Positions 1 to 64,000 of a stretch of 64,000 nucleotides of DNA are shown here, in pieces (positions within the stretch are counted from its first letter, which is position 1; each line of letters opens with the position of its first letter). The DNA is from Candidatus Zixiibacteriota bacterium (GTDB lineage: Bacteria; Zixibacteria; MSB-5A5; JAABVY01), in NCBI GenBank assembly GCA_011056555.1, contig DSEQ01000009.1, forward strand, positions 16,281 through 80,280. Reading direction: 5' to 3'. Both the position numbers and the translations under genes were made by a program. The notes under the pieces were generated by a model. It had not been told where the DNA came from and did no database searches. It was given only the letters and a program-made list of their open reading frames with translations.

Positions 1-1330
1 CAAAGAATGTCACGAAAACCATGCGGAATGTGTATACTGCTGTAATAAACGCTCCAACTATTCCGGCCAGCCACAAAATCGGGCTCCCGCTGTCGGATGT
101 CCAGGCGCGCCACAAGATTAAATCCTTGCTGTAGAATCCGGCGGTTATCAGTGGCACCGCGGCAAGGGCGCCGCTTCCGATTAAGAAGGTCCAGAATGTC
201 AACGGCAGTTGTTTGCGCATCCCGCCCATCTTGAACATATTGTGCTCATGATGCAGACACATGATTAATGCTCCCGCTCCAAGAAACAGGAGCGCCTTAA
301 AGAAAGCATGGGTCATGAAATGGAACATGGCTGCCGAATACGCCCCCACACCCAGAGCCAGGAACATGTAGCCGATCTGGCTGATGGTAGAGTAGGCCAG
401 TACACGCTTTATGTCATGCTGTTTCAAAGCGCTGAATCCGGCGATTAATAATGTCGCCGCACCCACAATTGCAACCGCGGCCTGTGCGATCGGCGCAAGA
501 TCGAAGATCACATGAGTACGGGCAATCAAATACACACCGGCGGTCACCATAGTCGCGGCGTGAATCAGGGCGCTGACCGGCGAGGGACCGGCCATAGCAT
601 CCGGAAGCCATACCTGTAACGGCAGCTGGGCCGATTTTCCAACTGCTCCGCCCAGAAGCAGGAGCGCAACTGCAAGTGCAATTCCGGAGCCTGTCCCCCA
701 CTGCATCGAGGCGCTGCTCATTACTTCCTGAATATCGAGGCTGCCCAGATTCCAGAATAGCAGGAACAAGCCGATTGCCATTGCAGTATCGCCCACACGT
801 GTCGTTATGAATGCTTTTCTTGCCGCCGCGCCGTTGTAGGAATCCTTGTACCAGAAACCGATCAAAAGATAACTGCACAGGCCCACACCTTCCCATCCAA
901 GATACAGCAGCACAAGGTTATTTGCCAGTACCAGGGTCAGCATCGAGCCGACAAACAGGTTCATATAGGCAAAGAAACGGCTGAAGCCCTCATCATCTTC
1001 CATGAACTCCCAGGAATAAAGATGAATCAAGAAGCCGACAATAGTTACTACCAGCATCATTAAAAGCGAGAGCGCGTCCAGATGAAACGCTATCTCGGGC
1101 TGGAAATTGCCGACGCCGATCCATGTCCATAGCCTTTGCAGGAATAAGTCCCCCTCAGGGGGTGATGATATAAACTGAATACCAATCAGTACAGATATAA
1201 CAGCCGATATGCCGACCGAGCCCACGCCCAGCAGTCCGGAAACTGACTTCGGCATGCGCTTACCGAATACGGCCAGAATGGCAAAGCTGAAATATGGAAT
1301 AGCCGGTACCAGCCACAATAGACTCAGCAT
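1..1330 (-). CDS. nuoL: NADH-quinone oxidoreductase subunit L; 5' part only (about 443 codons), 3' end lies beyond the window edge
   Basis: My own minus-strand translation from the ATG at 1330-1328 reads MLSLLWLVPAIPYFSFAILAVFGKRMPKS...LYLGWEGVGLCSYLLIGFWY...QLPLQVWLPDAMAGPSPVSALIHAATMVTAGVYL. These are the NuoL/ND5 antiporter-like signatures. The frame stays open to position 1 and the start abuts the nuoK stop at 1331. The ORF track misses it because it has no stop in the window. Confidence 0.9.
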   Translation of the reverse strand, partial: MLSLLWLVPAIPYFSFAILAVFGKRMPKSVSGLLGVGSVGISAVISVLIGIQFISSPPEGDLFLQRLWTWIGVGNFQPEIAFHLDALSLLMMLVVTIVGFLIHLYSWEFMEDDEGFSRFFAYMNLFVGSMLTLVLANNLVLLYLGWEGVGLCSYLLIGFWYKDSYNGAAARKAFITTRVGDTAMAIGLFLLFWNLGSLDIQEVMSSASMQWGTGSGIALAVALLLLGGAVGKSAQLPLQVWLPDAMAGPSPVSALIHAATMVTAGVYLIARTHVIFDLAPIAQAAVAIVGAATLLIAGFSALKQHDIKRVLAYSTISQIGYMFLALGVGAYSAAMFHFMTHAFFKALLFLGAGALIMCLHHEHNMFKMGGMRKQLPLTFWTFLIGSGALAAVPLITAGFYSKDLILWRAWTSDSGSPILWLAGIVGAFITAVYTFRMVFVTFF

Positions 1331-1639
1331 CTATCCCCTCATCCTGCTCACCTGATCGGAATCAAGCGTCTTGAATTTACGGTACATAAGTAACACCAGT
1401 GCCAGCCCAACCGCCACCTCAGCCGCAGCCATAGCCAGGATGAACATAAACATGATCTGGCCCTCGGCCTGCGCCCATCTTGCGCCGGCCACCACAAAGG
1501 CCAAACCGGCAGCATTGAGCATAACCTCAATCGAGAGCAGCATGAAGATAATATTCCTGCGCACCAGAAGGCCGATCAATCCCAGCATAAACAGTACGGC
1601 CGCCAAAAGCAGCCCGTGTTCCATAGGAATTGCAGTCAT
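1331..1639 (-). CDS. nuoK: NADH-quinone oxidoreductase subunit K
   Basis: 102-aa product with three TM helices ([40 protein letters not shown]...[13 protein letters not shown]), typical of NuoK/ND4L. It sits in nuo gene order. Confidence 0.95.
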
Positions 1640-1679
1640 AATTTCTTTGCCGCTCCTCTTTTTATGTCTACATCAAAAA

Positions 1680-2174
1680 TCAATCTTCGTCCCTGCGTCC
1701 CAGATGAAAAGCTCCCACGAGTCCGGCCAATAAAAGCATTCCCGCCAGCTCAAGCCCGACTAGGTATGAGCTGTACAGGCCGATTCCGACGGCCTTGGGC
1801 CCGACCATCTCAAAACCGGCGGCACGGTTGGAACCGCTTGCCAGCATATAAACCAGTTCAATTCCAAGAATAGCCGCCAGAATGGCAGGACCCACGTACA
1901 TTCTCGGATTGACCCAGCTGCTTTCCAGTTCCGCGGCCTTTTTGCCCATATTCAGCATCATCATCACGAACACAAACAGCACCATAATCGCCCCCGCATA
2001 GATGATTACTTCCAGGGCGCCGATAAAAGGCGCACCCAGGGTGAAAAAGATCACCGCGACAGAAAGTAACGATACAATCAGGTACAGCAATGCGTGAACA
2101 GCATTCATGCGCGTTATAACCATCACGGTCGACAAAACCGCCACTGCCGATGAGATGTAGAAAATTATTGCCAT
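1680..2174 (-). CDS. nuoJ: NADH-quinone oxidoreductase subunit J
   Basis: 164-aa hydrophobic protein (YLIVSLLSVAVIFFTLGAPFIGALEVIIYAGAIMVLFVFVMMML) matching the NuoJ/ND6 pattern. It lies between nuoI and nuoK. Confidence 0.9.
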   Translation of the reverse strand: MAIIFYISSAVAVLSTVMVITRMNAVHALLYLIVSLLSVAVIFFTLGAPFIGALEVIIYAGAIMVLFVFVMMMLNMGKKAAELESSWVNPRMYVGPAILAAILGIELVYMLASGSNRAAGFEMVGPKAVGIGLYSSYLVGLELAGMLLLAGLVGAFHLGRRDED

Positions 2175-2202
2175 AAGTTAAACCGCCATCTGCCTATCTT
2201 AC

Positions 2203-2718
2203 TCAAGGCAGCAACTTCTTGAAGTCAATCGGTTCATCCTCATTTTCCGCCTCGCCCTTGTCCTTATCTTTGATTTTAAGCCCGGCAACCTTGTAAAAGT
2301 GATAACCGGGATATTTTCCCTCACCTGAAATCAGTAAGTCCTCTTTTTCATAGACCAGATTGGGACGCTCTGGTTCTGACATCTCGAAATCCGGGGTCAA
2401 CTGGATCGCATAGGTCGGGCAGGCCTCCTCGCACAGTCCGCAATAAATGCACCTGGAAAAATTTATCCGGAAAAATTCGGGATAGCGCCGGCCATGTTCG
2501 TCCTCGGTCGCCTGCAGTGAGATACAATCCACCGGGCAGGCCGCCGAACACAGATAGCAGGCCACACATCTTTCATCGCCGTCAGGATCGCGCGATAGAA
2601 TAATTCGTCCACGATACCGCGGACGCAGCTTTACCTTTTCATCCGGGTACTGTACAGTCTCACGCTTACCAAACATGTGCAGGATAACTGTCCAGATTGT
2701 CTTTATAATACTTATCAT
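2203..2718 (-). CDS. nuoI: NADH-quinone oxidoreductase subunit I (2x[4Fe-4S] ferredoxin-type)
   Basis: Two CxxCxxCxxxCP motifs are present ([12 protein letters not shown] and [12 protein letters not shown]). Confidence 0.95.
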
Positions 2719-2727
2719 ATATTCTCC

Positions 2728-3690
2728 TCAATGCCCCTGTCTGACAGCAAGCAGAACCGCTCCTGTCACGACAAGATTCAGGATCGCCAACGGCAGCATG
2801 AGCTTCCAGCCCCACGACATAAGCTGATCGAAACGCGGACGGGGAAGCGAGGCCCGCAGCAATATGAAGAAACATATAAAGGCAAACAGCTTTATGAAAA
2901 ACCAGACTAGGGGCGGAAGAAACGGCCCATGCCATCCGCCCAGAAAAAATGTCGTGATGACTGCCGATATCAGTACAATGCCGATATATTCGCCCACAAA
3001 AAACATTCCGAACTTCATCCCCGAATACTCGGAATGAAATCCGGCCACAAGTTCGCTTTCCGCCTCGGGTATATCAAACGGCAGGCGATGCATCTCAGCC
3101 AGCCCCGCCACCGTGAAAACCACAAATCCAAAAAACTGCGGGACAATGTTCCACATGCCCGCCTGGGCATTTACAATCTCGCGCAGATTAAATGATCCCG
3201 CCATCGCTACAACTCCCAGAAGAGAAAGCCCCATGAATACCTCATAGCTGATCATCTGCGAGGCGGCCCTGAGCCCGCCCAGAAGGGAATATTTATTATT
3301 TGACGACCATCCGCCCAAAACAACGCTGTATGCTCCCAGTGACGACATCGCCAGAAAGAACAACACGCCGACATTGATATCCATCACTCCGATACCCGGC
3401 GCGATCGGAATCACAGCAAACGACATCAGGACTGTCAGCATGATTATTCCCGGAGCGATAAAGAAAACAAACTTATCGGCAAAGGGAGGTATCCAGTCCT
3501 CCTTGAAAAAAATCTTAATCATATCGGCTATCACCTGAAATATACCGAATGGTCCTACGCGGTTGGGGCCGTAACGGTCCTGCCACAGCGCCAGGAGACG
3601 GCGCTCGAGCCAGATTAATCCGGGCGCAAGCGTAAATACGCCCAGAAGTATGCCGATTGCTGTTAATGCTGACCAGTCTAAATTAATCAT
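2728..3690 (-). CDS. nuoH: NADH-quinone oxidoreductase subunit H
   Basis: 320-aa polytopic protein with [37 protein letters not shown] and [16 protein letters not shown], both NuoH/ND1 hallmarks. Confidence 0.95.
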
Positions 3691-3691
3691 A

Positions 3692-6388
3692 TCATTTCGC
3701 TATTTTGCCGAATGCGGGCAATTCAAAGTAGTTCATGCCGGGCAGGCCGACCGGAATACCCGCAATATTATCCGGAAGACTGTTCATAATTTTTACCGGC
3801 AGACTGATTTGACCATCCTTTATACTTACCTTGACTTTATCCCTTGAACTCACACCTGTCTTTTCAGCGCTCCTTTTGTTCAATGCCAGGTATGCATCCG
3901 GCACAAGCTCCGAAACGGCCTCGGCTTCATTGCTCAATTCCTCACTTCCGAAGATATGATATAACGGCACGAAATAGAACTCATCCTGACGAGGTTTGAA
4001 GGCATCAGGAATAGTCTTGAAGTATTCCGGCTTGGCATGATCTCCGGGCTCGATTAATCGAACACCCGGATCGCCGCCCTTCAGCTCACCCGCAACTTCC
4101 TGTTGATACCTGGCCACCGACTGCACCGAATTCCATCCCGGCGCCCAGAAGAAAGAAATCAGCGATGAGGGCCTCGGGCCGGCAAAACCTTCCATCGAAA
4201 ACGACAAAGGCGAATCGGGATCATCCGGCGGCTTTGGTTCATGCACACTTTTATCAGCATACATTGCAGTGCGGCCGCTGTATCTCATGGGTGCACGAGG
4301 AATTTTCTGCTCATTAATTCTGAAATTTGCCGAGGGCGCAATTTCAATCTTCGGATTAATTCCCTCAAGACTATTTAAAACGGCATCACTTATATCATCC
4401 AGTGCTTTCCATTTTTCAGCTTTTTTGTCATCCAGCTTTATCATGATATCACGAATCCATCGCCAGCTTTCCTGAAGAATCGGATCCGGGTTCAGTGCCT
4501 GGAAGAAACGCTGCACCCTTCCTTCATTATTTATCAACGTCCCATCACCCTCGGCAAATGCAGCCGCAGGCAAAATGGCAGAGGCCCCTTCACTGGTTCT
4601 ATTTTTCAAATAATCCACGACAATTAGATTTGCGCATTTTTCCAAAAATTTATCTACTTGTGTTTTATCAGCATGCCGATACAAATCACTCTCAAGAATA
4701 ATAACCGTATCGGCAGTACCATTTTCCACATCTTCAAAGGCCTTTTCGAGATCGTACCCGCCCAAAAAAGCAGTACCCATGCTGTTGCATTCAGGTAAGG
4801 TATAAACTATATCAGCCTTCCTGTCATCCCTACAAAGTGCCCGGGCAACATTGGCGGCGGCCTCGATCACAGCCTCGCTTCGCATGCTCATACCGGAGAT
4901 TAGCACCGGCTGTCTGGCGTTTTTCAGTGCCCCGGCAATTTCTTCGGCCATGGTCTTTATTTCATCGGGAAGACCCTCAACCGCAGGCGATGATTCATCC
5001 AGTGCATGCGCCACAGCGTAACCAAGACGCGCTATGTCGTCAGGGGCGGCACGATATGTTTTGGCCGCGAATTCGTCCAGTTTGGTCCAGGACGGCGTGG
5101 CCAGATAAAACGGCCCTTTCTCATCCTGCAGGTATTCGCGGATCGCAGCGTCGTTCCACCTGTCGATATGTATCTGCTGAATATCATCGATCGGCTTGTT
5201 CCGTATGGCCTGCTTGACCGCCAGATCCAGCATCGGCGCAGTATTTGTCAAATCCTCTCCCAGTACAAAAACAGCATCGGCCGTTTCGACATCATGAAGA
5301 GAGGCCGGCCGCGCAGGACCATTTCTCAAAATACTTAATATTTTTCGGGCAAGTTTATTCTCCCTGGCAGATAAACCGGAATAGAAATTGTGCTCGCCCA
5401 CCATGCTTTTCAAAGCGAAATTTGCTTCCAGGCTTGCGCGAGGTGATCCTATGCCAATTACTTTGCTCCTGTCCTTCAATAATTCAGAGGTTTTTGCGGC
5501 GGCAGAGTCTCGATCAAAATCTTCAACCTTACCCTCAAATATCGGTTTTCTAATCCTCTTGTTGCTATTGGTAAATTCGTAGCCGAATCTTCCGCGATCA
5601 CACATAAAGTAGCCGTTAACCCGTCGGTTATACCTGTTCAATATCCGCACCGCTTTGTTGTATCTTTCGCCCACCAGCGTATTGCATCCCAGGCTGCAGT
5701 GATGACATACAGACGGCGCGCTCTGCAAATCCCATTTGCGGGTGTAATGCTTTTTCAATGTTTTGTCCGTGAATACTCCTGTGGGACACACCTCTACCAA
5801 ATTACCGCTGAATTCGCTTTGCAGTATGCCCTCTTCACTTCGTCCAAAATAGACATAATCATGCGAGGCCATATCCTGCAAATCCTTGCCGCCCGCATAA
5901 TCCCGGTAAAACCTTACACAGCGATAACAGGCAATACAGCGGTTCATCTCGTGATTTATAAACGGCCCGAGATATTGGTTTCTGTGTGTACGTTTCTTGA
6001 AGCGGAACTTACGATAATTATGTCCGGTCATTACGGTCATATCCTGCAGGTGGCATTCGCCGCCCTCGTCGCAAACCGGGCAGTCATGCGGATGGTTCAC
6101 CATCAGCCATTCGATAATACTGGCCCGGAACTTGCGCGCAGCGGCGGCTTCAATCGAAATTCTCATCCCGTCCTGCACCGGCTGCATACAGGCCATAATC
6201 AGATTGCCCTCTTTATCATCCTCATCCCTGTACTGGATCACCGCACACTGCCGGCAGGCACCCACAGAACCAAGCGCCGGGTGCCAGCAGAAATAGGGCA
6301 AATTAAGGCCGAGCGATAGAACGGCCTGCAGAAGGTTCTGGCCCTTTTCGACCTCGTATGATTTATCATCTATGTAAATAGTAACCAT
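3692..6388 (-). CDS. nuoG: NADH-quinone oxidoreductase subunit G (long, molybdopterin-like C-terminal domain)
   Basis: The N-terminus has a 2Fe-2S ferredoxin fold ([45 protein letters not shown]). It is followed by [18 protein letters not shown] and [11 protein letters not shown] cluster motifs. The product is 898 aa. Confidence 0.95.
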
Positions 6389-6391
6389 ATC

Positions 6392-7669
6392 TTACTTTCT
6401 CCAGGGACACTGCTTATCCTTGATGTGTTTCTCGAAGTCATCTCGAAAGTATTTCAATGCGCTCTGCAATGGTTCCACCGCACCAGGCGCCAGCGCGCAG
6501 AATGTCCTGCCGGGGCCCAGGAAGTTGCAATGCAGCTCGAGCTGCTCCAGGTCCTCCATGCGTCCCTCGCCGTTTTCGATAGCCATCAGCATCTTATGCG
6601 TCCACGGGAGCCCATCACGGCAGGGCGTGCACCATCCGCAGGATTCCTGTGCGAAAAACTTTTCGAGGTTCACAAGCATCGCCACCGGACAGGTTTTATC
6701 ATCCAGAATGATCATCGTCCCGGTACCCATCCTGCTTCCAACCTTCATAATGGAACCAAAATCCATCGGTGTATCCAGATGCTCCTCCACCAGAAAATCT
6801 GTCGAGGCCCCGCCGGGGAGAAGGCCCTTGAATTTGTATCCATCCCGCATCCCGCCGGCATGCTCCTCCAGAATCTCCCGCACAGTCGTCCCCATCGGAA
6901 GCTCCCATGCTCCCGGCCTTTTCACCCTCCCGCTCACGCCGTAAATCTTGGTACCTCCGTCGCCGGTTTTGCTGAGCTTTTTGTACCAGTCGGCGCCATT
7001 GACAATAATGCCCGGCACATTGCAGAGCGTCTCAACATTCTGCACAATCGACGGCTTTCCCCAGAGCCCGCTGGTCTGGGGGAAGGGTGGCTTGGCGCGG
7101 GGAGTGGCACGTTTGCCCTCCAGCGCATTCAAAAGCCCTGTCTCCTCACCGCACATGTAGCGTCCGGCGGAAACATGAATATACATCTCCAGATCATAGC
7201 CGCTGCCGAGAATATTCTTACCGAGATATCCCGCCTCATATGCCTCTGCAATCGCTTTCCGCAGCAGTTCCTCCGACCGCTTGTAAGCCCAGCGCAAAAA
7301 GATATATGCGGCGCGGGCCTGAATTGCATATGACGAGATTATCATGCCCTCGATCAGGAGATGCGGATCGCCCTCCATCAAGATTCTATCCTTGAATGTG
7401 CCCGGCTCCATCTCGTCGGCATTGGCGATCAGATACTTTGTTCTGGGAGCCTCATCACCCATCGGCACAAAGCTCCACTTCATGCCGGTGCCGAAACCGG
7501 CTCCGCCTCTGCCTCGAAGGTTGGCGTCGGTAACCTCCTCCTGCACCTTCTGCGGGGACATCTCCCTCAATGCCTTTTTGAACCCTGCGTAACCTCCGGC
7601 CCTTTCATAGCCCCTGATATCAAGAGGTCCGCGCTCGGGATCAATATTTTTTGTCAGCGGTTTTTCCAT
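6392..7669 (-). CDS. nuoF: NADH-quinone oxidoreductase subunit F (NADH/FMN-binding)
   Basis: Motifs GRGGAGFGTGMKW, YICGEETGLLNALEG-like (YMCGEETGLLNALEG) and ESCGWCTPCRDG are all present. Confidence 0.95.
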   Translation of the reverse strand: MEKPLTKNIDPERGPLDIRGYERAGGYAGFKKALREMSPQKVQEEVTDANLRGRGGAGFGTGMKWSFVPMGDEAPRTKYLIANADEMEPGTFKDRILMEGDPHLLIEGMIISSYAIQARAAYIFLRWAYKRSEELLRKAIAEAYEAGYLGKNILGSGYDLEMYIHVSAGRYMCGEETGLLNALEGKRATPRAKPPFPQTSGLWGKPSIVQNVETLCNVPGIIVNGADWYKKLSKTGDGGTKIYGVSGRVKRPGAWELPMGTTVREILEEHAGGMRDGYKFKGLLPGGASTDFLVEEHLDTPMDFGSIMKVGSRMGTGTMIILDDKTCPVAMLVNLEKFFAQESCGWCTPCRDGLPWTHKMLMAIENGEGRMEDLEQLELHCNFLGPGRTFCALAPGAVEPLQSALKYFRDDFEKHIKDKQCPWRK

Positions 7670-7671
7670 TT

Positions 7672-8136
7672 TTATTTCAGCTTATCAATGATTTCATCAA
7701 TTCTTTCAGGGGTCAGATCCCCATATGTTTCCCTGTCGATTATCATGGCCGGGGCCCTCTCACATACCCCCAGGCACGGGATTGTCAGAAGAGTAAACTT
7801 GCCGTCTGCGGTGGTCTCGCCCAGGTCAATCCCCAGCTTTTTTTTCAGATGGTCCAGAACGGTATCATATCCCATAATCCAGCAGCTCACACTATCGCAA
7901 ATCAGGATTACATGCTCCCCCACCTCGCGCCTGAATATCAGGCTGTAGAATGTCGCCACGCTGTCGAGTGCATCCAGGGACATCTCAAGATATTCAGCCA
8001 GATCCTTGAGGCTATCGTCGGAAACCCATCTGCGATGACGCTGGATAATCTTGAGCGCCTCGATCACAACCGCCTGCCTGGTCGGGCTGTGAGAGAGCTC
8101 CTGGTCTATCTCCTTCTTTTCTTCTTCACTCAGCAT
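7672..8136 (-). CDS. nuoE: NADH-quinone oxidoreductase subunit E (2Fe-2S)
   Basis: 154-aa thioredoxin-like 2Fe-2S subunit with cysteine ligands in ILICDSVSCWIMG and IPCLGVCERAP. Confidence 0.95.
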   Translation of the reverse strand: MLSEEEKKEIDQELSHSPTRQAVVIEALKIIQRHRRWVSDDSLKDLAEYLEMSLDALDSVATFYSLIFRREVGEHVILICDSVSCWIMGYDTVLDHLKKKLGIDLGETTADGKFTLLTIPCLGVCERAPAMIIDRETYGDLTPERIDEIIDKLK

Positions 8137-8151
8137 TCATCCAATTCCTCA

Positions 8152-9912
8152 TCATCTGTCCACATCCGCCAGTACAAAATCGATACTTCCCAGGATCGAG
8201 AGCACATCCGCCACAGTCTCGCCCCTTGAAATATAGGGCACCATCTGGATATGCGGGAACGACGGCGCTCGTATTCTTGTGCGGTAAGAAATCGTATTCC
8301 CATCCGAGATCAAATAATAGCCGTTTACCCCTTTGGATGCCTCAACCGCCGCATGAGCCTCGCCCGGCGGAATAACCGGCCCCCAGCTGACGCCCAGAAA
8401 ATGCGTGATCAAAGTCTCGATATCGTGCATGGTTCTGTCTTTTCTCGGTGGAGTTGTCAGGGGATGGTCCGATTTATAATGGCCCTCGGGCATATTCTCC
8501 AGGCACTGCCGGATTATCCTCAAACTCTGGCGCATTTCCTCCACACGAACAAGCGCACGATCATAGCAATCTCCGTGGTCGGCAGTGGGAATATCAAACT
8601 CGAACTGGTCTATACCCGAGTATGGCCTCTTCTTGCGGTAGTCCCATTCGAGTCCTGTGGCACGCAGACCCGACCCGGTCACGCCCCATTCAATCGCCTC
8701 TTCGGTATTATATGCGCCGATACCGACGGTGCGGGCCTTGAAAATCCTGTTCTTCATGACCATGGTATCATACTCTTTAAGCCTCTTGGGCATATACTCC
8801 AGAAACTCTTTTAGCATTTCATCCCAGCCCTTTGGCAGGTCCGCCGCCGTACCGCCGATCCTGAACCAGCTTGGATGCATCCTTCCGCCCGTGACCGCCT
8901 CCACAATCTGGAAAATCCGTTCACGGTCATTGAACATGAAAAAGACCGGGGAAAGAGCCCCCAGATCCTGGGCAAAGGTTCCATACCACACAAGATGACT
9001 GGCAATACGAAACAGCTCGGTCATCATGATCCGGATCACCTGAGCTCGCTGCGGGACCTCGATTCCGGCCAGCTTCTCGACCGCCATCACATAGGGGAAA
9101 TTGTTCATCACTCCCCCCAGATAGTCAATGCGGTCGGTGTATGGTATATATGTATGCCATGACTGCCGCTCGCCCATCTTCTCCGCTCCGCGGTGATGAA
9201 ACCCGATGTCGGGAACGATATCGACAATCATCTCGCCATCGATCTGCAGTATCAGACGCAGGACGCCGTGGGTGCCCGGATGCTGGGGGCCGAGATTGAG
9301 GAACATAAATTCCGTGTCCTCGCTCTCGCGTTTCATACCCCATTCCTCGGGCTTGAACCGCATCGCCTCCTGTTCACGGTCCTGTTTTTCCTGAGGAAGC
9401 GAAAACTGGCCCATCTCTGTGGCTCGCGCGGGGTGCTCCTTGCGAAGGGGATGGCCCTCCCATGTCCAGGGCATCAGGATTCGGCGCAGGTTCGGATGAC
9501 CGTCGAATTTAATGCCGAACATATCATAAACTTCACGCTCGTACCAGTTGGCGTTGTGCCACATATGAGTAATCGTATCGATTGAAGGATATTTGCCGTC
9601 AAGGGCGGTTTTTATTCTGATATCTTCGTTGCGGTCAACCGAGAGCAGGTGGTACACTACCGTAAAAGCGCCATCCGGCTGGCCGTTGCGATTCTGGCGG
9701 GAACGCTCATCGATCGCAGTAAGATCATAAAGCATCCTGTAAGGCCTTTCCGCCTCATCTTTGAGATACTGCAGGACACTACGGACATCAGCCTTATCTA
9801 CCCAGAACGTGGGAATTCCGTCTTTGCTCCGCTGGGGGGCAATTCTGGCATCCCGAAAACGTTCAATCAGATCCAGCTCAATCTGCGGCTCTTTCATATT
9901 CTTTTGATTCAT
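8152..9912 (-). CDS. nuoCD: Fused NADH-quinone oxidoreductase subunit C/D
   Basis: The 586-aa product has a NuoC-like N-terminal half ([26 protein letters not shown]). Its C-terminal half is NuoD-like ([16 protein letters not shown]...RIGGTA...[13 protein letters not shown]...FVLADVDR). Confidence 0.95.
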
Positions 9913-9921
9913 AAAAGTCAG

Positions 9922-10563
9922 CTAAATTTGATCAGGCGTACGTAAATCCTTTATCTTTCTTCTCTCTTCGCGCTTTAGATCCCGCCGTGCCGGAAGCTTG
10001 CCTTTCTCGACTCCCTGCGGGCCGATCACCCAGCTCAGGGGGCGCTTTTCCCTGCCGACCGATTCACGCAGGAGCAGCAGCCCTTCCATGAAAGCCTCAG
10101 GTCTGGGCGGACATCCGGGGACATAGATATCCACAGGCATAAACTTGTCCACTCCCTGTACAACGCTGTAGATATCATACATCCCGCCGGAATTGGCGCA
10201 GGAACCCATAGAGATAACCCATCTCGGCTCCATCATCTGATCATACAAACGCCTCACTATGGGCGCCATCTTGATAAAGACCGTTCCGGCAACTATCATA
10301 ACATCCGCTTCACGAGGTGTGCCCCGGATAACCTCTGCTCCGAAACGGGCGATGTCGAACTTACTGGTGAGGCTGGTGGCCATCTCCACAAAACAGCAGG
10401 ACAGGCCGAATGAAAACGGCCACATGGAATTTTTGCGTCCCCATGCGATCAGGTCCTGAAGACGCGAGAGCACCAAGCTCTTTTGAATCGATTTCTGAAA
10501 AGAATCATCAGCCATTTCGTCCGGATGAATTCCGGAGTCCGATAATTTGTGTATCTTGTTCAT
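9922..10563 (-). CDS. nuoB: NADH-quinone oxidoreductase subunit B
   Basis: Motifs [15 protein letters not shown] and GCPPRPE (the N2 cluster ligands) are present. The protein ends in a basic C-terminal tail. Confidence 0.95.
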
Positions 10564-10565
10564 AT

Positions 10566-10979
10566 CTAAAAATCACCTCTTTGCCGATATTTTCCTGCAG
10601 ACTGGCCTATCCAGTCCAGCGCGCCCATGCGCCACTCATAAACAAGCCCTGCCACCAGTATGGCCAGAAATACAAGCAGTGCTGTATAACCCGGCCATCC
10701 CAGCTCCACCGCACCTACGGCCCAGGCGAAGATGAATACAACTTCCAGGTCGAAAATTACAAACAGCATTGCAACAAGATAGAATTTGGCTGAAAACCTT
10801 ATGCGTGCGGATTCGGTGGTCTTTATTCCCGATTCATAGGGCTCATTGGTCTCGTGATCAGTGTGACGCTGCCCCAGGATATAAGACAGCCCATACATGA
10901 CGGCTAATACAAACAGGACTCCCAGAGTGTATACCAGGAAAGGCAGGATGTTCAGAGTCTGATGCCAGAACGCATCCAA
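10566..10979 (-). CDS. nuoA: NADH-quinone oxidoreductase subunit A
   Basis: 137 aa with PYESGI and FDLEVVFIF motifs. The TTG start is preceded by AAGGAG 8 nt upstream on the minus strand. Confidence 0.9.
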
Positions 10980-11313
10980 GCTGCAAACTCCTTTTGTTTT
11001 GTGATCAAATTCACATGACTGAATGCGGAAACGAAATACTCAAAAAATCATCAGCATTTTAATGTGAATTTGCTCATGGCAACCGGAAGCTGCATTATTT
11101 TCAAGCCCTTTACTTTTATTGATGGCACCGGTATAAACTGGTGCTCCTCTTTGAATTCAAAAACAGAACCCGGTCTCAAAGTGTTCCAGATAATACCCGC
11201 TTTTAAAACTTACGTTGGCACTTGACAGCACGAATAAGTCGGTTCTATTATCTCTGATTATAAAACATCGGAGGCATTATTGCAAGTATAATGGGGGAAA
11301 AAAGATAGGATGT

Positions 11314-12060
11314 TTACCTTATTCTGTGACGCACCCACAGATTGGGCTCGGTATAAATACCGACGTTTTTCGCCTCATCAATTACAAGGGGCTGCATGCC
11401 CCCTTTTATGGTGTAATCACCGCTTTCGGGAAATTTCATGTCCGTCCATTCCTCCCATTCAGATAAAGTACCCGTAACGGTTATAGATTTGTCCATAATT
11501 TTAATTATCTCGCCACCCAGTCTCAAATGTATGCGGATCCAGGGATCGAATGTTTCTCCATTTTCGGCCTTTTTATCGATATATTCATCAAAGGGCATTG
11601 AAGGGTAGTTGCTCTTCAATGTGGGTCGGAGAGGAGCAAGCAGATTCCCCATACCATATTTTTTTCCAAGCCATATCATGGCCTTAATCATCCTGGCACT
11701 TAACTTCTCATTTCTGAAATCGGGGTGAATCATTATAGCCAGAGCTGAAATGCTGTCGGGTTTACTTTTGACTTGACGATCCCGGAATGCTCGATGCATA
11801 AGTGCATCGAGGCTCGAGGGAAGATCATCAGGCGAGCCATCCCACCTGAGGGGTACTGTATGCCCGGCGGCAATTACTCTATCGTCATCCAAAACAAAAG
11901 CGATCTGATATTGGGCGAATACATTGAATAATGAACTCCAGTAGCGCACATCCCCATGCAGCAAAAACTTCGGCCACGACAATTCACTGAGTTTGTCAAT
12001 CTCGTGCTTCAAATTGGGTTTTTGATCCAGAGTGATGATGTCAAATTCATGAACCGGCAT
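11314..12060 (-). CDS. Hypothetical protein, possibly a GNAT-like acyltransferase
   Basis: 248-aa ORF with coding-like composition. The segment ALAIMIHPDFRNEKLSARMIKAMIWLGKKYG weakly resembles the GNAT acetyl-CoA-binding segment. No stronger motif was seen. Confidence 0.4.
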   Translation of the reverse strand: MPVHEFDIITLDQKPNLKHEIDKLSELSWPKFLLHGDVRYWSSLFNVFAQYQIAFVLDDDRVIAAGHTVPLRWDGSPDDLPSSLDALMHRAFRDRQVKSKPDSISALAIMIHPDFRNEKLSARMIKAMIWLGKKYGMGNLLAPLRPTLKSNYPSMPFDEYIDKKAENGETFDPWIRIHLRLGGEIIKIMDKSITVTGTLSEWEEWTDMKFPESGDYTIKGGMQPLVIDEAKNVGIYTEPNLWVRHRIR

Positions 12061-12172
12061 CTGCAGCTCTACTTGGACTGAGCGAAAGAAATTTCACATA
12101 CTGTCAGTTCTCATCCCTTCTTCAAAGGGACGGGAACTAAACTTTTTAAGCCTCTATTATTCAGATCGTAAG

Positions 12173-13897
12173 TTACTTCGCGCCTTTTTGCTGAATCCTT
12201 GCCCAGGTATCCCGCAGACCGACAGAACGGTTAAAAACCGGATGATCAGGAGTCGAATCCTCGGAATCCGCAACGAAGTATCCCTGTCGCAAAAATTGGT
12301 AGTATTCCCCCGATTTTGCATCTTTCAATCCCGGCTCGACCTTGCAGCCAGTCAGTATTTCCAGCGAGTCCGGATTGATATTCTTCAAAAAGTCGCCGCC
12401 TTCGGTTGGATCCTCTTTGTCGAATAGACGGTCGAACAATCTGACTTCGGCATCAACAGCATGTTCGGCAGAAACCCAGTGCAACGTGCCCTTCACTCTT
12501 CTTCCATCGGGAGTGCTTCCTCCCCGGGATTCCGGATCATAACTGCAGCGCAATTCCGTAATCTCCCCCGCATCGTTCTTAACAGCCTCATTGCAGGTAA
12601 TGAAGTAGGCATGTTTCAGGCGCACCTCGCGTCCCGGCGCCAGGCGGAAAAACTTCCTGGGCGGATCCTCCAGAAAATCATCCCGCTCTATATATATTTC
12701 ACGCGTGAATACAATAGTCCTGGTTCCGGCGGATTCATCCTCAGGATTATTGACAGCCTCGAACTCCTCTACCTTATCCTCGGGGTAATTCTCGATTACA
12801 ACTTTCAGCGGCCGAAGCACCGCCATCATTCGGACTGCGCGTTTATTCAGGTCCTCGCGCAGGGTATGCTCCAGAAGCGCAATGTCGACCACGCTCTCGC
12901 GCTTGGCCACTCCGATTCTCTCGCAGAATTCACGGATTGACTCGGGCGAGTAGCCCCGGCGCCTGAGACCGGAAATTGTGGGCATGCGCGGATCATCCCA
13001 GCCGCTCACATATTTCTCCTGCACCAGCTGCAGAAGCTTCCGTTTGCTCATAATCGTATAATTCAAGTTCAGACGCGCAAATTCTATCTGACGGGGATGA
13101 TGTACCTCCAGCTGATCCAAAAACCAGTCGTAGAGCGGGCGATGATCTTCGAATTCGAGTGTGCAGATCGAGTGGGTTATGCCCTCGATCGAGTCCGACT
13201 GGCCATGCGCCCAGTCATAGCTGGGATACACGCACCATTTATCTCCCGTACGATGATGCGCGGCATGCTTGATACGGTACATAACCGGATCACGAAGATT
13301 AATATTGCCGGATGCCATATCGATTTTTGCCCGAAGAACCTTGGAACCATCCGGAAAATCGCCATTCTTCATCTTCTCAAATAATTTCAGATTTTCTTCA
13401 ATCGAACGATCCCGGAAGGGACTATTTTTTCCCGGCTCTGTCAGGGTACCGCGATATTCCCTGATTTCCTCGGCATTCAGATCATCAACATACGCCTTGC
13501 CCTCTTTGATAAGCTTGATGGCCCACTCATAGAGCTGCTCGAAGTAGTCCGAGGCATAAAAAAGGCGGTCCTCCCACTTTGCCCCCAGCCATTCAACATC
13601 CTTTATGATCGACTCCACATAGGAGGATTCCTCTTTCAACGGATTTGTATCATCGAACCTGAGATTGAATTTGCCGTTATAATCTTGCGCCAGGCCATAG
13701 TTCAGGCAAATCGACTTGGCATGCCCGATATGCAGCCAGCCGTTGGGCTCGGGCGGAAAACGGGTATGTACGCGGCTGTTATTTTTGCCCTGCTCCAGGT
13801 CCCTGTCGATAATCTCCCTTATGAAATTCGACGGCTTTCCCGGCTTCTCGTTATCATTCTTATTTATCTTATTGTCTTCCATAATATTAATATCCAC
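12173..13897 (-). CDS. glnS: Glutaminyl-tRNA synthetase
   Basis: Class I HIGH motif ([14 protein letters not shown]) and KMSKS variant (IMSKRKL), with GlnRS-type N- and C-terminal beta-barrel regions. The product is 574 aa. Confidence 0.95.
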
Positions 13898-14100
13898 CTT
13901 TGAGCATTCTCATATCATACAATTCGAACAATCCGGAAAATAATTAATGTCTTTTTTCGTTCAAAACAAAAATCTCTCCAGTCTTCCAATTTTGGAAAGC
14001 CTAAATATATAAAAAATCGGCCGCTCCACAACATAAATCAGCAAATCTCAAATCGTGGGCAGGATGACAAAAATTCTCTCGAAAAGCCCACAAAAAGGGC

Positions 14101-14128
14101 TTGACAAAATCGGCATTTAATATATAAT
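14101..14128 (+). promoter_or_regulatory. Near-consensus sigma70-type promoter for the TrpR-family gene and trpB
   Basis: TTGACA (14101-14106), a 16-nt spacer, then TATAAT (14123-14128). It lies 34 nt upstream of the ATG at 14162. Confidence 0.55.
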
Positions 14129-14147
14129 GTTTCTATAAATAGAAACA
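14128..14147. promoter_or_regulatory. Palindromic operator candidate (TGTTTCTAT-aa-ATAGAAACA)
   Basis: Two perfect 9-bp inverted arms around a 2-nt centre. The site starts at the last base of the -10 hexamer and covers the expected transcription start. Confidence 0.5.
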
Positions 14148-14161
14148 CTTGTAGATGAGCT

Positions 14162-14473
14162 ATGCGATCAGTCAACAAAGTAATCAAAATATTCAGCGAA
14201 ATTAATGATCCGACAGTCATGCGGAAACTCTTCAGCGAGATTTTTACTCCTGCTGAGATTCAGGATGTCGCTCTTCGATGGCGTCTGATGGAGATGCTCG
14301 ACCAGGGTATCCCCCAGCGTAAAATCGCTTCGGATCTCGGTATCAGCCTGTGCAAGATAACGCGCGGCTCAAAAATTCTCAAAAAGCGAAATTCTGTATC
14401 GAAGAGACTCTTGAATCAAACAACAGGAGGAAGAAATGCAGGTAAGAAAACGAATCGAAAACCAGCCGGATAA
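14162..14473 (+). CDS. Trp-repressor family (TrpR/YerC/YecD-like) DNA-binding protein
   Basis: 103 aa. The segment [46 protein letters not shown] matches the TrpR-family HTH, including the ITRGS motif. The 3' end overlaps the trpB start by 38 nt. Confidence 0.8.
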
Positions 14474-15656
14474 TAAAGGTTATTTTGGAGAATACGGCGG
14501 ACGATATGTCCCCGAAATACTTATTGAAATTCTGGATGAAATCACCACAGCATATCTTAACTTAAAGGACCAGAAAGGTTTCAAGGAAGAGCTCTCCTAT
14601 TTATACCGGCATTATGTCGGACGCCCCAGTCCGGTTTTCTATGCTCAAAATCTCTCAGCCAGACTGGGCGGCGCCAAAATCTATCTAAAGCGCGAAGATT
14701 TAAACCATACCGGCGCCCACAAAATCAACCACTGCCTGGGCGAGGCGCTGATTGCCAAAAAGATGGGCAAGAAGAAGATAATCGCCGAAACCGGAGCGGG
14801 ACAACATGGCGTCGCATTGGCAACCGCCGCAGCAATTGTCGGGCTGGAATGCGAAATCTATATGGGCGAGGTGGATATGGCCAAGGAGGCGCCCAATGTC
14901 ACCCGTATGCGTATTCTTGGCACCAATGTCGTGCCGGTCGGATTCGGCCTGAAGACGCTTAAAGAAGCTGTTGATGCCGCCTTTGAGGCTTATATGAAGG
15001 ATCCGGTCGACCAGTTCTATGCCATCGGCTCAGTAGTGGGCCCGCATCCATTTCCAATGATGGTGCGCGATTTCCAGCAGGTTGTGGGCGAGGAGGCTAT
15101 GGTTCAGTTCATGGAGCTGACCGGCAGGCTGCCCGATAATCTGGTGGCATGCGTGGGCGGCGGATCAAACGCCATTGGACTTTTCTCGGCCTTCCTCGAC
15201 GAGGACCGGGTCGAGATGTATGGCGTTGAACCAGCAGGGCTTAGCTTCAAGAAAGGTGAACACGCCGCGACCCTGACCCTGGGTTCTCCGGGGATGATTC
15301 ATGGCTTTAAATGCTATCTTCTGCAGGATGACCAGGGGCGTCCACTCCCGGTCTATTCAATTGCTTCCGGCCTCGATTACCCCGGAGTCGGCCCCCAGCA
15401 CAGCTACCTGAAAGACATCGGGCGGGTGCAGTATAAAACCATTAATGATAAAGAGGCGCTGGATGCCTTCTTTACGCTTTCGAGGGAAGAGGGGATCATT
15501 CCGGCTCTTGAAAGCGCGCATGCCGTTGCTTATGCCATCAAGATGGCTCCCGATCTGGATCAGGATAAGACCATCCTCGTGAACCTCTCCGGAAGAGGGG
15601 ACAAGGATATAGAATATGTGGTTGAAAAATATGGCAAGAAATATGGGATAGCATGA
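14436..15656 (+). CDS. trpB: Tryptophan synthase beta chain (no trpA adjacent)
   Basis: Motifs [39 protein letters not shown] (PLP lysine), GGGSNAIG and [15 protein letters not shown]. An AGGAGG Shine-Dalgarno sits just upstream of the ATG. Confidence 0.95.
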
Positions 15657-15688
15657 GGAATGTGAAGACTCAATACTTCTTTGATGCG

Positions 15689-15722
15689 ACCGGGCAGCGG
15701 TTTGATACGCTGTCCGGTTTTA
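15689..15722 (+). terminator. Rho-independent terminator after trpB
   Basis: Stem ACCGGGCAGC / GCTGTCCGGT (one G-U pair), a 10-nt loop, then TTTT. Confidence 0.6.
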
Positions 15723-15782
15723 ATTAGCGTGTGGATTGGGTCGGGGTTTCAATCTCTCTGTCTATAAATTCCGGCTTAAATT

Positions 15783-16730
15783 TTAGTCCGTGAACATCGA
15801 ACTGATGCTGTCGCGGTCATGGATGCGCTTTATGGCTTCCCCGAATAGAGGCGCCGCAGAGACAATCTCAATCTTGGGAGAAAATTCTTCCGGCTGATTT
15901 TCCACGGTGTCTGTAACAAGCAGCTTCTTGATAGGGCTGTCATCTATCTTGGCCATCGATCCCTCTCCAAAGACTCCATGAGTCACCATGGCATAAATCT
16001 CTGCCGCGCCCATCTCCTCCAGTTTGCGCGATACATCAACAAGCGTGCCGCCCGAAATCGTAAAATCGTCAACCACAATCGCAGTCTTACCTTCCACATC
16101 GCCGATAACTTCCAGAATCTCGGCCTTCTCATCATGTGCGGTGCGGCGTTTATCCCCGATGGCGACTGAGGCATCGAGCCGTGATGCATACCTGCGGGCC
16201 TGATTGGCAAAGCCGGTATCGGGAGAGACAACCACAATGTTCTTGAGCTTCAGTTCCATGATTCGGTCGCATAAAACAGGCAGGGCATAGAGATTATCCA
16301 CCGGAACACGGAAAAATCCCTGAATCTGCGGGGCATGAAGATCCATCGCCACAACGCGGTCTGCGCCGGCAGCCTCGATAGCATCGGCGCATACACGGGC
16401 GCGTATCGATACCCGCGGCTCATCTTTTTTGTCCCCCTTGGCATAGCTGAAATACGGCATTATTAGGGTCACAGAATCGGCGCTGGCACGGTTCAAGGCA
16501 TCGATCCAGAATAATAGTTCCATGAAGGCATCGTTGGAGGGAAAAACTGTGGACTGGACAAGGTACACACCACGGCCCCTCACATTTTCAAGTACCCTGA
16601 CAAAAGTATTGCCTTCAGAGAACTTGAATACCTCGCCCCGGGCAGGCTTGACCATCAGATAATCACATATTTTTTCGGTCAATTTGATACTGGCCGAGCC
16701 GGAAAATATCATCAAATCATCTTTATCCAT
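15783..16730 (-). CDS. prs: Ribose-phosphate pyrophosphokinase
   Basis: 315 aa with DLHAPQIQGFF and the PRPP-binding loop AIVVDDFTISGGTL. Confidence 0.95.
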   Translation of the reverse strand: MDKDDLMIFSGSASIKLTEKICDYLMVKPARGEVFKFSEGNTFVRVLENVRGRGVYLVQSTVFPSNDAFMELLFWIDALNRASADSVTLIMPYFSYAKGDKKDEPRVSIRARVCADAIEAAGADRVVAMDLHAPQIQGFFRVPVDNLYALPVLCDRIMELKLKNIVVVSPDTGFANQARRYASRLDASVAIGDKRRTAHDEKAEILEVIGDVEGKTAIVVDDFTISGGTLVDVSRKLEEMGAAEIYAMVTHGVFGEGSMAKIDDSPIKKLLVTDTVENQPEEFSPKIEIVSAAPLFGEAIKRIHDRDSISSMFTD

Positions 16731-16748
16731 AAATATTCTCCCCGCTTG

Positions 16749-17288
16749 TTATTTTCCAAATTCTATTTTGAAGACCCTTTCAGCTTCATGGTCTATCTCA
16801 TTACCAATCAATGAAATGGAATTTATGTTGAAATGCCATCTAAAATCACGAAACGCCAGCAGCTGCATGGCGCAGTTCAGGTTATCCCTGTCAACATCCG
16901 GGTAGGCGAGAGATATGTGCGGTATCCAGTGTGCAGACTCGAAATCCTCCACCATGTTCTTTGCGGCCGGCTGGATCGCATTCCAAATCCTTTCGTGCAG
17001 GCTGTTTATCTCACCTGTCCTGACCACAGGAATCTGGATAATTGGATTCTCGCCGGTAAACACGGCAATTCCGCCGGTGCGCACGCGAAACGGTGACGTG
17101 CCGGATGCCAGTTCTTCTATGATTTGAGCAGATTTATTGATATCATACTGCTCGGCAACATGCCATGAAAAATGCGGTATGGGGGCTGCTTTGATGCCGC
17201 TGAGACCGCACTCCCTCTCCAGTTCATCCCAGATATCCTCAACAATCTGGTAATATGGATCCGGCAGTTCTGATACTATGCCATACAT
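16749..17288 (-). CDS. 2H phosphoesterase superfamily protein (LigT / 2'-5' RNA ligase-like)
   Basis: Two HxS/T motifs are spaced as in 2H enzymes (PHFSW and PHISLAY). The product is 179 aa. Confidence 0.7.
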   Translation of the reverse strand: MYGIVSELPDPYYQIVEDIWDELERECGLSGIKAAPIPHFSWHVAEQYDINKSAQIIEELASGTSPFRVRTGGIAVFTGENPIIQIPVVRTGEINSLHERIWNAIQPAAKNMVEDFESAHWIPHISLAYPDVDRDNLNCAMQLLAFRDFRWHFNINSISLIGNEIDHEAERVFKIEFGK

Positions 17289-17391
17289 AATTCTTAATTA
17301 TAATCCTCATGAAATTAGATCTTTTGATCAATCAGAAAAAAAGTGCGGTAAAGTTTGCGGAAAGTCAACAATATTAAGCGGATTAGGGTTT

Positions 17392-17613
17392 CTATTTTAG
17401 TTTTGCGGCATAAACATGATACATCACAAAACGGATCAAGGCAAAAACCGGGACCATGATTAAAAGGAAATATGGAATCTGGTTTTGAATCAATTTCCAG
17501 ACAATCATGCCCAGCCAGACCAGTCCCACAATCATCAAGGTCGCCCGGTTGGCCAACAGCCAGCAGATACGCTGCCGTTCATCCATACTAAGAATATCCA
17601 TCTCCGATCTCAT
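17392..17613 (-). CDS. Small membrane protein (two TM helices), partner of the XRE regulator
   Basis: 73 aa with two hydrophobic helices. Its start abuts the stop of the upstream XRE gene with no intergenic gap. Confidence 0.5.
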   Translation of the reverse strand: MRSEMDILSMDERQRICWLLANRATLMIVGLVWLGMIVWKLIQNQIPYFLLIMVPVFALIRFVMYHVYAAKLK

Positions 17614-17826
17614 CTATTCAAACTCCTCGTTAAGTTGAAATAAATCATCCACTTTCATACCAAGAACTTTGGCGATTCTGAATGCCAGCACTGCGGAGGG
17701 GGCATATTTTCCCTTCTCAATCGAGATTATTGTCTGTCTCCTGACTCCAACCATTTGAGCCAGTTCCTCCTGCGTCAGGTTCAGACGCGCTCGATGCTGC
17801 TTGATATGATTCTTTAATCCAATCAT
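17614..17826 (-). CDS. XRE-family helix-turn-helix transcriptional regulator
   Basis: 70 aa. LTQEELAQMVGVRRQTIISIEKGKYAPSAVLAFRIAKVLG is a canonical Cro/CI-type HTH. Confidence 0.85.
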   Translation of the reverse strand: MIGLKNHIKQHRARLNLTQEELAQMVGVRRQTIISIEKGKYAPSAVLAFRIAKVLGMKVDDLFQLNEEFE

Positions 17827-17838
17827 AATTGTAATTAA

Positions 17839-17878
17839 TACATTACATAATGTAATGTATAGCTTACATTACGTCAAG
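17839..17878. promoter_or_regulatory. Operator and promoter region of the XRE gene
   Basis: A perfect palindrome with 10-bp arms (TACATTACAT-a-ATGTAATGTA, 17839-17859) plus a third half-site TTACATTAC (17864-17872). On the minus strand, a TTGACG -35 candidate (17872-17877) and a TACATT -10 candidate fall among these sites. Confidence 0.45.
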
Positions 17879-17959
17879 CAATTTTTACTTTTTTTTAAAA
17901 TATAAAGATTTTGTGTCTATTCTTTAGTTGTTGTCGGTCTTTTGACAGATGCAGCCCGA

Positions 17960-18445
17960 TCAGGCCCGCTCGTAAGCTTCCCTCAAAGTGCTCATTTCAA
18001 TCTTATTCATTTTAAGCAATGCCTCTGTTACCCTGTTCGATTTGGCAGCATCACCATCATCCAGCATATCATTCAAGCCAACCGGTACAACCTGCCAGGA
18101 GACCCCATATTTGTCTCTTAGCCAGCCGCACCGTTCTTCTTTTCCACCCTGGGAGAGTTTTCCCCACAATCCGTCAACTTCCTGCTGGGGTTTGCATTTT
18201 ATGAGAAATGATATAGCCGGAGAGAATGAGAAGTGCGGCCCGCCGTTCAAAGCAATGAATTCCTGTCCCTCGAGCGTGAATTCGATCGACATTACCGATC
18301 CCTCAGGTCTCCCCGAGGCCCCGGCAGACGATTTGTTGTAGTAGATAGTTTTTTCTATTTTGGAGTTCGCAAAAATAGAAGTGTAAAACTTCACCGCCTC
18401 TTCGGCATTATCATCAAACCACAAGAATGGAGTTATTTTCTGCAT
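17960..18445 (-). CDS. VOC-superfamily protein (PhnB / 3-demethylubiquinone methyltransferase-like domain)
   Basis: The N-terminal KITPFLWFDDNAEEAVKFYTSIF and C-terminal CGWLRDKYGVSWQV are typical of this family. Confidence 0.8.
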   Translation of the reverse strand: MQKITPFLWFDDNAEEAVKFYTSIFANSKIEKTIYYNKSSAGASGRPEGSVMSIEFTLEGQEFIALNGGPHFSFSPAISFLIKCKPQQEVDGLWGKLSQGGKEERCGWLRDKYGVSWQVVPVGLNDMLDDGDAAKSNRVTEALLKMNKIEMSTLREAYERA

Positions 18446-18458
18446 ATATTCCCGGCTC

Positions 18459-18974
18459 TCATTTTTCTGTCAAATTATTTTCCAGATACTCTTGAAGGCA
18501 GTCGAGGCTCGAATTCCAGCCTTCCATGACGCCCATGTCCTGGTGTTTCTTTTTATCTTCAGCCGTGCGATGCATGATTCGCACAGTCAACTCTGTCTTA
18601 CCTCTCAGGTCTTCAAAAAGCGTGGTTACTATAATACCATGCGGCAGATCTAAAGAGGCCGAGTTTTCAAAATCTTCCCCGAACTCATCGGTTGAGGTTA
18701 TCCTATCGGGTTTCACAATTTCTTTGAAGACTCCTTCAGATGGATACCTCTTGCCATCCTGACCGATCATCACATAACGCCATTTGCCGCCCTCTTTCAG
18801 ATCAAGCTCTTCCACCTCTGTCGAAAAGCCTTCAGGTCCCCACCACTCCTCAATATGCTCGGGATCAGTCCATGCTTTCCAGACCAGAGCACGCGGGGCA
18901 TCGAGTTCACGCGAAATGACAATCTCATGCGTGCCAGTGTTTGCCGCTCTATTATTCTTAATTTGTTTTTCCAT
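18459..18974 (-). CDS. SRPBCC-family protein (AHSA1 / Aha1-like)
   Basis: 171 aa. ISRELDAPRALVWKAWTDPEHIEEWWGPEGF matches the AHSA1-domain N-terminus. Confidence 0.8.
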   Translation of the reverse strand: MEKQIKNNRAANTGTHEIVISRELDAPRALVWKAWTDPEHIEEWWGPEGFSTEVEELDLKEGGKWRYVMIGQDGKRYPSEGVFKEIVKPDRITSTDEFGEDFENSASLDLPHGIIVTTLFEDLRGKTELTVRIMHRTAEDKKKHQDMGVMEGWNSSLDCLQEYLENNLTEK

Positions 18975-19014
18975 AATTATCCTCGCTTTCTATATAATCT
19001 TCTGACGATCACGG

Positions 19015-19464
19015 TCAGTTTCTTGATTCTGATATTTCTTTTACTTTATCGAGGGCCTTCTCCCACAAGGTCTTAAACTGGTCCAGGTATTCCTCGCCGA
19101 TATCCTGCTCAATAGAAAGCCGCGACTGGCCGTTAGTCTCGCTGATTCGATATGTTTCTGTGAAACCTATCCAGTTCTGAGCTTCTTCGTCTTCAAAGTC
19201 CTCCTTACCATCTTTGAGGATTCCCTGATGTTCGAAGGAAATGACCTCGGCCGGCCTGTGAACTGTTATCTTGCTGACCATACCATCACCCTCAGGAGTT
19301 TTGAACAGCGCTTTTCCGCCCTCCTTCCAATCCGATTCAGCATATGAACCCGGATGAAAGACGGAGGTCCATTCTCTGAAGGTCTCGTCCTGCAGAAGAA
19401 CATCCCAGACTCTTTCCTTGGGAGAATTTATATCGACAGACAATTTAAGGATCTGCTTTTTCAT
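19015..19464 (-). CDS. SRPBCC-family protein (AHSA1-like), second copy
   Basis: 149 aa. INSPKERVWDVLLQDETFREWTSVF follows the same pattern as the neighbouring gene. Confidence 0.75.
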   Translation of the reverse strand: MKKQILKLSVDINSPKERVWDVLLQDETFREWTSVFHPGSYAESDWKEGGKALFKTPEGDGMVSKITVHRPAEVISFEHQGILKDGKEDFEDEEAQNWIGFTETYRISETNGQSRLSIEQDIGEEYLDQFKTLWEKALDKVKEISESRN

Positions 19465-19647
19465 ATTTAACTCCTTTATTAATTATTCAAGAATAGGTAA
19501 TCACTTTCGGTACTGTCTCTATAACAGAAATGAGCGCTGTGCAGTTTTGGAAAAAATTGCGATTTAAAATAAATATAAATCCTGAGGCTTAATAAAGATT
19601 ACTTTGTAATGCAATCTTTATCAACAGGAGGGGTAATGAACGGAGCA

Positions 19648-20862
19648 TTAAGGTACCACTATGCGCGGGATTTCCTCGGGCAGGCGGACCAGAATTTCGT
19701 AATTCAGGAATTGAGCCAGATCGCTGAATGATCCGACTGTAATCTGCTGTTTTTTCTGGGATCCGATAATAACGACATCGTCGCCAATATTGACTTCCGG
19801 AAAATCGGTAACGTCGATCATCATCATATTCATATTGACAATACCCACCACCTGGGCACGCCGCCCGCGCACCAGAACATAGCCGCGGTTGCTCAACTGG
19901 CGTGCGAAACCGTGAAAATATCCGATCGGAACAGAGGCGATTTTCTGATTTCTGGCGGTCATATATGATGTCCCGTATCCGATAAATTCTCCCTTACCGA
20001 CCTCTTTGATATTCATGATTCGGCTTTTCCAGGTCATCACGCGCTTTAATGGATCGAGCTGCTTCTTGCTGCGGGGAGTGCCATTATGCATGAAGTAATG
20101 CATCTGTGTCTCTTTATTGGGCCAGAAACCATACTGTGCGATTCCAAACCGCACGAGGTCCATACGTGTGTCCGGATATCGCAGGGCGGCCGCGGAACAG
20201 GCGGTATGCCAGAGCTTTATTTTCAGGCCCTTTCTTGCCAGATCAAGCGCGGTTTCCTTGAATTTGTGTATCTGTTCCTGAACTCTCACATAATTACTGA
20301 TACTTTCGGCGCCGGCATAATGGGTGCAGATACCCTCGACCTTCAGATATTCGGCATTGGCTTTGATAATTCTGACGGCCCGATTGAGATCTCTTCCTGC
20401 CAACCCGGTACGGTACATACCGGTTTCGAGCTCGAGATGAATGAGGGCCGGCCGGCCGATCTTCCTGGCTGCTGTTAATGTCTTTTCCAGCCATTCCACC
20501 GTGAAAATATAGAATGACACCTCATTTTCAATCGCCCATTCAAGGGCGCTGGCACACAAATCGCCCATAATCATTATATGACTGTCCTCAGTCAGACTCT
20601 GATGTGCGATCAGGGCCTCATAGGCGCTGAAGACCGAGAAGTGCCGCACCCCGCATTGCTCAGCAAGCGGGACAAAGGTGCGGATATTATGCCCGTAGGC
20701 GTTCCCCTTGATTACCGATGAAAAAATGGTGCGGGGGCCGATTATTTTCTGAAGAAACTTGATATTTTTCTTCAGCGCCGATTGGCTCAGCTCGATGCGC
20801 GAGGTATGAAAGGAAATCTCGCGCCGCTTCTTTTCCGATATGGTCGATGAAATATAAGTCAT
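19648..20862 (-). CDS. alr: Alanine racemase family PLP enzyme
   Basis: PLP-lysine motif VIKGNAYGHN, then GIAQYGFWP, and IGYGTSY containing the second catalytic Tyr. The product is 404 aa. Confidence 0.8.
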   Translation of the reverse strand: MTYISSTISEKKRREISFHTSRIELSQSALKKNIKFLQKIIGPRTIFSSVIKGNAYGHNIRTFVPLAEQCGVRHFSVFSAYEALIAHQSLTEDSHIMIMGDLCASALEWAIENEVSFYIFTVEWLEKTLTAARKIGRPALIHLELETGMYRTGLAGRDLNRAVRIIKANAEYLKVEGICTHYAGAESISNYVRVQEQIHKFKETALDLARKGLKIKLWHTACSAAALRYPDTRMDLVRFGIAQYGFWPNKETQMHYFMHNGTPRSKKQLDPLKRVMTWKSRIMNIKEVGKGEFIGYGTSYMTARNQKIASVPIGYFHGFARQLSNRGYVLVRGRRAQVVGIVNMNMMMIDVTDFPEVNIGDDVVIIGSQKKQQITVGSFSDLAQFLNYEILVRLPEEIPRIVVP

Positions 20863-22001
20863 TTACTCAACAACCTCTTGATGATCATCTCAAATAATTG
20901 TACGCCGGTCAGAATCAAATCATCAGGAAAATCATACGTGGGATGGTGCAATGCCGGTTGATTTTCTCCGGCTCCAAGTCCGAAAAGCGCACCCTTATAT
21001 CTATCTGTAAAATTGCCGAAATCCTCGGACCATGGAAATGGTATGGGCTGTTCGAATTTATCTAAGCCAAGATCATCAGCGATTTCCACGATCAACCTGA
21101 CCATTTCATCGTCATTGACTGTCGAGGGGAAGATTTCATCCCACTGGATTTTTGTCTCCAGATTCCAGCTATTGCAGAGACCCTTGACCATGTCCTCACA
21201 TTTTGCTGAAATTCTCTCCATCACCTCGTCTGAATGCGACCTGAGAGTGGCCATCACATTTCCATATCCCGGCGATGTACCGAAGGCGCGTTCACCCACA
21301 CGGGCATGTATAACCGTTACTTGCGCCGCTTCATGCAGCGCTGAATGAAACTGCGAGATAGCGCTGAAACCATTGATAAGCTGGGCGACGGCCATGGTTG
21401 GACTTTTGCCCTTCTGCGGTTCGGCGGCATGAGAGGTCTCACCCATAAGCTCGACGATCAGACCTTTTGAGGCCGAGGCAAAGACTCCTTCTCGATAGAC
21501 CACCTGTCCCACGGGAAATCCGGGAAGGTTATGTAAGGCGAATACATAATCGGGAGTGATCCGTGAGAACTTGTCGTCATCCAAAACCCACTGAGCGCCC
21601 TTGCCCACCTCCTCGCCCGGCTGATACAAAAGCACGACCCGGCCCTGAGCGGGACGATTGGCATGAAGTCCCTGCGCCAGGCCGGATACGATTGTCATAT
21701 GACCGTCATGCCCGCATTTATGGGAAACTCCATCGCTCTGGGAGGCATGCCCGAGTTCGATTGACTCCGGAATCGGCAAGGCATCCAGATCGCAGCGGAT
21801 CAAAAGCGTGGGACCGTCGGACTCTCCATCATATATGGCTGCAAGGCCATAACCGCCGATACCCTCAACGAATTCATCGGGCTGATATTTGCGCAGGTAC
21901 TCCTCGATCAGGGCCGACGTTTTTTCTTCCTTGCCGGAAAGTTCTGCATTGCGATGCAATGTTTTCCGCAGTTCCAGCAATTCATCCAGTTTTATTTCCA
22001 T
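20859..22001 (-). CDS. M20-family amidohydrolase (M20D, aminoacylase/hippuricase-like)
   Basis: 380 aa with metal-ligand regions IRCDLDALP, SHKCGHDGH and GETSHAA. The stop overlaps the alr-like start by 4 nt. Confidence 0.85.
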   Translation of the reverse strand: MEIKLDELLELRKTLHRNAELSGKEEKTSALIEEYLRKYQPDEFVEGIGGYGLAAIYDGESDGPTLLIRCDLDALPIPESIELGHASQSDGVSHKCGHDGHMTIVSGLAQGLHANRPAQGRVVLLYQPGEEVGKGAQWVLDDDKFSRITPDYVFALHNLPGFPVGQVVYREGVFASASKGLIVELMGETSHAAEPQKGKSPTMAVAQLINGFSAISQFHSALHEAAQVTVIHARVGERAFGTSPGYGNVMATLRSHSDEVMERISAKCEDMVKGLCNSWNLETKIQWDEIFPSTVNDDEMVRLIVEIADDLGLDKFEQPIPFPWSEDFGNFTDRYKGALFGLGAGENQPALHHPTYDFPDDLILTGVQLFEMIIKRLLSK

Positions 22002-22390
22002 CTGCTCTCCTGCAGCGCTTCTGATTTCGAAATAACATATATATTATAGTATCGCACTATATTACAGTTCTTCGATATGTAATTGCGAAAATATGTTAAT
22101 TTCTACAAATGGCAAGCTCTTTACTGATTGCTGACTTTTTTGGATCACTGATTGATTTTTCAATCAATTCTTATTATATTTGATATATGTTACGAAAACC
22201 GGTATGACGAAATAATTATCTGGATACAAAAAAAGGGCTGTTTGGGCAATTAGGCCGTTTTTCCTCATGATCCTGCATCAGCCATCTGGCAATTGTTCAT
22301 ACTAATTGAATTATCGTTGTACAATTTATGCAGGGCAGCGGCTTTCTTCCGGATAATCAACCCTGTGTATCCATCAAAAAGGAGTATAAA

Positions 22391-23935
22391 ATGAATCCCC
22401 CAGATCATGAAATAACTGCAGAGACCGATATCGAGGTCGAAAAACTGGAGCCTCGTGAGGCATTGAAAGAAGTTATCATCTACAATCCGATGAAAAACCC
22501 GGAGAGGACCAACGCCACCATGGGCCGGGTAGCGGAGGTAATCGGTATAATCATTGAAGATGACGAGAAAGCGAAGTTTCTGGATGACAAATGCAAATCC
22601 AAAATCAAGGGACACGAACTCGACGAACCACTGACTGCTGATGAGGGCACGGCGATTGCCGATATACTCGCAACAGACCTCAATCGGGACCAGGTAAACC
22701 GCGCAGTCAGGCTTTTTTATGAATCGGAAATTTCCACCGAAGAGGTCGTGGCGATGCATAAGAACTACAAAATCCCTGTATCGCGCCTTGAAGACGATCT
22801 CCTGCCGGTGCGGGGAAAAGGCGCCCGGATTTGGGATTCAAAAGGCAAATCGTATATAGACCTCGACAGCAATTACAGCGCGACCAATCTTGGCAACGCC
22901 AATCCTGAAATTGCACGCGGACTTTATAATCAGGCCAATCTGCTGATCTCCCAGAAAGAGGATCGTATCCAGGTCGCCCGTACACGCTTCCTGCGCGAGA
23001 TCATTGGTATGATGCCGGGCGATCTCACTCATTTTTACTGGCAGAATTCGGGAGGAGAGGCGGTCGACAAATCGATCAAAATTGCCAAGGCATATACCGG
23101 ACATACCGGGGTAGTTGCCTTCGAGAATGGTTTCCATGGGCGTACTCATGGCGCGGTGGCGGTTACATATAACAAAATGTACAGAGAACCATTTGGACTC
23201 GATAAGGAATCATGGGTGCATTTCGCGCCCTTCGGGAATCTGGATGCTGTGGAAAAATTTCTATCCTCCGGCGATGCTAAATCAGTGATTCTGGAATTGA
23301 TCCAGGGCGAAGAAGCGGGGATCAATCCCGCCACACGGGAATTCGCTCACGGTTTGCGTGAACTTTGTGATAAGTATGATGCTCTTATGATTGCCGATGA
23401 AGTGCAGACCGGATTTGGACGTGTGGCCGAGGCCGACGATCAATGGTTTGCCAGCCATGTTTACGGCATCACGCCGGACATAATAACCATCGGCAAATCG
23501 TTCGGCGGCGGCTACCCGGTTACGGCAGTGGTTACCAAAAAGCATATCTCCGAGAAAATGCATCCGGGCATGGATGGTTCCACTTTTGGTGGTAATCCTA
23601 TGGCTATGGTGGCGGCCCTGATTGCCACACGCCAGATGAGAACCCTGGGTCTCCCCGGGCTGGCCGTCAAAAGATCGAAGGAATTTGCATCGGGGCTCAA
23701 AAATATAAAATCACCCATGTTAAAAGGATTTCGCACGGCGGGACTCATGATAGGTATCGATTTTGATTCCCGTGAGAACATGATAAAGGTACAGGAAGGC
23801 ATGAAGAAGTATGGTGCCCATTCATCCCTTTCCACCGGGCCGACCATGCGCTGGATGCCTCCCTTGGTTATCGAAAGCGATGAAGTGCAGGAAGTGCTGG
23901 GTGCTTTTCAGAAATCTTTGAATGATGCACAATAG
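22391..23935 (+). CDS. Class-III (ornithine/acetylornithine-type) aminotransferase with a ~120-aa N-terminal extension
   Basis: Core motifs RGKGARIWDSKGKSYIDL, FENGFHGRT, MIADEVQTGFGR and the PLP lysine in IGKSFGGG. I chose the ATG at 22391 because AAAAGGAG lies 6 nt upstream, although the track ORF opens at 22328. An internal ATG at 22754 would give a canonical-length enzyme. Confidence 0.85.
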   Translation: MNPPDHEITAETDIEVEKLEPREALKEVIIYNPMKNPERTNATMGRVAEVIGIIIEDDEKAKFLDDKCKSKIKGHELDEPLTADEGTAIADILATDLNRDQVNRAVRLFYESEISTEEVVAMHKNYKIPVSRLEDDLLPVRGKGARIWDSKGKSYIDLDSNYSATNLGNANPEIARGLYNQANLLISQKEDRIQVARTRFLREIIGMMPGDLTHFYWQNSGGEAVDKSIKIAKAYTGHTGVVAFENGFHGRTHGAVAVTYNKMYREPFGLDKESWVHFAPFGNLDAVEKFLSSGDAKSVILELIQGEEAGINPATREFAHGLRELCDKYDALMIADEVQTGFGRVAEADDQWFASHVYGITPDIITIGKSFGGGYPVTAVVTKKHISEKMHPGMDGSTFGGNPMAMVAALIATRQMRTLGLPGLAVKRSKEFASGLKNIKSPMLKGFRTAGLMIGIDFDSRENMIKVQEGMKKYGAHSSLSTGPTMRWMPPLVIESDEVQEVLGAFQKSLNDAQ

Positions 23936-23996
23936 GGAGCCGGCCGGGACCGAAGCAGGCAACCTCTGCGACCGAAACCAGATCTGAAAACAGTTG

Positions 23997-24024
23997 CGGC
24001 AGGTCCTCAGACCTGCCGTTTTTT
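23997..24024. terminator. Terminator between convergent aminotransferase and SSS transporter genes
   Basis: Perfect 9-bp stem CGGCAGGTC / GACCTGCCG, a 4-nt loop, then TTTTTT on the plus strand. The T-run overlaps the transporter stop codon. Confidence 0.65.
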
Positions 24025-25873
24025 ATTGCAATTTTGACCTCGTCTTAGATAACGCAGAGAAGGCGGTAAGAAGTGTAAAGGAAATAATCGATACGCCCAC
24101 CCCGAACACGGCCGGATCGAACTGATTCATGAATTCGTAGGTACGCTCGCTGAAAATCGCAAAATCGAATTTATCGTCGAGAACCATCATAAATCGATAC
24201 AGCAGGGTTATAACCGTAGCAGCCAGCATAGTAATAAATATATTGCGGGTCATTGTGCTGGAGCGTTTCTTGTAGATCGCACCCACTGATACTGGCAGAA
24301 TTATAGCCGGCGCCCAGACATGATATGTAAACAACAGCAGGCCGATAATATCAGACCACAGAACGGCAATCAGAATAGCAGTAACACCCAGCAGGGCAGT
24401 GCAGATTCGCGCCAGCCGTAATATTTTGCCGTCGCCCTTATCAGTCCAGCCCAGTTGATGTTCAAACAAGTCCTTCACAAAGATAGCGGTGGAGGAATTC
24501 AGCGCTGAGTCCGCCGACGACATCACCGCCATTAAAAGCGCGCCGATCATCAATCCCCCGATCACGGGATTATTCAGGGTCTGGACCACCATCGGAAGCG
24601 CCTGCTGTGGATCAATATCCGGATAATGCACCCGGGCATAAAGTGCAATGAAGAAGAGTACCACCGGAAAAGTGATTGCCAGGAAAAAACCTACACCGGC
24701 GATACCGATCCGCGTATTCCTGATATCTTTGCCAATACAATACCTTGTGGCGTAACCCGGGGCAAAGGTCTCTCCCAGGAAGAAGGCCAGAAATGTGGTA
24801 ATTAGAAACATCCAGCCCATGCCACCTTCAATCTTGAAGAAATTGGCGGAAATCTGCCTGTTGCGGGTTATCTCATCCGGATATGCATCCTGAATCAAGG
24901 ACAGGTTGAATTTGCGCAGCTCGCGATCTTTGAGATCAGCGCTCATAAACTCCAGCGTCTGGGGGCTCAGGTTGACATGCGCGAAGCGCGCCTTGCTGTA
25001 AAATTCTTTCTCAATCAAAAAATAATTGAAGATATCAACCAGTTCTTTCCGCAGTTCCGAAGAATCGCTCTCCGGCTCTCTTAGAATGTCCAATGACAGT
25101 TTTTCTGTCCCATTTATCCCCTCCCGTATATAGCGGGAGACAGAATCTGGAGAGTTCAAAATTGTCTCCGACAAACCTGCGGGATCGACAAAATCGGCGG
25201 TTCCGAATCTATTCGGCACAAATTTGCCGGTCTCGGAATTATAGGAATCCGAGATTGAGGGGATACAGAACAGCAGAGTGATTGCAAATCCCCCCAGAAG
25301 AACCATAAACTGAAATAAATCAGTATGAATAACCGCTAAAAGTCCGCCGGCCGTACTGTAAATCACCACCATTGCCCCGCCGATAATTATGGCCCAACGA
25401 AGGACGTTCTGCGAATCTGCAAATTCCGGCAGAATTGCTGACAGCACCGTGCCGAAAGCAGCCATTTGCGCCGCCACGATAAAGACTGAAAACAGAAGCG
25501 ATAGAATCAAGACCAGGAAGCGCGGCCTCTCGCCGTAACGATGACCGAAATATCCGGCCACAGTGTAAAGCTCGGCTTCGCGAAACTGCGGCGCCACAAC
25601 CAGTCCGGAGAAGATAAAATGAAAATATCCGCCGGTCGATACCAGGAGCCAGAGGATGCCAAATTCGTAAGTATGGCCGATATTGCCAATCGAATAACCC
25701 CCGCCTATTACAGTCGCACCCATGGTAGCGAAGAGCATGAACCAGCCGACATTACGTCCGGCCACAAGGAAATCATCGGAAGTACCAACTTTCCTTACTT
25801 TCAGAACACCCTTGGTAAAGATGAAGATCATGTAGGCGATTACAATGCCCCATAAGATAAGACGTTCACTCAT
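24023..25873 (-). CDS. Sodium:solute symporter (SSS) family transporter with a large hydrophilic insert
   Basis: 616-aa polytopic protein. DFLVAGRNVGWFMLFATMGATVIGGGYSIG is an SSS N-terminal signature. Residues ~207-350 are hydrophilic. Confidence 0.85.
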   Translation of the reverse strand: MSERLILWGIVIAYMIFIFTKGVLKVRKVGTSDDFLVAGRNVGWFMLFATMGATVIGGGYSIGNIGHTYEFGILWLLVSTGGYFHFIFSGLVVAPQFREAELYTVAGYFGHRYGERPRFLVLILSLLFSVFIVAAQMAAFGTVLSAILPEFADSQNVLRWAIIIGGAMVVIYSTAGGLLAVIHTDLFQFMVLLGGFAITLLFCIPSISDSYNSETGKFVPNRFGTADFVDPAGLSETILNSPDSVSRYIREGINGTEKLSLDILREPESDSSELRKELVDIFNYFLIEKEFYSKARFAHVNLSPQTLEFMSADLKDRELRKFNLSLIQDAYPDEITRNRQISANFFKIEGGMGWMFLITTFLAFFLGETFAPGYATRYCIGKDIRNTRIGIAGVGFFLAITFPVVLFFIALYARVHYPDIDPQQALPMVVQTLNNPVIGGLMIGALLMAVMSSADSALNSSTAIFVKDLFEHQLGWTDKGDGKILRLARICTALLGVTAILIAVLWSDIIGLLLFTYHVWAPAIILPVSVGAIYKKRSSTMTRNIFITMLAATVITLLYRFMMVLDDKFDFAIFSERTYEFMNQFDPAVFGVGVSIISFTLLTAFSALSKTRSKLQ

Positions 25874-25986
25874 TGGCTGATCCCTCCCTGAATATGGGCC
25901 AACAGAACTGCTGCGGTATGGTAAGAGGTCTTATGCAGATTTATCTTTAGTCTTGAATCCCAGTCTGAGAAGATGAAGTCTTCCTC

Positions 25987-27144
25987 CTATGATTCTATCT
26001 CATCCAGCACCGGCTCAATTTTCGATTTGCCTTTCTTGCCCAGCTTTTGCTCGAATACATCCAATGAGGGTACTATGGCTTTTTCCAGATAACGTCCGCT
26101 CATCAATCTCAGGAGCGCGGAATAATTGCACCTGAATTTGATCGTGTCGCCGACTTTCAAACCATCCGGATTATCACCCAGGTTCACCACTACTATATCA
26201 CTGGAGGCTCCGGCGATCCTGTGTTCGGGGTCGATCGGAGTCAAACCCCCGACATCAGTGTCGAGCTGGCCTACGCTGACCAGGGCGCGATACCCCCGCT
26301 GCCCCGGGGCTATTTCCTCATCGTCATCGGGCGAAAATGGTGTGGGTGTAGAAGTTCCTGTTTCGGCGGCGGTTGCCAGATTCTTCTCCTTCATTTCCGC
26401 AATCTCAGCCTCCAGCAGAACGACATCGTCACGAAGCTCGGGCAGTGTCCCGCCGTTAATCAGATCCGTGCCCAGAAATATTGCCTCTCCGATCCTGAAA
26501 TGGTTGATGGCCTTTGGAAGGGTCTTCTCGATTAAAAGAGGGAGCACCGCCGTCGATCCGCCCGAGATCATGGAAAGTTTGTGCTGGAACTTCAGCTCCA
26601 AGAGCTCGCGGTACAGTATCAGCTGCATGAATTGATCTATAGACGGCACCGCGCCCGCGAGACATCCCAGGTTGGCGCCGATCCCCAGAACCTCGATATT
26701 CGAAAGATGAAATACTTCTTGATAAAATTTAATCAACGAACCGGGAAGGATACCCTCACGAAGATCGCCCAGTTCGATCATTATTATGATCCTGTGGATT
26801 TTATCCTGCAACGCTGCTTCTCTATTGAGCTCGTTGATCACATCAATTTCGCTGTTCAGGCTGACATCCGACAGCGAAATGACATCATGTATCGAGGAGA
26901 GATCCGGTACGCGCAGGTACCATGTCTCGAAGTCGCCGACCGATTTGCGTATCGCTGCGAAATTCTCCAAGCGCGAGTCGCCTATGGAATTGACTCCCAG
27001 CATTTTCAGTGCCTTGACAGTTTCAATATGACCGCAGAGAACCTTGGTGACTACTGTCCAGCTTGCCCCATGCTTCTTCATCCAGCGATTAATTGTCGCC
27101 AGGTTATGCTGGAGTATGTCAAGATTTATGGTTACCCTGTTCAT
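25987..27144 (-). CDS. Alanine/ornithine racemase-family PLP enzyme (COG3457-type predicted amino-acid racemase)
   Basis: ASWTVVTKVLCGHIETVKALKMLGVNSIGDSRLEN matches the PLP-lysine region of the ornithine racemase/YhfX group. The protein has a TIM-barrel plus C-terminal beta-domain layout. The product is 385 aa. Confidence 0.75.
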   Translation of the reverse strand: MNRVTINLDILQHNLATINRWMKKHGASWTVVTKVLCGHIETVKALKMLGVNSIGDSRLENFAAIRKSVGDFETWYLRVPDLSSIHDVISLSDVSLNSEIDVINELNREAALQDKIHRIIIMIELGDLREGILPGSLIKFYQEVFHLSNIEVLGIGANLGCLAGAVPSIDQFMQLILYRELLELKFQHKLSMISGGSTAVLPLLIEKTLPKAINHFRIGEAIFLGTDLINGGTLPELRDDVVLLEAEIAEMKEKNLATAAETGTSTPTPFSPDDDEEIAPGQRGYRALVSVGQLDTDVGGLTPIDPEHRIAGASSDIVVVNLGDNPDGLKVGDTIKFRCNYSALLRLMSGRYLEKAIVPSLDVFEQKLGKKGKSKIEPVLDEIES

Positions 27145-27629
27145 TTGGTATACCTCATCTCGGCATATTTTGTGGTCATCCCCAGCCGTTCATAAAGCTT
27201 CTTGGCCGGATTGTCATATTCTACATGAAGTTTCACATCCCCCTCAGCCTTATCGAAGCTGTACTTGACAATCTCTCCGCCGATCCCCTTGCCGCGGGCA
27301 ACCGGATCGACCGCTATAAAGAGCAGGATATTGGGAGGAATATAACCGCCCATATCGGTATGCAGCATTACCAGGGCACCCACCGGCTGTTTTTCGATCT
27401 CACCAATCAGGATGAATCCGCCCTTGCCCTCGGCATCGGAAAATGCATAGTCGATCGCTCTTTTAATATCCTCAACCGTATCTTCGTAGGGCTTCAGGCT
27501 TTCATGCAGAAAGCGCGCCAGCTCATCAACGGTAATCCAGTCCGGCATCTCCTCCGGTTTATGCACTTCGTGTATCTTCAGGTTCTCTTTGCTGATCTTA
27601 TTCTTGTCAAGCTTACTTTCAGTTGCCAT
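27141..27629 (-). CDS. GNAT-family N-acetyltransferase
   Basis: 162 aa. IAVDPVARGKGIGGEIV is the Q/RxxGxG/A acetyl-CoA motif. The stop overlaps the racemase start by 4 nt. Confidence 0.8.
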   Translation of the reverse strand: MATESKLDKNKISKENLKIHEVHKPEEMPDWITVDELARFLHESLKPYEDTVEDIKRAIDYAFSDAEGKGGFILIGEIEKQPVGALVMLHTDMGGYIPPNILLFIAVDPVARGKGIGGEIVKYSFDKAEGDVKLHVEYDNPAKKLYERLGMTTKYAEMRYTK

Positions 27630-27631
27630 TC

Positions 27632-28210
27632 TTAATTCCCTTCTTTTGCTGATCCGTTTCCTTCATCCGGATCGTTTTGTTCGTCGATAACTGTTATTTC
27701 CGATGCCTCCAGTGGATGGCTGGATAAAAAGGGCGAGGCATCAAGCTTATCGGCACCCATCATAAGCGCTATCCTGTTGAGCGAATTCAGAATCTGGGTC
27801 TTCTCGCTCTCATCCAGATTACTGAATTCGGCCAGAAATTTTTCCTGCAGCAGGGGAGGAGCATTCTCCAGGATTTTTCGAGCGGATTCTGTACCCCGCA
27901 CAAATACCTGACGACGATCCCTCGATCCCCGCCGCCTTTCCACCAGACCCCTGCGCTCCAGACGGTCGATAATACCAGTCACCGTGGCGTTACTCAGGCT
28001 GGCGGTTTTGGCCAGTTCACCCAGAGAGGTCTCCCTGTTTTTCATAATTGATTGCAATAGAAGGAGTTGCGGTCCCGTAAGGCTGTAGTCCTGGACAAGC
28101 CGCCGAGAATGCAGATCAATTGCGCGCATAATACGTCTGAGCGCCACAATCACCTGATCCGAGTATTTTATTTCCGTATCAACCATCTTTTCTATACAAA
28201 TATTTTGCAC
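27632..28210 (-). CDS. MarR-family transcriptional regulator with an acidic C-terminal tail
   Basis: Winged-HTH region LGELAKTASLSNATVTGIIDRLERRGLVERRRGSRDRRQVFV. It lies 2 nt upstream of the GNAT gene. Confidence 0.85.
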   Translation of the reverse strand: MQNICIEKMVDTEIKYSDQVIVALRRIMRAIDLHSRRLVQDYSLTGPQLLLLQSIMKNRETSLGELAKTASLSNATVTGIIDRLERRGLVERRRGSRDRRQVFVRGTESARKILENAPPLLQEKFLAEFSNLDESEKTQILNSLNRIALMMGADKLDASPFLSSHPLEASEITVIDEQNDPDEGNGSAKEGN

Positions 28211-28330
28211 GCTAAATATCTACGAATTAATTAATAAGTCAAGATAATTTTTCATAGAAAATTAGCCCTTCATCAACTGTTCTTAATCTATAACATGATG
28301 TAAGCAAAGAAGTTCCGGGATGGCCCGGGC

Positions 28331-28819
28331 TTATTTCTGGCTGCTTTTGTAAACATCGGGTGTTTCTTGAGGATATTCCTGATCCCGTAATTCCGGCCGG
28401 CGAACCTTCCCTCCCAGATGCGCTGTCCAGAGCATCAGAGCGGCGCTCAATATTGCCACCAGCAGGGTAGCGATCACTGTCCAGGAGGGCATCTTCGAGC
28501 GGACTTTCCATACTGCAAGCGAAATCAGCGCCAGTGCGCCCATGATAAGCGAGACAATAAAGGCAAGCTCGGCTGCCTCCTCGTGTTCATGAGCCATCTC
28601 CTCAGACACCCCTGGCTGGTGTTCGATTTCCTCCTCTGCCGGTTCCCCCGTCAAATAAGTGGGAACTGCAAAAACTGCAAATATTAGAAGCATGGCCAGA
28701 GACGTTTTAATAAGCAGGGCCTTTTTGAAAACCAGACCTGTAATCAAAATTGCAAGCCCGATCAAAATACCAATTACAGGAACGTGATTCAATAAGATAT
28801 GAAGGTATGCCGAACTCAT
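28331..28819 (-). CDS. Hypothetical integral membrane protein (four predicted TM helices)
   Basis: 162 aa with four hydrophobic segments and an acidic, His-rich loop (EEEIEHQPGVSEEMAHEHEEAAE). I could not assign a family. Confidence 0.5.
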   Translation of the reverse strand: MSSAYLHILLNHVPVIGILIGLAILITGLVFKKALLIKTSLAMLLIFAVFAVPTYLTGEPAEEEIEHQPGVSEEMAHEHEEAAELAFIVSLIMGALALISLAVWKVRSKMPSWTVIATLLVAILSAALMLWTAHLGGKVRRPELRDQEYPQETPDVYKSSQK

Positions 28820-28849
28820 ATTACTCCCCTTTGTTCATTATTCCAGATT

Positions 28850-29614
28850 TTAATTTCTAAGATAAGAAGCCCCATTGATATCGACAATGCTTCCGGTCAT
28901 ATATTCCGGAGCATCCGAAGCAAGGTATTCAACCAGTCCGGCGATCTCATCCGGGCTTGCGGCGCGATTCAACGGGCTCTGGGCGCGCACTTCATCCCCC
29001 CCGGGACCCTCCAGAGTATCCTTAACCATATCCGTTTCGACATATCCGGGAGCAACTGTATATACGAATATCTTGAGGGGTGCCAACGCTTTGGCCAGGG
29101 ATTGGCTCATGGAATTCATACCTGCTTTGCTGGCGCCATAGGCAGGGGCATCCGGCTCGCCCCGAAATGCTCCACGTGAAGAAATATTGATGATCCTCCC
29201 TCCTGCATTCTTAATCATTTGCCGGGCAACAAAATAGGCAAGATCGGCGGGGCCGATAAGGTTGGTGTAAATTGTCTCTTTCCAGGCCTTCTGCCAGTCC
29301 TCGAAGCTGGTTTCCGCCGGGGGATGTTCGATAAAAACCCCGGCATTGTTCACCAGCACATCAACTCTTCCCATAGCCTGCATGACATTATTAACCATCG
29401 CCTGCAACGATTCTGAATCCGCCAGATCCGCCTGCGAGACCTGATGAGATTTACCCGGAAGTTCAGCCAGAGTTTTTTCGGCCCCGGCCTTGTTCTTATT
29501 ATAATGCACTATGACCCGATAGCCTTTCTCAGCAAATCTTTTCGCAACAGCCTTACCTATTCCCCGTGATGCTCCTGTTACCAATACAACTTTGCTTTCC
29601 AAATCGACGCCCAT
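28850..29614 (-). CDS. Short-chain dehydrogenase/reductase (FabG-like)
   Basis: TGASRGIG cofactor motif, NNAG, and the catalytic YGASKAG. Confidence 0.9.
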   Translation of the reverse strand: MGVDLESKVVLVTGASRGIGKAVAKRFAEKGYRVIVHYNKNKAGAEKTLAELPGKSHQVSQADLADSESLQAMVNNVMQAMGRVDVLVNNAGVFIEHPPAETSFEDWQKAWKETIYTNLIGPADLAYFVARQMIKNAGGRIINISSRGAFRGEPDAPAYGASKAGMNSMSQSLAKALAPLKIFVYTVAPGYVETDMVKDTLEGPGGDEVRAQSPLNRAASPDEIAGLVEYLASDAPEYMTGSIVDINGASYLRN

Positions 29615-29781
29615 ACTGTCTCCTCCCGATGGATTTACCAGACAAGCTCTTGATTGTGGCGCCCTCCATTCAGCCGCCAGTAATTTAAACCTGTCCTGAT
29701 ACTATGTCAAACCTTGAAATGCCAAAAATTTCGGCTTGTTCCCCCTGAGTCAGCACCACCAGCCTTGACAGAGAAGCGGGA

Positions 29782-31785
29782 CTATTTCTTGCCGGCCTTA
29801 ATCAGTTTCTGAAACCTGCTTATATGCTCCACATCTCCCAAGACATAGAGCGTATCTTCGGCTTCAATCCTGGATGGCCCATCCGGGCTGGTGATAACCC
29901 TGTCCCCCCTCTGAATGGCAATCACTGTAATCCCATGCTTCCTTCTGAGATCAGTCTCCATCAATGTTTTCCCGGCTAATTCGGCTTTTTTATCAACCCT
30001 GAGCGAGCAGACATCAATATCCGAAAGATGGCGCTTGAGGTCAGAGACACTGGAAGTCCTGCGTGAAAGCCCGCGGAACATCTGGTAACTGTCCGCCCTG
30101 ACCTCATCTATGAATTTATCGATCTCCTCGCGCGGCACCAGGTATTTCATCAGCACCTGAGTGAAAATCTCGACTGATGTCTCGAATTCCTCTGGTATCA
30201 CATTATCCGCTCCCAGGTCATATAACGGTTTCATTTCCTGCACAAAACGTGTCCTGACAATTATATGAACACGCGGGTTCATGCGCCGGGCCAGCGCGGT
30301 AATGCGCCGGGTAGCGCTGGGATCGGCAATCGTAATAACGAGAATGCGCGCCTTTTTAATGGCGGCCTGGTGCAGGGCGGCCTCGCCTGTGGCATCACCG
30401 TAAAATATCGGCTCACCCTTCTCCCGCTCCTGGTTGACTGTATCCGGATTCATTTCAATTACTCTGTAATCTATATTCGAGGCCCTGGCTGCACGGGCAA
30501 CATTGCGACCATTGATCCCAAAGCCGATTATTATAAGGTGATCATCCAGGGCTTCGGCAGAAACATGCTTATTTTCTCCCATTGCAATATATGATCCGCT
30601 TTTGTATTTCCTCAGGAAGGGCCAGTCCGACATCCTCTCCGCAAGGCCCGGGGCGGCAGACATGATGAAAGGCGTGACACCCATGGTTAGAATCGAAACC
30701 GCTATAAATCTCTGATATAGATCGCCGTCGATCAGGTTAAACTCCAGTCCGACCCTGGAAAGAATAAACGAAAATTCACCTACCTGGCCCAGGGAAAGTC
30801 CGGCAATTAAAGCCGCACGGCTGGACATCCCCAGAAGCAAAGCCACTCCTGCGGCCAATCCGCTTTTTACGAAAAGGACCAACACAGCACCGCCGGCAAT
30901 TAGAAACGGATTTTCCAGAAAGAACGATATATCCAGAAGCATGCCCACGGATACAAAGAAGAAACTTGTGAAGACCTCCTTGAAGGGCAGGATTCCCTCC
31001 AGCGCTCTATGGCTGTATTCGGATTCGGAGATTACCAGGCCCGCAAGAAATGCTCCCAGTCCCAGCGACAAGCCGGCCTGTGATGTCAGCCAGGCCACGG
31101 CCATTCCGATTACAACTATGCTCAATAGAAAGAGTTCGCGGCTCTGGGTACGGGTTATCTGGTATAATATTCCCGGCACCAGGTAGCGCGCGGTCAGAAC
31201 TACAAGTATAATAACCGCCAGGGCCTTGACAACAAGCATTAAGGGCGATGATCCGGTATGACCCTCAGCCCCGGCCAGGAGAGGGGTGAAAATCATCATC
31301 GGCACTATGATTATATCCTGGAAGATCAATATTGAAAGTACCACCCGTCCATGCGGACTGGCGATTTCGACCTTTTCCTGGAGCACACGCAGGACAATCG
31401 CGGTGCTGCTCAATGCTATCAGGCAGCCGATGAAAAAGGCCCGGGAGGGCTCCTGCCCGAGCTGTATGGCCACCAGGTAGGCAAGTGCTATTGTCAGCAA
31501 CACCTGCAATGTACCCCCCAGCATCACCAGGCGTTTCGAGCGCAGCAGGCTGCGGAATGAAAACTCGATTCCAATCGAAAACAGGAGCAGGATCACGCCA
31601 ATCTCCGCCAGAACCTCTACATCATGTATTGACCTGACGATGCCAAGCGCAGATGGCCCGATTAATAGCCCGGTTACCAGAAATCCAACGATCGAGGGTA
31701 TGCCCAGGCGATGACATATAAAGAGGACGACGACGGAACACCCAAAAATTACAACTATGTCCTGGAGAATCGGAATTTCACCCAC
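29782..31785 (-). CDS. CPA2-family monovalent cation:proton antiporter with RCK (TrkA-N/TrkA-C) domains (KefB/KefC-like)
   Basis: 667 aa. The N-terminus is a polytopic Na+/H+ exchanger domain. It is followed by IIIGFGINGRNVARA (a Rossmann GxGxxG) and a C-terminal TrkA-C-like segment. Confidence 0.9.
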   Translation of the reverse strand: MGEIPILQDIVVIFGCSVVVLFICHRLGIPSIVGFLVTGLLIGPSALGIVRSIHDVEVLAEIGVILLLFSIGIEFSFRSLLRSKRLVMLGGTLQVLLTIALAYLVAIQLGQEPSRAFFIGCLIALSSTAIVLRVLQEKVEIASPHGRVVLSILIFQDIIIVPMMIFTPLLAGAEGHTGSSPLMLVVKALAVIILVVLTARYLVPGILYQITRTQSRELFLLSIVVIGMAVAWLTSQAGLSLGLGAFLAGLVISESEYSHRALEGILPFKEVFTSFFFVSVGMLLDISFFLENPFLIAGGAVLVLFVKSGLAAGVALLLGMSSRAALIAGLSLGQVGEFSFILSRVGLEFNLIDGDLYQRFIAVSILTMGVTPFIMSAAPGLAERMSDWPFLRKYKSGSYIAMGENKHVSAEALDDHLIIIGFGINGRNVARAARASNIDYRVIEMNPDTVNQEREKGEPIFYGDATGEAALHQAAIKKARILVITIADPSATRRITALARRMNPRVHIIVRTRFVQEMKPLYDLGADNVIPEEFETSVEIFTQVLMKYLVPREEIDKFIDEVRADSYQMFRGLSRRTSSVSDLKRHLSDIDVCSLRVDKKAELAGKTLMETDLRRKHGITVIAIQRGDRVITSPDGPSRIEAEDTLYVLGDVEHISRFQKLIKAGKK

Positions 31786-32054
31786 TCAGGAGTTCCTTTC
31801 AAATACTTTCGCGCCATGTTTTCGGTGGAACAACCGAAACCGTTCACCCCAAGTTAATTAAGATCAGCTTTTGATTACAAGTAAAAAAGCTGTTTAATTT
31901 GGATTTCAGGTATACCCGGGACGACCTATGCCCTCGATGATCGTCTGTATCGGCAGGGAGGACGGCAAATTATTTACAACAAATGTATTGCCATATTTTC
32001 AACACTTATATAATTTGTTTAAGCCTTGATAAAAAACTATAATCCGGGGCCGAT

Positions 32055-33362
32055 ATGAATAGACCTGAATCATATCATGCTAATACCGTATGGGTTTTTA
32101 TTCTGACGCTCGTCGTTTTTACGGTTGTTTCCGTTCCGGCATTCTGTTACGAGATCGACACAACAAGAGTCCGCGAGAAGCCCGAAGAGAATATAACATT
32201 CGGGGAGGCGGTGCTGGCTGCGCCGTCATTCATCCTGAATCTCCCCTTCTGGGTGCTGAAAAATGTGTCCGATTTCACGGTAAACGAAATCGTCTATTCC
32301 AAACCCATTCAGGCGCTTTTTGCTTTGAAACTCAGGCCAATTTGGGGATTCTACCCCACAGGGGGCTATAATTCCAACGCCGGCGTTAAAGCTGGAATTG
32401 TCTATAGAGTAAAAGATCTTCTCTCGGAGGAGGAGGATTTTAAGGTCAAAGCCTCCTACTCCACCCACGACTACCAGACCTACAGCCTGAGATACAAGAT
32501 CATGCCTCAGAATTCCATATTCAATGAAGTGCATTTCAATTTTAGTTATAGACAGAAGCCCCGCGAAAGCTTTTATGGCATCGGTAACAGGACCTCAGAT
32601 GACAATGAGGTTGCCTTTAACCTCGAAAACGGATTCATGGGCTTCGGCTGGAACCATGAGATTTCCAGTCAGTTCTCAACCGGAGTTGACTTCTCCTACC
32701 GGATACTGAATATCTATGACGGGCAGGACCCATCATTGACCGGCTCTCTCGATTCTATCCAAGCAAAATTCGATCTCAGCGAGGATGAGCTGGCGAATGC
32801 ACGTGTTCTGACTGTGGGCATGAACCTGAAATATGATTGGCGCGACCACCCCGGGCAGACCACATCTGGAGGATACCACGCCCTTGAGCTGTCCTACAAC
32901 AGGGGCAGAGGACAACTTCAAGACCTTGAATATTTCCTGGCTTCGGTTAGTCTATATCAATTCATTCACATTTACAGGCAAAGAGTGCTGGTTCTTAATT
33001 TCCGCACGGAGACCATTGGCAAAACCGATGGATCGCCGGATTTGCCATTTTATCTGAGACCAGCACTGGGTGGTGAAGAGAGTCTGCATGGATATAAGGA
33101 GCATCGCTTCATAGATAATACAACCATGCTGGCGGCGGTAGAATACCGCTTTCCCCTCTTGCAGGGTGTGGACGGCTTATTGTTTTTTGAAGAGGGTAGA
33201 GTTTTTGATGATTTTTCTAAGGATTTCGATCTGAAAAACTGGCATTATTCTACCGGCATCGGTATCAGGTTGTGGGATCAGGAAGGCCTGAGATTAAACG
33301 GCTATGCTGCTTTCAGCAAAGAGAGTCCGCAATTTTACGTGCATTTGTCCGAAACACTCTAA
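32055..33362 (+). CDS. Omp85/bacterial surface antigen (D15) family outer-membrane barrel without recognisable POTRA domains
   Basis: 435 aa with an N-terminal signal-like helix. The C-terminal region LRPALGGEESLHGYKEHRFIDNTTMLAAVEYRFPL...STGIGIRL resembles the conserved Omp85 barrel end. Alternating beta-strand pattern throughout. Confidence 0.7.
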   Translation: MNRPESYHANTVWVFILTLVVFTVVSVPAFCYEIDTTRVREKPEENITFGEAVLAAPSFILNLPFWVLKNVSDFTVNEIVYSKPIQALFALKLRPIWGFYPTGGYNSNAGVKAGIVYRVKDLLSEEEDFKVKASYSTHDYQTYSLRYKIMPQNSIFNEVHFNFSYRQKPRESFYGIGNRTSDDNEVAFNLENGFMGFGWNHEISSQFSTGVDFSYRILNIYDGQDPSLTGSLDSIQAKFDLSEDELANARVLTVGMNLKYDWRDHPGQTTSGGYHALELSYNRGRGQLQDLEYFLASVSLYQFIHIYRQRVLVLNFRTETIGKTDGSPDLPFYLRPALGGEESLHGYKEHRFIDNTTMLAAVEYRFPLLQGVDGLLFFEEGRVFDDFSKDFDLKNWHYSTGIGIRLWDQEGLRLNGYAAFSKESPQFYVHLSETL

Positions 33363-33373
33363 GGATGCACATT

Positions 33374-35086
33374 ATGAAAAATTATATGAAAATATCTTTA
33401 TTGCTGCTGTCACTGATGCTTATGCTGGGTTGCAGCGGCTACAAACCAGTCTTGCAACCGGAGGGTCCCTACTGGGTTGACGACGATAAACAGGATATCC
33501 CGGAACCATCATCCAAGGACCCAAACTTAGCCTGGATGTCCATCAAGCGTTCCAGCTTCGACCAGATTGAAGACGGCCTCGATCTGGAACGGAATTTCAG
33601 GATTCTATCCGATGAGCGTGAAGAAGCGGCCAATATCAACAGTTTCGACGAGGTTCCCAACTGCACCTGGTTCACCAACCGTCATGGTTTCGCACGCATG
33701 ACTCCGGACGAGATCGCCGAAGGAGTCGATCTCACGCCGGGACCGGACACAAGCGGACCATGGCTTGTATTTCGTCCTAAGGTGCAGGGTACCACTCCCG
33801 GTTTCTGGATCGAGGATTCACGGGGAGATCAATATGTCATCAAATTCGACCCGAAGGGGTATCCTGAGATGGCTACGGCGGCGGCCGCCATGGCTTCCCG
33901 ATATTTCCATGCTTGCGGTTATAATGTGCCCCAGGAAACAATTGTATATTATCGTCCCGAAATCCTTCAGGTCAAAGAAGGGGTGAAGTTTGAAGACAAA
34001 GCTGGTGTGAAACGTGAATTCACTCAGCAGGACTTAGAGGATATTCTTAAACGAGTACATCACGAGCCGGACGGGAGAATTCGGTCACTGGCCTCGCTTT
34101 CTCTGGGAATTCATGGTAAAATCAAGGGCCCTTTCAGCTATAGCGGAAGACGGAGCGATGATCCCAATGACTGGTTCGATCACCAGGACAGGCGGGAATT
34201 GCGCGGGCTGTATGTCATCGGATCGTTCATAAATCATTATGACCTGAAGGACCAGAATTCCCTCGATATCTATGTGGAGGAAAACGGAAATAAATTTCTA
34301 AAGCATTTCCTGATCGATTTCGGTTCCACCTTCGGCTCTGACGGCCAGGGGCCAAAGCCGCCTATTAAGGGCTATGCCAATATGATCGATCTTCGTGACG
34401 CCTTCGTATCCCTGATAACTGTCGGCCTCAAGACATGGGACTGGCGGGGAGGTGGCGAGGTAATCTACCCATCCATCGGCTATTTCGAAGCGGATATCTT
34501 TCAGCCCGATAAGTTCGATCCGATCTACCCCAATCCCGCTTTTGAGGACAAAACCGACCGCGACTGCTACTGGGGAGCCAAAATCGTTATGGCATTCCGC
34601 GACAGTGATTTACGCGCCCTGATCGAAACCGGGCAGTATTCCAATCCCCAAGCCGAGGAATATCTGTTCGAAACCCTGAAAAAGCGCCGCGACAAGATTG
34701 GACGATTCTGGTTTTCAAAGGTCAATCCCCTGGATTATTTTGAAACGGAATATGCTGGCAGTGATCTCAGAATCAGGTTCGATGACCTGGGAATCAAATA
34801 CGAGCTCTGGCCCCAAGATGCGGTCTATGACTATGAAATCAGATACGGCAAGGAACTTATCCGCAAGGATCGGGTTAAAACTGGCGAAATAATTCTGACA
34901 CAGGATGATTTAAATCGCATGACCTCGGCATTTAAAGCCACGGATAAAAAAGAGGATTATATTTACAGGATGGATATCAGAACCACCAGAGGGAATGGTG
35001 ATCCGAGCAAGCCAACCCGATTGCATTTCTGGTATCATCATGATGAAAATAAATTCTCATTGGTGGGAGTCGAACATCTGGATTGA
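33374..35086 (+). CDS. Lipoprotein with a protein-kinase-like (PKL) fold signature
   Basis: Lipobox LMLGCSG (Cys codon at 33431). Kinase-like motifs are QYVIKF (Lys at 33842-33844), HYDLKDQN (34235-34258) and IDFG (DFG at 34316-34324). I chose the start at 33374 (AAGGA lies 8 nt upstream); 33365 and 33386 are alternatives. The track ORF start at 33272 overlaps the upstream gene. Confidence 0.6.
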   Translation: MKNYMKISLLLLSLMLMLGCSGYKPVLQPEGPYWVDDDKQDIPEPSSKDPNLAWMSIKRSSFDQIEDGLDLERNFRILSDEREEAANINSFDEVPNCTWFTNRHGFARMTPDEIAEGVDLTPGPDTSGPWLVFRPKVQGTTPGFWIEDSRGDQYVIKFDPKGYPEMATAAAAMASRYFHACGYNVPQETIVYYRPEILQVKEGVKFEDKAGVKREFTQQDLEDILKRVHHEPDGRIRSLASLSLGIHGKIKGPFSYSGRRSDDPNDWFDHQDRRELRGLYVIGSFINHYDLKDQNSLDIYVEENGNKFLKHFLIDFGSTFGSDGQGPKPPIKGYANMIDLRDAFVSLITVGLKTWDWRGGGEVIYPSIGYFEADIFQPDKFDPIYPNPAFEDKTDRDCYWGAKIVMAFRDSDLRALIETGQYSNPQAEEYLFETLKKRRDKIGRFWFSKVNPLDYFETEYAGSDLRIRFDDLGIKYELWPQDAVYDYEIRYGKELIRKDRVKTGEIILTQDDLNRMTSAFKATDKKEDYIYRMDIRTTRGNGDPSKPTRLHFWYHHDENKFSLVGVEHLD

Positions 35087-35089
35087 TTT

Positions 35090-36319
35090 GTGATCATGAA
35101 GGTAAGTATTTTTATACCCATATCAATTTTATGCCTGTTTCAGGCATTCACATCTCTCCATGCAGAATCCAATGATCCACATGCAATCAGTGGAAGTGAT
35201 TTTGATCATTTAATGAATATCCAGAATGTTGAATTACAGAATAAACTCGAGAATATATTTCCCGAGAGTGAAGGTTATCTGGTAAGCGGACCTCTGTGCG
35301 ACGATACGTTCGAGGACTCTGCGTATTTTTATTGCGGTGCGGTCAGGGTTATTTGCCCAAACCTTAAACTATATAAGCAAGGTATAGACATAGCCGCCGG
35401 CATGGACAGTCTCACTGCAATTACAGATTATCCGGATCCAAGCGGATCATACTATGCCTTTGAAAAATATTATACTTATCATAATGGTAACCTGGTCGAT
35501 ACGTTCAAGTTTGAAACCGCAAATTCCGTTCGGTACGAGCTTGCCTTAAATAAGGAGCTGATATTCAGCCCGCTTCGAAGTGATGTCATCCGCATGCCCG
35601 ATTCAGAACGTAAGGAAATGCATGATTATTTCCTTCAATATGACTCCGGGAATATTCCGGCAGAGCAGCTTTACATACATTACGTACCCTATATCATCGA
35701 GGGCTATCAGAATTACAAAGAGTTCCTTTTAAGTCATGCCGAGATCGATCTCGATTTCATAAGCGGCGTGACCGCCTTTGTACCCACTGAAGAAACTCTG
35801 CAATGGTTCAGGGAGAATGCTCCGCAGGAGGCATATCCCAATAAGGAAGCGTCCAAATTTGAGGAGGAAATTCATGAATTCTTCGAGCGCGGCGGTGATT
35901 TGCGCGTCATCCAGACTTTAACGAAAGAAGGCTTCGACACACTTCAAAGCGGGGAATATTTCTATGCTGTCAGCCCTGCATACAAAATTCGTTTTGGACG
36001 GGAGCTTTTGCGCGAGGAGGTCAAACGTATCGAAGAGGAAACGGGCAAGAAGGTCCCGCGCGCCAATCATGCCTTTTTATTCCCGGGCGAAGCGGTACTG
36101 ACCGCCGGGGCTTTCTGGATAGATACAGACAAGGAAAACAAGCTGGTCAAGGTCAATGCCCAGTCCGGCCATTATTTCTACAGCAATGTTTCCCCGACTA
36201 TCCGCGAGGATATCTCCGAACGTTCCGACCATTACCTGACCACGCTGGGTCATTTTTTCAAGGCCCTTGACAGCCTGCAAATTCCCTGCGATAAGATTCT
36301 CATAAGTAAACTCCAATGA
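35090..36319 (+). CDS. Hypothetical secreted protein (signal peptide, no recognisable domain), visibly AT-rich
   Basis: The N-terminal VSIFIPISILCLFQAFTSLHAESN looks like a signal peptide. The start is GTG at 35090 or ATG at 35096, 3-9 nt after the upstream stop. The ORF is long, with several Cys residues consistent with a periplasmic protein. Confidence 0.5.
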   Translation: MIMKVSIFIPISILCLFQAFTSLHAESNDPHAISGSDFDHLMNIQNVELQNKLENIFPESEGYLVSGPLCDDTFEDSAYFYCGAVRVICPNLKLYKQGIDIAAGMDSLTAITDYPDPSGSYYAFEKYYTYHNGNLVDTFKFETANSVRYELALNKELIFSPLRSDVIRMPDSERKEMHDYFLQYDSGNIPAEQLYIHYVPYIIEGYQNYKEFLLSHAEIDLDFISGVTAFVPTEETLQWFRENAPQEAYPNKEASKFEEEIHEFFERGGDLRVIQTLTKEGFDTLQSGEYFYAVSPAYKIRFGRELLREEVKRIEEETGKKVPRANHAFLFPGEAVLTAGAFWIDTDKENKLVKVNAQSGHYFYSNVSPTIREDISERSDHYLTTLGHFFKALDSLQIPCDKILISKLQ

Positions 36320-36340
36320 TGGCTTGAGCGGTAAGCGGAT

Positions 36341-37192
36341 ATGAAAAAAGTCGGCAGTTACAAGATATTATTGATTCTATCCATACTCTTTTTCTCCTTC
36401 CGGCCTTTACCGGCAGACGACCGTGAATATCTCTCCAGCACAGAGATCACTGGCATATCGGCCGGCTCGATTGCGCTGGGAGCCGCGGGGCTGTGGGCAC
36501 TCGATTTCGATAGCACCCGTCGTCCGGTAATTTCAGGCCCGGCGCCATGGGAAGAGTCGATTCAGCGTTTTCTGGGCGGGAGATACTATCCGGGCAAAAC
36601 CAACTGGCTGGACCACAGCTTCGGCTCTTCCATAACTCCCATTTTGATGGGCGGTTTGCTTCTGGGCGCCGATATCAGCTGGCCCCGGTATGATCGCGCC
36701 AAAGATGTCTGGCAGGATATGTTTTTGTACGGCGCGGGCCTTCTTGCAACCAAAGGCGTTACCGGGATCACCAAGGGTTTCTTCGCACGTCCGCGTCCCA
36801 TGGTCGCGCTTGAGCCTGAGCTTTACAACCGGAATAAAAATAATGATTACGCCCAGGATCGGGCTTCATTCTTCTCGGGTCATACCTCCAGCGCCTTTTT
36901 CTCCACCGCTTTTCTGAATATGCGCATCCGCCAGATCATGCGCCAGGAGATGACCTATAATGACTACAAGGACTGGCGCTGGCTGCCGCCGACAATCCTG
37001 TTCGGCTGGGCCTCCTACGTGGGCTACACCCGTATCGATGCTTATAAACACTATATAACCGATGTTGTTTTTGGAGCTCTGGCAGGATGGGTGATGGCGG
37101 AGCTGTTTTATCATTTCGGCGACAATATAGAAAAGCCCCGGGACTCATCATCAAGGGGCAAGGTTCTATTCAAAATAGGATTCAGCTTTTAG
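36341..37192 (+). CDS. PAP2-family (type 2 phosphatidic acid phosphatase-like) membrane phosphatase
   Basis: All three PAP2 motifs are present: KGFFARPRP (KxxxxxxRP), SGH (FFSGHTS) and RIDAYKHYITD (SRxxxxxHxxxD-like). Several TM helices. Confidence 0.8.
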   Translation: MKKVGSYKILLILSILFFSFRPLPADDREYLSSTEITGISAGSIALGAAGLWALDFDSTRRPVISGPAPWEESIQRFLGGRYYPGKTNWLDHSFGSSITPILMGGLLLGADISWPRYDRAKDVWQDMFLYGAGLLATKGVTGITKGFFARPRPMVALEPELYNRNKNNDYAQDRASFFSGHTSSAFFSTAFLNMRIRQIMRQEMTYNDYKDWRWLPPTILFGWASYVGYTRIDAYKHYITDVVFGALAGWVMAELFYHFGDNIEKPRDSSSRGKVLFKIGFSF

Positions 37193-37671
37193 ATAAATGT
37201 CTTCACGATCTCGGTCTGCAAACCCTGAAGCTCACCATAGGCCTTATTGATTTCCGCTATCTTCTCCTCCAGCTTTTTCATGAGCTTTTGTCTTTCGATG
37301 CCATTCCGAAGAACGATCAGGAGATCATCATTATCCCACGGTTTCTCAATATACTGGAACAGTCCGACGTCATTTATAGCCTTGATTGCATTTTCCTTGT
37401 CGGCATAACCGGTCAGAATAATACGAGGCACCTGGGGCCGCATCTCCTTGACCTTTGCCAGAAAGGATATCCCATCCATCTCCGGCATCAGATAATCGGA
37501 AATCACCACATCAATCTCATTCTTCTTGATATATTCCAGCGCGTCTTTCGCTGAGGTGAAGGTCTCGACAGTGTATTCCGTCTCGAGGCTCAAGAATGAA
37601 TTGAGGCTCGTCAGGACCATCTCTTCATCATCAACGATTACGACCGTGCTTTTCTCCTTATCATCAACCAT
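37189..37671 (-). CDS. Single-domain response regulator (REC) with a C-terminal coiled-coil
   Basis: VVIVDDEE...VVISDYLMPEMDG...ILTGYADKENAIKAIN contains the phospho-acceptor Asp context. The product is 160 aa. Confidence 0.85.
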   Translation of the reverse strand: MVDDKEKSTVVIVDDEEMVLTSLNSFLSLETEYTVETFTSAKDALEYIKKNEIDVVISDYLMPEMDGISFLAKVKEMRPQVPRIILTGYADKENAIKAINDVGLFQYIEKPWDNDDLLIVLRNGIERQKLMKKLEEKIAEINKAYGELQGLQTEIVKTFI

Positions 37672-37673
37672 CT

Positions 37674-38900
37674 CTATCTCCTGTCTGTGTTAATTTCGAT
37701 TCCGAACAGTGTAACATCATCACTATACACCCCGCCATTAAAATCACCCAGGGACTCCGCCAGGCCATTAATTATTTCCCCGCAGGCGGAGCTGCCTAAT
37801 TTCTTCAAGACTTCGGGCAGATTTTTGCTTTCAAAAAAGTCTCCATCCTTGTTGACCGCCTCGGTCAGTCCGTCAGTATATAATATCAAACTGTTGCCCG
37901 GGTCAAGCATTACTGCTTTATCCGGCCCCGGCTTATACATTTCCGGTCTTATAAAGCCCAGCATCATACCGTTAGACGCAACCAGTTCCGATTTGTTTTC
38001 CTGCTTGCGAATAAGATACGGATAAGTCAAGCCGCCGTTAGATATGGTGATCTCCCTTTTGCCCGGATCGATCCTGGCAACCAGTGCCGCCACATAGAGT
38101 TCCTCCGGGAGGCCCTTCTCCAGGATTTCGTTCATGCCGCTCAGGATTTGCGAGGGTTGATGGTTTCCTCCGGCAAATGATACGAAGGCGAATTTCAGAA
38201 GCGCGGTGCTCAGAGCCGCCTGTATGCCATGCCCGGTGGCATCCGCCACCAATACCGACCAGCAGCCGTCCTGCATCGGTATGATATCATAAAAATCACC
38301 GCCAATCTCTATCGCCGGCTTATAGTAAGTTTCAAATTTCACGCCGTCAATTTGGGGAAGTTTACGCGGCAGCAATGCCTGCTGGAGCTTGCGGGCAAGC
38401 TTCAGCTCACGTGCAATCATATTGTTGTGTTCAAAGAGCTCATCACGATGTCTCAGGACTTCATCCAGCTCCTTGATCTTCATGTGCAGATGCTCTCTCA
38501 GGCTCTTGGATTCAATAGCATTTTTGAGAACCAGCTTAAGCTGTTCATTGTCCCATGGTTTTTCCAGGTACTGGAACAGGCTTACCTCGTTGATGGCCTT
38601 GATGGCATTTTCCTTGTCGGCATAACCGGTAAGAAGAATCCGGGGCAGGTCGGGATACATTTCCCGCACTGCACTCAAAAACTGCAGACCGTTCATATCC
38701 GGCATCAGGAAATCGGATATAACCACATCCACCGGCTTCTGCTTCAGCCGCTCCAGAGCCTCATGCGGTGACTGGTAGCCGATCACATTGTATTCGGTCT
38801 CCAGTTCCAGAAAAGATCCCAGGCTCTGCACCACAATCTCATCGTCATCGACCAGCATTATGGTTTTTGACGATCTCTCATCCATATTACTATCGCTCAT
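37674..38900 (-). CDS. Response regulator fused to a PP2C/SpoIIE-type phosphatase (RsbU-like)
   Basis: The N-terminal REC domain is paralogous to the downstream gene. The C-terminal part has GGDFYDIIP...LVADATGHGIQAAL...LYTDGLTEA, which are SpoIIE/PP2C motifs. Confidence 0.9.
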   Translation of the reverse strand: MSDSNMDERSSKTIMLVDDDEIVVQSLGSFLELETEYNVIGYQSPHEALERLKQKPVDVVISDFLMPDMNGLQFLSAVREMYPDLPRILLTGYADKENAIKAINEVSLFQYLEKPWDNEQLKLVLKNAIESKSLREHLHMKIKELDEVLRHRDELFEHNNMIARELKLARKLQQALLPRKLPQIDGVKFETYYKPAIEIGGDFYDIIPMQDGCWSVLVADATGHGIQAALSTALLKFAFVSFAGGNHQPSQILSGMNEILEKGLPEELYVAALVARIDPGKREITISNGGLTYPYLIRKQENKSELVASNGMMLGFIRPEMYKPGPDKAVMLDPGNSLILYTDGLTEAVNKDGDFFESKNLPEVLKKLGSSACGEIINGLAESLGDFNGGVYSDDVTLFGIEINTDRR

Positions 38901-40480
38901 CGTCCTCGAATTGGAATTATGATTCTGAAGGTTGTACCCTGATTCACTCTGGATTCGACCTCGATTCGGCCCTTATGGTCCTCAGTTATCTGGTGAACGA
39001 TCGAAAGCCCCAGGCCGGTTCCGACCCCGGCGCCTTTGGTTGTATATCCCGGATCAAATACCCGTTCCAGTTTATCCTCGGGAATTCCGCGGCCGGTATC
39101 GGAAAATTCAATAACAGCATCGCCGCCCTGGCGGCGTGTTCTGATAATAATCTTACCTTTATCCTCGATAGCCTGGCTGGCATTGACCAGTATATTCATA
39201 AAGACCTGGTTAAGCTGGTTGGGATAGCAGCTTATCTTCGGCAAATCCCCATAATCCTTTTCAACTTCCACCCGATCCTTGAGCTGGTGATGCACCAGTG
39301 TCAACGTATTTTCTATGCCGTCATGGATATTTACAGTATCCATTTCCGCCTGGTCGAGGCGGGCGAATTTGCGCAGGCTGCTGACAATATTGATTATTCG
39401 GGAAGAGGCTGTTTTATTGATCCGGGTGAGATCTTCCATATTTTCCAACAGCTTACCGAGCTGCTTGCTTTCACGAAATTCGGTCGGCGCAGCAGAATCG
39501 GAGACCATGGCCTTCAGCTTCTCGATAGAGCGGATGAAAAGATCGTTGTTGCTGTTGAGTGCTCCCAATGGCGTATTGATTTCGTGGGCTACGCCCGCCA
39601 CCAGATTACCGAGGGCAGCCATTTTTTCCGCCTGCACCAGCTGCGTCTGTTTCTGTCGCAGCTCCCTTGTCCGTTCCTCCACCTTCTGCTCGAGCTCCTC
39701 GTTAGCTTTTTTCAGCTCCTGCTCAAGCCGGTATCGGGTCGTAACGTCCTGCACAATATTCAGTTCGCGCCAGTTATGTTTAATATCCCGAAAATAGCCG
39801 GTGGTGAACTGGTAAACTCTGTTGTTGGGAAATATCCTCTCCTCCACATAGACGCCGTCCTCGCTCAGGATCTGCTCGCTTTCCACCCGCTGATCGTCAA
39901 TAGACTGCTCCCAACCGCATGGGCAGCCCTCATCCCGGGCCCGGTCAAAAATCTCTTTCAGCTTTTTATTCTCAAATTCAACTTTCGGTTCGCCATTTAT
40001 ATTCTTACGTACCCCCAGACCGACCGGCATTAGATCAAGAATATATTCATAATATTCGCGCAGGCGTCTATTCTCCCTCTGCAAAAGAACGCGACTTGTT
40101 ATGTCACGGCAAATACGCTGAATGATCTTCTTGTCCCCGTAATTTATGACTCCTGCGGAAATTTCTATATCCAGGAGGGTCTTATCTTTTCGCAGAAAAT
40201 GCAGTTCGCCGGTATAGCCCTTACCGCTTTCCACCACCTGGTTAAAAAGCCGCCTGGATTCCTCCCACTCAGATTCGGGATGGAGTTCCCAGACTTTCTT
40301 ACCCACTAACTCGTCAACGCTGAAGCCGGTCAGCTTCTCGGCCCTGAGATTCGCCTCCAGTATGGTGCCGTCAGCCGGTTCGATCGAAAAGATGGCGTCG
40401 CTGGCCATCTCGATCATCTTGCGGTATTTCTCTTCCGACTCCCGCAGGCTTTTTAAATCGGAGTTATCTGCCTTAACCAT
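38897..40480 (-). CDS. PAS-domain sensor histidine kinase
   Basis: Two PAS-like segments, the HisKA H-box AGVAHEINTPLGAL, and an HATPase_c domain with an N box (NILVNASQA) and G boxes (DTGRGI, GTGLGLS). Confidence 0.9.
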   Translation of the reverse strand: MVKADNSDLKSLRESEEKYRKMIEMASDAIFSIEPADGTILEANLRAEKLTGFSVDELVGKKVWELHPESEWEESRRLFNQVVESGKGYTGELHFLRKDKTLLDIEISAGVINYGDKKIIQRICRDITSRVLLQRENRRLREYYEYILDLMPVGLGVRKNINGEPKVEFENKKLKEIFDRARDEGCPCGWEQSIDDQRVESEQILSEDGVYVEERIFPNNRVYQFTTGYFRDIKHNWRELNIVQDVTTRYRLEQELKKANEELEQKVEERTRELRQKQTQLVQAEKMAALGNLVAGVAHEINTPLGALNSNNDLFIRSIEKLKAMVSDSAAPTEFRESKQLGKLLENMEDLTRINKTASSRIINIVSSLRKFARLDQAEMDTVNIHDGIENTLTLVHHQLKDRVEVEKDYGDLPKISCYPNQLNQVFMNILVNASQAIEDKGKIIIRTRRQGGDAVIEFSDTGRGIPEDKLERVFDPGYTTKGAGVGTGLGLSIVHQITEDHKGRIEVESRVNQGTTFRIIIPIRGR

Positions 40481-40508
40481 ATTTTCATATCCGGTCCCGG
40501 CGCCGATG

Positions 40509-40937
40509 TCAGGCTACTCGTTCGACCAAATTCCTGAGCCTCTTTACCACAGTCTTGATTACGCCCTGCGCAATCTGCACATGGTCGGCCAGCAGATCGA
40601 TGAAATCCTCGCGGTCGACACGAAGCAGACGGCAGTCTGCGGCCGCGGTTGCGGTTACCACTCTCGGCTCCTCATCAAAAAGAGCCCAGGTACCAAAGGC
40701 ATCGTCTTTTTCTGCAGTGGAAATTTCCTGGTCGCCTCTGTGCAGCTTCACCTTGCCCTCCAGCACAAGGTAGAGCGCATCCGAGGGATCATGTTCCTTG
40801 TAGATCACGTCCCCCTTGATATATTCCACTTCCTCTGCTATCGAGGCCAGAGAGGCCAGCTGCTCGGTGGGCACTTCCGAGAAAACATCGATATTCTGCA
40901 AAAGAATTACTTTTTCAACAATAGAAAGCATACTCAA
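40509..40937 (-). CDS. Stand-alone cyclic-nucleotide-binding (CAP/cNMP) domain protein
   Basis: 142 aa. GDVIYKEHDPSDALYLVLEGKVKL...FGTWALFDEEPRVVTATAAADCRLL follows the cNMP beta-roll and phosphate-binding-cassette pattern. Confidence 0.8.
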   Translation of the reverse strand: MSMLSIVEKVILLQNIDVFSEVPTEQLASLASIAEEVEYIKGDVIYKEHDPSDALYLVLEGKVKLHRGDQEISTAEKDDAFGTWALFDEEPRVVTATAAADCRLLRVDREDFIDLLADHVQIAQGVIKTVVKRLRNLVERVA

Positions 40938-40986
40938 TACTCTTTATTTAAACAACGTCATTTCCACATCAAAGTTCTTACAGGCA

Positions 40987-43758
40987 CTATGTTTCAAACC
41001 GCTTAACCACTCTTTCCGCAGTCTCCTTTACCAATGGGTCGGGATCATTTTGAGCGTCGTGGATTAGCTTCCTCATATTCTCGGAAGCATTAGCGGTAAC
41101 ATTATAGATCGCACAACACCTGAGCCAATTATCGTGACCCTTGATAAGGCGCTCCAGGGCTTCCTCCCGGGTACGGGTCTTGACACGGAAAAACTCCTCG
41201 CCTTTGCGAAGCACTGTTTCGACCGGAACATCATCGAGTATCGGGAGAATATATTTCTTTACGTCGCGACTCAGGAGATTATCGAGAAACTCGATAGCAT
41301 TGGCCTGAAGCACCTTTTTGCCGCTCACGAACCCCTGATAGGCATAAAATATGTCTGTGGGAGGATAGACCAGACCCAGGAGCCGGAATATCCGTTCGAG
41401 GTTGTACTGCTGTTTTTCTTCCAGCGCCTTTTTCAGGAGTTTGGAACCCGGTGATTCATCGAATTGCCTGTGGGAATATAGGATCTGGTAAATTTCATAA
41501 TAATCCTTGATTTCATTCAGAAGGACCTGTTCCACCTTCCCATGGTCAAAGCTGAGCTCCGAATAGACGCTTCGCAGGCTGTTCAGGGCTTTGACCACAT
41601 GATATTTCAGGGAGGGTTCCACCTTATCCAGGTTGTCGGTCAAAACATCAACTGTCTCCTGCTCAGGAATCAGCTTCATCACCCTTGGTATATTTTTGCG
41701 AATATTGTAATCGACTGCGCGGTCGTGCAGGTAATCGCTGAGGGTCCCCAGCACGCCTGTTCCGAAATCGGCCAGCGCTTTGCGAACATTTGCGCGCAAA
41801 TCCCTGTCGGTCAATCTCTCGATCAGCCAGGGTATATATTTGCGCCGTTTCAAACGGCCGATGCATTCTATCGCATTTTTCACCACCTCGATCGACTTAT
41901 CATTAAGCAGAATCTCTATGTAGCCGCTGAATTCCGGTTTGTTCACCACGCCCAGAATCCGGGCGACCTGAATACGGCTCAATTCCGCCTCCTCAGATAT
42001 ATCGCGCATGGCCGCCTTTATGAGTTCCTCATCGACCAGCTCCCTTTCCTCCGGACGGCCATAATCGGTAAGATATGCCAGAGCTGCATTGACTATGCGA
42101 GGGTCATCGCTGCGCAGGTATTCCCGCAGTTTTTCCAGAGTATCTCCCTCGGTTCGGGAGCATATGAAGTGCACGGCCTCCGAACGGACCTCAATGTCCT
42201 CATCAGTCAGCATCTTCTCTACTATCTCCATATGCGAGCGGTCGCCATGCTCGAGAAGCACCTTCAGCGCATCGAGCCTGATGTCGGCCGACTCATGCCT
42301 CAAATGAGGAACTACTTTTTCCACCCTCTCAACATTCTTCACCGAACGCAGCATCTCCAGCGCATATCCAATCTGCCGATCATTGGGGCTGTCCAGCGAA
42401 TTTATCAGCGCATTGATGGTGGAGCGGTCATCGATCTGAACGGTGAGCCTGGAATAGTCGATCTCGCGCTTTTCAATGGCTCTGCGGAATGAATTCAGAT
42501 ATTCCTTCCGCATGAAGACAGTCAGGGTTAACCAGATAAGCAGTAATCCAATCACGATCAGACTGATTTCCTTTACCGTCAGATGAAAGACGAGGGTGCA
42601 GAGAAGCAGAAGGGCGCCGGCAAATCCGCGGAACCACCTGTCCACGAACATATCGATAAATATTTTTGTGCGCTTTTTTACCTCCAGCGGTATGGGCAAA
42701 AACAGCAATTCCCTGCCGGTCTTGTCCATAGAATATTTTATACTGCCATCCACTCCCCTCAGCATTATACCGGCAATCAAGCCGGGGAAGAGAAACATCG
42801 CCGCTGAGCCAAGCAATAATCCCGTCGGCAGAAACATAATGATACCGCCCACCCCCAAAAAGCGAATTAGCCTGTATGTAAAAAACAATTGCAGTATTAG
42901 TGAAGCCATGCTGAGCCAGCTGTAGAACTGTCCGAAGAATGATGTCAGATCAGCTTTTTCCGGATAAGCAGCTTTGGATACGGTTTTGAACTGCCAATCC
43001 ACAAATGAAGCCACCATCATGGTTATAGCTATAATACCCACAAGCAATAACAGGTGGCGTGACCTGAAAATCGTCTTTGTAATCTGCCCCAGCTTTTCCC
43101 CGGGGGGCTCGCGATGGCGAGCGGAACGCTGAAGTTCCTTCTCCGAAACAGTCTTCTTCTTCCAGATTACGGCTACCAGTAAAGCTACAATTACGAGCGG
43201 TACCATACAGATAAATAAGAGGTTTTCCGTGCCTACATCCAGGGCCTTGACGAGGAAACTGGTGACCTGTCCACCGGTGAAGGCGCCGATAATCCCCCCC
43301 AGTCCGAGTAATGTGAAGACTCGTTTGGCCTGTGCAGAATTATACACGGCATTGGCCAGAAGCCAGAATTGGGAGGTCGTAAGCACGCCATAGATGCTCA
43401 CCCATGTATAAAATAGATAATAAACCCAGGCGCTGGAGATCTGGACCAGCCAGCGCAGAATAAAAAGATTCACTATAATAATGGCAAGAGTGAAAATAAT
43501 CAGTCGATTCAGCTTCAACGAACGGCTGGCCCTGGAATAAAGTGTAACAACAGGAGCGGTCACCAGGGCGGTGATAATGAAAACAAGCGGGAGCATCTCC
43601 GAACTGACCCTCACCAGAAACAGCGAATCCCTGGCGGGTTTAAGCAGGTAATAGCTCAAAAGGATCAGGTAATAACTGGACAGCATCAGCAGGGTCAGTG
43701 CGATTTCACCCTTCCTGATGTCAAATATCGATTTGAGAAAACTCTTCATCGAATTCAT
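40987..43758 (-). CDS. TLC/AAA-family (ATP:ADP antiporter-like, MFS-type) membrane domain fused to a C-terminal HEAT-repeat domain
   Basis: 923 aa. The N-terminal LLSYYLLKPARDSLFL resembles the TLC-family start and is followed by ~11-12 TM segments. The C-terminal ~480 aa carry repeated HEAT-like units (ADIRLDALKVLLEHGD, DEDIEVRSEAVHFI, DPRIVNAALAYL, DPLVKETAERV). Confidence 0.7.
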   Translation of the reverse strand: MNSMKSFLKSIFDIRKGEIALTLLMLSSYYLILLSYYLLKPARDSLFLVRVSSEMLPLVFIITALVTAPVVTLYSRASRSLKLNRLIIFTLAIIIVNLFILRWLVQISSAWVYYLFYTWVSIYGVLTTSQFWLLANAVYNSAQAKRVFTLLGLGGIIGAFTGGQVTSFLVKALDVGTENLLFICMVPLVIVALLVAVIWKKKTVSEKELQRSARHREPPGEKLGQITKTIFRSRHLLLLVGIIAITMMVASFVDWQFKTVSKAAYPEKADLTSFFGQFYSWLSMASLILQLFFTYRLIRFLGVGGIIMFLPTGLLLGSAAMFLFPGLIAGIMLRGVDGSIKYSMDKTGRELLFLPIPLEVKKRTKIFIDMFVDRWFRGFAGALLLLCTLVFHLTVKEISLIVIGLLLIWLTLTVFMRKEYLNSFRRAIEKREIDYSRLTVQIDDRSTINALINSLDSPNDRQIGYALEMLRSVKNVERVEKVVPHLRHESADIRLDALKVLLEHGDRSHMEIVEKMLTDEDIEVRSEAVHFICSRTEGDTLEKLREYLRSDDPRIVNAALAYLTDYGRPEERELVDEELIKAAMRDISEEAELSRIQVARILGVVNKPEFSGYIEILLNDKSIEVVKNAIECIGRLKRRKYIPWLIERLTDRDLRANVRKALADFGTGVLGTLSDYLHDRAVDYNIRKNIPRVMKLIPEQETVDVLTDNLDKVEPSLKYHVVKALNSLRSVYSELSFDHGKVEQVLLNEIKDYYEIYQILYSHRQFDESPGSKLLKKALEEKQQYNLERIFRLLGLVYPPTDIFYAYQGFVSGKKVLQANAIEFLDNLLSRDVKKYILPILDDVPVETVLRKGEEFFRVKTRTREEALERLIKGHDNWLRCCAIYNVTANASENMRKLIHDAQNDPDPLVKETAERVVKRFET

Positions 43759-44596
43759 GCCCTCGGCTCTGTACGTAAGATATTAACTAAGCTATATCAG
43801 ATCTATAATCAAGCAATTTATCCGGGTCTGCCGACAATGTCACGGCATATTTTGCCCTTCACCCCTTTTGGAATCAGCATAAGTACTGCCCTCGTGTGGT
43901 TTTCCACTTCAACGCCTAAAGTGGTAAAACACGGATCAAGAGTTTTGTCGATGATGTCTGTCGGTCTCCCGCCGCCGGGACCCGATATTTCCACAAATAT
44001 ACAGTCTTTGTTCAAAAATGTCCTAATTTAAATTTTACCAATTCCACTGTGTAATGCAGACAGGGATGCTTTTTGATTTCTTCATTTGATATTAAATCCC
44101 GCAATTTTCTATGGCCCGATTTGGAATAATATAAAGCATTACTCAGTAACATCTCAATCTCTTTTTTCAAGGGCAGGCAATATTTTAGACTGGATGCGCC
44201 CTCAGAAATCGCGCTGATGGATTCCTTTTAATGAATTCGAAATGAAGTTGAGACCCCAGACAGAAGATACATAACTGCAAGTCTCCCAACAGAATTATCT
44301 ACAGTACCGGAAACGTATTTTTCGGAAAATAATATGGAGACCCTCTGAATCGGGGCGGGATATATGTTCGGATGATATTCGGATTCTATTCCTGCTTCGC
44401 TCGTAAAGATGTTTCAGGTGGGATCAGGGTTTGCTTTTAATGAAATTCTAATGATGGCCTAACATCATTTGGACAAAACAGACGTTATTACTTCAAGTTT
44501 TGACAGATAACATGGTCAAGGGAATAATGGTTTTGATAATTTTTAAAGCTGATATCTGGTAGGCATTCATATCAGATTTATTTTTATGGAGGTTGT

Positions 44597-47527
44597 ATGA
44601 AACAACAGGTAATGAGGTATTGTGCAACATGCGCCGGTACACGACTGCCTTTACTGCTGATAATAGTGTTCGCGGTTCTCTGCCTGACTCAAACAGACCC
44701 GTTATATGCTGCACAGAAGGCCGGCAAGATAAGCGGCAAGATTCTAGATGCTGAAACCGGCGAGCCCCTGCCGGGAGCGGTGGTTCAGATCAAACTTGAA
44801 AGCAGTACAATTGGCGCACAGACGGATTTTGACGGAAATTATCTCATTCGAGAGGTTCCCGTCGGTATTCACGCCCTGGAGATTTTCCTGGCCGGATACC
44901 GAAACACCGTTGTACGAGAGGTCCGGGTAAATTCTGAGGAGGTGACCAATGTGCCCCTGGCACTTCATGCCGAGGCATATGAAGACGAGGAACAGGTTGT
45001 GGAGGCCCGGGTCCTGCCGAATAACGAGGCTGTCCTGCTAATGGAACGCCAGAAGGCGCCCGAGATCGGGAATGCTATCTCGGCTGAGGCAATGTCCAAT
45101 TCCGGCGCCTCGGATGCCGGTGAAGCAATTGCCAAGATCGCCGGAGGTACGATGCAGGGCGGAAAATATGCCAACCTGCGCGGCCTGGAAGAAAGGTATA
45201 TTTCCACCCATCTGAATGGGACCGAACTGGCCAGCGCCGATCCGGATAAAAAGGCTTTTCACATGGACCTGATTCCGACCAATCTCCTGGATAATGTTCA
45301 GGTCATCAAGTCATTCACTCCGGACAGACCCGGTAATTTCTCCGGCGGAATTATAGATATCGGTACCAAGACTTATCCCGAGCAGCTTTCACTTAAGTTC
45401 TCGGTTTCCAGCACCTATAGCTCGGGGGCTTCGTACAATGACAATTTCCTGACCTACCGGGGCGGCAACGATGACTGGCTCGGTTTTGATGACGGTACCA
45501 GGGATGTACCCGATCCTGTCTCCGGCACCGAGCTTCCGCTTTATTCGTATACTATTAATAGTCCCGAAACTGCCCATTCTCTGAGTGAATTGACGAGGTC
45601 ATTCAACAGTGTCATGTCCCCGATTTCCAAAGCTCCGCCGTTAAACAGCGACTACTCCTTCTCGCTCGGCAATCAGACCACCCTTTTCGGGAAGCGGTTA
45701 GGCTACCAGGGCAGTTTCAATTACGGGAGAAAGTACAATTATTATGATGGCGGGCGCCTGGCCTATTATTTCGTATCAGGAGACCCATCCGTTATAGAGG
45801 GCTTGACAAATGACTGGAGAATGTCGGATGCCAGGGGCTCGGAAGAGGTTCTCTGGGGAGGATTGTTTGCAACCTCATATCATATCCATCCCAACCATGA
45901 GTTCGGCGCCGATTACGTTCACACCCAGAGCGGTGAGAACATGGCGCGCTACATTTCAGGGCACTTCTACGACGGCAACCTCTCACCCGAGGCAACCTAT
46001 GAAACACGAGTTTTAAGGTATACCGAGCGTACTCTGAATTCCCTGCAATTCCACGGCAAACACTATCTTCCCGGCCTCTTCAGATCCAATCTCGACTGGA
46101 ATTACTCCTACTCCCGGAACGAGCAGGATGAGCCGGATATGCGCTTCTTCTCGAACCATTTCTATGTCGACGAGGAGAGCGGCGATACCAGCTATTATAT
46201 AGCCCCCAACCTTTACACGCTGCCCCAGAGATATTACCGGGAGCTTGATGAAAATAGCAGCAGCTTCGATATCAACTGGAGTATCCCATTTAAGCAGTGG
46301 AACGGTCAGTCCAGCAAATTCAAATTCGGCGGGCTGTTCTCACAGAAAAACCGGGATTTCCTTGAAAGAGTCTACAATTTCAAAAACCCTGCAAATAAAT
46401 ATGAGTACAACGGCGACCCATCGGAATTCTTCAGCCCTGAAAACCTGGGAATCATCGACAGTACCTTCAATCCCTACAGCCAGACCTGGAGATACGACTG
46501 GACACTTTATGTCTACGACAACTCCGACCCGCGTGCCAATTATACCGGTGATGAAAGTATCAGCGCTTTCTATGGCTTGCTCGACATACCCCTTTCAACC
46601 AGATTGCGTGTGATAGCCGGCGCCAGGTTCGAAACTACTGGAATTGAGGTGGCTCCAGTCGATACCAGTTATGAAAGCGGCTCAATCGATACCGATGATC
46701 TCCTGCCATCCGTTAACCTGACCTATGCGCTCAATAAAAAGATGAACCTTCGTGCCGCCTACGGGCGCACACTGGCGCGCCCCACCTTCCGTGAAATGGC
46801 GCCCTACCCGTCATGGGATTTCGCCAATGAATTCTATTTCATTGGCAATCCCGAACTGATGAGAACGCTGATAGACAATTTTGATGTCCGCTGGGAGTAT
46901 TTCATAAGGCCCGGCGAGCTTCTTGCTCTCAGCTTATTCTATAAGGACTTCCAGAATCCAATCGAACGGGCTATCAAACATGAGAACGGCGAAATCCAGT
47001 ACCAGAATGTCGATCAGGCGACCGTCTATGGAATAGAATTCGAGATAAGAAAGAACCTGGATGTCTTAACCGGATGGCTCCGAAATTTTACGATAACATC
47101 GAACCTGACCTTGATCAATTCGCAGGTCGATATACCGGAAACAGAGCTGGACATCATCAGATCCTATGATCCCGATGCAGATGATACCAGGCCTCTTCAG
47201 GGCCAGTCGCCCTACATCCTGAATATCGACCTTACTTATGACAACCATAGAACCGGTACTATGGCCAATCTCTCATTCAATGTCTTCGGCGAGAGGCTTT
47301 ACGAAGTCAGCCAGGGAGCTACTCCTGATGTTTATGAGCAATCCCGGCCGGACCTGAAACTCATCCTGAAGCAGGGACTCTTTGGCGGAATCGATTTAAG
47401 GTTGAAATTCAGCAATATCCTCAATCCATCATATAAGAACGTCCATCATTTCCGCGGCGATGATTACATCAGAATGGAACATAAAGAGGGCCGCAGATTC
47501 TCGATCGGATTGAGTTATAGCATATAG
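44597..47527 (+). CDS. TonB-dependent receptor with an N-terminal carboxypeptidase-regulatory-like domain
   Basis: Signal peptide, then GKILDAETGEPLPGAVVQI...TDFDGNYLIREVPVG (CarboxypepD_reg), a plug region (YANLRGLEERYISTHLNG) and a long beta-barrel ending RRFSIGLSYSI. Confidence 0.9.
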   Translation: MKQQVMRYCATCAGTRLPLLLIIVFAVLCLTQTDPLYAAQKAGKISGKILDAETGEPLPGAVVQIKLESSTIGAQTDFDGNYLIREVPVGIHALEIFLAGYRNTVVREVRVNSEEVTNVPLALHAEAYEDEEQVVEARVLPNNEAVLLMERQKAPEIGNAISAEAMSNSGASDAGEAIAKIAGGTMQGGKYANLRGLEERYISTHLNGTELASADPDKKAFHMDLIPTNLLDNVQVIKSFTPDRPGNFSGGIIDIGTKTYPEQLSLKFSVSSTYSSGASYNDNFLTYRGGNDDWLGFDDGTRDVPDPVSGTELPLYSYTINSPETAHSLSELTRSFNSVMSPISKAPPLNSDYSFSLGNQTTLFGKRLGYQGSFNYGRKYNYYDGGRLAYYFVSGDPSVIEGLTNDWRMSDARGSEEVLWGGLFATSYHIHPNHEFGADYVHTQSGENMARYISGHFYDGNLSPEATYETRVLRYTERTLNSLQFHGKHYLPGLFRSNLDWNYSYSRNEQDEPDMRFFSNHFYVDEESGDTSYYIAPNLYTLPQRYYRELDENSSSFDINWSIPFKQWNGQSSKFKFGGLFSQKNRDFLERVYNFKNPANKYEYNGDPSEFFSPENLGIIDSTFNPYSQTWRYDWTLYVYDNSDPRANYTGDESISAFYGLLDIPLSTRLRVIAGARFETTGIEVAPVDTSYESGSIDTDDLLPSVNLTYALNKKMNLRAAYGRTLARPTFREMAPYPSWDFANEFYFIGNPELMRTLIDNFDVRWEYFIRPGELLALSLFYKDFQNPIERAIKHENGEIQYQNVDQATVYGIEFEIRKNLDVLTGWLRNFTITSNLTLINSQVDIPETELDIIRSYDPDADDTRPLQGQSPYILNIDLTYDNHRTGTMANLSFNVFGERLYEVSQGATPDVYEQSRPDLKLILKQGLFGGIDLRLKFSNILNPSYKNVHHFRGDDYIRMEHKEGRRFSIGLSYSI

Positions 47528-47574
47528 TGAATAATTACTGATACACTAATTTTATAAATATTATAGGAGGAAAC

Positions 47575-48990
47575 GTGAAAAAGTACCTGTCAGTAACATT
47601 GAAACCCATATTTGCACTTGTGGCAATCCTGACCCTGGCGGTCTTTACCGGATGCAGTGACGATGACAACAATAGTTCGGTCGGTCCTGATGACGGCGAT
47701 GAATCTTTCGCCTTTTTATTCGATGATATGATCCAGGCCGGTGACAGCATGAACCTTTCTGCCGATAGCAACTGGCTCGTGAGCGGCTTCGTGTTTGTCG
47801 AGGAAGGCGCCGCATTGTCGATAGAACCGGGCGCGGTCATACGATTTAGGCCGGGTACCGGAGTCAATGCCAGCGCTTTGATAATTGCCCGGGGCGGAAG
47901 GATCTGGGCCAACGGCACGCAGGATAATCCCATCATCTTTACAGCGGAAGTTGACGATGTCAATGATCCCAGCGACCTGGGCCTCTTCGACAACGGTCTC
48001 TGGGGCGGTTTGATCATCCTTGGAAGCGCAACCGTGAATACCCCTACAGGTCTCAGCCAGATCGAAGGCATCCCTTCGGACGAAATTCGCGGCGAATACG
48101 GCGGAAATGACGACAACGACAATTCCGGGTCGCTCCGCTATGTCTCTATCCGTCACGGCGGATCGGAAATCGGGGCTGCCAACGAGATCAACGGTTTGAC
48201 CCTGGGCGGAGTCGGCAGACAGACTGTAATTGAATATGTCGAAATCTACTCCAATTTTGATGATGGTGTGGAATTCTTCGGCGGTGTACCCAGCACCAGG
48301 AACATCGCGGTCGCCTTCTGCGGCGATGACGCTTTTGATTATGATGAAGGGTTCCGCGGCAATGGCCAGTTCTGGTTTGCGGTGCAACATGAAAAAGTCG
48401 GCAACAGGTGCGGCGAGCATGACGGCGCCACAGGCGATGAGCAGGGTACACCCTTTGCTCATCCTATCATCTCCAACGCCACCTACATCGGCTCCGGAAA
48501 CCGCTCCGCCAACAGCGACAACGATTACGCAATCATCATGCGTGATAACGCAGGCGGTGAATATCACAACAGCATCTTCTACGGTTTCCAGGGCTCCGGC
48601 TTGCATGTCGAGGACAAGACCGGCGAAGCGATCGAACACAGCCGTGCCCGGCTTGAGGCCGGCGATATCGTCTTCAATAACAATATCTGGTACAGCTTTG
48701 GCGCAGGCAACACAATGAACGATGTTTTCCAGCAGGAGTTCGTCAGAACCGTTATGGCTCAGCAGGGCTGGACCAACGAAATGGTCGATCCGTTAATCAA
48801 CTCAGTGGCCAGGCTTAATACCGGCGCATTGAATCCGGTGCCCAGTGCATCCGGACCTGCCGCCAATGCGGCTGATCAGCCCGCAGGCGCTTTCTTCCAG
48901 AATGTCAGCTACAAAGGCGCATTTCAGCCCGGTTCTGCAAACTGGCTTAAGGGATGGACGGCCCTGGATCATTACGGGTTCCTGCAATAA
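47575..48990 (+). CDS. Lipoprotein of unknown function, partner of the TonB-dependent receptor
   Basis: Lipobox LAVFTGCSDDD. The Gly/Asp-rich repetitive segments (GGLIILGSATVN, GLTLGGVGRQTVIEYVEIY, DDGVEFFGG, DDAFDYDEG) suggest a beta-helix-like fold. It starts 48 nt after the receptor gene. Confidence 0.6.
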   Translation: MKKYLSVTLKPIFALVAILTLAVFTGCSDDDNNSSVGPDDGDESFAFLFDDMIQAGDSMNLSADSNWLVSGFVFVEEGAALSIEPGAVIRFRPGTGVNASALIIARGGRIWANGTQDNPIIFTAEVDDVNDPSDLGLFDNGLWGGLIILGSATVNTPTGLSQIEGIPSDEIRGEYGGNDDNDNSGSLRYVSIRHGGSEIGAANEINGLTLGGVGRQTVIEYVEIYSNFDDGVEFFGGVPSTRNIAVAFCGDDAFDYDEGFRGNGQFWFAVQHEKVGNRCGEHDGATGDEQGTPFAHPIISNATYIGSGNRSANSDNDYAIIMRDNAGGEYHNSIFYGFQGSGLHVEDKTGEAIEHSRARLEAGDIVFNNNIWYSFGAGNTMNDVFQQEFVRTVMAQQGWTNEMVDPLINSVARLNTGALNPVPSASGPAANAADQPAGAFFQNVSYKGAFQPGSANWLKGWTALDHYGFLQ

Positions 48991-49017
48991 CAGGAGTGAT
49001 GCCACTTAGATGTTTCT

Positions 49018-49050
49018 ATATGGGACCCTTATCAGGTCCCATATTTTTAA
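49018..49050 (+). terminator. Rho-independent terminator after the lipoprotein gene
   Basis: Perfect 10-bp stem ATATGGGACC / GGTCCCATAT, a 7-nt loop, then TTTTAATTTT. Confidence 0.7.
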
Positions 49051-49173
49051 TTTTATTTAACATGGAATAAAGTTTGGCGGAACAATTCTATTGCTTTTGA
49101 TATTTTACATTTCTAATATTTGGTTGACGTAAGAGAAACCCATAAACTCCATAATCTTTTAAAGGAGGTACTG

Positions 49174-49704
49174 ATGCTCAAGAAGCTAACAATTATCGCT
49201 ATCGCACTGATTCTGGTTATTCCGGTAATCGGGAATGCCAAGGATCTCACAGGACGGTTCAGTCTGGGTTATTTTGATTCCGATGCCCCGGTTGGATTCC
49301 GTTACTGGGTGAATGATAAAATCGGCCTCGACCTCGGCCTGGGATTTGAATCGGTCGACCTGGGTGAAGAGAACGGGACCTCATTCTGGGTTGAAGCGGG
49401 AGTCCCCTATGTTGTCTACCCGACTGACAGGGCCAATTTCTTCATCCGTCCCGGTGTTGTCTTTGCAAGTCTCGACAACCGCGTTTACGGTTCGGGTCCC
49501 CTGGATGAGAAGTGGACAGTATTCACAATATTATTGACCCCGGGAGCTGAGGTCTTTTTCGGTGACCATTTTTCGCTGCAGGCGGCGCATGGCTTTGCAT
49601 TAAGAATCACCTCTCCTCCGGATGAGATTAGCGATGAATCTTCAACCGATTTCAGCTCGATTGCCGCAAGCGTCACGACTATCGGCTTCCATTTCTATTT
49701 TTAG
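49174..49704 (+). CDS. Small outer-membrane beta-barrel protein
   Basis: The start at 49174 follows AAAGGAGG. Signal peptide KKLTIIAIALILVIPVIGNA, alternating beta-strand pattern, and a C-terminal IGFHFYF ending in aromatic Phe. Confidence 0.6.
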   Translation: MLKKLTIIAIALILVIPVIGNAKDLTGRFSLGYFDSDAPVGFRYWVNDKIGLDLGLGFESVDLGEENGTSFWVEAGVPYVVYPTDRANFFIRPGVVFASLDNRVYGSGPLDEKWTVFTILLTPGAEVFFGDHFSLQAAHGFALRITSPPDEISDESSTDFSSIAASVTTIGFHFYF

Positions 49705-49738
49705 AAATTAGCTGTCGATCATAATCTTTTGATTAAAG

Positions 49739-49768
49739 GGTATGGGCATTGTCCCATACCTTTTTTTT
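49739..49768 (+). terminator. Rho-independent terminator after the OM barrel gene
   Basis: Stem GGTATGGG / CCCATACC, a 6-nt loop, then an eight-T run. Confidence 0.7.
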
Positions 49769-49859
49769 CGTTGCTGCTTGAAATCTCATCTTGCTGCATT
49801 ATCTTATCCATTTAGGAACAAAATGAACTGTGCATGGATTTAAAGGAGGCTGAAATCAT

Positions 49860-50216
49860 ATGAAGAATATAGAAATCAAAGATGACAAGTGGATTAATGC
49901 CGAAGGCTACAAGAAGCAGATACTGGCTTCCAGCGAGGATTTCGATTCCGAGGGTGTACTGGCACAGGTGGTGGTAATCGGTCCGGGATCTGTGGTCAGA
50001 CCGCACTATCATAAAAGCACCTATGAATATTATTATGTCATGCAGGGTGATGTCGCCTTCACCATAAACGGCGAGATTCGGAGATTAAAGGCTGGCGAGA
50101 TGATGATGACGGAGCCTAATGATATCCACAAAGTCGAAAACGATTCTGATGAGGATTTCATGGTTCTGGTCTTCAAGAGCAATTATGTAAAGAATGATAC
50201 TTACTGGGCGGAGTGA
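49860..50216 (+). CDS. Cupin-domain protein
   Basis: 118 aa with the cupin motifs GSVVRPHYHKSTYEYYYVMQG and GEMMMTEPNDIHKVEN. Confidence 0.8.
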   Translation: MKNIEIKDDKWINAEGYKKQILASSEDFDSEGVLAQVVVIGPGSVVRPHYHKSTYEYYYVMQGDVAFTINGEIRRLKAGEMMMTEPNDIHKVENDSDEDFMVLVFKSNYVKNDTYWAE

Positions 50217-50240
50217 ATTAGTTTATCTTCTCTAATATGT

Positions 50241-51059
50241 TTATTCATCCAGTTCGAAAACAACTTTATAGGCAATCCAAACACCAATTGGTTCACCCTC
50301 TAACATTGCCGGTTTATATTTTCTTTCAATAGCGGCCTCCAAGGCAGCTTCCTCGAATCCAATATCAGTGCCGGAGTCCTTTTTAATCTCAGCACATTTT
50401 ACTGTGCCATGCTTGTCAACATAGGCCCTGATCCAGACAGTACCTTCAATTCCTTCTTTCTTTGCCTCATCAGGAAATTCCGGCTCCGGCCCGGACAGCA
50501 GAATTGGATCAACATCGATTATCTCAAAGCTATCGGGCTCAGGGCAATCCGTGTCAGCATCTGCCTTCGTACCGGTTTTGACGACATTTTCATCCCCAAA
50601 TATGACTTTATAGGCAACCCATACTGCCACCGGCTGGCCGTCTTTTATAGCAGGACGGTACTTTCTTTGCCAGGCAGCTCGTATAGCCGCCTCCTCAAAA
50701 CCGACATCCTTTCCGGATTCTCTGGCAACAAACACATCGCGAACAGATCCGTCTTTGTCAACAAGCAACTTGATCCAGACGTCACCGCCAATACCCTCTT
50801 TCAAAGCTCCTTCGGGATAAACCGGTTCAGGCGCATCTATTAGTATTGGCTTTTCATCAATGCTGGCGCTTACCTCCAGCTCGGAAACGGGCTCAGAGAT
50901 ATTTGCACTGTCGATTACTATAATACGGTCCCGGGCATGATTGAACTTCTGCGAATACATGCTTTCCGATTCTATTACATTTTCATGTGAACTTTGTCCC
51001 GTTAACGGAAAAGCAATCGCTGCGATGCCGAGTACACTGCTTGCCATCACTTGCAACAC
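50241..51059 (-). CDS. Secreted protein with two tandem TonB C-terminal (TonB_C) domains
   Basis: Two ~95-aa repeats carry EPVYPEGALKEGIGGDVWIKLLVDKDGSV...YRPAIKDGQPVAVWVAYKVIF and EPEFPDEAKKEGIEGTVWIRAYVDKHGTV...YKPAMLEGEPIGVWIAYKVVF. GTG start. Confidence 0.75.
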   Translation of the reverse strand: MLQVMASSVLGIAAIAFPLTGQSSHENVIESESMYSQKFNHARDRIIVIDSANISEPVSELEVSASIDEKPILIDAPEPVYPEGALKEGIGGDVWIKLLVDKDGSVRDVFVARESGKDVGFEEAAIRAAWQRKYRPAIKDGQPVAVWVAYKVIFGDENVVKTGTKADADTDCPEPDSFEIIDVDPILLSGPEPEFPDEAKKEGIEGTVWIRAYVDKHGTVKCAEIKKDSGTDIGFEEAALEAAIERKYKPAMLEGEPIGVWIAYKVVFELDE

Positions 51060-51149
51060 TTTATAGATATTTACCTCCTTATTTTGTGGACTCGACCTTT
51101 TTGACGAATACTATTGTGATATGTCAAATTTTTTTTGAAAGCTAAAATC

Positions 51150-51179
51150 AAAAAAAACGGCCCGCTTTAAAGCGAGCCG
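51150..51179 (-). terminator. Rho-independent terminator after the esterase-TPR gene
   Basis: The minus strand reads CGGCTCGC-TTTAAA-GCGGGCCG followed by TTTTTTTT. It lies 23 nt downstream of the stop at 51202. Confidence 0.6.
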
Positions 51180-51201
51180 CTTAAAATCGAATCAAGCCAT
51201 T

Positions 51202-52404
51202 TTACTGCAGGCCCAATTTGTCCTGCATATTTTCCAGATGCTGCTTATAGATTGGAAGATTCGGATCAGCTATAATTTCACCCTTTTCCACCGCCAGAGC
51301 ATAATTCTCGCGCGCCAGTTCAAATTCGCCCATGGCCTCATATCCCTCTCCCAGGCTGTCATAAACATTGGCTGAATTAGGGTATTTCTTAACATTCAGT
51401 TTGAAGATCTTGATAGCCTTATCGAAATTCTCCTGTCCCAGCGCAGTATAACCCATCATATTCAGGACTGCCTCGGGTACATCGATCTCATAACCAAACC
51501 TATTGCTGAGCTTGAGAAAATGCTCATGCACCGCTGCCACAGTGCTGTCCAGAAGGCCCGGAGGGAGTTCCCAGCCGTCATATAAATCCTCTAGGGCTTT
51601 ATATATGGTCAAATGCGGAGTGGAGCCGTGATCCTCATCCCCCATAAAGTCGTAGTGCCAAACCAGACCCTCGGGCGCCTCGCTTTCCAGCAGCAATGTG
51701 AAACGTTCCGCCGATTCCGTCATCAGCTGTCCCTCATTACCCATACTGATATAAAGGAATTTCCGAAGATCGGGACTTTGCTTGAAAAATGGCCGCGCCT
51801 TACGGGCCAGATAGTTATCATCCCACCAGAATGTCGGACTGATAGCAACATAGGCATCAAACATCTCCGGTCTGCTCAAAAGAGCATTGACCGTAAAGAG
51901 CCCGCCGAATGAATGCCCTACAAGGATTCTGTAGTCTTTCGTCCGATAATGCTTGTTCACATATGGAATCAACTCTTTTTCAAAAAATTCCAGAAAATTT
52001 TCGGCCCCTCCTGCGGTTTCAAACCTGCTGCCTCGATTGGAGATATCTCTGGTGGGGGAAAAGTCGCGCGTGCGATCTGTATTGACCAGCGCTACCACAA
52101 TCATGTTGGATATCCTGCCCTCCCGCGTCAGAAAATCTACAATCCCTGTTACGTGATGAAAATGATAGGTACCGTCAAGCAGATACATCACCGGGTACTT
52201 TGTTTCGCTCTGCTCATATCCGGTGGGTGTATAGACCAGAATTATGCGCTCTTCATTAAGAATCTCGGACTGGAGTTTATTCAACTGCCCGAGATAGATT
52301 TTGTCACCCTCCGCCTGTGCAAATGCGGGCCTGGACGCCGGATAAAAGGCCAGCACAAGAAATAGTGATGCCACAGTTATTAATAACTTTGATTTGGTTC
52401 TCAT
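51202..52404 (-). CDS. Alpha/beta hydrolase (putative-esterase family, siderophore-esterase-like) with a C-terminal TPR region
   Basis: YPVMYLLDG and the nucleophile elbow VGHSFGG, plus a signal peptide. The C-terminal GYTALGQENFDKAIKIFKLNVKKYPNSANVYDSLGEGYEAMGEFELA is TPR-like. I chose the start at 52404 (AAGGAG lies 9 nt upstream). Confidence 0.8.
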   Translation of the reverse strand: MRTKSKLLITVASLFLVLAFYPASRPAFAQAEGDKIYLGQLNKLQSEILNEERIILVYTPTGYEQSETKYPVMYLLDGTYHFHHVTGIVDFLTREGRISNMIVVALVNTDRTRDFSPTRDISNRGSRFETAGGAENFLEFFEKELIPYVNKHYRTKDYRILVGHSFGGLFTVNALLSRPEMFDAYVAISPTFWWDDNYLARKARPFFKQSPDLRKFLYISMGNEGQLMTESAERFTLLLESEAPEGLVWHYDFMGDEDHGSTPHLTIYKALEDLYDGWELPPGLLDSTVAAVHEHFLKLSNRFGYEIDVPEAVLNMMGYTALGQENFDKAIKIFKLNVKKYPNSANVYDSLGEGYEAMGEFELARENYALAVEKGEIIADPNLPIYKQHLENMQDKLGLQ

Positions 52405-52659
52405 AACGCTCTGCTCCTTAATTATGGAATAAAAGCGCGGTAAACCCACGCCTCGCTTCTATATATGTATTTTTAACGCCAATGTTTCATTGGCTTTCGA
52501 GAATGGTCATTATGTGGACATTTTTCCAGGGCAGGCCCGGTTGCAAGCGCTTGTTTAGCTGGCGGGAAAGAGCAGGTTGGAAGAGCCAGTACGTCCGGGG
52601 AGATGGAAGCCTCCCCTTATTTATGAGGGAGACTTCCAAATTTTCTATGAACTCGTGAA

Positions 52660-53553
52660 TTAAATATCAAACATACCTTCATACGCATCCGTGTGCGCCG
52701 GGCTGACCCGCAGGTGATATGGTTTCGCCCAGGCCTTCATTTCAGCCTCGGCATAGGGAGCAACCTCTTCGGCATAAACATAATTCAAATCATTCAAAGC
52801 CTCCAGGAAGAAATATGTCCAGGCACCATGCTCAAAAGCGTAGACATCATAGGAATCTGAATTGGTCGAGGCTGTGGCCATGAAAGTTCCGGCCTGGCAA
52901 TCTAGATGAAAGTCTCCAATAACACAGGCGTCAAGCGTCACCAGCTTCTTCGTGCATGCGGCGGAATTAATATACTGCATTACAAAGCCATGCGTCATAT
53001 AATACATGTCAGTTGAAATTATGCATGAGCCATAGCCGGGGTACTTGGTACCATGACCCGAATAGCAGAATGCGATCTCATCCCCGGCGGCGGCCTGGGC
53101 CTCAAGCCATTGCAGACCGGCCTGGATATTGTCGGCCGTGGCGCTTTGATCGAGATCCATTTGAACGGTGAAACCCTGGCCCTGCAGGTAGCTCTTCATC
53201 GCCTGAGCATCATCATCGCAGAAATTCAAATCATTAACCGTCCCGTCATAATCAGATATTCCCACAATATAGGCATACTTATGGGCTGGATTGGGATTCG
53301 GGTCCTGGCTTCCGGTATCCGGGGGCGGTTTGGGCGGCTTCTTTTCCAATGCGTCGACAAACTGTTGAGAAGGCGCAATCAGATAAGACTGAATCACCTC
53401 CGCCGGTCTTATGTCGACGAATTCCGGACGAGGGGTCAGGACAATCGCTGCTTTCTGGCTGTCCGGATTGCTGTCGACAGGAGACTCACTGCAGGACAGT
53501 GCCAGACAAAGCAAAATCCCTGTGGCAATCAAAAGGATTGCTGGTTTCCTCAT
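52660..53553 (-). CDS. Caspase-fold (peptidase C14/C13-like) lipoprotein
   Basis: Lipobox LALSCSESP. YAYIVGISDY, the catalytic-His context FCYSGHG and the catalytic-Cys context LVTLDACVIG are arranged as in the caspase His-Cys dyad. Confidence 0.7.
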   Translation of the reverse strand: MRKPAILLIATGILLCLALSCSESPVDSNPDSQKAAIVLTPRPEFVDIRPAEVIQSYLIAPSQQFVDALEKKPPKPPPDTGSQDPNPNPAHKYAYIVGISDYDGTVNDLNFCDDDAQAMKSYLQGQGFTVQMDLDQSATADNIQAGLQWLEAQAAAGDEIAFCYSGHGTKYPGYGSCIISTDMYYMTHGFVMQYINSAACTKKLVTLDACVIGDFHLDCQAGTFMATASTNSDSYDVYAFEHGAWTYFFLEALNDLNYVYAEEVAPYAEAEMKAWAKPYHLRVSPAHTDAYEGMFDI

Positions 53554-53699
53554 TTCTCCTCCTGTTTATTTAAGATTTGGGCTTTAGATAGCATATATAT
53601 ATACTGTATCATCTATTTTGTACCAAAATAAAAATTAATGGTCCTGTCTCTTTTATGAATCCAGGAACAAAAACCTGAAATTCAGATTCTAAAAATTAA

Positions 53700-54179
53700 A
53701 TGGGTTCAAATAATGAAAAAATATTGCGTGACTATCTAGCCCGGATGCTGAACTGGCAGGATGCTCATGTTAACCTGGAAAAGGCTGTGGAAAATTTTCC
53801 GCCTGACCTGATGGGAAAAAAGCCGGAAGGTGCGGCGCATTCGGCCTGGCAGTTACTGGAACATATGCGCCTGGCCCAATGGGATATCCTGGATTTCATC
53901 AAAAATCCAGATTACGAGGAGCTGAATTGGCCGGATGATTACTGGCCTAAAGACCCTGCTCCTCCTGATGATTCCGCCTGGGACAAAAGCATCGAATCAT
54001 TCAACGCTGATCTCAAGGAACTCCAGGACATGGCCAGAGACAGCTCGGTCGATCTCTACAGCAAGATTCCGCATGGCAGCGGTCAGACCATACTGCGGGA
54101 GTTATTGCTGGTGGCCGATCATAATACTTATCACCTGGGTCAAATAGTGCAGCTGCGCAAAATGCTGGGCGCCTGGTAA
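53700..54179 (+). CDS. DinB-family protein
   Basis: 159 aa. AWQLLEHMRLAQWDIL and ADHNTYHLGQIVQLRKMLG contain the DinB four-helix His triad pattern. Confidence 0.8.
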   Translation: MGSNNEKILRDYLARMLNWQDAHVNLEKAVENFPPDLMGKKPEGAAHSAWQLLEHMRLAQWDILDFIKNPDYEELNWPDDYWPKDPAPPDDSAWDKSIESFNADLKELQDMARDSSVDLYSKIPHGSGQTILRELLLVADHNTYHLGQIVQLRKMLGAW

Positions 54180-54296
54180 GAGATTTCTCTGCTTTAGTCC
54201 AGAAGACCAATCTATTTTAAATGCCCGGCGGACCTCCTTATCCACCGGGCATTTTTTCCCGTGCACGAGCCACCAAAGAATACCCCAGCGACAGCC

Positions 54297-54599
54297 CTAT
54301 GTCGGCTGAGGTTCATATTTGACTTCCTTGCCCATCTCTGAAAATGAGAAGTTGTGGAAGACATTATGACCGTTGTAGTCCAGCACCCGCAGATCATCAA
54401 CCTGCTTGACATCATTCATGACAGTTTCGAAAGTGGAGGCGTATTTCTCTTTGACGCGTTCGAGTGGAATTTCGCAGGCGATAAAGCGTTTAATTCCTTT
54501 GGCGCTCAAAGTCTCCACGAATTTAGGATCGGTAAATGACTCATAGGAAGTCAAAATCAGAATTGGGCCTGTGCCGGTAAAAATAATTGCGGCTTTCAT
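54297..54599 (-). CDS. Small conserved-looking cytosolic protein of unknown function
   Basis: 100 aa from the ATG at 54599, with GGAGG 7 nt upstream. It has an alpha/beta-like alternation (MKAAIIFTGTGPILILTSYE...). I could not assign a family. Confidence 0.45.
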   Translation of the reverse strand: MKAAIIFTGTGPILILTSYESFTDPKFVETLSAKGIKRFIACEIPLERVKEKYASTFETVMNDVKQVDDLRVLDYNGHNVFHNFSFSEMGKEVKYEPQPT

Positions 54600-54817
54600 C
54601 TGACGGCCTCCATTATTAAGGTTTTTATCAAAGCCGGAGTCCAATCAAGATGTAATAAATTCTCTGATGCTGTATCAGGTGGGTTTGTCTCTCACCTGTA
54701 ATTTATCTGGAATCCGCCATCCTGGCAAGCATTTTTCACTGATCTTGTGATAATCACATAAAAGGCATCCTTTGTCAGTTTAAATACCGGGGATTGAATC
54801 CGGCCTTCCCTTCGGGC

Positions 54818-54848
54818 AAAAAAAATCCCGCACTCGGCGGGATTTTTT
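54818..54848 (-). terminator. Bidirectional-looking rho-independent terminator
   Basis: Stem ATCCCGC / GCGGGAT, a 5-nt loop, an A-run on one side and a T-run on the other. It lies 17 nt downstream of the minus-strand stop at 54865. Confidence 0.65.
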
Positions 54849-54864
54849 CAAGCGTAAAATCGAA

Positions 54865-55506
54865 TTATTTCTTCTTGTTCTTACCCTGACTCTTATTATT
54901 CCTGGCAGGTTCCTGATCTTCGGCATACTTTTCGGTCTTGGACTTGTTCTTTTTGTTCTTCACCTGTGTATTGATTTGAACAAAATTGTGTCCATTGGCG
55001 CGCATCTTGATAACCTCCTCCGGTGCATAGCCATAATGCTCGGAGATAAAGCGCAGGTTGACAAAATTAACGATATCGGCATCGGACAACACTATTTCCC
55101 CCCATTGGCTCTTCTTCTTGTTCTTGTAATGCCCGTAAGCCTTGCCGTAGGGCGGCACAGGCTTGCCCTCCACAGGCACATAGTAAACGCCCGCATTGAG
55201 CCCGAAATGTGCCGTTATCTGCCACCAGGATTTCCCTTCAAGCCGCAGCTGGACAATCAACCCCGGGGAAACTTCCGCTTTTCTCGCCAAAAAGAACACC
55301 ACCGGCATCTCCTCTTCGGGAATCTTGCTGCGTCTGACAACGATTAGTTCTTTCTCAGGCGCTCTATAATGTTCCCCTATTGCCAGATAGAAGCTCTTCA
55401 AACCGTCGTCCCCGATCGAAAGACCGATATCCATATCTGCCGAGCAATCGGCTGAGGGCCAGAACAAACATAGACAAATCACTGCCGGAATTATTAAAGC
55501 TCGCAT
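54865..55506 (-). CDS. Hypothetical secreted protein with a lysine-rich C-terminal tail
   Basis: The start at 55506 follows GGAGGA. Signal-like MRALIIPAVICLCLFWPSADC, and the C-terminus is NKKNKSKTEKYAEDQEPARNNKSQGKNKKK. No recognisable domain. Confidence 0.5.
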   Translation of the reverse strand: MRALIIPAVICLCLFWPSADCSADMDIGLSIGDDGLKSFYLAIGEHYRAPEKELIVVRRSKIPEEEMPVVFFLARKAEVSPGLIVQLRLEGKSWWQITAHFGLNAGVYYVPVEGKPVPPYGKAYGHYKNKKKSQWGEIVLSDADIVNFVNLRFISEHYGYAPEEVIKMRANGHNFVQINTQVKNKKNKSKTEKYAEDQEPARNNKSQGKNKKK

Positions 55507-55666
55507 ATTTTCCTCCACAATTGCGGTGATACTGCACAATAAAACCGGGTTCTGGAAACCCGTGACACCTACCTTTATATTGTCGGAGGGATTATATCCG
55601 ATTCTTAAGAAAATTAATTTATATTCCCGAGCCCGAAGCCAAACCTGTTGTAATTCAAGCGGATAA

Positions 55667-55697
55667 ATAAAAAACCCGGCGTGAATGAAGGCCGGGC
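55667..55697 (-). terminator. Candidate terminator after the class-V aminotransferase gene
   Basis: The minus strand reads CCCGGC, a 10-nt loop, GCCGGG, then TTTTTT. Confidence 0.5.
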
Positions 55698-55720
55698 TTG
55701 ATTTTTTGAAAGTCGAGATT

Positions 55721-56920
55721 TCAGCTTGCGGATGATACCGATTTTTTCATCTGACGGGCGCGCTGGGCGATCTCATCAACAGCATTTATAGCCGCATCGA
55801 TATCCTCTCCGGTATTGAACGGCCCGATTGCAAACCGTACCCCGCCGTGAATCTTGTCGATTCCGAGCTGCTTATGAACCAACGGAGCGCAGTGTAATCC
55901 GGTGCGGGTGGCGATGCTGAAATCCACATCCAGCATGATACCCACATTTCCTGCCTCCATATCCTTGACATTGATTGTCATGGTCGCCAGATGATTTTCC
56001 ATACTGCCACAGCAGTAAACCTCGACGCCGTCGATCTTCTTGAAACCGTCGGCCAGCTTTTGAGCAAGTTTCATCTCATGCTTATAGATAACATCAACGC
56101 CGCCCTGCTCCCTGATCCAGTCCTGTCCGGCCCAGAGCGAGGCGATCCCAACCATATTGGGGGTGCCGAATTCCATCCGGTAGGGATACTCCTCCAGATG
56201 GTAGGGATAAGCCGAGCGTACCCCGGTGCCGCCGCTTCTGGTCTGCTTGATTTCGACATGCTTGCGCACACATAGACCGCCAATTCCGGTCGAGCCCATC
56301 ATTCCTTTATGGCCGGTAAAGGCCAGCACATCGACATTCATCTCTTTCATGTTAATAGGCACCACTCCGGCGGTCTGGGAGACATCGATCGCAAAGAGCA
56401 CATCCATCTCTTTGCAGACGGCGCCTATTTCGGCCACCGGCTGGATTGTACCGATGACATTGGAGCCGTGATTTACTATAACGAGCTTTGTATTTGGCTT
56501 AATGGCTGCTTTGATGGCATCCGGTTCAACAAAACCGTCTTTGTTAAAGGGCACATAAGTAGCTTCCACACCATGATCGCGCACCAGATGATTGATCGGT
56601 CGGATGACCGAGTTGTGTTCCAGGTTGGTGGTAACTACATGATCCCCCTCGGACAATAGCCCCTGGATGATCAGGTTCAGGGCATCGGTGGCGTTATAGG
56701 AATAGCACAGCCGTTCGGGAGCGTCCTCATCTCCGCCAAAGAATTTGGTGAGCGTCTTGCGAAGATCCTCAACTATATTGCCGGCTTCTATGGCCTTATC
56801 GAAACCGCTTCGTCCCGGATTGACCCCGCATCCGCGGTAGAATTCTATCATGAAGTCGTAGACTTTATCCGGTTTGGGCCATGATGTGGCCGCGTTGTCG
56901 AGATATATCAGTTTTTCCAC
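55721..56920 (-). CDS. Class-V aminotransferase-fold PLP enzyme (cysteine desulfurase / selenocysteine lyase family)
   Basis: IYLDNAATSWPKP at the N-terminus, the PLP lysine in FTGHKGMMGSTGIGGL, and the active-site Cys in TRTGLHCAP. Confidence 0.85.
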   Translation of the reverse strand: MEKLIYLDNAATSWPKPDKVYDFMIEFYRGCGVNPGRSGFDKAIEAGNIVEDLRKTLTKFFGGDEDAPERLCYSYNATDALNLIIQGLLSEGDHVVTTNLEHNSVIRPINHLVRDHGVEATYVPFNKDGFVEPDAIKAAIKPNTKLVIVNHGSNVIGTIQPVAEIGAVCKEMDVLFAIDVSQTAGVVPINMKEMNVDVLAFTGHKGMMGSTGIGGLCVRKHVEIKQTRSGGTGVRSAYPYHLEEYPYRMEFGTPNMVGIASLWAGQDWIREQGGVDVIYKHEMKLAQKLADGFKKIDGVEVYCCGSMENHLATMTINVKDMEAGNVGIMLDVDFSIATRTGLHCAPLVHKQLGIDKIHGGVRFAIGPFNTGEDIDAAINAVDEIAQRARQMKKSVSSAS

Positions 56921-57407
56921 ATGTGACTCCTGTATAAAATAAAATATTTTTGCAAAATTAAGGGAAGATTCAGTTTTGGCAGGCTTCTACAGCCCATCGA
57001 AGATTTCCTCTCTTCCGCGTCCCCGGGAGAGCGCGAAAATAGCCCGTCTTTAAGGTCATAAGATAATCATACGCACCATATCTGTCAACCTGTTGTGAAA
57101 TTTACATCAGAATTTGTGGGGAGTATATATTTAATCAGGAGTGTTTTGGTCTTTTGTAGTAAATAAGAAATTTTGTAGCCCACATTTGGGATTTATGGGG
57201 TGCCCCATCCCCGCAAGGGGTGGGTTTGCACGTGCCGGCAGAAACCCTTTCCTGCCGGAGATATACATGATTAGATGGCTTAGCAGGTCAAACCCTTCCG
57301 GGACTTGAACAGCCGTCGGGTATTGGTTGCCGACGCGACATAAGAGATTCTTCGCCCGTCAAAGGCCGGGTCCTTGACTTCGCTCTGAATGACTCTGGCA
57401 AACATAC

Positions 57408-57438
57408 AAAAAAACCCCGCCTTGACATAAAGACGGGG
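57408..57438 (-). terminator. Rho-independent terminator after the OM barrel gene
   Basis: The minus strand reads CCCCGTCTT-tatgtc-AAGGCGGGG (one G-U pair) followed by TTTTTTT. It lies 25 nt downstream of the stop at 57463. Confidence 0.6.
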
Positions 57439-57462
57439 CGAGCAAAGTGAGTTGAATTACCC

Positions 57463-58206
57463 TTAGAAATGCACAGCCACTCCCAGACGTATATTCGCTG
57501 CATCCAGGTGAAGCCCATCCTCAAAGGTGTCGAAATCGGTGTCGTAGAAACCGTAGTAGTCGTAGTACTCCAGGTCGAGAAAATACCAGCGGTTCTCAAG
57601 AATCATCGCGTATTCGGCCAGGATGCTCAAGGATCTATTTAAAAAAACCTCCATTCCAACCGAGCCCTCGACTCCAAAGCCGAGCTGTCCGCTCTCGTCA
57701 ACCCTGACATCATAAACCCAGTCGTATGGATAGTCGTAATAAATTATAGCAAGGTCCGGATCGGTTTCCCGGTAACTCAGACGCGGACCTGCACCGAAAT
57801 AAAATCTCAGACGGTCATCGATACGGGGATAAAACAAATATTGAAGTGAAATACTCCCTCCCGAGATGTCAAAAAAGTCGATATCCCTGAAAACAAACGA
57901 GTAACCGTCATGGAAGAATACCCTGTCCTCATAAAGGTTGTCATCATCCTCGAAAAACCCGATATTTAAACGCATTGCACCCTCACGCGAGACCTGCTTT
58001 GTGAGTGAAAGCATGCCGCCGCGGAAATCATCATTATCAAAACTGCGGTCCAGATGAAGCTGCAGGGACCATGTATTGAACCGCTCCATAGGCGGCTGGC
58101 CTTTCGGCACACGTCTGATGCGGGCCTCTGCCTGCGATGGAAAGAGCAGCGCGCCCAGCGCAAAGACGATCAACATAAACAGTATTGCTTTTGTCCAGTC
58201 TGACAT
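57463..58206 (-). CDS. Hypothetical outer-membrane beta-barrel protein
   Basis: Signal peptide ILFMLIVFALGALLFPSQAEA, alternating Tyr/Phe/Asp-rich strands, and a C-terminal IRLGVAVHF ending in aromatic Phe. Confidence 0.55.
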   Translation of the reverse strand: MSDWTKAILFMLIVFALGALLFPSQAEARIRRVPKGQPPMERFNTWSLQLHLDRSFDNDDFRGGMLSLTKQVSREGAMRLNIGFFEDDDNLYEDRVFFHDGYSFVFRDIDFFDISGGSISLQYLFYPRIDDRLRFYFGAGPRLSYRETDPDLAIIYYDYPYDWVYDVRVDESGQLGFGVEGSVGMEVFLNRSLSILAEYAMILENRWYFLDLEYYDYYGFYDTDFDTFEDGLHLDAANIRLGVAVHF

Positions 58207-58299
58207 TTTATCTAACCTCCGAATTTATTCTTTCATTCTGGAGAATATTAAAACAAGTGCCGTGCCAGAAATTATAACTGATTATTTTCTAATATGTTA

Positions 58300-58475
58300 G
58301 GCACGCACAATGGATTCCTGCGTATTGGCCCCCGCACAAAAATAGTGCAAGAGATTTTGGGGCATGCACAAGGATTGGCAGAACCCAGGATTTGTGCGTT
58401 GTGCACGTCCCCGTGCACAATGTCATTCTCAACGATTTGTCACGGCGCACGGGGACGTACGCCGTGCACGAATGT
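58300..58475. repeat. Dense cluster of (C)GTGCACAA / CGCACAA motifs in both orientations, with a 12-bp perfect inverted repeat
   Basis: Plus-strand copies occur at 58304, 58333, 58364, 58412 and 58463. Minus-strand copies occur at 58391-58398, 58399-58407 and 58437-58445. The inverted repeat is ACGTCCCCGTGC (58405-58416) / GCACGGGGACGT (58447-58458), separated by 30 nt. Confidence 0.6.
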
Positions 58476-58649
58476 GGGTGAAAATCATAAAAAGAAACCC
58501 ACCGCTAAAGCGGATAGGGCACCCAAGCATTAGAAAAGATACTATTGGAGCGTTTAATATATTGCTATTCAAGTAATGAGATCAATTTATATTTGCTTGC
58601 AAAAAAACGATTTGCGACTATTCTATATAATTAGATGAAAGGAGAAGCG

Positions 58650-59087
58650 ATGGATGTAATTAATCTATTTGCCAAGCTTAATTTAGAAAAAATTGACTTT
58701 GATGGCAGTATAACAGCAACAACACCGGATCAATTCATTGCGCAATTTAAGAAAGTGTGTTCATGTCAGGCATCAAAACACAACCAGTCTATTGTATATG
58801 TATGGCATACAGAGAAAGCAATATCTCGTTTAAGGGGAAAAAGTACAATTGTTTACATTGGTAAAACCGATGCTACATTTTACACAAGACATTATCGCTA
58901 TGCCGAGACGGAGGCTTCAGGTAATAACTGGAAAAGATATAGCTATATCATTAATCAATATGGGGCAATAGGATTTTGTTGTGCGAGAATTCCTTCGCCA
59001 AATACTCCTCTGGAAATAGAAAACAGGTTGCTTCAAAAATATTTCGAGGAACATCTGGAACTACCCCCCATAAACAAAAGCCTATAA
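58650..59087 (+). CDS. Small AT-rich ORF, possibly a GIY-YIG-superfamily nuclease-like protein
   Basis: 145 aa from the ATG at 58650, with AAAGGAG 5 nt upstream. IVYVW...(spacer)...IVYIGKT, a downstream Arg (YTRHYRY) and LEIENRLLQKYFEEHLELPPIN loosely match the GIY, YIG, R, E and N order. The spacer between the GIY and YIG elements is longer than canonical. Confidence 0.4.
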   Translation: MDVINLFAKLNLEKIDFDGSITATTPDQFIAQFKKVCSCQASKHNQSIVYVWHTEKAISRLRGKSTIVYIGKTDATFYTRHYRYAETEASGNNWKRYSYIINQYGAIGFCCARIPSPNTPLEIENRLLQKYFEEHLELPPINKSL

Positions 59088-59131
59088 AAAATATGCCTGC
59101 TTATCTCTGGGCACCCCAAAAATTCAAACAT

Positions 59132-59207
59132 TGGGTGGCACGCCCAAATTCATTTGGGCGTGGTCTTCTAATGTACCTGCCCAAACAAAGTTTGAGCAGG
59201 CCACCCA
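59132..59207. other. Compound hairpin element (two strong hairpins closed by an 8-bp outer stem)
   Basis: Outer arms TGGGTGGC (59132-59139) / GCCACCCA (59200-59207). Hairpin 1 is CACGCCCAAA-ttca-TTTGGGCGTG (59139-59162, perfect 10 bp). Hairpin 2 is CCTGCCCAAAC-aaa-GTTTGAGCAGG (59176-59200, one mismatch). Confidence 0.45.
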
Positions 59208-59269
59208 TTGAATTGAGATAAAAAATCACAAGCTAAAGCTTGGGACACCGGGGCGAATCTGTTCACAAG

Positions 59270-59297
59270 AAAAAAAGCATGATCACAGGGATCATGC
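59270..59297 (-). terminator. Rho-independent terminator after the GatE-like gene
   Basis: The minus strand reads GCATGATC-cctgt-GATCATGC (perfect 8 bp) followed by TTTTTTT. It lies 29 nt downstream of the stop at 59326. Confidence 0.7.
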
Positions 59298-59325
59298 CCT
59301 ACAATTAATTCAAATGGGAGTTTTA

Positions 59326-61263
59326 TTACGATGTCGCCGGATGTTTGGCTTTGACTTGCTCTTTGACCATATCCTTGAGCTTTTCCGGGGGGAACTTGCC
59401 GCGGGTTTCTGATTTGACCTGACCAATAATATACTCTATCAGCTTTTCTTCGGATTTGAATCTGTCGCCATCAAGCTCTGCGGCTTTGCTTTCTATTAGA
59501 GAGCTTACATCACTCTCAGTCATCGGTATTAAATTCAATTCATCGAAAAGCCTCTCCAGCGGAATATTCGTGCCATTTGATGAAAGATAATCGAGAGCTA
59601 CATAGACCGCTTCGTTTGGCAATTCACGTTGTCCGGTTTGCTCCAGAATGTAGGCCAGGAGATCATCGGAAATAAATATCAGGTCCCTGCCCTGGCGTTT
59701 CAGATTTTTCAGATAGCCCTCGAAAAGATATGCCAGGAAAACCGGGTCAGTGAGATTGCGCTTCAATAACCGGTCGTACATAAGTGCAAATTTTGAACGT
59801 CCCAGGGAATAGACCAGTTCATCGGACAGCCCCAGTTCCATCCAGCGTTCATCGCGGCTGTAGGCCGGGTCCGGAAGAACCGCCCTGAGCTTATCCAGAC
59901 GATCTTTGGTGATTGCCACCGGCGAGGAATCGGTGTCGGGATACATACGGTCCGGGCCGGGAAGTATCCGTTCGAAATCCGTAATGCCCTCGCCAATATG
60001 CTGACGGGTTTCATTGGGCACGCCCTCGGTCGCCTCCACAGCACGGATCTTCACTTCCGACAGCGCCATGTTGACATCAGCTTCAGTGCCCCAGGTTATA
60101 ATAATCGCATCGGTATGACGCATATGGAAGACCTTTTTAATCTCGTCGCAGATTTCATCCGGCAGTTCGGCACAACTGATATCGTCGGAATGGATGATGT
60201 TCGGATATTTATCGATGCAGGCGATTACCTTAATTCGTCCGGAGATCTCATCGGCAAAGGTCTTATTCGGCTGGGTCTTGTAATTGAGTATGCCCGCAAA
60301 GCGTTCCAGCATGATACCGCCAACCTTGCCGCCATTGTTTATGACCTCGGATATCACCGGATGCGCTATCTTCTTGAAAATCTCGGTCAGGTCCTTCTTC
60401 TCGCTGTGAATTGTACTGGGGGATATTCCGCGTTTGCGCAGTTCTGATTTTATCTCCAGAAGCGATTTTTGCCTTAAACCCTCGACCTCGGTCAGGCGCT
60501 TGATATATCCGGTTTTATCAATGCCCTTGAGCTCCACCCGAGTGCCGCCGTCGATGGAAACATTGACATCCTGACGGGTTACTCCAATCCCGCGCCGTAC
60601 CCGTCCCGATGAGCGCAGCACGCGTCCGATAACCTCATCGACTTCCATCGCCTCGGTCGGAGTTTGCATATCCGGATAGGTCACAATCTCGACCAAAGGA
60701 GTTGAAAGACGATCTGTCCTGAACCTGATCTGATGTCCAATATCGTGCACCTCGCGGCAGGCATCCTCCTCAAGAGCGACTTGAATAATCCTGATTTTGC
60801 GGTCCTTGTATGGTATCCACCCTTCCACACCGACAATGGCGGTGCGCTGGAAGCCTGTGGGGATCGAGCCATCCAGATACTGCTTTCTGGTAATATGAAG
60901 TTCATCCACAATATGGCAGTTGAAGAGCATGGAAATCTGGAGGGCGATATCGAGAGCCTCCTGGTTGATCGGAAAAGGCGGGGTATCATCCATCTCATAG
61001 GTGCAGACATTATCCCGGAAGAGCTCGTAAACCACCTCTTTTTTGGTCTTGAATTCCATCAAGGCGGTGCCGTCATACTCTCCCAGTTCGGAAAGTGTGG
61101 GGCGCATATGTCTTACGATTAAACCGTCGGGAGGACCGTCAACATAACCGACCGGGCAGCGGCAGAACAGCTTTTTGGCGGTATCGAGCTGTTGATGAAC
61201 CTCCAGCCCACACTTGAAGCCAAGCTCTTTGAATCTGCTGTCGTCTAAATTATCCCAGTTCAT
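59326..61263 (-). CDS. gatE: GatE-like protein (archaeal-type Glu-tRNA(Gln) amidotransferase subunit E architecture)
   Basis: 645 aa. GatB/E cradle motifs are GLEVHQQLDTAKKLFCRCP, LEEDACRE and RQDVNVSIDGGTRVELKG. A long insertion domain follows the cradle; GatB lacks one. Then come GVPNETRQ...LPGPDRMYPDTD and a YqeY-like tail (IIGQVKSETRGKFPPEKLKDMV). Confidence 0.8.
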   Translation of the reverse strand: MNWDNLDDSRFKELGFKCGLEVHQQLDTAKKLFCRCPVGYVDGPPDGLIVRHMRPTLSELGEYDGTALMEFKTKKEVVYELFRDNVCTYEMDDTPPFPINQEALDIALQISMLFNCHIVDELHITRKQYLDGSIPTGFQRTAIVGVEGWIPYKDRKIRIIQVALEEDACREVHDIGHQIRFRTDRLSTPLVEIVTYPDMQTPTEAMEVDEVIGRVLRSSGRVRRGIGVTRQDVNVSIDGGTRVELKGIDKTGYIKRLTEVEGLRQKSLLEIKSELRKRGISPSTIHSEKKDLTEIFKKIAHPVISEVINNGGKVGGIMLERFAGILNYKTQPNKTFADEISGRIKVIACIDKYPNIIHSDDISCAELPDEICDEIKKVFHMRHTDAIIITWGTEADVNMALSEVKIRAVEATEGVPNETRQHIGEGITDFERILPGPDRMYPDTDSSPVAITKDRLDKLRAVLPDPAYSRDERWMELGLSDELVYSLGRSKFALMYDRLLKRNLTDPVFLAYLFEGYLKNLKRQGRDLIFISDDLLAYILEQTGQRELPNEAVYVALDYLSSNGTNIPLERLFDELNLIPMTESDVSSLIESKAAELDGDRFKSEEKLIEYIIGQVKSETRGKFPPEKLKDMVKEQVKAKHPATS

Positions 61264-61382
61264 AACTTGTGAAATATATCACTTTAATCTCTCAATATAC
61301 CAAATCTACAGGCCTTGGCAACCGATTTCGTGTTTTTTTTTGATGTTTGACAACACGACCGAAAATGTTATCTTTTGCCCTT

Positions 61383-63095
61383 ATGAAAAGGAAGTTCCGT
61401 ATAGCGCTGGCCCAGATCAACTCCACGGTGGGAGCGCTGGATCAAAACCTGGATAAAATCATTTCTTACGCCAGAAGGGCCGAGGAGCATGGCTGCGATA
61501 TAGTGGCCTATCCGGAGCTGGCCCTGACCGGCTATCCCCCTGAGGACCTGCTCCTGAAGAAGGCCTTCAATCTTGATGTTTCCAGGACTCTTAAGAAGCT
61601 GATTAAGGAAAAGATAAGGCCGATCATGGTGTTCGGTTATCCTGATTTCGACGGCGGGAAGTATAATTCTGCAGCGGTAATCTATAATAATAAGCTGGTC
61701 GCCTCGGTCAATAAATTCATGCTGCCCAATTACGGCGTCTTTGATGAAAAGCGCTATTTCACCCCCGGAAACGGAACATATATATTCGATCTCGGCTTCA
61801 TGCGTTTCGGTGTAAATATCTGTGAGGATATCTGGGTCACTCCCGGCACCACGGAGATTCTGACCTTGCATGGCGCCAATCTGGTTATCAATATCTCCGC
61901 CTCTCCCTACACTATTCGCAAGGAAAAATACCGCGAAACCATGATACAGCGGATAGTAAAGCGATGTCATATGTTTCTGGCCTTCTGCAATATGGTTGGC
62001 GGTCAGGATGAACTGGTTTTTGACGGCTATTCGATGATATTCAATCCCGAAGGGGAGATGCTGGCCTCTGCGAAGACATTCGAGGAGGATATGATCTTCG
62101 CCGAAATCGACCCTCTGGAGTCCGAGGCCAAACGGTTCACGATTACGGTTCCCCGGCAGATACCTCCGGTGGAAATTAAAAGACTGGGCGATTTCAAAAA
62201 CCGCAAAAGAACTAAAGCAATCAAATCAGTTATAAATCCCCCACCGTCCCGGGAGGAGGAAATATACAAGGCTCTGATTCTGGGAACAACTGATTATATC
62301 CAGAAGAATGGTTTTTCCGAAGTCGTTGTAGGGCTTTCCGGCGGGATAGATTCGGCCGTGACCGCTGTCCTGGCCTACGACTGCGTAGGACCGGAGCGAA
62401 TGCACTTAGTCTTTATGCCCTCGGAGTATACTCAGGATCAATCGACCAAAGACGCTAAAAAGCTGGCCCAGAATTTGGGAATACCTCTCCAGACATTTCC
62501 GATTGACAGCACATTTCAATGCTACAAGGAGATGCTCAAGGGGAGTTTCAAGGGTCTTAAGGAGGATATTACCGAGGAAAACCTTCAGGCGCGAATCCGC
62601 GGCAATATCCTGATGGCGCTTTCGAATAAATTCAAATGGCTGGTGCTTACGACCGGAAACAAATCCGAGGTTTCAGTCGGATACTCCACACTGTATGGCG
62701 ACACTGCCGGCGGTTTTGCAGTCATAAAGGATTTATATAAAACCGAGGTTTTCAAGCTGGCGCGCTACTATAATCGTAAGGAGAAGCGAACGGTGATACC
62801 TCGTTCGGTAATAGAGAAGCCGCCCTCGGCAGAACTGCGCCACAACCAGAAAGACACCGACAGCCTTCCTCCCTATGAAGTGCTCGATCCGATTCTGAAA
62901 CTATACATAGAGCAGGACAGGGGCCAAAAGGAGATCATAGATCGCGGGTATGACGAGGAACTTGTAAACCGTATCATAAGGATGGTTGATCTGGCAGAAT
63001 ACAAACGCCGCCAGTCCCCGCCCGGCGTCAAGATTACCCCCAAGGCCTTTGGCCGCGATCGCAGAATGCCTATCACACAGCGGTATTTCAGATAA
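61383..63095 (+). CDS. nadE: Glutamine-dependent NAD+ synthetase (CN-hydrolase glutaminase domain plus NAD synthetase domain)
   Basis: The N-terminal nitrilase-like domain has RIALAQIN, YPELALTGY and NICEDIW with the catalytic Cys. The C-terminal domain has the PP-loop VGLSGGIDSA and ELR...QKD. I chose the start at 61383; 61347 and 61365 are possible. Confidence 0.9.
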   Translation: MKRKFRIALAQINSTVGALDQNLDKIISYARRAEEHGCDIVAYPELALTGYPPEDLLLKKAFNLDVSRTLKKLIKEKIRPIMVFGYPDFDGGKYNSAAVIYNNKLVASVNKFMLPNYGVFDEKRYFTPGNGTYIFDLGFMRFGVNICEDIWVTPGTTEILTLHGANLVINISASPYTIRKEKYRETMIQRIVKRCHMFLAFCNMVGGQDELVFDGYSMIFNPEGEMLASAKTFEEDMIFAEIDPLESEAKRFTITVPRQIPPVEIKRLGDFKNRKRTKAIKSVINPPPSREEEIYKALILGTTDYIQKNGFSEVVVGLSGGIDSAVTAVLAYDCVGPERMHLVFMPSEYTQDQSTKDAKKLAQNLGIPLQTFPIDSTFQCYKEMLKGSFKGLKEDITEENLQARIRGNILMALSNKFKWLVLTTGNKSEVSVGYSTLYGDTAGGFAVIKDLYKTEVFKLARYYNRKEKRTVIPRSVIEKPPSAELRHNQKDTDSLPPYEVLDPILKLYIEQDRGQKEIIDRGYDEELVNRIIRMVDLAEYKRRQSPPGVKITPKAFGRDRRMPITQRYFR

Positions 63096-63213
63096 ATCAA
63101 TTATCTGCTGCTGAGTGGAAGAAAAATAATGGCGTCTCAATTTTAAATGAAACTATAAGACCAAACCTATGCCTCACACAAAATGAGCTTATTGATAAAC
63201 CCTGATGGTGTAT

Positions 63214-63324
63214 CGTTGGGTCTGATTCTTTCGCAGACGGAATTGTGACCCAACGCAAATGCTTGCTATATAATAAGGCGCAGGGTCACACCCCCCGATT
63301 CCTCCGGGGGCCAAGACCCTGCGC
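63214..63324. other. Two GC-rich nested hairpins in the nadE-DUF1028 intergenic region
   Basis: Hairpin A is CGTTGGGTC (63214-63222) / GACCCAACG (63247-63255). Hairpin B has a perfect 10-bp outer stem GCGCAGGGTC (63278-63287) / GACCCTGCGC (63315-63324) enclosing a 6-bp CCCCCG/CGGGGG inner stem. Neither is followed by a T-run. Confidence 0.4.
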
Positions 63325-63460
63325 GGAGAAAAGTACCCTCCTCAACACGCCCTGAAACAGTGGGGCACCCGGCATTAACAAAATTTATCTCTTGCCTTCA
63401 ACAAACCATTGATCTTAATTAAAAGCATCATCAATATCATCAATCACACTGGAGGAGAAT

Positions 63461-64000
63461 ATGACGAAATATATTACAGCATTAGCCTTGTTGATGACTC
63501 TCTCAGCCGCGGCTGAATCTGAAGACACAAACAGGCCTTCACCATTTTATCCGGTCACTACATATTCAATAGTATGTTATGATTCCGCCACAGGGCAGTT
63601 CGGAGCGGCGGTGCAGTCGCACTGGTTCAAGGTTGCCGATGTTATCTGGGCCGAGCCCGAGGTTGGTGTAGTGGCGACCCAATCACTGGCCGATTTCTCT
63701 TATGGCCTCCTCGGGCTCGAGATGATGGAAGCAGGCAAGACCGCACAGCAGGCGCTGGAGGGTCTTAAATCCTCCGATCCAAACTCGGATGTGAGACAGG
63801 TGGCGATGATTGATAACAAGGGAAACATCGCTACTCATACAGGAGAAAACTGTATTGCCATGGCGGGTCATCGCGTCGGCCCGAACTATTCTGTGCAGGC
63901 CAACCTGATGGAGAAGGCTACTGTCTGGGATGCTATGGCGCAGGCATTCGAGAAAACCGAGGGCGAACTGGCGGACCGTATGATGGCTGCATTGGAGGCG
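63461..64000 (+). CDS. DUF1028-family (Ntn-hydrolase-like) protein with a signal peptide; 3' end beyond the window
   Basis: My own translation from the ATG at 63461 (GGAGGAG lies 5 nt upstream) reads MTKYITALALLMTLSAAAE...TYSIVCYDSATGQFGAAVQSHWFKV...GVVATQSLADFSYG...RQVAMIDNKGNIATHTGENCIAMAGHRVGPNYSVQANL. This matches the DUF1028 pattern, and the frame is open to the window end. Confidence 0.8.
   Translation, partial: MTKYITALALLMTLSAAAESEDTNRPSPFYPVTTYSIVCYDSATGQFGAAVQSHWFKVADVIWAEPEVGVVATQSLADFSYGLLGLEMMEAGKTAQQALEGLKSSDPNSDVRQVAMIDNKGNIATHTGENCIAMAGHRVGPNYSVQANLMEKATVWDAMAQAFEKTEGELADRMMAALEA

Follow-up and report, generated by a model that had tools for sequence, protein, structure and literature searches.

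Two coupled racemase/N-acyl-enzyme pairs form a recurrent bacterial gene module that may interconvert forms of ornithine and alanine

Oxidative ornithine degradation in clostridia (orr, oraSE, ord, ortAB) yields acetyl-CoA and alanine, and the gene cluster was reportedly described by Fonknechten et al. in 2009. In Geobacillus, D-to-L inversion of amino acids uses a GNAT succinyltransferase, an N-succinylamino-acid racemase, and an M20 desuccinylase. The acyl-diaminopimelate (acyl-DAP) route combines an acyltransferase, an ArgD-type aminotransferase, and an M20 deacylase, and E. coli ddpX and VanX-type systems serve D-Ala-D-Ala utilization. The Salmonella ornithine racemase OrnR (STM2358) is encoded in an operon with a D-ornithine/D-lysine decarboxylase and transporters (PMC13397332). 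For D-glutamate, a DgcN-DgcA route has been mentioned (PMC10845958).

We analyzed a 64,000-nucleotide stretch of a Candidatus Zixiibacteriota genome (the window), in which a sequence-only reading had placed an amino-acid gene "island." Pfam and NCBIfam profile searches, together with independent gene calls on identical contigs, bear out its seven genes, on the strands and with the 2-nt and 4-nt junctions described; the composition of the window carries no signature of foreign origin. Four genes form a minus-strand operon in the order MarR-family regulator (27632 to 28186; 184 amino acids from ATG; PF01047, 61 bits), small GNAT N-acyltransferase (27141 to 27629; 162 amino acids; PF00583 and PF13508), COG3457 OrnR/Orr-like racemase (25987 to 27144; 385 amino acids), and, last, SSS-family sodium:solute symporter (24023 to 25873; 616 amino acids; PF00474). 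A 2-nt gap separates marR from the GNAT gene, whose stop overlaps the racemase start by 4 nt. The 184-residue MarR start is the one called on identical contigs; position 28210 is a GTG further upstream. A minus-strand consensus scan upstream of marR finds a promoter-like site (TTGACT, 16 nt, GATATT; 28215 to 28242), and a terminator-like hairpin (28314 to 28329) closes the gene beyond it. A second minus-strand unit holds an M20D N-acyl-amino-acid amidohydrolase or carboxypeptidase (20859 to 22001; 380 amino acids) and an Alr-type racemase (19648 to 20862; 404 amino acids), translationally coupled through a 4-nt overlap. Between the two units, an ArgD/LysJ-like class-III aminotransferase (22391 to 23935, plus strand; 514 amino acids; PF00202, 260 bits) starts at an ATG with an AAAGGAG ribosome-binding site, inside the longest open reading frame, which begins at 22328. 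As the earlier reading had it, this gene diverges from the M20 gene, with a 389-nt spacer between them, and converges on the transporter gene, from which it is separated by a strong bidirectional intrinsic-terminator-like hairpin (23996 to 24019; 10-bp stem, 7 GC pairs) with a T-rich tail on the plus strand and a weaker one on the minus strand.

The sequence-only reading had staked its proposal on co-conservation elsewhere. Indeed, the gene set recurs together across 160 loci that we fetched from other genomes and metagenomes. GNAT adjoins the Orr-type racemase in all 42 well-flanked Orr-anchored loci, and a GNAT-anchored search finds that racemase adjacent in 7 of 7 loci. Their genes overlap in 64 of 65 loci, by exactly 4 nt in 50 of the 65. 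Similarly, of 28 well-flanked loci anchored on Alr, 24 have M20 directly before it. Both GNAT and the Orr-type racemase are present in 15 of these 28, and M20-Alr is found in only 10 to 14 of the 42 Orr-anchored loci. Where the pairs are joined, the gene order varies (GNAT-Orr-M20-Alr, GNAT-M20-Alr-Orr, and M20-Alr-GNAT-Orr), including one tight operon, MarR-GNAT-Orr-M20-Alr (locus L174). The carriers are uncultured sediment bacteria from many labeled phyla, the labels of metagenome-assembled genomes being submitter-supplied and possibly unreliable. The two separate transcription units and the divergent gene in the window might suggest unrelated amino-acid genes that are neighbors by chance, but this is contradicted by dozens of loci, spread over different lineages, in which the genes occur together in varying order, and we give chance next to no credence. 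The genes are grouped as two tightly coupled pairs. The literature searched holds no description of such a module, which is an uncharacterized combination of known enzyme families.

The Orr-like protein is predicted to be a fold-type III PLP racemase with a Cys/Lys catalytic pair. Residues K34, R129, N158, C161, R217, and Y341 do not vary among 27 homologues; by motif, they correspond to the catalytic residues K36, R129, N161, C164, R220, and Y349 of Salmonella OrnR (PMC13397332); the putative enzyme keeps all catalytic residues reported for that racemase. Its score of 293 bits against the curated Orr model (NF040742) falls short of the 480-bit cutoff, which leaves room for a substrate other than ornithine. 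The two racemases of the window had been called unrelated. They share a common fold: PF01168 matches both, and alanine racemases are structural matches (TM score of about 0.65) to the AlphaFold2 model of the Orr-like protein. The second catalytic base differs between the two enzymes (Tyr versus Cys).

An NCBIfam search with the GNAT protein returned no model at E up to 0.001, and its five matches at E up to 1 all fall far under their cutoffs, as would befit an uncharacterized subfamily. Conserved features include the acetyl-CoA motif RGKGIGG and Tyr146, and the AlphaFold2 model (pLDDT 92) matches only generic GNAT folds, with TM scores of about 0.6. MarR and GNAT are fused in a single open reading frame in 13 loci. 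These recurrent fusions and the strict 1:1 coupling with the racemase would suit a GNAT with a nonmetabolic role, as a protein-lysine acetyltransferase or ligand-sensing subunit that is the regulatory partner of the racemase and MarR, and the nearest folds include peptide N-terminal acetyltransferases. However, those fold matches are generic, and the invariant acidic and aromatic residues and small single domain suit small-molecule GNATs equally. We know of no precedent for such a regulatory partner and regard this role as very improbable.

Informative neighbors in other loci tie the GNAT-racemase pair to ornithine/arginine genes and the M20-Alr pair to D-alanine, although the arg, arginase, ornithine aminotransferase, alanine dehydrogenase, M55, and VanX-like neighbors each occur in one to a few loci. 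Locus L167 reads argC-argB-argD-GNAT2-argJ-racemase-GNAT-SSS in one direction, and argJ, argC, argD, and argB are adjacent to the module in L115 and L162. An ornithine-oxo-acid transaminase is a neighbor in L097, an arginase-family gene lies just upstream of marR in L006, and an amino-acid kinase gene is nearby in L027. For the other pair, an M55 D-aminopeptidase gene lies directly upstream of M20-Alr in L159, alanine dehydrogenase is a neighbor in L150, and a VanX-like gene (a weak assignment, E = 0.06) and a DgcN-like DUF1611 gene flank the module in L121 and L148. A further neighbor on the alanine side, an M23-like gene, recurs in 10 loci. The basic-amino-acid pathway proposed in the sequence-only reading stands in part: the ornithine/arginine neighbors and OrnR residues favor it for the GNAT-racemase pair, whereas the Alr enzyme, which looks alanine-specific, and the D-Ala peptidase neighbors speak against it.

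MarR is next to the GNAT-racemase pair in 22 of the 42 Orr-anchored loci, and likewise 22 have a symporter orthologue (58 to 75% identity) after the pair. The symporter has an insertion of about 125 residues at positions of about 205 to 330. A SAM-methyltransferase-like gene, weakly assigned (Pfam, 27 bits), lies between racemase and symporter in 8 loci of an 80-locus genome set and in L168. The module could be read as making an N-acetyl-D-ornithine-type metabolite, a compatible solute or other specialized small molecule. Ornithine from the arginine pathway (via argCBDJ or, here, an ArgD-like enzyme and an ArgE-like M20) would be inverted and acetylated, with methylation in some genomes. The symporter would recapture the product, and organisms that have only transporter-M20-Alr would consume it. 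Racemase and GNAT, the universal core, are exactly sufficient for such a product; about half of the loci are without the importer, which implies an endogenous substrate; and both the pair appended to argC-argB-argD-argJ in L167 and the methyltransferase-like gene fit. Going by their labels, some of the sources may also be soda-lake, hypersaline, or anoxic sediment samples. Against this, the alanine racemase is unexplained and the methyltransferase assignment is weak. The literature searched contains no such metabolite, and we know of none of this kind; we consider its synthesis possible but rather unlikely.

The Alr-type enzyme passes the curated alanine racemase model (TIGR00492, 260 bits versus a cutoff of 168) and keeps Lys52, Tyr296, and the gate Tyr388 (NYE motif), with Glu in place of the carbamylated Lys and Asn for the Asp of the CMD motif. 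Its M20 partner passes TIGR01891 (212 bits versus 154), has readable metal motifs (HKCGHDGH and GEE), and has YxeP, ILL2, and Sapep as its best solved relatives; in the NCBIfam search, it reached none of the ArgE (TIGR01892), DapE, DapL, and DoeB2 models. Housekeeping supply of cell-wall precursors, with Alr making D-alanine and GNAT, aminotransferase, M20, and PLP epimerase forming an acetyl-diaminopimelate branch, would accord with the curated Alr match and mirror the acyl-DAP logic. That alr might be the housekeeping cell-wall racemase had been foreseen as fatal to the earlier proposal. In the metagenome-assembled genome CAYUIF01 (L172), the M20-linked alr has a canonical-type counterpart 7.6 kb away and is therefore not the sole copy there; in at least this genome, it is an additional paralogue. 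Further, a close relative (L005), whose Orr-like protein is 89% identical, is without M20-Alr-aminotransferase. Both observations indicate that the module is not housekeeping, and the sparse occurrence of M20-Alr in Orr-anchored loci agrees. MarR and an importer are also atypical of core biosynthesis, and the neighbor links are to arg rather than dap genes. Housekeeping is thus a most unlikely role.

The aminotransferase scores 290 bits against TIGR00707, below the 410-bit cutoff; its best solved relative is the Thermus thermophilus acetylornithine/acetyl-lysine aminotransferase (1vef), and its N-terminal extension of about 135 residues is common to orthologues in L004, L024, and L027. It occurs in only 2 of the 42 well-flanked Orr-anchored loci, and in L175 a 528-residue long form follows M20-Alr without GNAT or Orr. 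It is a rare accessory member that travels with the M20-Alr pair. This bears on an AST-like catabolism of basic amino acids, in which uptake and racemization to the L form would precede GNAT acetylation, ArgD-like omega-transamination, oxidation, and M20 deacetylation to glutamate or aminoadipate. Every needed family except the dehydrogenase is in the window, MarR with an importer resembles catabolic design, and the nearest relative of the aminotransferase and the neighbors in L097 and L006 are as expected. However, the aminotransferase is too rarely associated, no aldehyde dehydrogenase is conserved among the neighbors of the fetched loci, the tightly coupled alanine racemase is left without a role, and a pair inside an ornithine-biosynthesis operon (L167) is odd for degradation. 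The linear acetyltransferase-transaminase-deacetylase logic of the sequence-only reading is not a conserved core, and we think such a route unlikely.

We tentatively favor a non-housekeeping module for amino-acid stereochemistry and N-acylation state, built from two pairs that each combine a PLP racemase with an enzyme making or breaking an N-acyl bond; it probably converts ornithine and alanine among their L, D, and N-acylated forms. The Orr-type racemase would equilibrate the two enantiomers of ornithine, or of a closely similar basic analogue, and the translationally coupled GNAT would acetylate one enantiomer from acetyl-CoA, making a freely reversible racemization one-way. Flux from L through D to an N-acetyl-D-ornithine-type product would be favored only slightly over D-to-L salvage. 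MarR would repress the operon in the absence of a ligand, and the symporter would import substrate or recapture product. The M20D hydrolase may free alanine, most sensibly D-alanine, from N-acyl- or peptidyl-alanine, and the Alr paralogue would turn it into the form that the cell can use. Release of D-alanine would follow from the logic of the pair rather than from a known property of the M20D family, whose characterized members prefer N-acyl-L-amino acids. We infer the substrates from family membership and neighbors, and likewise which enantiomer GNAT and M20 each select, which way the flux runs, and how the pairs feed each other. We identified no chemical step linking the ornithine pair to the alanine pair, a weakness of this reading given how often the two are joined.

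Like the Salmonella OrnR operon, the marR operon is small and joins a Cys/Lys fold-type III racemase, having the same catalytic residues, to a dedicated transporter and to a partner that would consume one enantiomer. The partner there is a D-specific decarboxylase rather than a GNAT acetyltransferase, and here the racemase falls under the curated Orr cutoff and the carriers belong to uncultured sediment phyla. The clostridial cluster likewise unites ornithine racemase and alanine metabolism in one pathway, but neither the window nor the fetched loci contain aminomutase, diaminopentanoate dehydrogenase, or thiolase genes. Arginine biosynthesis through acetylated intermediates (ArgA/ArgJ, ArgD, and ArgE) uses the same families and is linked to the module in L167, L115, and L162; however, the aminotransferase of the window scores under the ArgD cutoff, M20 has no ArgE match, and that pathway has no place for racemases. 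The ddpX/VanX systems also release D-alanine from a small amide and then assimilate it, and a VanX-like gene or M55 D-aminopeptidase accompanies M20-Alr in some loci, although the hydrolase here is M20D and a sodium symporter or TonB receptor takes the place of the dipeptide ABC system. Acylation-dependent D-to-L inversion also handles D-amino acids with an N-acyltransferase, a racemase, and an M20-type deacylase, and the DgcN-like gene flanking two loci recalls the DgcN-DgcA route. In those pathways, an enolase-superfamily enzyme racemizes the N-acyl amino acid, whereas both racemases of the window are predicted PLP enzymes, which would require the alpha-amino group to be free; the steps would therefore have to follow another order.

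ORF listing, Pfam, NCBIfam, and gene calls made independently on three metagenome contigs of identical sequence agree on seven genes, confirming the genes, strands, and junctions described in the sequence-only reading. One minus-strand unit comprises marR (27632-28186), a gene for a 162-aa GNAT (27141-27629), a gene for a 385-aa COG3457/Orr-like racemase (25987-27144), and a gene for a 616-aa SSS sodium:solute symporter (24023-25873), in that order, with 2 nt between the first two genes, a 4-nt overlap between the second and third, and a 113-nt spacer before the last. A promoter-like site can be read in the sequence upstream of marR, and a strong bidirectional terminator is predicted after the symporter gene (23996-24019). 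In a second minus-strand unit, the M20D amidohydrolase gene (20859-22001) overlaps an alanine-racemase-type (Alr-type) gene (19648-20862) by 4 nt. The seventh gene, for a 514-aa class-III aminotransferase, lies on the plus strand, divergent from the M20D gene, and starts at 22391 with an ATG behind an AAAGGAG site. The remainder of the window is ordinary chromosome encoding Nuo subunits, GlnRS, TrpB, and PRPP synthetase. Among genomes, the closest match is a Candidatus Zixiibacteriota MAG (95% identity). The composition profile carries no foreign-island signal, and scanning the window from end to end for tRNAs and Rfam families gave no matches. Three consecutive plus-strand genes at 32055-36319 yielded one weak Omp85-family match only, the other two being without any family match.

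We collected 80 loci from species-representative genomes with the Orr-like protein as anchor and, independently, 80 metagenome loci with the Alr-type protein. Every fetched locus (L numbers) was scored with the window proteins, and the partner counts were taken from loci flanked by at least 4 kb on both sides. This comparison of genome context, which the sequence-only reading had proposed as a check, shows that the genes do co-occur. GNAT is present in all 42 well-flanked Orr-anchored loci, MarR and an orthologous symporter in 22 each, Alr in 14, M20 in 10, and the aminotransferase in 2. In 64 of 65 loci the end of the GNAT gene runs into the start of the racemase gene (by exactly 4 nt in 50), and the racemase adjoins GNAT in 7/7 GNAT-anchored contexts. 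Similarly, M20 immediately precedes Alr in 24 of the 28 well-flanked Alr-anchored loci; GNAT and an Orr-type racemase of either the window clade (57 to 65% identity) or a sister clade (35 to 42% identity) were found in 15 of these 28. The pairs occur in permuted orders (GNAT-Orr-M20-Alr, GNAT-M20-Alr-Orr, and M20-Alr-GNAT-Orr). One locus, L174, carries a tight MarR-GNAT-Orr-M20-Alr operon, and another, L005, with an Orr-like protein 89% identical to that of the window, keeps marR-GNAT-Orr-SSS and lacks M20, Alr, and the aminotransferase. The co-occurrence counts and permuted orders therefore resolve the island into two tight pairs, GNAT with the Orr-like racemase (pair 1) and M20D with the Alr paralogue (pair 2), which are often joined, plus accessories. 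The carriers are labeled by their submitters as Zixibacteria, Fermentibacteria, Hydrogenedentota, Calditrichaeota, Acidobacteria, Planctomycetes, Verrucomicrobia, Myxococcales, and others.

The Orr-like racemase has a fold-type III PLP barrel and beta domain (PF01168, 57 bits). A sequence search of solved structures found no relative of it, and its AlphaFold2 model (pLDDT 80) resembles both alanine racemases and D-threonine aldolase (TM 0.6 to 0.7). Because this model has the alanine-racemase fold, the two racemases of the island, which had been called unrelated, are instead distant relatives. Catalysis by Salmonella OrnR uses Lys36 and Cys164, with Arg129, Asn161, Arg220, and Tyr349 (Phillips et al., PMC13397332). 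The window enzyme has the Lys/Cys acid-base pair and two PLP-binding Arg residues, and an Asn occupies the position of the stacking His. Matching by motif rather than by direct alignment pairs its K34, C161, N158, R129, and R217 with K36, C164, N161, R129, and R220 of OrnR. These five residues and Y341, the counterpart of Tyr349, do not vary among 27 homologues. The protein scores 292.7 bits against the curated Orr model NF040742 and is thus not an Orr equivalog, as the cutoff is 480 bits; a divergent sister-clade racemase in locus L122 scores 322 bits. Links to arginine and ornithine genes in the neighborhoods make ornithine a candidate substrate.

GNAT belongs to an unnamed subfamily with an intact acetyl-CoA motif and a confident AlphaFold2 model. 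With regard to its specificity, a PDB sequence search gave only a weak match to 1vkc, NCBIfam at E values up to 1 added no more than weak matches to RimI and MshD, and Foldseek with the high-confidence model returned only generic GNATs at a TM of about 0.6; none of the three pointed to a particular substrate. We considered whether GNAT could be part of a toxin-antitoxin system; this was ruled out by the racemase that is always attached and by an upstream regulator that is MarR and not an RHH antitoxin. MarR has a winged-helix domain (PF01047, 61 bits). The 2-nt gap that separates MarR and GNAT in the window is closed in 13 related loci (L010, L014, L026, L029, L033, L034, L039, L043, L046, L049, L058, L063, and L080), where regulator and enzyme are fused in a single ORF of 340 to 375 aa (e.g., L026:8967-10004). 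A repeat scan for a shared MarR operator detected no inverted repeat or palindrome in the marR promoter or the M20/aminotransferase spacer. The symporter is 616 aa long, against 490 aa in its orthologues; the difference is an inserted hydrophilic segment of about 125 aa that separates two transmembrane blocks (residues ~205 to 330; window 24886-25261). The symporter cores are 62 to 75% identical across distant lineages.

The Alr-type protein passes TIGR00492 (260 bits; cutoff, 168). When it is aligned with racemases of solved structure, the catalytic Lys and Tyr (K52 and Y296) and the gate Tyr (Y388) are all kept, and 18 orthologues share them without exception. The gate Tyr, the counterpart of Tyr354 in the Geobacillus enzyme, restricts substrate size. 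Glu stands at the position of the carbamylated Lys (HLELETGM), and the Asp of the C/T-M-D motif is replaced by Asn (VNMNM). Among the window protein and its orthologues the Glu is nearly invariant (≥90%), whereas the Asn, N345, is a consensus residue only; in the aligned B. subtilis Alr2, the same Lys position also varies (Asn). The two replacements in the M20-linked clade may go together as a pair around the Arg that binds the carboxylate. One objection is that the Alr-type gene is simply the housekeeping cell-wall racemase. This is spoken against, in one genome at least, by the MAG CAYUIF01 (locus L172), in which a canonical-type alr, 30 to 33% identical, lies 7.6 kb from the M20-linked alr, so that one MAG holds two alr genes within 8 kb (1-403 and 8001-9167). 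An MFS transporter gene and an isochorismatase-family gene follow the M20-linked paralogue in this locus.

The M20 protein scores 212.5 bits against TIGR01891 (cutoff, 153.75) and contains the metal-binding motifs HKCGHDGH and GEE. YxeP, ILL2, and Sapep are the solved structures nearest to it. Its DoeB2 score falls short of the cutoff (178 of 550 bits), and the ArgE and DapE models are absent from its NCBIfam matches. M20D enzymes are not known to be D-specific. In a Krumholzibacteriota MAG, a gene for a 514-aa GNAT/carbon-nitrogen hydrolase fusion (L171:4548-6092) is divergent from an M20-Alr pair.

The aminotransferase has the PLP Lys and a DE(V)QTGFGR motif, and its closest relative is the Thermus acetylornithine/acetyl-lysine aminotransferase. 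It misses the curated cutoffs for both ArgD (TIGR00707; 290 of 410.05 bits) and LysJ (282 of 700 bits). Its N-terminal extension of about 135 aa (window 22391-22795) has no Pfam or other family match and is conserved in the orthologues of three loci (L004, L024, and L027). The aminotransferase goes with the M20-Alr side of the module: the gene order in L024 is M20-Alr-aminotransferase, and in L175, a locus without GNAT or Orr in the vicinity, a 528-aa long-form aminotransferase comes after M20-Alr. The sequence-only reading had tentatively placed this enzyme in a pathway for basic amino acids that runs through N-acetylated intermediates. Co-conservation and the links to ornithine support that proposal in part, whereas its aminotransferase-based acetylated route is not borne out as a conserved core, since the aminotransferase is rare (2/42 loci) and no aldehyde dehydrogenase is conserved. 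AST-like acyl-ornithine catabolism fails on the same two points, the aldehyde dehydrogenase being that of the semialdehyde step.

Few genes recur outside the core, and among 69 immediate same-strand neighbors classified with Pfam, no further family turned up in more than three. Those that were found point two ways, to ornithine/arginine and to D-alanine/cell-wall peptides. On the ornithine side, L167:1742-9941 encodes, in one direction, argC-argB-argD-GNAT2-argJ followed by the racemase, the module GNAT, and a symporter, with racemase and GNAT in reversed order and overlapping by 11 nt; from its gene order, this run reads as one putative ornithine-centered operon. Further, argJ, argC, argD, and argB abut the cluster in L115 and L162, an ornithine-oxo-acid transaminase gene lies near it in L097, and an arginase-family gene immediately precedes marR in a 74% relative (L006). 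An amino-acid kinase gene is located near the cluster in L027. On the D-alanine side, an M55 D-aminopeptidase gene lies immediately upstream of M20-Alr in L159, and an alanine dehydrogenase gene lies upstream of the operon in L150. In L121 and L148 the module is flanked by genes of DUF1611, which we take to be the DgcN family, and by a VanX-like gene, so called because its top PDB match is 1r44 (E = 0.06), with which its zinc and catalytic motifs line up. TonB or SusC receptors are encoded near the module in at least 8 loci.

Two additions recur within the module itself. In 10 loci a small M23-like gene, whose product is apparently cytoplasmic, stands between the pairs (e.g., L097:4853-5473) and counts among the links to D-alanine and cell-wall peptides; its best NCBIfam match, at 101 bits, is to PRK06148, a "hypothetical protein" model of 1015 aa, in the middle domain. 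The N-terminal extension of the aminotransferase was tested as a relative of this protein and is unrelated. A SAM-methyltransferase-like gene (340 to 370 aa, weak Pfam matches only) lies between the Orr-type racemase and the symporter in eight loci of the genome set (L032, L033, L044, L049, L051, L057, L061, and L080; e.g., L033:11147-12250) and in L168. It sits where M20-Alr stands in some other loci.

The module thus consists of two enzyme pairs, each coupled and with its active sites intact, that occur in many lineages and whose gene neighborhoods connect them to ornithine and D-alanine. As a general model, which we advance tentatively and rate somewhat short of probable, each pair would couple racemization to the making or breaking of an N-acyl bond. 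A PLP racemase by itself produces a 1:1 mixture of enantiomers. In pair 1, an enantioselective, acetyl-CoA-driven GNAT made in fixed ratio with the racemase would render the conversion one-way, running from L-Orn to D-Orn and on to an N-acetyl-D-ornithine-type product. Pair 1 could also work in the opposite sense, salvaging D-ornithine into N-acetyl-L-ornithine. We slightly favor the N-acetyl-D-ornithine-type product because GNAT is universal while about half of the loci have no importer, because a methyltransferase is added in some loci, and because in one locus the pair is attached to an operon for ornithine biosynthesis. In pair 2, the M20D hydrolase would free a D-form, which the Alr paralogue would then racemize. 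We propose release of the D-form because a racemase after the hydrolase, and importers in such units, would be sensible mainly in that case; it would also fit the D-Ala peptidase neighbors.

A more specific scheme, which we regard as unlikely, is that GNAT and the OrnR-type racemase make an undescribed N-acetyl-D-ornithine-type metabolite from arginine-pathway ornithine, methylated in some lineages, with producers, recapture, and transporter-M20-Alr consumers distributed among many uncultured sediment phyla. If true, this metabolite would be a solute or public good derived from a D-amino acid, and it would have dedicated sets of genes for its production and its consumption.

Cell-wall D-amino acids are a large, slowly recycled pool of nitrogen and carbon in sediments, and to our knowledge the routes by which uncultured phyla handle D-amino acids are mostly unknown. 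The gene set is compact and conserved across many labeled phyla, and every part is a tractable enzyme. Its characterization could yield a new D-ornithine/D-alanine salvage route or a new N-acetyl-D-amino-acid metabolite, and would test the principle that an enantioselective acetyltransferase turns a reversible racemase one-way. It would also give function to more than 1,000 database proteins called just "GNAT family," "alanine racemase," or "amidohydrolase," and a third genomic context to the recently defined Cys/Lys ornithine-racemase family.

By our analysis, the module would act like several known systems but falls outside each of them. The Salmonella OrnR-decarboxylase operon has a decarboxylase partner that the module lacks. 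The clostridial ornithine fermentation cluster has an aminomutase and a thiolase, also absent from the module; fermentation of this type was ruled out, as the window contains no oraSE, ord, or ortAB genes, and its PALP gene (14436-15656) is trpB. Acylation-dependent D-to-L inversion routes (the NSAR type, and DgcN-DgcA, which PMC10845958 mentions) differ from the module in their enolase-type N-acyl racemase, and no enolase-superfamily N-acyl-amino-acid racemase was found in the window or among the recurrent neighbors. Nor is this an ectoine-type cluster (EctR-EctABC), as there is no EctC, GNAT has no EctA match, and the aminotransferase scores 182 bits against the DABA transaminase model (cutoff, 438). 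The acetylated arginine pathway shares enzyme families with the module, which departs from it in missing the curated ArgD cutoff and in an M20 protein without an ArgE model among its matches. No description of the gene set was found in the full-text literature searched. The module is a new combination of known kinds of enzyme that is widely distributed in uncultured bacteria.

Follow-up and report, generated by a model that had tools for sequence, protein, structure and literature searches.

Omp85-family outer-membrane barrels that lack POTRA domains form a 'noNterm' class (Heinz and Lithgow 2014, PMC4104836), exemplified by Leptospira LIC12252, LIC12254 and LIC12258, whose genes lie next to lipoprotein genes and whose function is undetermined (PMC11358297). 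Atypical protein-kinase-like enzymes include H. pylori CtkA, HipA, PI4K type II, Fam20C and Fam20B, CotH and actin-fragmin kinase, several of which (Fam20, CotH and CtkA) act outside the cytosol. In eukaryotes, Fam20C and Fam20B phosphorylate their targets in the Golgi/ER lumen, where ATP is supplied by an ATP/ADP exchanger (SLC35B1/AXER). A further family, the functionally uncharacterised NTT-HEAT proteins, fuses a TLC/NTT (ATP/ADP translocase) transporter to HEAT repeats and is encoded beside a cNMP-binding protein (Major, Embley and Williams 2017, PMC5381601). Here, we describe a Zixibacteria locus that brings counterparts of these elements together: a small Omp85 barrel encoded with a lipoprotein that has a predicted kinase fold with intact catalytic residues, next to phosphatases with export signals and ATP/ADP-type transporters. 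We found no published description of this combination. The arrangement suggests, but does not demonstrate, ATP-driven phosphorylation outside the cytoplasm.

The locus lies in a 64,000-nt window of a Candidatus Zixiibacteriota genome (GCA_011056555.1, contig DSEQ01000009.1, positions 16,281 to 80,280), and positions below are those of the window. A preliminary description had reported four tightly packed, co-directional genes (32055-37192), each with an export signal, and re-examination of the sequence bore this out: the four open reading frames lie exactly there, with gaps of 11, 3 or 9 (depending on the start codon of the third gene) and 21 nt. The unit is, however, larger than these coordinates, as it continues into a convergent set of genes (37189-43758). 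The features are as follows.

32055-33362, plus strand: A, a POTRA-less ('noNterm') Omp85-family barrel of 435 aa, comprising a signal peptide, a roughly 60-aa N-terminal segment with an invariant Pro64 motif and the barrel from about residue 92 (32328-33359).

33374-35086, plus strand: B, a lipoprotein of 570 aa from the ATG that gives MKNYMKISLLL...LGC, with lipobox Cys20 (33431-33433), an atypical protein-kinase-like domain (about aa 130-450; 33761-34723), a C-terminal FN3/Ig-like sandwich (about aa 453-568; 34730-35077) and the catalytic residues K157 (33842-33844), D290 (34241-34243), N295 (34256-34258) and D315 of DFG (34316-34318).

35090-36319, plus strand: C, a two-domain protein with a secretion signal, of 409 aa from the GTG at 35090 or 407 aa from the ATG at 35096, with a degenerate RelA/SpoT-synthetase-like N-domain (about aa 60-185; 35267-35644) and a strongly conserved C-domain of unknown function (about aa 195-409; 35672-36316).

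36341-37192, plus strand: D, a PAP2 phosphatase of 283 aa, with motifs C1 KGFFARPRP (36773-36799), C2 SGH (36875-36883) and C3 TRIDAYKHYITD (37028-37063), and a C-terminal beta-signal-like strand VLFKIGFSF (37163-37189).

37189-37671, minus strand: E, a single-domain response regulator of 160 aa, convergent with D, the two stop codons overlapping by 4 nt.

37674-38900, minus strand: F, a response regulator with a PP2C (SpoIIE) phosphatase domain, 408 aa.

38897-40480, minus strand: G, a PAS histidine kinase, 527 aa.

40509-40937, minus strand: H, a stand-alone cNMP-binding-domain protein of 142 aa with no signal peptide.

40987-43758, minus strand: I, NTT-HEAT, 923 aa, with an N-terminal multi-helix transporter domain of the TLC/NTT family (aa about 20-420) fused to cytoplasmic HEAT repeats.

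The export signals of A-D were assessed by inspection and hydropathy only. A has a hydrophobic h-region at residues 12-30 (Kyte-Doolittle 2.5), B has an h-region followed by the lipobox Cys20, and C has an h-region at residues 1-19 (Kyte-Doolittle 2.1). D starts MKKVGSYKILLILSILFFSF, and its orthologues have clear, cleavable-looking signals. Across the B family, a lipobox pattern identified a signal peptide plus Cys in 74 of 83 open reading frames; most of the other nine also show a signal followed by Cys on inspection, and at least three have an ordinary signal peptide instead.

A is an Omp85 barrel. It matches NCBIfam NF047779 at E 9.5e-22, although below the cut-off of that family, and its orthologues carry PF01103. 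A profile built from the A family matches BamA and TamA barrels in the PDB, with A residues 92-348 aligning to E. coli BamA 420-665, whereas no POTRA or DUF5982 model matched in the domain-profile search. The L6 (L/I)RG(F/Y) and beta13 F.(D/E).G.V motifs are kept across the family, the corresponding sequences in the window protein being LHGY and FFEEG. B contains the kinase-like motifs VIK157FD, HYD290LKDQN295 and D315FG. Its predicted structure is confident (pLDDT 90.5), and a fold search with it confirmed an atypical protein-kinase fold of the CtkA, PI4K-II, Fam20, HipA and CotH branch, followed by the FN3-like domain. The closest folds are the Ser/Thr kinase CtkA, which is the best match, and the lipid kinase PI4K-II. 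K157, D290, N295 and D315 are kept in 76-77 of 77 homologues from about ten phyla, among them Zixibacteria, Calditrichia, KSB1, Gemmatimonadota, Acidobacteriota, Poribacteria and Marinimicrobia. No Pfam, NCBIfam or PADLOC family matched B or C.

C had been described as lacking domains, which holds only for Pfam and NCBIfam: structure and profile searches show the RelA/SpoT-like N-domain, which is catalytically degenerate, and the conserved C-domain. D matches PAP2 (PF01569) at 76 bits against a cut-off of 27 and retains all three motifs. Its nearest solved relatives are the phospholipid phosphatases PLPP2 (E 9e-10) and PLPP1 (E 3e-7). The earlier designation of D as polytopic is not secure, as its helices are only weakly hydrophobic. 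All 31 non-identical orthologues of D end, after a polar linker, in an alternating hydrophobic strand with a terminal F, L or I, an unexpected feature that resembles the beta-signal of outer-membrane proteins.

For the convergent genes, E matches PF00072 at 99 bits, F matches PF00072 and PF07228, G matches PAS, HisKA and HATPase_c, and H matches PF00027 at 70.6 bits. I matches PF03219 at 75.8 bits against a cut-off of 21 and HEAT_2 at 83.6 bits, but TIGR00769 at only 56 bits against a cut-off of 387.

To determine which of these genes belong together, we compared gene order in related genomes, synteny having been named beforehand as a possible point of failure for the operon. A lies directly upstream of B in 71 of 73 loci, at 36-88% B identity and across about ten phyla. 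The conserved core is A and B only: C occurs in 18 of 80 loci and D in 31 of 80, and both are lineage-specific accessories, C being found only in some Zixibacteria. The A-B-C-D or A-B-D order accounts for 31 of the 80 genome loci, which by name and similarity are Zixibacteria. In 10 of the 80 loci, from other phyla, a Metallophos lipoprotein takes the slot after B that C and D fill here; these Metallophos proteins have lipoprotein signals. Among the 44 loci with at least 6 kb on both sides, 31 carry PAP2 or Metallophos and 32 carry an NTT-family gene within 10 kb, whereas 12 have no NTT gene within that distance. The NTT genes are a stand-alone NTT and/or, usually, NTT-HEAT with the cNMP-binding protein and a response regulator. 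The cNMP-binding gene directly follows NTT-HEAT in 31 of 80 loci, and the order NTT-HEAT, cNMP-binding protein, response regulator recurs in nine of the more distant loci (KSB1, LCP-89, Ca. Electryonea and unclassified MAGs), whereas in Zixibacteria the response regulator sits next to D. F occupies the same position in several Zixibacteria loci, and histidine-kinase genes flank A-B or the NTT genes in many loci. In the relatives that we designate L003/L026, L016 and L020, the genes form one co-directional run, A-B-C-NTT-HEAT-cNMP-binding protein-PAP2. The NTT linkage appears across phyla in at least six different gene orders and orientations, which argues for selection on the linkage rather than inherited gene order. 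The stand-alone NTT is homologous to the chloroplast ADP/ATP carrier NTT1 (9j3j, E 2e-13).

On the basis of these comparisons, our preferred but tentative interpretation is that the locus is part of a conserved module for ATP-dependent phosphorylation outside the cytoplasm. What the analysis establishes is the near-constant encoding of a POTRA-less barrel directly upstream of a lipoprotein bearing an export signal, the kinase fold of the latter with catalytic residues kept across phyla, and the repeated linkage of the pair to phosphatases with export signals (PAP2 in Zixibacteria and Metallophos elsewhere) and to inner-membrane transporters of the NTT family. The rest, including any catalysis, localisation, transport or interaction, is inferred from sequence, predicted structure and gene order alone. 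In this view, B would be lipid-anchored in the outer membrane and work together with A, which may hold B or expose it at the cell surface; the NTT exchangers would export cytoplasmic ATP to the periplasm in exchange for the ADP that the kinase produces; B would transfer phosphate to an envelope target that could be a protein, a lipid or a glycan; and the PAP2 or Metallophos enzyme would reverse or process the phosphorylated product. In Zixibacteria, PAP2 may dock on A through its C-terminal strand. The HEAT and cNMP-binding proteins and the two-component genes would regulate the nucleotide supply from the cytoplasmic side. ATP export has precedent, as NTT-type translocases expressed in cyanobacteria or E. 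coli export ATP when given external ADP (PMC11632070).

Several points weigh against this model. Adenine nucleotides are only presumed substrates of these NTTs, given the low TIGR00769 score of NTT-HEAT and the fact that characterised NTTs also carry NAD, other NTPs or SAM. NTT-HEAT is widespread in cyanobacteria, chlamydiae and proteobacteria (PMC5381601), and no B homologue from those groups appeared in our searches, so its general role cannot be to feed B. Moreover, 12 of the 44 fully flanked loci have no NTT gene within 10 kb. The periplasm is generally held to lack ATP, which outer-membrane porins would leak, and Omp85 barrels with an L6 lid are not known to export folded lipoproteins. 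The model also does not explain the degenerate RelA/SpoT-like domain of C, which lies between B and D here. The preliminary interpretation, a dedicated system that displays or activates a lipoprotein through its own barrel and remodels phosphorylated envelope lipids or glycans, is supported only in part: the operon, the absence of POTRA domains, the kinase fold with intact catalytic residues, the intact PAP2 and the synteny all hold, and we found no described system with this combination, but none of our analyses showed that the barrel displays or activates the lipoprotein or that the target is a lipid or a glycan.

Of the alternatives, the one closest to that idea survives best, although we consider it unlikely: B would be a lipid or glycan kinase comparable to PI4K-II, Fam20B, WaaP or KdkA that acts on lipid A, LPS core or a phospholipid at the outer membrane, PAP2 would be the matching lipid-phosphate phosphatase, A would serve only as the assembly or anchoring factor of B, and the NTT genes need not be involved mechanistically. 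The similarity of D to PLPP1, PLPP2 and PLPP3 (E 9e-10) and, weakly, to LpxE supports this reading, as does the common occurrence of A-B-D and A-B-C-D orders in Zixibacteria. However, PAP2 is absent from the module outside Zixibacteria, where a Metallophos lipoprotein follows B instead; the best fold match of B is a protein Ser/Thr kinase; no sequence-level match to WaaP, KdkA or any lipid-kinase family was found in the Pfam and NCBIfam searches; and a periplasmic phosphate donor is still needed, which is exactly what the NTT linkage addresses.

Two further readings seem less likely still. In the first, nucleotide scavenging, the module would capture external nucleotides or nucleic-acid breakdown products, with A as an outer-membrane conduit, B as a nucleotide-binding surface or periplasmic lipoprotein, the Metallophos or PAP2 enzyme processing phosphoesters and the NTTs importing nucleotides across the inner membrane, as they do in intracellular parasites. 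All characterised bacterial NTTs import nucleotides (PMC5381601), one of the two Metallophos proteins scanned shows faint similarity to the cyclic-nucleotide phosphodiesterase SpdA (E 1e-4), B has a nucleotide-binding fold, and pairs of a surface lipoprotein and a barrel are a common nutrient-uptake design in the FCB group. A pure binding protein, however, would not need the catalytic-loop Asp and Asn and the DFG Asp that are almost invariably kept, Omp85 barrels are not known as solute channels and A keeps the L6 lid motifs, and phosphatases would destroy the NTT substrates. In the second, equally doubtful, A would be a dedicated translocon that flips or exposes B at the cell surface, as Slam or TpsB do for their cargo, B would act on external or neighbouring-cell targets, as the secreted kinase CtkA does, and the NTT and regulatory genes would be unrelated neighbours. 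The A-then-B order with small gaps or overlaps resembles TpsB/TpsA operons and the Leptospira noNterm Omp85 genes followed by lipoprotein genes (PMC11358297), and CtkA is the best structural match of B. In contrast, A lacks the POTRA domains that TpsB proteins use for cargo recognition and keeps the L6 lid-lock motifs, which the Leptospira study cites as an argument against a transport role; B has no TPS domain hit; a kinase at the cell surface would have no ATP source in the environment; and the NTT linkage across phyla is too frequent to be unrelated. The weakest alternative, that these are independent envelope genes adjacent through shared ancestry within a few related lineages, can cite the reliance of all coupling evidence on gene order, the restriction of C and D to Zixibacteria and the 12 of 44 loci without a nearby NTT gene, but is very unlikely given the A-B adjacency across about ten phyla, an NTT linkage that survives inversions and reshuffling, and gaps of 3-21 nt in the window.

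Compared with the systems described so far, A shares with the Leptospira noNterm paralogues a barrel protein of about 420-445 aa without POTRA domains, the L6 and beta13 lid-lock motifs and a lipoprotein gene immediately downstream. It does not match DUF5982, the marker of the Leptospira and Cytophagales subgroup, its partner has a kinase fold rather than being an adhesin-like DUF1566 or Big-domain protein, and no link to NTT transporters has been reported for those paralogues. B shares with the atypical kinases the catalytic Lys, an HxD....N catalytic loop and a DFG-type Asp, and its D290-D315 spacing of 25 residues resembles that expected of CtkA and HipA. Identity to these enzymes is only 10-14%, none of their Pfam or NCBIfam models matches B, and B is a protein of a diderm bacterium with a Sec/lipoprotein export signal, an N-terminal extension and a C-terminal FN3-like domain. 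H and I have the architecture described by Major et al., with the cNMP-binding gene within tens of nucleotides of NTT-HEAT, but here the pair sits in a wider module with A-B, a response regulator and often a second, stand-alone NTT; in the parts of that paper that we consulted, no neighbouring Omp85, kinase or phosphatase genes were described.

The proposed model follows the same logic as phosphorylation in the eukaryotic secretory pathway, namely a kinase in a compartment that makes no ATP, an antiporter that brings ATP in and takes ADP or AMP out, and luminal phosphatases. There, however, the transporter family is unrelated (SLC35, not NTT) and the compartment is bounded by a tight membrane, whereas the periplasm is leaky through porins and the bacterial version is only inferred. 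D shares the three catalytic motifs and an active site expected outside the cytoplasm with the periplasmic-face PAP2 enzymes PgpB, LpxE, LpxF and LpxT and with eukaryotic PLPP1-3, but has a cleavable-looking signal peptide, weakly hydrophobic helices and the conserved C-terminal strand, which to our knowledge has not been described in any of these enzymes. This strand recalls beta-signal docking at the lateral gate of an Omp85 barrel, as in TamA-TamB and in BamA with its substrates: an alternating hydrophobic strand with a terminal aromatic residue could pair with strand beta1 of A. For D and A this is inferred from a sequence pattern only, A having no POTRA domains and D being a helical enzyme rather than a beta-barrel substrate or a TamB-like groove protein.

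The window contains four co-directional ORFs, separated by gaps of 11, 3 or 9, and 21 nt, so that the operon-like arrangement given in the preliminary description is confirmed:

32055-33362, plus strand: A, an Omp85-family barrel protein without POTRA domains, 435 aa
33374-35086, plus strand: B, a putative lipoprotein with a predicted kinase fold, 570 aa from the ATG that gives MKNYMKISLLLLSLMLMLGC
35090 or 35096 to 36319, plus strand: C, a putatively exported protein with a degenerate RelA/SpoT-like N-domain, 409 or 407 aa
36341-37192, plus strand: D, a PAP2 phosphatase family protein, 283 aa
43758 to 37189, minus strand: a tightly packed run that includes NTT-HEAT (I; an ATP/ADP-translocase-family transporter fused to HEAT repeats), a stand-alone cNMP-binding protein (H, 40509-40937), a histidine kinase, a PP2C response regulator and a single-domain response regulator

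Judged by inspection and hydropathy, each of the four plus-strand products starts with a hydrophobic export-type segment, which in B ends in a lipobox Cys20. Base composition is flat and the flanking genes are housekeeping genes (complex I (Nuo), GlnRS, GatB/E-like and NAD synthase (NadE)), indicating ordinary chromosome, and we therefore rejected an origin as a mobile element or genomic island. Scans for tRNAs, Rfam families and tandem repeats found nothing relevant, and promoter and terminator scans were at shuffle level. The organism is a member of Zixibacteria; C is 100% identical to a protein on a JGI contig, and the nearest named relatives of B and C are Zixibacteria MAG proteins. Elsewhere in the window, a TonB-dependent receptor with an N-terminal carboxypeptidase-regulatory-like domain (SusC-like architecture; 44597-47527) is followed by a 471-aa ORF (47575-48990) with no Pfam match at E <= 1e-5, which may be a divergent SusD-like partner. 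In addition, a 645-aa GatB/GatE-type amidotransferase subunit (59326-61263) has its catalytic domain stretched over residues 16-454, implying a large insertion as in archaeal GatE, and is encoded in the same window as a GlnRS-type class I synthetase (12173-13897).

The A protein gave no significant Pfam match, with no PF01103 hit at E <= 0.1, although PF01103 is recorded on orthologues, and NCBIfam NF047779 (‘Omp85 family’) matched at E 9.5e-22, below that family's cut-off. A single-sequence search of A against the PDB found nothing useful. In contrast, a profile of 51 family members matched a POTRA-domain protein (9ccg) at E 1e-15 and BamA at E 3e-13 to 1e-7, covering A residues 92-433, and also TamA; A residues 92-348 align to Escherichia coli BamA 420-665, which is barrel only. 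A is thus homologous to the C-terminal 16-strand barrels of BamA and TamA. No POTRA model matched at E <= 0.1, the barrel alignment starts at about residue 92, leaving about 60 mature residues, and the family is uniformly about 420-445 aa, so that A lacks the one to five N-terminal POTRA domains of the BamA, TamA and TpsB subfamilies. The Omp85 L6 motif ((V/L)RG(F/Y), in this family (L/I)RG(F/Y)) and the β13 FxDxG lid-lock motif (in this family F.(D/E).G.V) are present in nearly all of the 51 aligned members. In the window protein and its closest relative (from L004, one of the related loci described below), however, the otherwise near-invariant Arg of L6 is His (LHGY; residues 341-344, 33075-33086), and the β13 partner motif reads FFEEG rather than F.D.G (residues 376-382, about 33180-33200). 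A is therefore a ‘noNterm’ Omp85 in the sense of Heinz and Lithgow, but it gave no Pfam hit at E <= 0.1 to DUF5982, the motif spanning the first two barrel strands that marks the Leptospira-type subgroup (PMC11358297).

For B, Pfam and NCBIfam searches gave no hit at E <= 0.1, including to Pkinase, HipA_C, PI3_PI4_kinase, CotH and Fam20C, and single-sequence and profile searches of the PDB found no kinase; only a fold search revealed the bilobal kinase fold, which belongs to the HipA/CtkA/PI4K-II/Fam20/CotH branch of the protein-kinase-like superfamily. The AlphaFold2 model, built from 60 homologues, is confident (pLDDT 90.5, pTM 0.90). The kinase-like motifs noted in the preliminary description are VIK157FD, HYD290LKDQN295 and D315FG, corresponding by motif order and spacing to the ATP-binding Lys, the catalytic-loop Asp and Asn and the metal-binding DFG Asp. 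Across 77 non-identical homologues from about ten phyla, K157, D290, N295 and D315 are present in 76-77. The window protein carries the lipobox LMLGC20, and Cys20 is invariant in 60 Zixibacteria sequences. Across phyla, our lipobox pattern found a signal peptide plus Cys in 74 of 83 ORFs; most of the other nine also show a signal followed by Cys on inspection, and at least three have an ordinary signal peptide instead. On this sequence and model evidence, B is an exported, almost certainly lipid-anchored protein with a kinase fold, and its catalytic residues are under strong constraint.

C, described beforehand as domain-less, is so only for Pfam and NCBIfam. C itself gave no PF04607 hit and a single-sequence PDB search found nothing useful, but the family profile hits the RelA/SpoT homologue (RSH) YwaC at E 0.03, and in a search of 1.84 billion representatives all seven of the weak N-domain hits that we scanned (profile positions about 33-205) are PF04607 proteins; the N-domain has an RSH synthetase-like fold. 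The positions aligned with the G-loop-region Asp (Syn2) and the Glu of the ExQxRT motif (Syn4), 81 and 138, hold L/V/I/Y and T/S/L/Y across 68 sequences and are not acidic in any consistent way. The domain is therefore catalytically degenerate for canonical pyrophosphotransfer, and we rejected the idea that C is an active exported alarmone synthetase. Most invariant residues lie in a C-terminal domain (about residues 195-409) with no informative match. The family is small, with 114 representatives, and among the loci that we fetched it occurs only in those that look like Zixibacteria.

D matches PAP2 (PF01569) at 76.3 bits against a cut-off of 27.2. The three catalytic motifs (KxxxxxxRP, (P)SGH and (S/T)RxxxxxHxxxD) are found at residues 145, 179 and 230, and at equivalent positions in all 31 orthologues. 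The nearest solved relatives are the lipid phosphate phosphatases PLPP2 and PLPP1 (E 9e-10 and 3e-7). Two features were unexpected. First, by hydropathy alone, the N terminus looks like a cleavable signal and only one internal segment reaches Kyte-Doolittle 1.5 over 19 residues, while the orthologues have 17-residue hydropathy peaks of 1.0-1.9 and a cleavable-looking signal peptide; the ‘polytopic’ topology proposed in the preliminary description is thus unproven, integral-membrane PAP2 enzymes such as PgpB or PLPP having six hydrophobic transmembrane helices. Second, D (residues 275-283, 37163-37189) and all 31 non-identical orthologues (loci L001-L043 and L079) end, after a polar linker of about 15-20 aa, in an alternating hydrophobic strand whose last residue is F in 27 and L or I in the others, as in VLFKIGFSF, MMISINFKF and IFHLSFKF. 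This pattern is that of an outer-membrane-protein β-signal; it is absent from B, C and the Metallophos proteins described below, is unusual for a helical phosphatase and is suggestive given the adjacent Omp85 barrel.

To examine the genomic context, we fetched 80 loci encoding B relatives from species-representative genomes, together with three found through identical proteins (L-numbers denote individual loci), and annotated their six-frame ORFs with profiles and seed sequences. A lies immediately upstream of B on the same strand in 71 of the 73 loci with enough upstream DNA. B identity to the window protein ranges from 88% down to 36%, and the genomes are named as Zixibacteria, Calditrichia, KSB1, Latescibacterota, Gemmatimonadota, Acidobacteriota/Aminicenantes, Poribacteria, Marinimicrobia, Krumholzibacteriia and Eisenbacteria. 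The two exceptions are L071:9395-11716 (Latescibacterota chromosome CP070631), in which an A-like ORF was detected downstream of B instead, and L044:9986-11671. One contig from an unclassified MAG (L060:4950-11605) carries two tandem barrel-kinase pairs, with the B genes at 6519-8288 and 9917-11605, showing that the A-B unit duplicates as a pair. C occurs in 18 of 80 loci and D in 31 of 80, and by name and similarity these loci are all Zixibacteria. In 10 other loci the slot after B holds a ~430-aa ORF, which we considered as a distant C homologue and rejected, because the C profile does not hit these ORFs and they are Metallophos (PF00149) proteins; the two that we inspected have lipoprotein signals.

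Among the 44 loci with at least 6 kb on both sides, 32 carry a gene of the NTT/TLC (ATP/ADP translocase) family within 10 kb, and 31 carry PAP2 or Metallophos. The NTT genes come in two forms: a stand-alone ~450-aa NTT placed directly before A or after B or Metallophos, and a ~930-aa NTT-HEAT fusion that in most loci is followed by a cNMP-binding protein (cNBD) and often a single-domain response regulator (RR). I matches PF03219 at 75.8 bits against a cut-off of 21, the stand-alone NTTs of other loci match it at 48-92 bits, and a stand-alone NTT is homologous to the chloroplast ADP/ATP carrier AtNTT1 (9j3j, E 2e-13), but TIGR00769 scores are far below its cut-off, indicating divergent members. 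In the window, A-B-C-D is convergent with RR-(PP2C)-(HK)-cNBD-NTT-HEAT. Other orders include A-B-C-NTT-HEAT-cNBD-D, all on one strand (L003/L026, L016 and L020); NTT-A-B; A-B-Metallophos-NTT-NTT-HEAT-cNBD-RR, with a histidine-kinase gene upstream in several of these loci; and A-B-NTT-HEAT. In one Zixibacteria subclade (L019, L024, L027-L030, L033, L035 and L079, about positions 2300-6200 in each locus) the NTT-HEAT gene is consistently split into two adjacent ORFs, a transporter part of about 1.3 kb and a HEAT part of about 1.5 kb, and the block lies upstream of and divergent from A-B. Linkage that survives this much rearrangement argues for functional coupling. In the window, the minus-strand run from 43758 to 37189 forms the second half of the module, and its last gene, encoding the response regulator, shares 4 nt with D at the convergent stop codons (37189-37192), leaving no intergenic terminator between the two operons. 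In the region of H that we take to be the phosphate-binding cassette, the sequence reads FGTWALFDEEPRVVTA and, judged by eye against the CRP pattern, lacks the usual Gly-Glu and Arg-Ser/Thr-Ala signature, so binding of cAMP or cGMP is uncertain.

What the analysis establishes is the pairing of a putatively exported lipoprotein of predicted kinase fold with a POTRA-less Omp85 barrel, and the linkage of this pair to phosphatases with export-type signals, NTT-family transporters and signalling proteins; phosphotransfer by B, its lipidation and final location, ATP/ADP counter-exchange by the NTTs and every other functional step are inferred. A kinase outside the cytoplasm needs a phosphate donor, and the only recurrent neighbours that could supply one are the NTTs. 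NTT-type translocases expressed in cyanobacteria or E. coli export ATP when external ADP is offered (PMC11632070). We therefore propose, tentatively, that NTT exchangers deliver ATP to the periplasm and retrieve ADP, that B, held at the outer membrane with A, phosphorylates an envelope target, and that PAP2 or Metallophos removes or processes the phosphate, with the HEAT, cNMP-binding and two-component proteins regulating the supply. The β-signal-like tail of D may dock on the lateral gate of A. Several points speak against this model, which names neither a kinase target nor a role for C: the NTT substrates are inferred from homology to a family in which NTT-HEAT is a divergent member, NTT-HEAT occurs widely in lineages where no B homologue appeared in our searches (PMC5381601), a quarter of the well-flanked loci lack a nearby NTT gene, and porins would leak ATP. 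Of the alternatives, lipid or LPS remodelling without NTT involvement survives best, although it seems unlikely; nucleotide scavenging and dedicated surface export of B are less likely still. The absence of any joint function is the least probable.

The interpretation offered in the preliminary description is partly supported: it set the boundaries of the unit wrongly, and it over-weighted PAP2 and the ‘orphan’ protein C. The locus is part of a widespread module, the most economical reading of which is phosphorylation outside the cytoplasm. In its broadest form, which is possible but less likely than not, many uncultured diderm phyla, including Zixibacteria, Calditrichia, KSB1, Gemmatimonadota, some Acidobacteriota, Poribacteria and Marinimicrobia, would supply their periplasm with ATP. 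Inner-membrane NTT-type ATP/ADP exchangers would feed a lipid-anchored kinase held by its own POTRA-less Omp85 barrel at the outer membrane, exported PAP2 or Metallophos phosphatases would close the cycle, and cNMP-binding and two-component regulators would control it. If the model holds, this reversible phosphorylation system would contradict the textbook view that the bacterial periplasm has no ATP-driven enzymology and would add a bacterial counterpart to eukaryotic secretory-pathway kinases. It would also assign a role to two orphan groups, the POTRA-less Omp85 barrels and the NTT and NTT-HEAT transporters of free-living bacteria, giving the latter their first function, a question open since at least 2017 (PMC5381601). 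Even if the mechanism is wrong, B defines a large, structurally confident protein family of more than 2,300 clusters at 90% identity from about ten phyla, without a Pfam or NCBIfam model but with intact kinase catalytic residues and a near-obligate barrel partner, making it a concrete, testable target in microbial dark matter. The 240 listed relatives of B are unnamed or called ‘hypothetical’ and have no Pfam domain, and the named ones come from MAGs; a search with a Calditrichia B homologue for a cultured carrier likewise returned only MAG ‘hypothetical’ proteins among the 120 best hits.

Literature searches for a periplasmic kinase, for ATP export and for an Omp85-kinase link returned no description of an Omp85 barrel with an exported kinase, or of either with NTTs, although the literature covered was incomplete and absence is not proof. 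Compared with two-partner secretion, A has no POTRA domains, in contrast to TpsB, which has two, and B has no TPS or haemagglutination-domain hit. Compared with known anti-phage defence systems, A-D gave no hits to PADLOC models, and only generic domain-level matches appeared for the HEAT, cNMP-binding, histidine-kinase and receiver domains. noNterm Omp85 genes next to lipoprotein genes have been noted in Leptospira, without a function (PMC11358297). The NTT-HEAT and cNMP-binding genes of the window, separated by 49 nt, share the architecture of the group of Major et al. 2017, in which an NTT is fused to C-terminal HEAT repeats with an adjacent or fused cNMP-binding domain, a combination that has been noted but not explained (PMC5381601). 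B and C fit no curated sequence family, but each part belongs to, or resembles, a known superfamily (noNterm Omp85, protein-kinase-like, RSH, PAP2 and NTT-HEAT with cNBD), and we regard the module as new as a system, built from recognisable parts.

Follow-up and report, generated by a model that had tools for sequence, protein, structure and literature searches.

The window, the 64,000-nucleotide stretch of Zixibacteria DNA that we analyzed, contains on its plus strand a gene (33374..35086) for a lipoprotein that is predicted to be exported and to carry a protein-kinase-like catalytic domain, an assignment that draws on the open reading frame, family, conservation and modeled fold. The 570-aa translation begins MKNYMKISLLLLSLMLMLGC. 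A Shine-Dalgarno-like AAGGA sequence lies 8-9 nt 5´ of the ATG at 33374, and the stop of the preceding gene is at 33362. A longer reading from a GTG at 33272 was rejected, since it would overlap the upstream gene and is not supported by the homologues, in which M1 is conserved. Homologues were compared in two sets: alignment A1 of 46 close homologues (48-88% identity), in which M1 was assessed, and set A2 of 54 distant representatives (31-41% identity).

The lipoprotein signal peptide (33374..33433, plus strand) ends in the lipobox LMLGC, with Cys20 (codon TGC, 33431-33433) invariant in 46/46 A1 sequences. The signal MKNYMKISLLLLSLMLMLG-C follows the lipobox pattern [LVI][ASTVI][GAS]C after a basic and a hydrophobic segment, and lipidation is predicted. 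Among the distant relatives, all 54 have a hydrophobic signal-like N-terminal segment, as assessed by eye and with a lipobox regular expression only, and 14 of the 54 have a lipobox; many family members are predicted to be non-lipidated secretory proteins. Export as a lipoprotein, claimed in the first-pass annotation of this DNA, is thus supported by the lipobox, the invariant Cys20 and the signal-like N-termini. Ser is the residue at +2; by the Lol rule of E. coli it would not retain the protein in the inner membrane, and we propose on this ground that the protein, once lipidated, would be sorted to the outer membrane. Just past the signal peptide is a conserved acidic/proline motif, PYWVDDDKQDIPEP (33467..33508, plus strand), in which D38 is invariant and I42 and P45 are conserved in at least 90% of A1; distant members carry a comparable YPDDPIxVDxD after the signal peptide.

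The gene lies in a block of four on the plus strand. An Omp85-family outer-membrane beta-barrel gene (32055..33362, 435 aa), recognized by the NCBIfam model Omp85_fam at 78 bits, which is below its cutoff, and by PF01103 on orthologues, lies 11 nt upstream; its product matched none of the PDB sequences. Downstream is an operon member that is specific to Zixibacteria, encoding an exported 409-aa protein (35090..36319) whose nearest folds are RelA/SpoT-type nucleotidyltransferases, a likeness that we would place in its N-terminal half. The last gene (36341..37192) encodes a PAP2-family membrane lipid-phosphate phosphatase (Pfam PAP2, 2.3e-21), the nearest solved relatives of which are phospholipid phosphatases 2, 1 and 3. 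A scan of 31700-37400 for promoters and terminators gave counts equal to the shuffled expectation. On the minus strand, genes for a response regulator, a response regulator-PP2C (SpoIIE) phosphatase and a PAS histidine kinase (37189..40480, Pfam) separate this block from a second one, which comprises the gene for NTT-HEAT, a TLC (ATP/ADP-type) domain fused to HEAT repeats (40987..43758, minus strand, 923 aa; Pfam TLC 76 bits against a cutoff of 21, HEAT_2, and a TIGR00769 superfamily match), and, downstream of it, that for a cyclic-nucleotide-binding protein (40509..40937, minus strand; Pfam cNMP_binding, 1.1e-19).

The kinase-like core and its conservation

The core spans about residues 125-350 (33746..34423, plus strand) and consists of three N-lobe strands, a Gly-rich loop with K136, G139 and G143, Lys157, a helix at residues 166-181, a catalytic loop and a DFG motif. 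Lys157 (QYVIKF, within YxIKFDP; 33842..33844, plus strand) sits where kinases have their beta-3 Lys and ends strand 153-157 in the structure model. The catalytic loop is NHYDLKDQN (N287, D290, K292 and N295; 34232..34258, plus strand), of which HYDLKDQN comprises residues 288-295 (34235-34258), and the DFG motif (D315, F316 and G317; 34316..34324, plus strand) is preceded by an invariant H311 to give HxLxDFG. Translation places the Lys, HYDLKDQN and DFG exactly where the first-pass annotation had read them. The order, with a beta-3 Lys first, then a single loop that holds both the catalytic Asp and the Asn, and last the metal-binding Asp of DFG, is that of the protein-kinase-like (PKL) superfamily.

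These residues are retained across the family. C20, K136, G139, G143, K157, N287, D290, K292, N295, H311, D315 and F316 are invariant in all 46 close homologues, and the distant relatives keep K157 in 49/54, D290 in 50/54, N295 in 51/54, D315 in 51/54 and H311 in 52/54, with K or R at position 292 in 44/54. It had been suggested at first reading that poor conservation of the Lys, Asp, Asn and DFG positions would reduce the motifs to chance matches; they are instead invariant in A1 and kept in 49-51 of the 54 A2 sequences. As judged from the two alignments, the motifs exceed chance in close homologues and distant relatives alike, and the Gly-rich loop, beta-3 Lys, HxDxK/RxxN loop and DFG are under strong purifying selection. 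The weakest motif is the acidic residue that the first reading had picked out in PEMATAAAAM: E165 is present, at the N-terminal end of the helix that stands in for αC in the model, but is not strictly conserved, with E or D in 44/46 A1 sequences (E in 37, D in 7, Q in 1 and G in 1). A cluster of conserved Arg residues (R273, R274, R277 and R438) was also seen in the protein.

This pattern bears on whether the protein, as a pseudokinase or a scaffold for ligand binding, could regulate the barrel without catalysis. The variation at E165 would fit such a role, as would the loss of K157 in 5/54 and of D290 in 4/54 family members. However, no residue of the full catalytic set varies among the 46 close homologues, and conservation of K157, D290, N295 and D315 at 90% or above between sequences of 31-41% identity is not expected of a pure scaffold; we regard a non-catalytic role as very improbable. 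The conservation of D290, N295 and DFG favors an active enzyme over a pseudokinase.

The structure model of the 570-aa protein (pLDDT 88.8, pTM 0.89) is bilobal in the manner of PKL kinases: the N-lobe has a beta-sheet with the Gly-rich loop and a helix of αC type, and the C-lobe bears the catalytic loop. The top matches in two fold searches of the model were all PKL kinases; with Foldseek, Fam20 and CtkA were matched at E about 1e-4. A non-kinase fold would have overturned the first reading; the model instead supports a protein-kinase-like fold on an exported lipoprotein, as had been claimed. The active-site geometry is one that we infer from motif order and secondary structure only. At the C-terminus, residues 453-568 (34730..35077, plus strand) form a beta-sandwich domain of FN3/Ig-like type.

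Relation to known kinase families

When clustered at 50% identity, the family comprises at least 3,576 clusters, mainly from the FCB group, and occurs in at least 509 species genomes; the gene studied here is a chromosomal one from uncultured members of that group. The 570-aa protein found no match in Pfam or NCBIfam even at E up to 1, and phmmer and profile searches of PDB sequences returned only noise (GMP synthase, E 1.7; IgA Fc receptor, E 0.3). Membership of the Hanks-type kinases (ePK, Pfam Pkinase) was rejected: there was no Pfam match at E up to 1, and no Pkinase family was found among the matches of the 54 distant relatives at E up to 5. The catalytic loop is nevertheless very close to the HRDLKxxN of Ser/Thr kinases.

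Remote matches to HipA_C (PF07804; 10/54) and HipA_2 (PF20613; 8/54) were obtained for the distant relatives, with a best E of 7e-5. Compared with HipA-like proteins and CtkA (JHP0940), the secreted Ser/Thr kinase of Helicobacter pylori, the window protein has no significant sequence match, and it is set apart by a Sec/lipoprotein signal, an N-terminal extension of 100 residues, a helical region and the C-terminal FN3-like domain. Its locus has neither a HipB-type antitoxin nor a T4SS context; the partners are instead an Omp85 barrel and TLC transporters. A reading as a HipA-type toxin was rejected because the protein is exported and no antitoxin gene is present. With Fam20 (the Golgi casein kinase Fam20C and the xylosylkinase Fam20B) and CotH there is likeness of fold without sequence similarity: neither Pfam nor PDB sequences gave a match to place the protein in these families, and it differs in the sequence of the catalytic loop, in accessory domains and in its predicted bacterial lipoprotein anchor. 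Lipid kinases of the PI3/PI4-kinase type, PI4K-IIα and MavQ have DRHxxN where the window protein has HxDxKxxN (NHYDLKDQN). PI3_PI4_kinase (PF00454) was matched by 1/54 relatives, at E 0.3, and nothing points to a lipid substrate by this comparison.

The same fold could carry out other chemistry, such as AMPylation, glutamylation, phosphocholination or another nucleotide-dependent transfer, reactions that PKL folds do perform (SelO and SidJ are examples). SidJ is among the weaker Foldseek matches (rank 32), and the adjoining exported 409-aa protein has a nucleotidyltransferase-type fold. However, the window protein carries the canonical kinase motif set of Lys, HxDxKxxN and DFG, and its best structural neighbors are true kinases, so that we find a different chemistry quite improbable. 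Our preferred reading, drawn from sequence and model together, is that the family is a wholly exported branch of the PKL superfamily, remotely related to HipA and CtkA, and catalytically competent, which we hold to be somewhat probable. A literature search on exported or periplasmic bacterial kinases, HipA-like lipoproteins and NTT-HEAT function, with most subscription journals outside its scope, found no description of the family or of its gene cluster, and both appear to be undescribed. Should no more than the minimal claim hold, the result would still be a new exported PKL family worth naming and describing by a profile model.

Conserved partners and a possible source of nucleotide

The barrel gene is the most conserved partner. 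It was present in 77/81 loci by unbiased clustering of neighbors, and is directly upstream on the same strand in 70 of the 74 loci with enough upstream sequence. A third cluster of apparent conserved neighbors (58 loci) was discarded, as it consists of antisense shadow ORFs within the kinase gene. The strict pairing of barrel and kinase raises the possibility that the protein uses the barrel to cross the outer membrane, by surface-lipoprotein export or in the style of two-partner secretion, to yield a displayed or released kinase that acts on external targets or other cells. The predicted non-lipidated members of the family, the C-terminal FN3-like domain, typical of surface proteins, and the closeness in structure to CtkA and Fam20, which are secreted kinases, could be read in the same way. 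However, a 435-aa barrel protein probably has little room for the POTRA domains of TpsB transporters, ATP is scarce outside the cell, and linkage to an inner-membrane nucleotide transporter better suits a periplasmic site. We therefore give a surface kinase little credence. A host target, which the first-pass annotation had entertained, found no support: the carriers of the family are free-living sediment and water lineages.

The bacterial extracytoplasm is generally assumed to lack ATP, and phosphorylation of the envelope by resident kinases is outside the textbook picture. A candidate answer lies in the TLC-family genes nearby: 43/80 genome loci have one linked to the kinase gene. Of the 41 loci flanked by 6 kb or more on each side, 28 have one, in five arrangements; in the other 13 well-flanked loci no TLC gene was within reach. 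The linkage spans Zixibacteria, Calditrichota, KSB1, Balneolales, Gemmatimonadota and Acidobacteriota, and at several loci a stand-alone TLC gene directly follows the kinase gene, sometimes with a TLC-HEAT gene after it. The NTT-HEAT protein of the window and five neighbors from other loci score 55-98 bits with the TLC Pfam model (cutoff 21). By TIGR00769 the TLC genes are divergent, with 39-56 bits against an equivalog-level cutoff of 387. To our knowledge, all characterized TLC/NTT proteins carry nucleotides, and many are ATP/ADP antiporters. Eukaryotic secretory-pathway kinases of the Fam20C kind depend on a lumenal ATP/ADP exchanger. The linked TLC genes thus suggest a possible route by which ATP might reach an extracytoplasmic kinase.

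[quoted passage not shown] The TLC-HEAT protein in the window and its cNMP-binding neighbor match this architecture exactly, but here the Omp85-kinase pair repeatedly shares its gene cluster with the module or with a stand-alone paralogue of TLC. NTT-HEAT is also widespread in organisms with no known kinase of this type, for example cyanobacteria and chlamydiae (PMC5381601).

Characterized NTTs are mostly importers (PMC5381601), and the cluster combines a barrel in the outer membrane and a nucleotide transporter in the inner membrane with exported phosphoesterases and an exported nucleotide-binding fold. These features could describe nucleotide scavenging, in which nucleotides from outside the cell enter through the barrel, are captured or phosphorylated anew by the kinase-fold lipoprotein, are imported by the TLC protein and are trimmed by the phosphoesterases. 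However, capture alone needs no conserved catalytic Asp290, Asn295 and Asp315, and re-phosphorylation would still require an external phosphate donor. The nearest relatives of PAP2 are lipid-phosphate phosphatases rather than nucleotidases, and we know of no Omp85 barrel that serves as a nutrient pore. Scavenging is in our judgment distinctly unlikely.

The remaining neighbors are more variable. The exported phosphatase and the exported protein with the RelA/SpoT-like fold are accessory members, and PAP2 and the 409-aa protein are lineage-restricted. PAP2 was found in 34/81 loci by unbiased clustering, and at loci L043 and L052 Metallophos lipoproteins fill the phosphatase slot, which is thus occupied by non-homologous enzymes. 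Two-component/PP2C genes, present in 35/81 loci, accompany TLC-HEAT in many loci.

A candidate periplasmic phosphorylation system

Taking the motifs, the fold model and the gene linkage together, we consider it on balance probable that the kinase-fold lipoprotein resides at the outer membrane and is active there, outside the cytoplasm, as a phosphotransferase whose nucleotide could plausibly come from the linked TLC transporter. In this model, the lipoprotein would work with, or docked on, the Omp85-like barrel, and would use a nucleotide to phosphorylate a component of the envelope, whether protein, lipid or LPS, or glycan. By exchange, the TLC transporter or transporters would bring ATP into the periplasm and take ADP back, and this supply may be regulated by the cNMP-binding protein together with the two-component/PP2C genes. 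The modification could be reversed by PAP2 here, or by a Metallophos lipoprotein in other phyla.

More tentatively, and with a good deal less confidence, we suggest by analogy that the FCB group and its neighbors may possess a dedicated periplasmic phosphorylation system comparable to the secretory-pathway kinases of eukaryotes. TLC/NTT proteins, including NTT-HEAT-cNBD, would export ATP, the barrel-docked kinase would use it, and PAP2 or Metallophos enzymes would reverse the reaction. In Zixibacteria, this pool of nucleotide may also serve the exported RelA/SpoT-like enzyme.

This large unannotated family joins export signals throughout, an apparently intact kinase active site, an obligate barrel partner, and a linkage to nucleotide transporters and exported phosphatases that recurs in rearranged form. 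If the coupling holds, it would provide a testable mechanism for energizing periplasmic chemistry, and a new class of envelope-modifying enzyme. A periplasmic phosphorylation system of this kind, if true, would overturn the assumption of an ATP-free periplasm and would give a first function to the NTT-HEAT proteins, unexplained since 2017.

An exported lipoprotein with a predicted kinase fold

The ORF at 33374-35086 (+) encodes a 570-aa product with the N-terminus MKNYMKISLLLLSLMLMLGC. Its ATG at 33374 has an AAGGA ribosome-binding site on its 5´ side and the preceding gene ends at 33362, so GTG 33272, the longer start called by the ORF finder, is not the true start. On translation, the lipobox Cys (TGC, residue 20) falls at 33431-33433, the Lys of QYVIKF (residue 157) at 33842-33844, HYDLKDQN (residues 288-295) at 34235-34258 and DFG (residues 315-317) at 34316-34324, all on the + strand and exactly where the first-pass annotation had located them. 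That annotation had proposed an exported lipoprotein with an apparently intact kinase core, and the export claim is supported by the lipobox Cys, which is invariant in 46 of 46 close homologues (48-88% identity). By inspection and regular expression only, a hydrophobic, signal-peptide-like N-terminus was found in all 54 distant representatives (31-41% identity), with a lipobox in 14 of 54 and the remainder resembling signal-peptidase-I substrates. Thus, the entire family, beyond the window member, appears to be extracytoplasmic.

Neither the single sequence nor a profile matched anything in Pfam, NCBIfam or PDB sequences. The AlphaFold2 model derived from the 46-sequence alignment was confident (mean pLDDT 88.8, pTM 0.89), and its fold-comparison list contained Helicobacter pylori CtkA (13.6), PI4K-IIα (11.8 and 10.4), Hydra Fam20 (10.7), HipA_C proteins (10.3, 9.8 and 9.5), zebrafish Fam20C (10.1), CotH (9.9), actin-fragmin kinase (9.6) and, at rank 21, MavQ (8.1). 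Foldseek was concordant (Caenorhabditis elegans Fam20, E 6e-5; CtkA, E 1.8e-4), in agreement with the protein-kinase-like (PKL) fold suggested from the motifs. The order of modeled secondary structure is consistent with that of the kinase motifs: three N-lobe strands (130-136, 143-147 and 153-157), of which the first two are separated by the Gly-rich loop and the third ends in K157, a long helix (166-181) in the αC position, a helix (279-285) running into the catalytic loop (N287-N295), and a segment (296-313) leading to DFG at 315-317. Outside this core are an N-terminal extension of ~100 residues, in which D92, W99 and N102 are invariant, and a helical region at 388-449.

The motif set is not a chance match. 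Besides the lipobox Cys, residues invariant in the 46 close homologues are K136, G139 and G143 of the Gly-rich loop, K157, N287, D290, K292, N295, H311, D315 and F316. Among the 54 distant representatives, K157 is retained in 49, D290 in 50, N295 in 51 and D315 in 51, with K or R at position 292 in 44. The proposed acidic residue, E165, is present, although not strictly conserved (of the 46 homologues, 37 have E, 7 have D, and one each has Q and G). A rival reading is that the protein is a pseudokinase; the invariant residues fit an active site of kinase type, and the minority of distant relatives that lack K157 (5 of 54) or D290 (4 of 54) may, from their sequences, be pseudokinase offshoots. 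The arginines R273, R274, R277 and R438 are also invariant, with R103, R237 and R260 nearly so, and this cluster hints at a site for an anionic substrate or phosphate.

The family is large, with >2,300 relatives in a 90%-clustered protein collection, all unannotated and none with a Pfam domain. When 50%-identity representatives were searched exhaustively with a profile, E <= 1e-3 was reached by 3,576 proteins and E <= 1e-30 by 1,158. Two distant representatives, P0264 (742 aa) and P0266 (1158 aa), are far longer, with extra C-terminal sequence. Pfam scans of the protein and its 54 relatives gave no profile membership in Pkinase, PI3_PI4_kinase, Fam20 or CotH. Individual scans gave recurrent, sub-threshold matches to HipA_C (10 of 54) and HipA_2 (8 of 54; best E 7.4e-5), which we interpret as distant sequence kinship with the HipA/CtkA branch; HipA-like kinases are thus only remote relatives. 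Judged by its model and its alignments, the protein is a PKL superfamily member at the level of fold and active site. PKL chemistry other than phosphorylation would share this fold and is a rival to kinase activity.

Partner genes in the window and across genomes

The kinase gene is the second of four co-directional, tightly spaced genes, between an Omp85-family barrel (32055-33362, +) and an exported 409-aa protein without a Pfam or NCBIfam family (35090-36319, +), followed by a PAP2 membrane phosphatase (36341-37192, +; Pfam 2.3e-21) whose closest solved relatives are phospholipid phosphatases. Convergent with this block are genes for a response regulator, a response regulator-PP2C/SpoIIE phosphatase and a PAS histidine kinase (37189-40480, -), a cNMP-binding protein (40509-40937, -) and a 923-aa fusion of a TLC nucleotide-transporter domain with HEAT repeats (40987-43758, -; Pfam TLC 76 bits, cutoff 21). 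The last two (40509-43758, -) constitute the widespread, uncharacterized NTT-HEAT module (Major et al., 2017, PMC5381601), for which a literature search found no later functional work. Farther along, a possible SusC/SusD-like pair consists of a TonB-dependent receptor (44597-47527, +), whose N-terminal domain is CarboxypepD_reg, and, after it, a 471-aa ORF without a Pfam match (47575-48990, +).

With each GTDB species represented by a single genome, a scan detected a kinase relative in 509 genomes. The best 80 of these come from Zixibacteria, Calditrichota, KSB1, Latescibacterota, Marinimicrobia, Gemmatimonadota, Balneolales, Rhodothermales, Aminicenantes and Acidobacteriota; in the closest locus (L004, Zixibacteria MAG ACK-K077) the kinase is 88% identical to that of the window. 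By tblastn with the window's proteins, 70 of the 74 loci with enough upstream sequence have an Omp85-like gene immediately upstream of the kinase gene and co-directional with it, a pairing that we regard as obligatory. Unbiased clustering of all neighboring ORFs from 81 loci returned the barrel in 77, TLC/cNMP genes in 44, two-component genes in 35, PAP2 in 34 and the 409-aa protein in 19; another large cluster proved to be antisense shadow ORFs and was discarded as a partner. The NTT-HEAT and cNMP module clusters with the Omp85-kinase pair in the window and many other genomes, and the response regulator/PP2C/PAS histidine kinase block accompanies it in many loci (35/81).

The conserved acidic/proline motif directly after the signal peptide, PYWVDDDKQDIPEP (residues 32-45, 33467-33508, +), may mediate docking to the barrel. 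Non-lipoprotein relatives carry YPDDPIxVDxD in its place, and model confidence is lower there.

TLC-family genes occur in 43 of the 80 loci, and in 28 of the 41 whose flanks each extend 6 kb or more. Five arrangements were seen: TLC-HEAT lies either downstream, on one strand or the other, or upstream, and a stand-alone TLC gene lies directly upstream of the barrel gene or directly downstream of the kinase gene. In four loci from KSB1, Calditrichia and Balneolales, a stand-alone TLC gene (~450 aa) comes immediately after the kinase gene, and a second TLC gene comes next, which is TLC-HEAT (~930 aa) in L046 (11725-16005), L062 (9712-13906) and L081 (11684-15819) and is truncated by the end of the contig in L066 (6499-9255). 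Pfam confirmed the stand-alone genes as TLC (55-98 bits); they are of at least two sequence types, with the N-termini FLxLFTDVRxGEG and FFDIRKxEWP. This repeated, rearranged linkage extends to exported phosphoesterases. In L043 (11708-12949) and L052 (7217-8449), the kinase and TLC genes flank the gene for a calcineurin-like (Metallophos) lipoprotein of ~410 aa, and PAP2 was not found, which suggests non-homologous replacement of an exported phosphatase.

For the 409-aa protein, which is 100% identical to P0270 (JGI), a profile search of PDB sequences gave a weak match to YwaC (E 0.057) over a VRVIC strand. Because the match spans profile positions 69-182, we place this RelA/SpoT-like similarity in the N-terminal half. 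The synthetase motif's Mg-binding Asp has no evident counterpart, and the residues with the highest conservation are in the C-terminal half. Exported alarmone synthetases have a recent precedent (PMC12691689).

A possible phosphorylation system of the envelope

We suggest that the lipoprotein would be anchored in the outer membrane, since the Ser at +2 is no inner-membrane retention signal by the Lol rule of Escherichia coli, although these phyla may not follow that rule. There it would work together with the barrel and phosphorylate an envelope substrate, using nucleotide from the TLC exchanger(s); PAP2 or Metallophos would take the phosphate off, and the cNMP-binding and two-component/PP2C genes would exert control. 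Export and a barrel partner could also be read as marks of a surface or secreted effector, and TLC linkage as a sign of nucleotide scavenging; both are rivals to envelope phosphorylation. As to the substrate, K/R at +2 of the HxDxK/RxxN motif resembles Ser/Thr protein kinases, similarity to PI4K-IIα and the PAP2 neighbor point to a lipid, and similarity to Fam20B allows a glycan.

In the eukaryotic secretory pathway, Fam20-type kinases rely on an ER-membrane ATP/ADP exchanger. This is a parallel to the system proposed here, where Fam20-type kinases are the top Foldseek matches. The window protein appears to resemble CtkA and Fam20, secreted or atypical kinases, in how it works, but is set apart from them by Sec/lipoprotein export to the envelope of a Gram-negative cell, by N- and C-terminal domains of its own, by the Omp85 barrel partner and by transporter linkage. 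No description of the family or cluster was found in the searchable literature, and no curated model in Pfam or NCBIfam fits the family; we rate it as an exported PKL family that is new, as is its set of partners. That minimal claim, an exported PKL family, is solid and unusual in itself. The tentative proposal of a periplasmic phosphorylation system supplied with ATP is one that we hold to be rather unlikely; if true, it would bear on the long-held assumption of an ATP-free periplasm.
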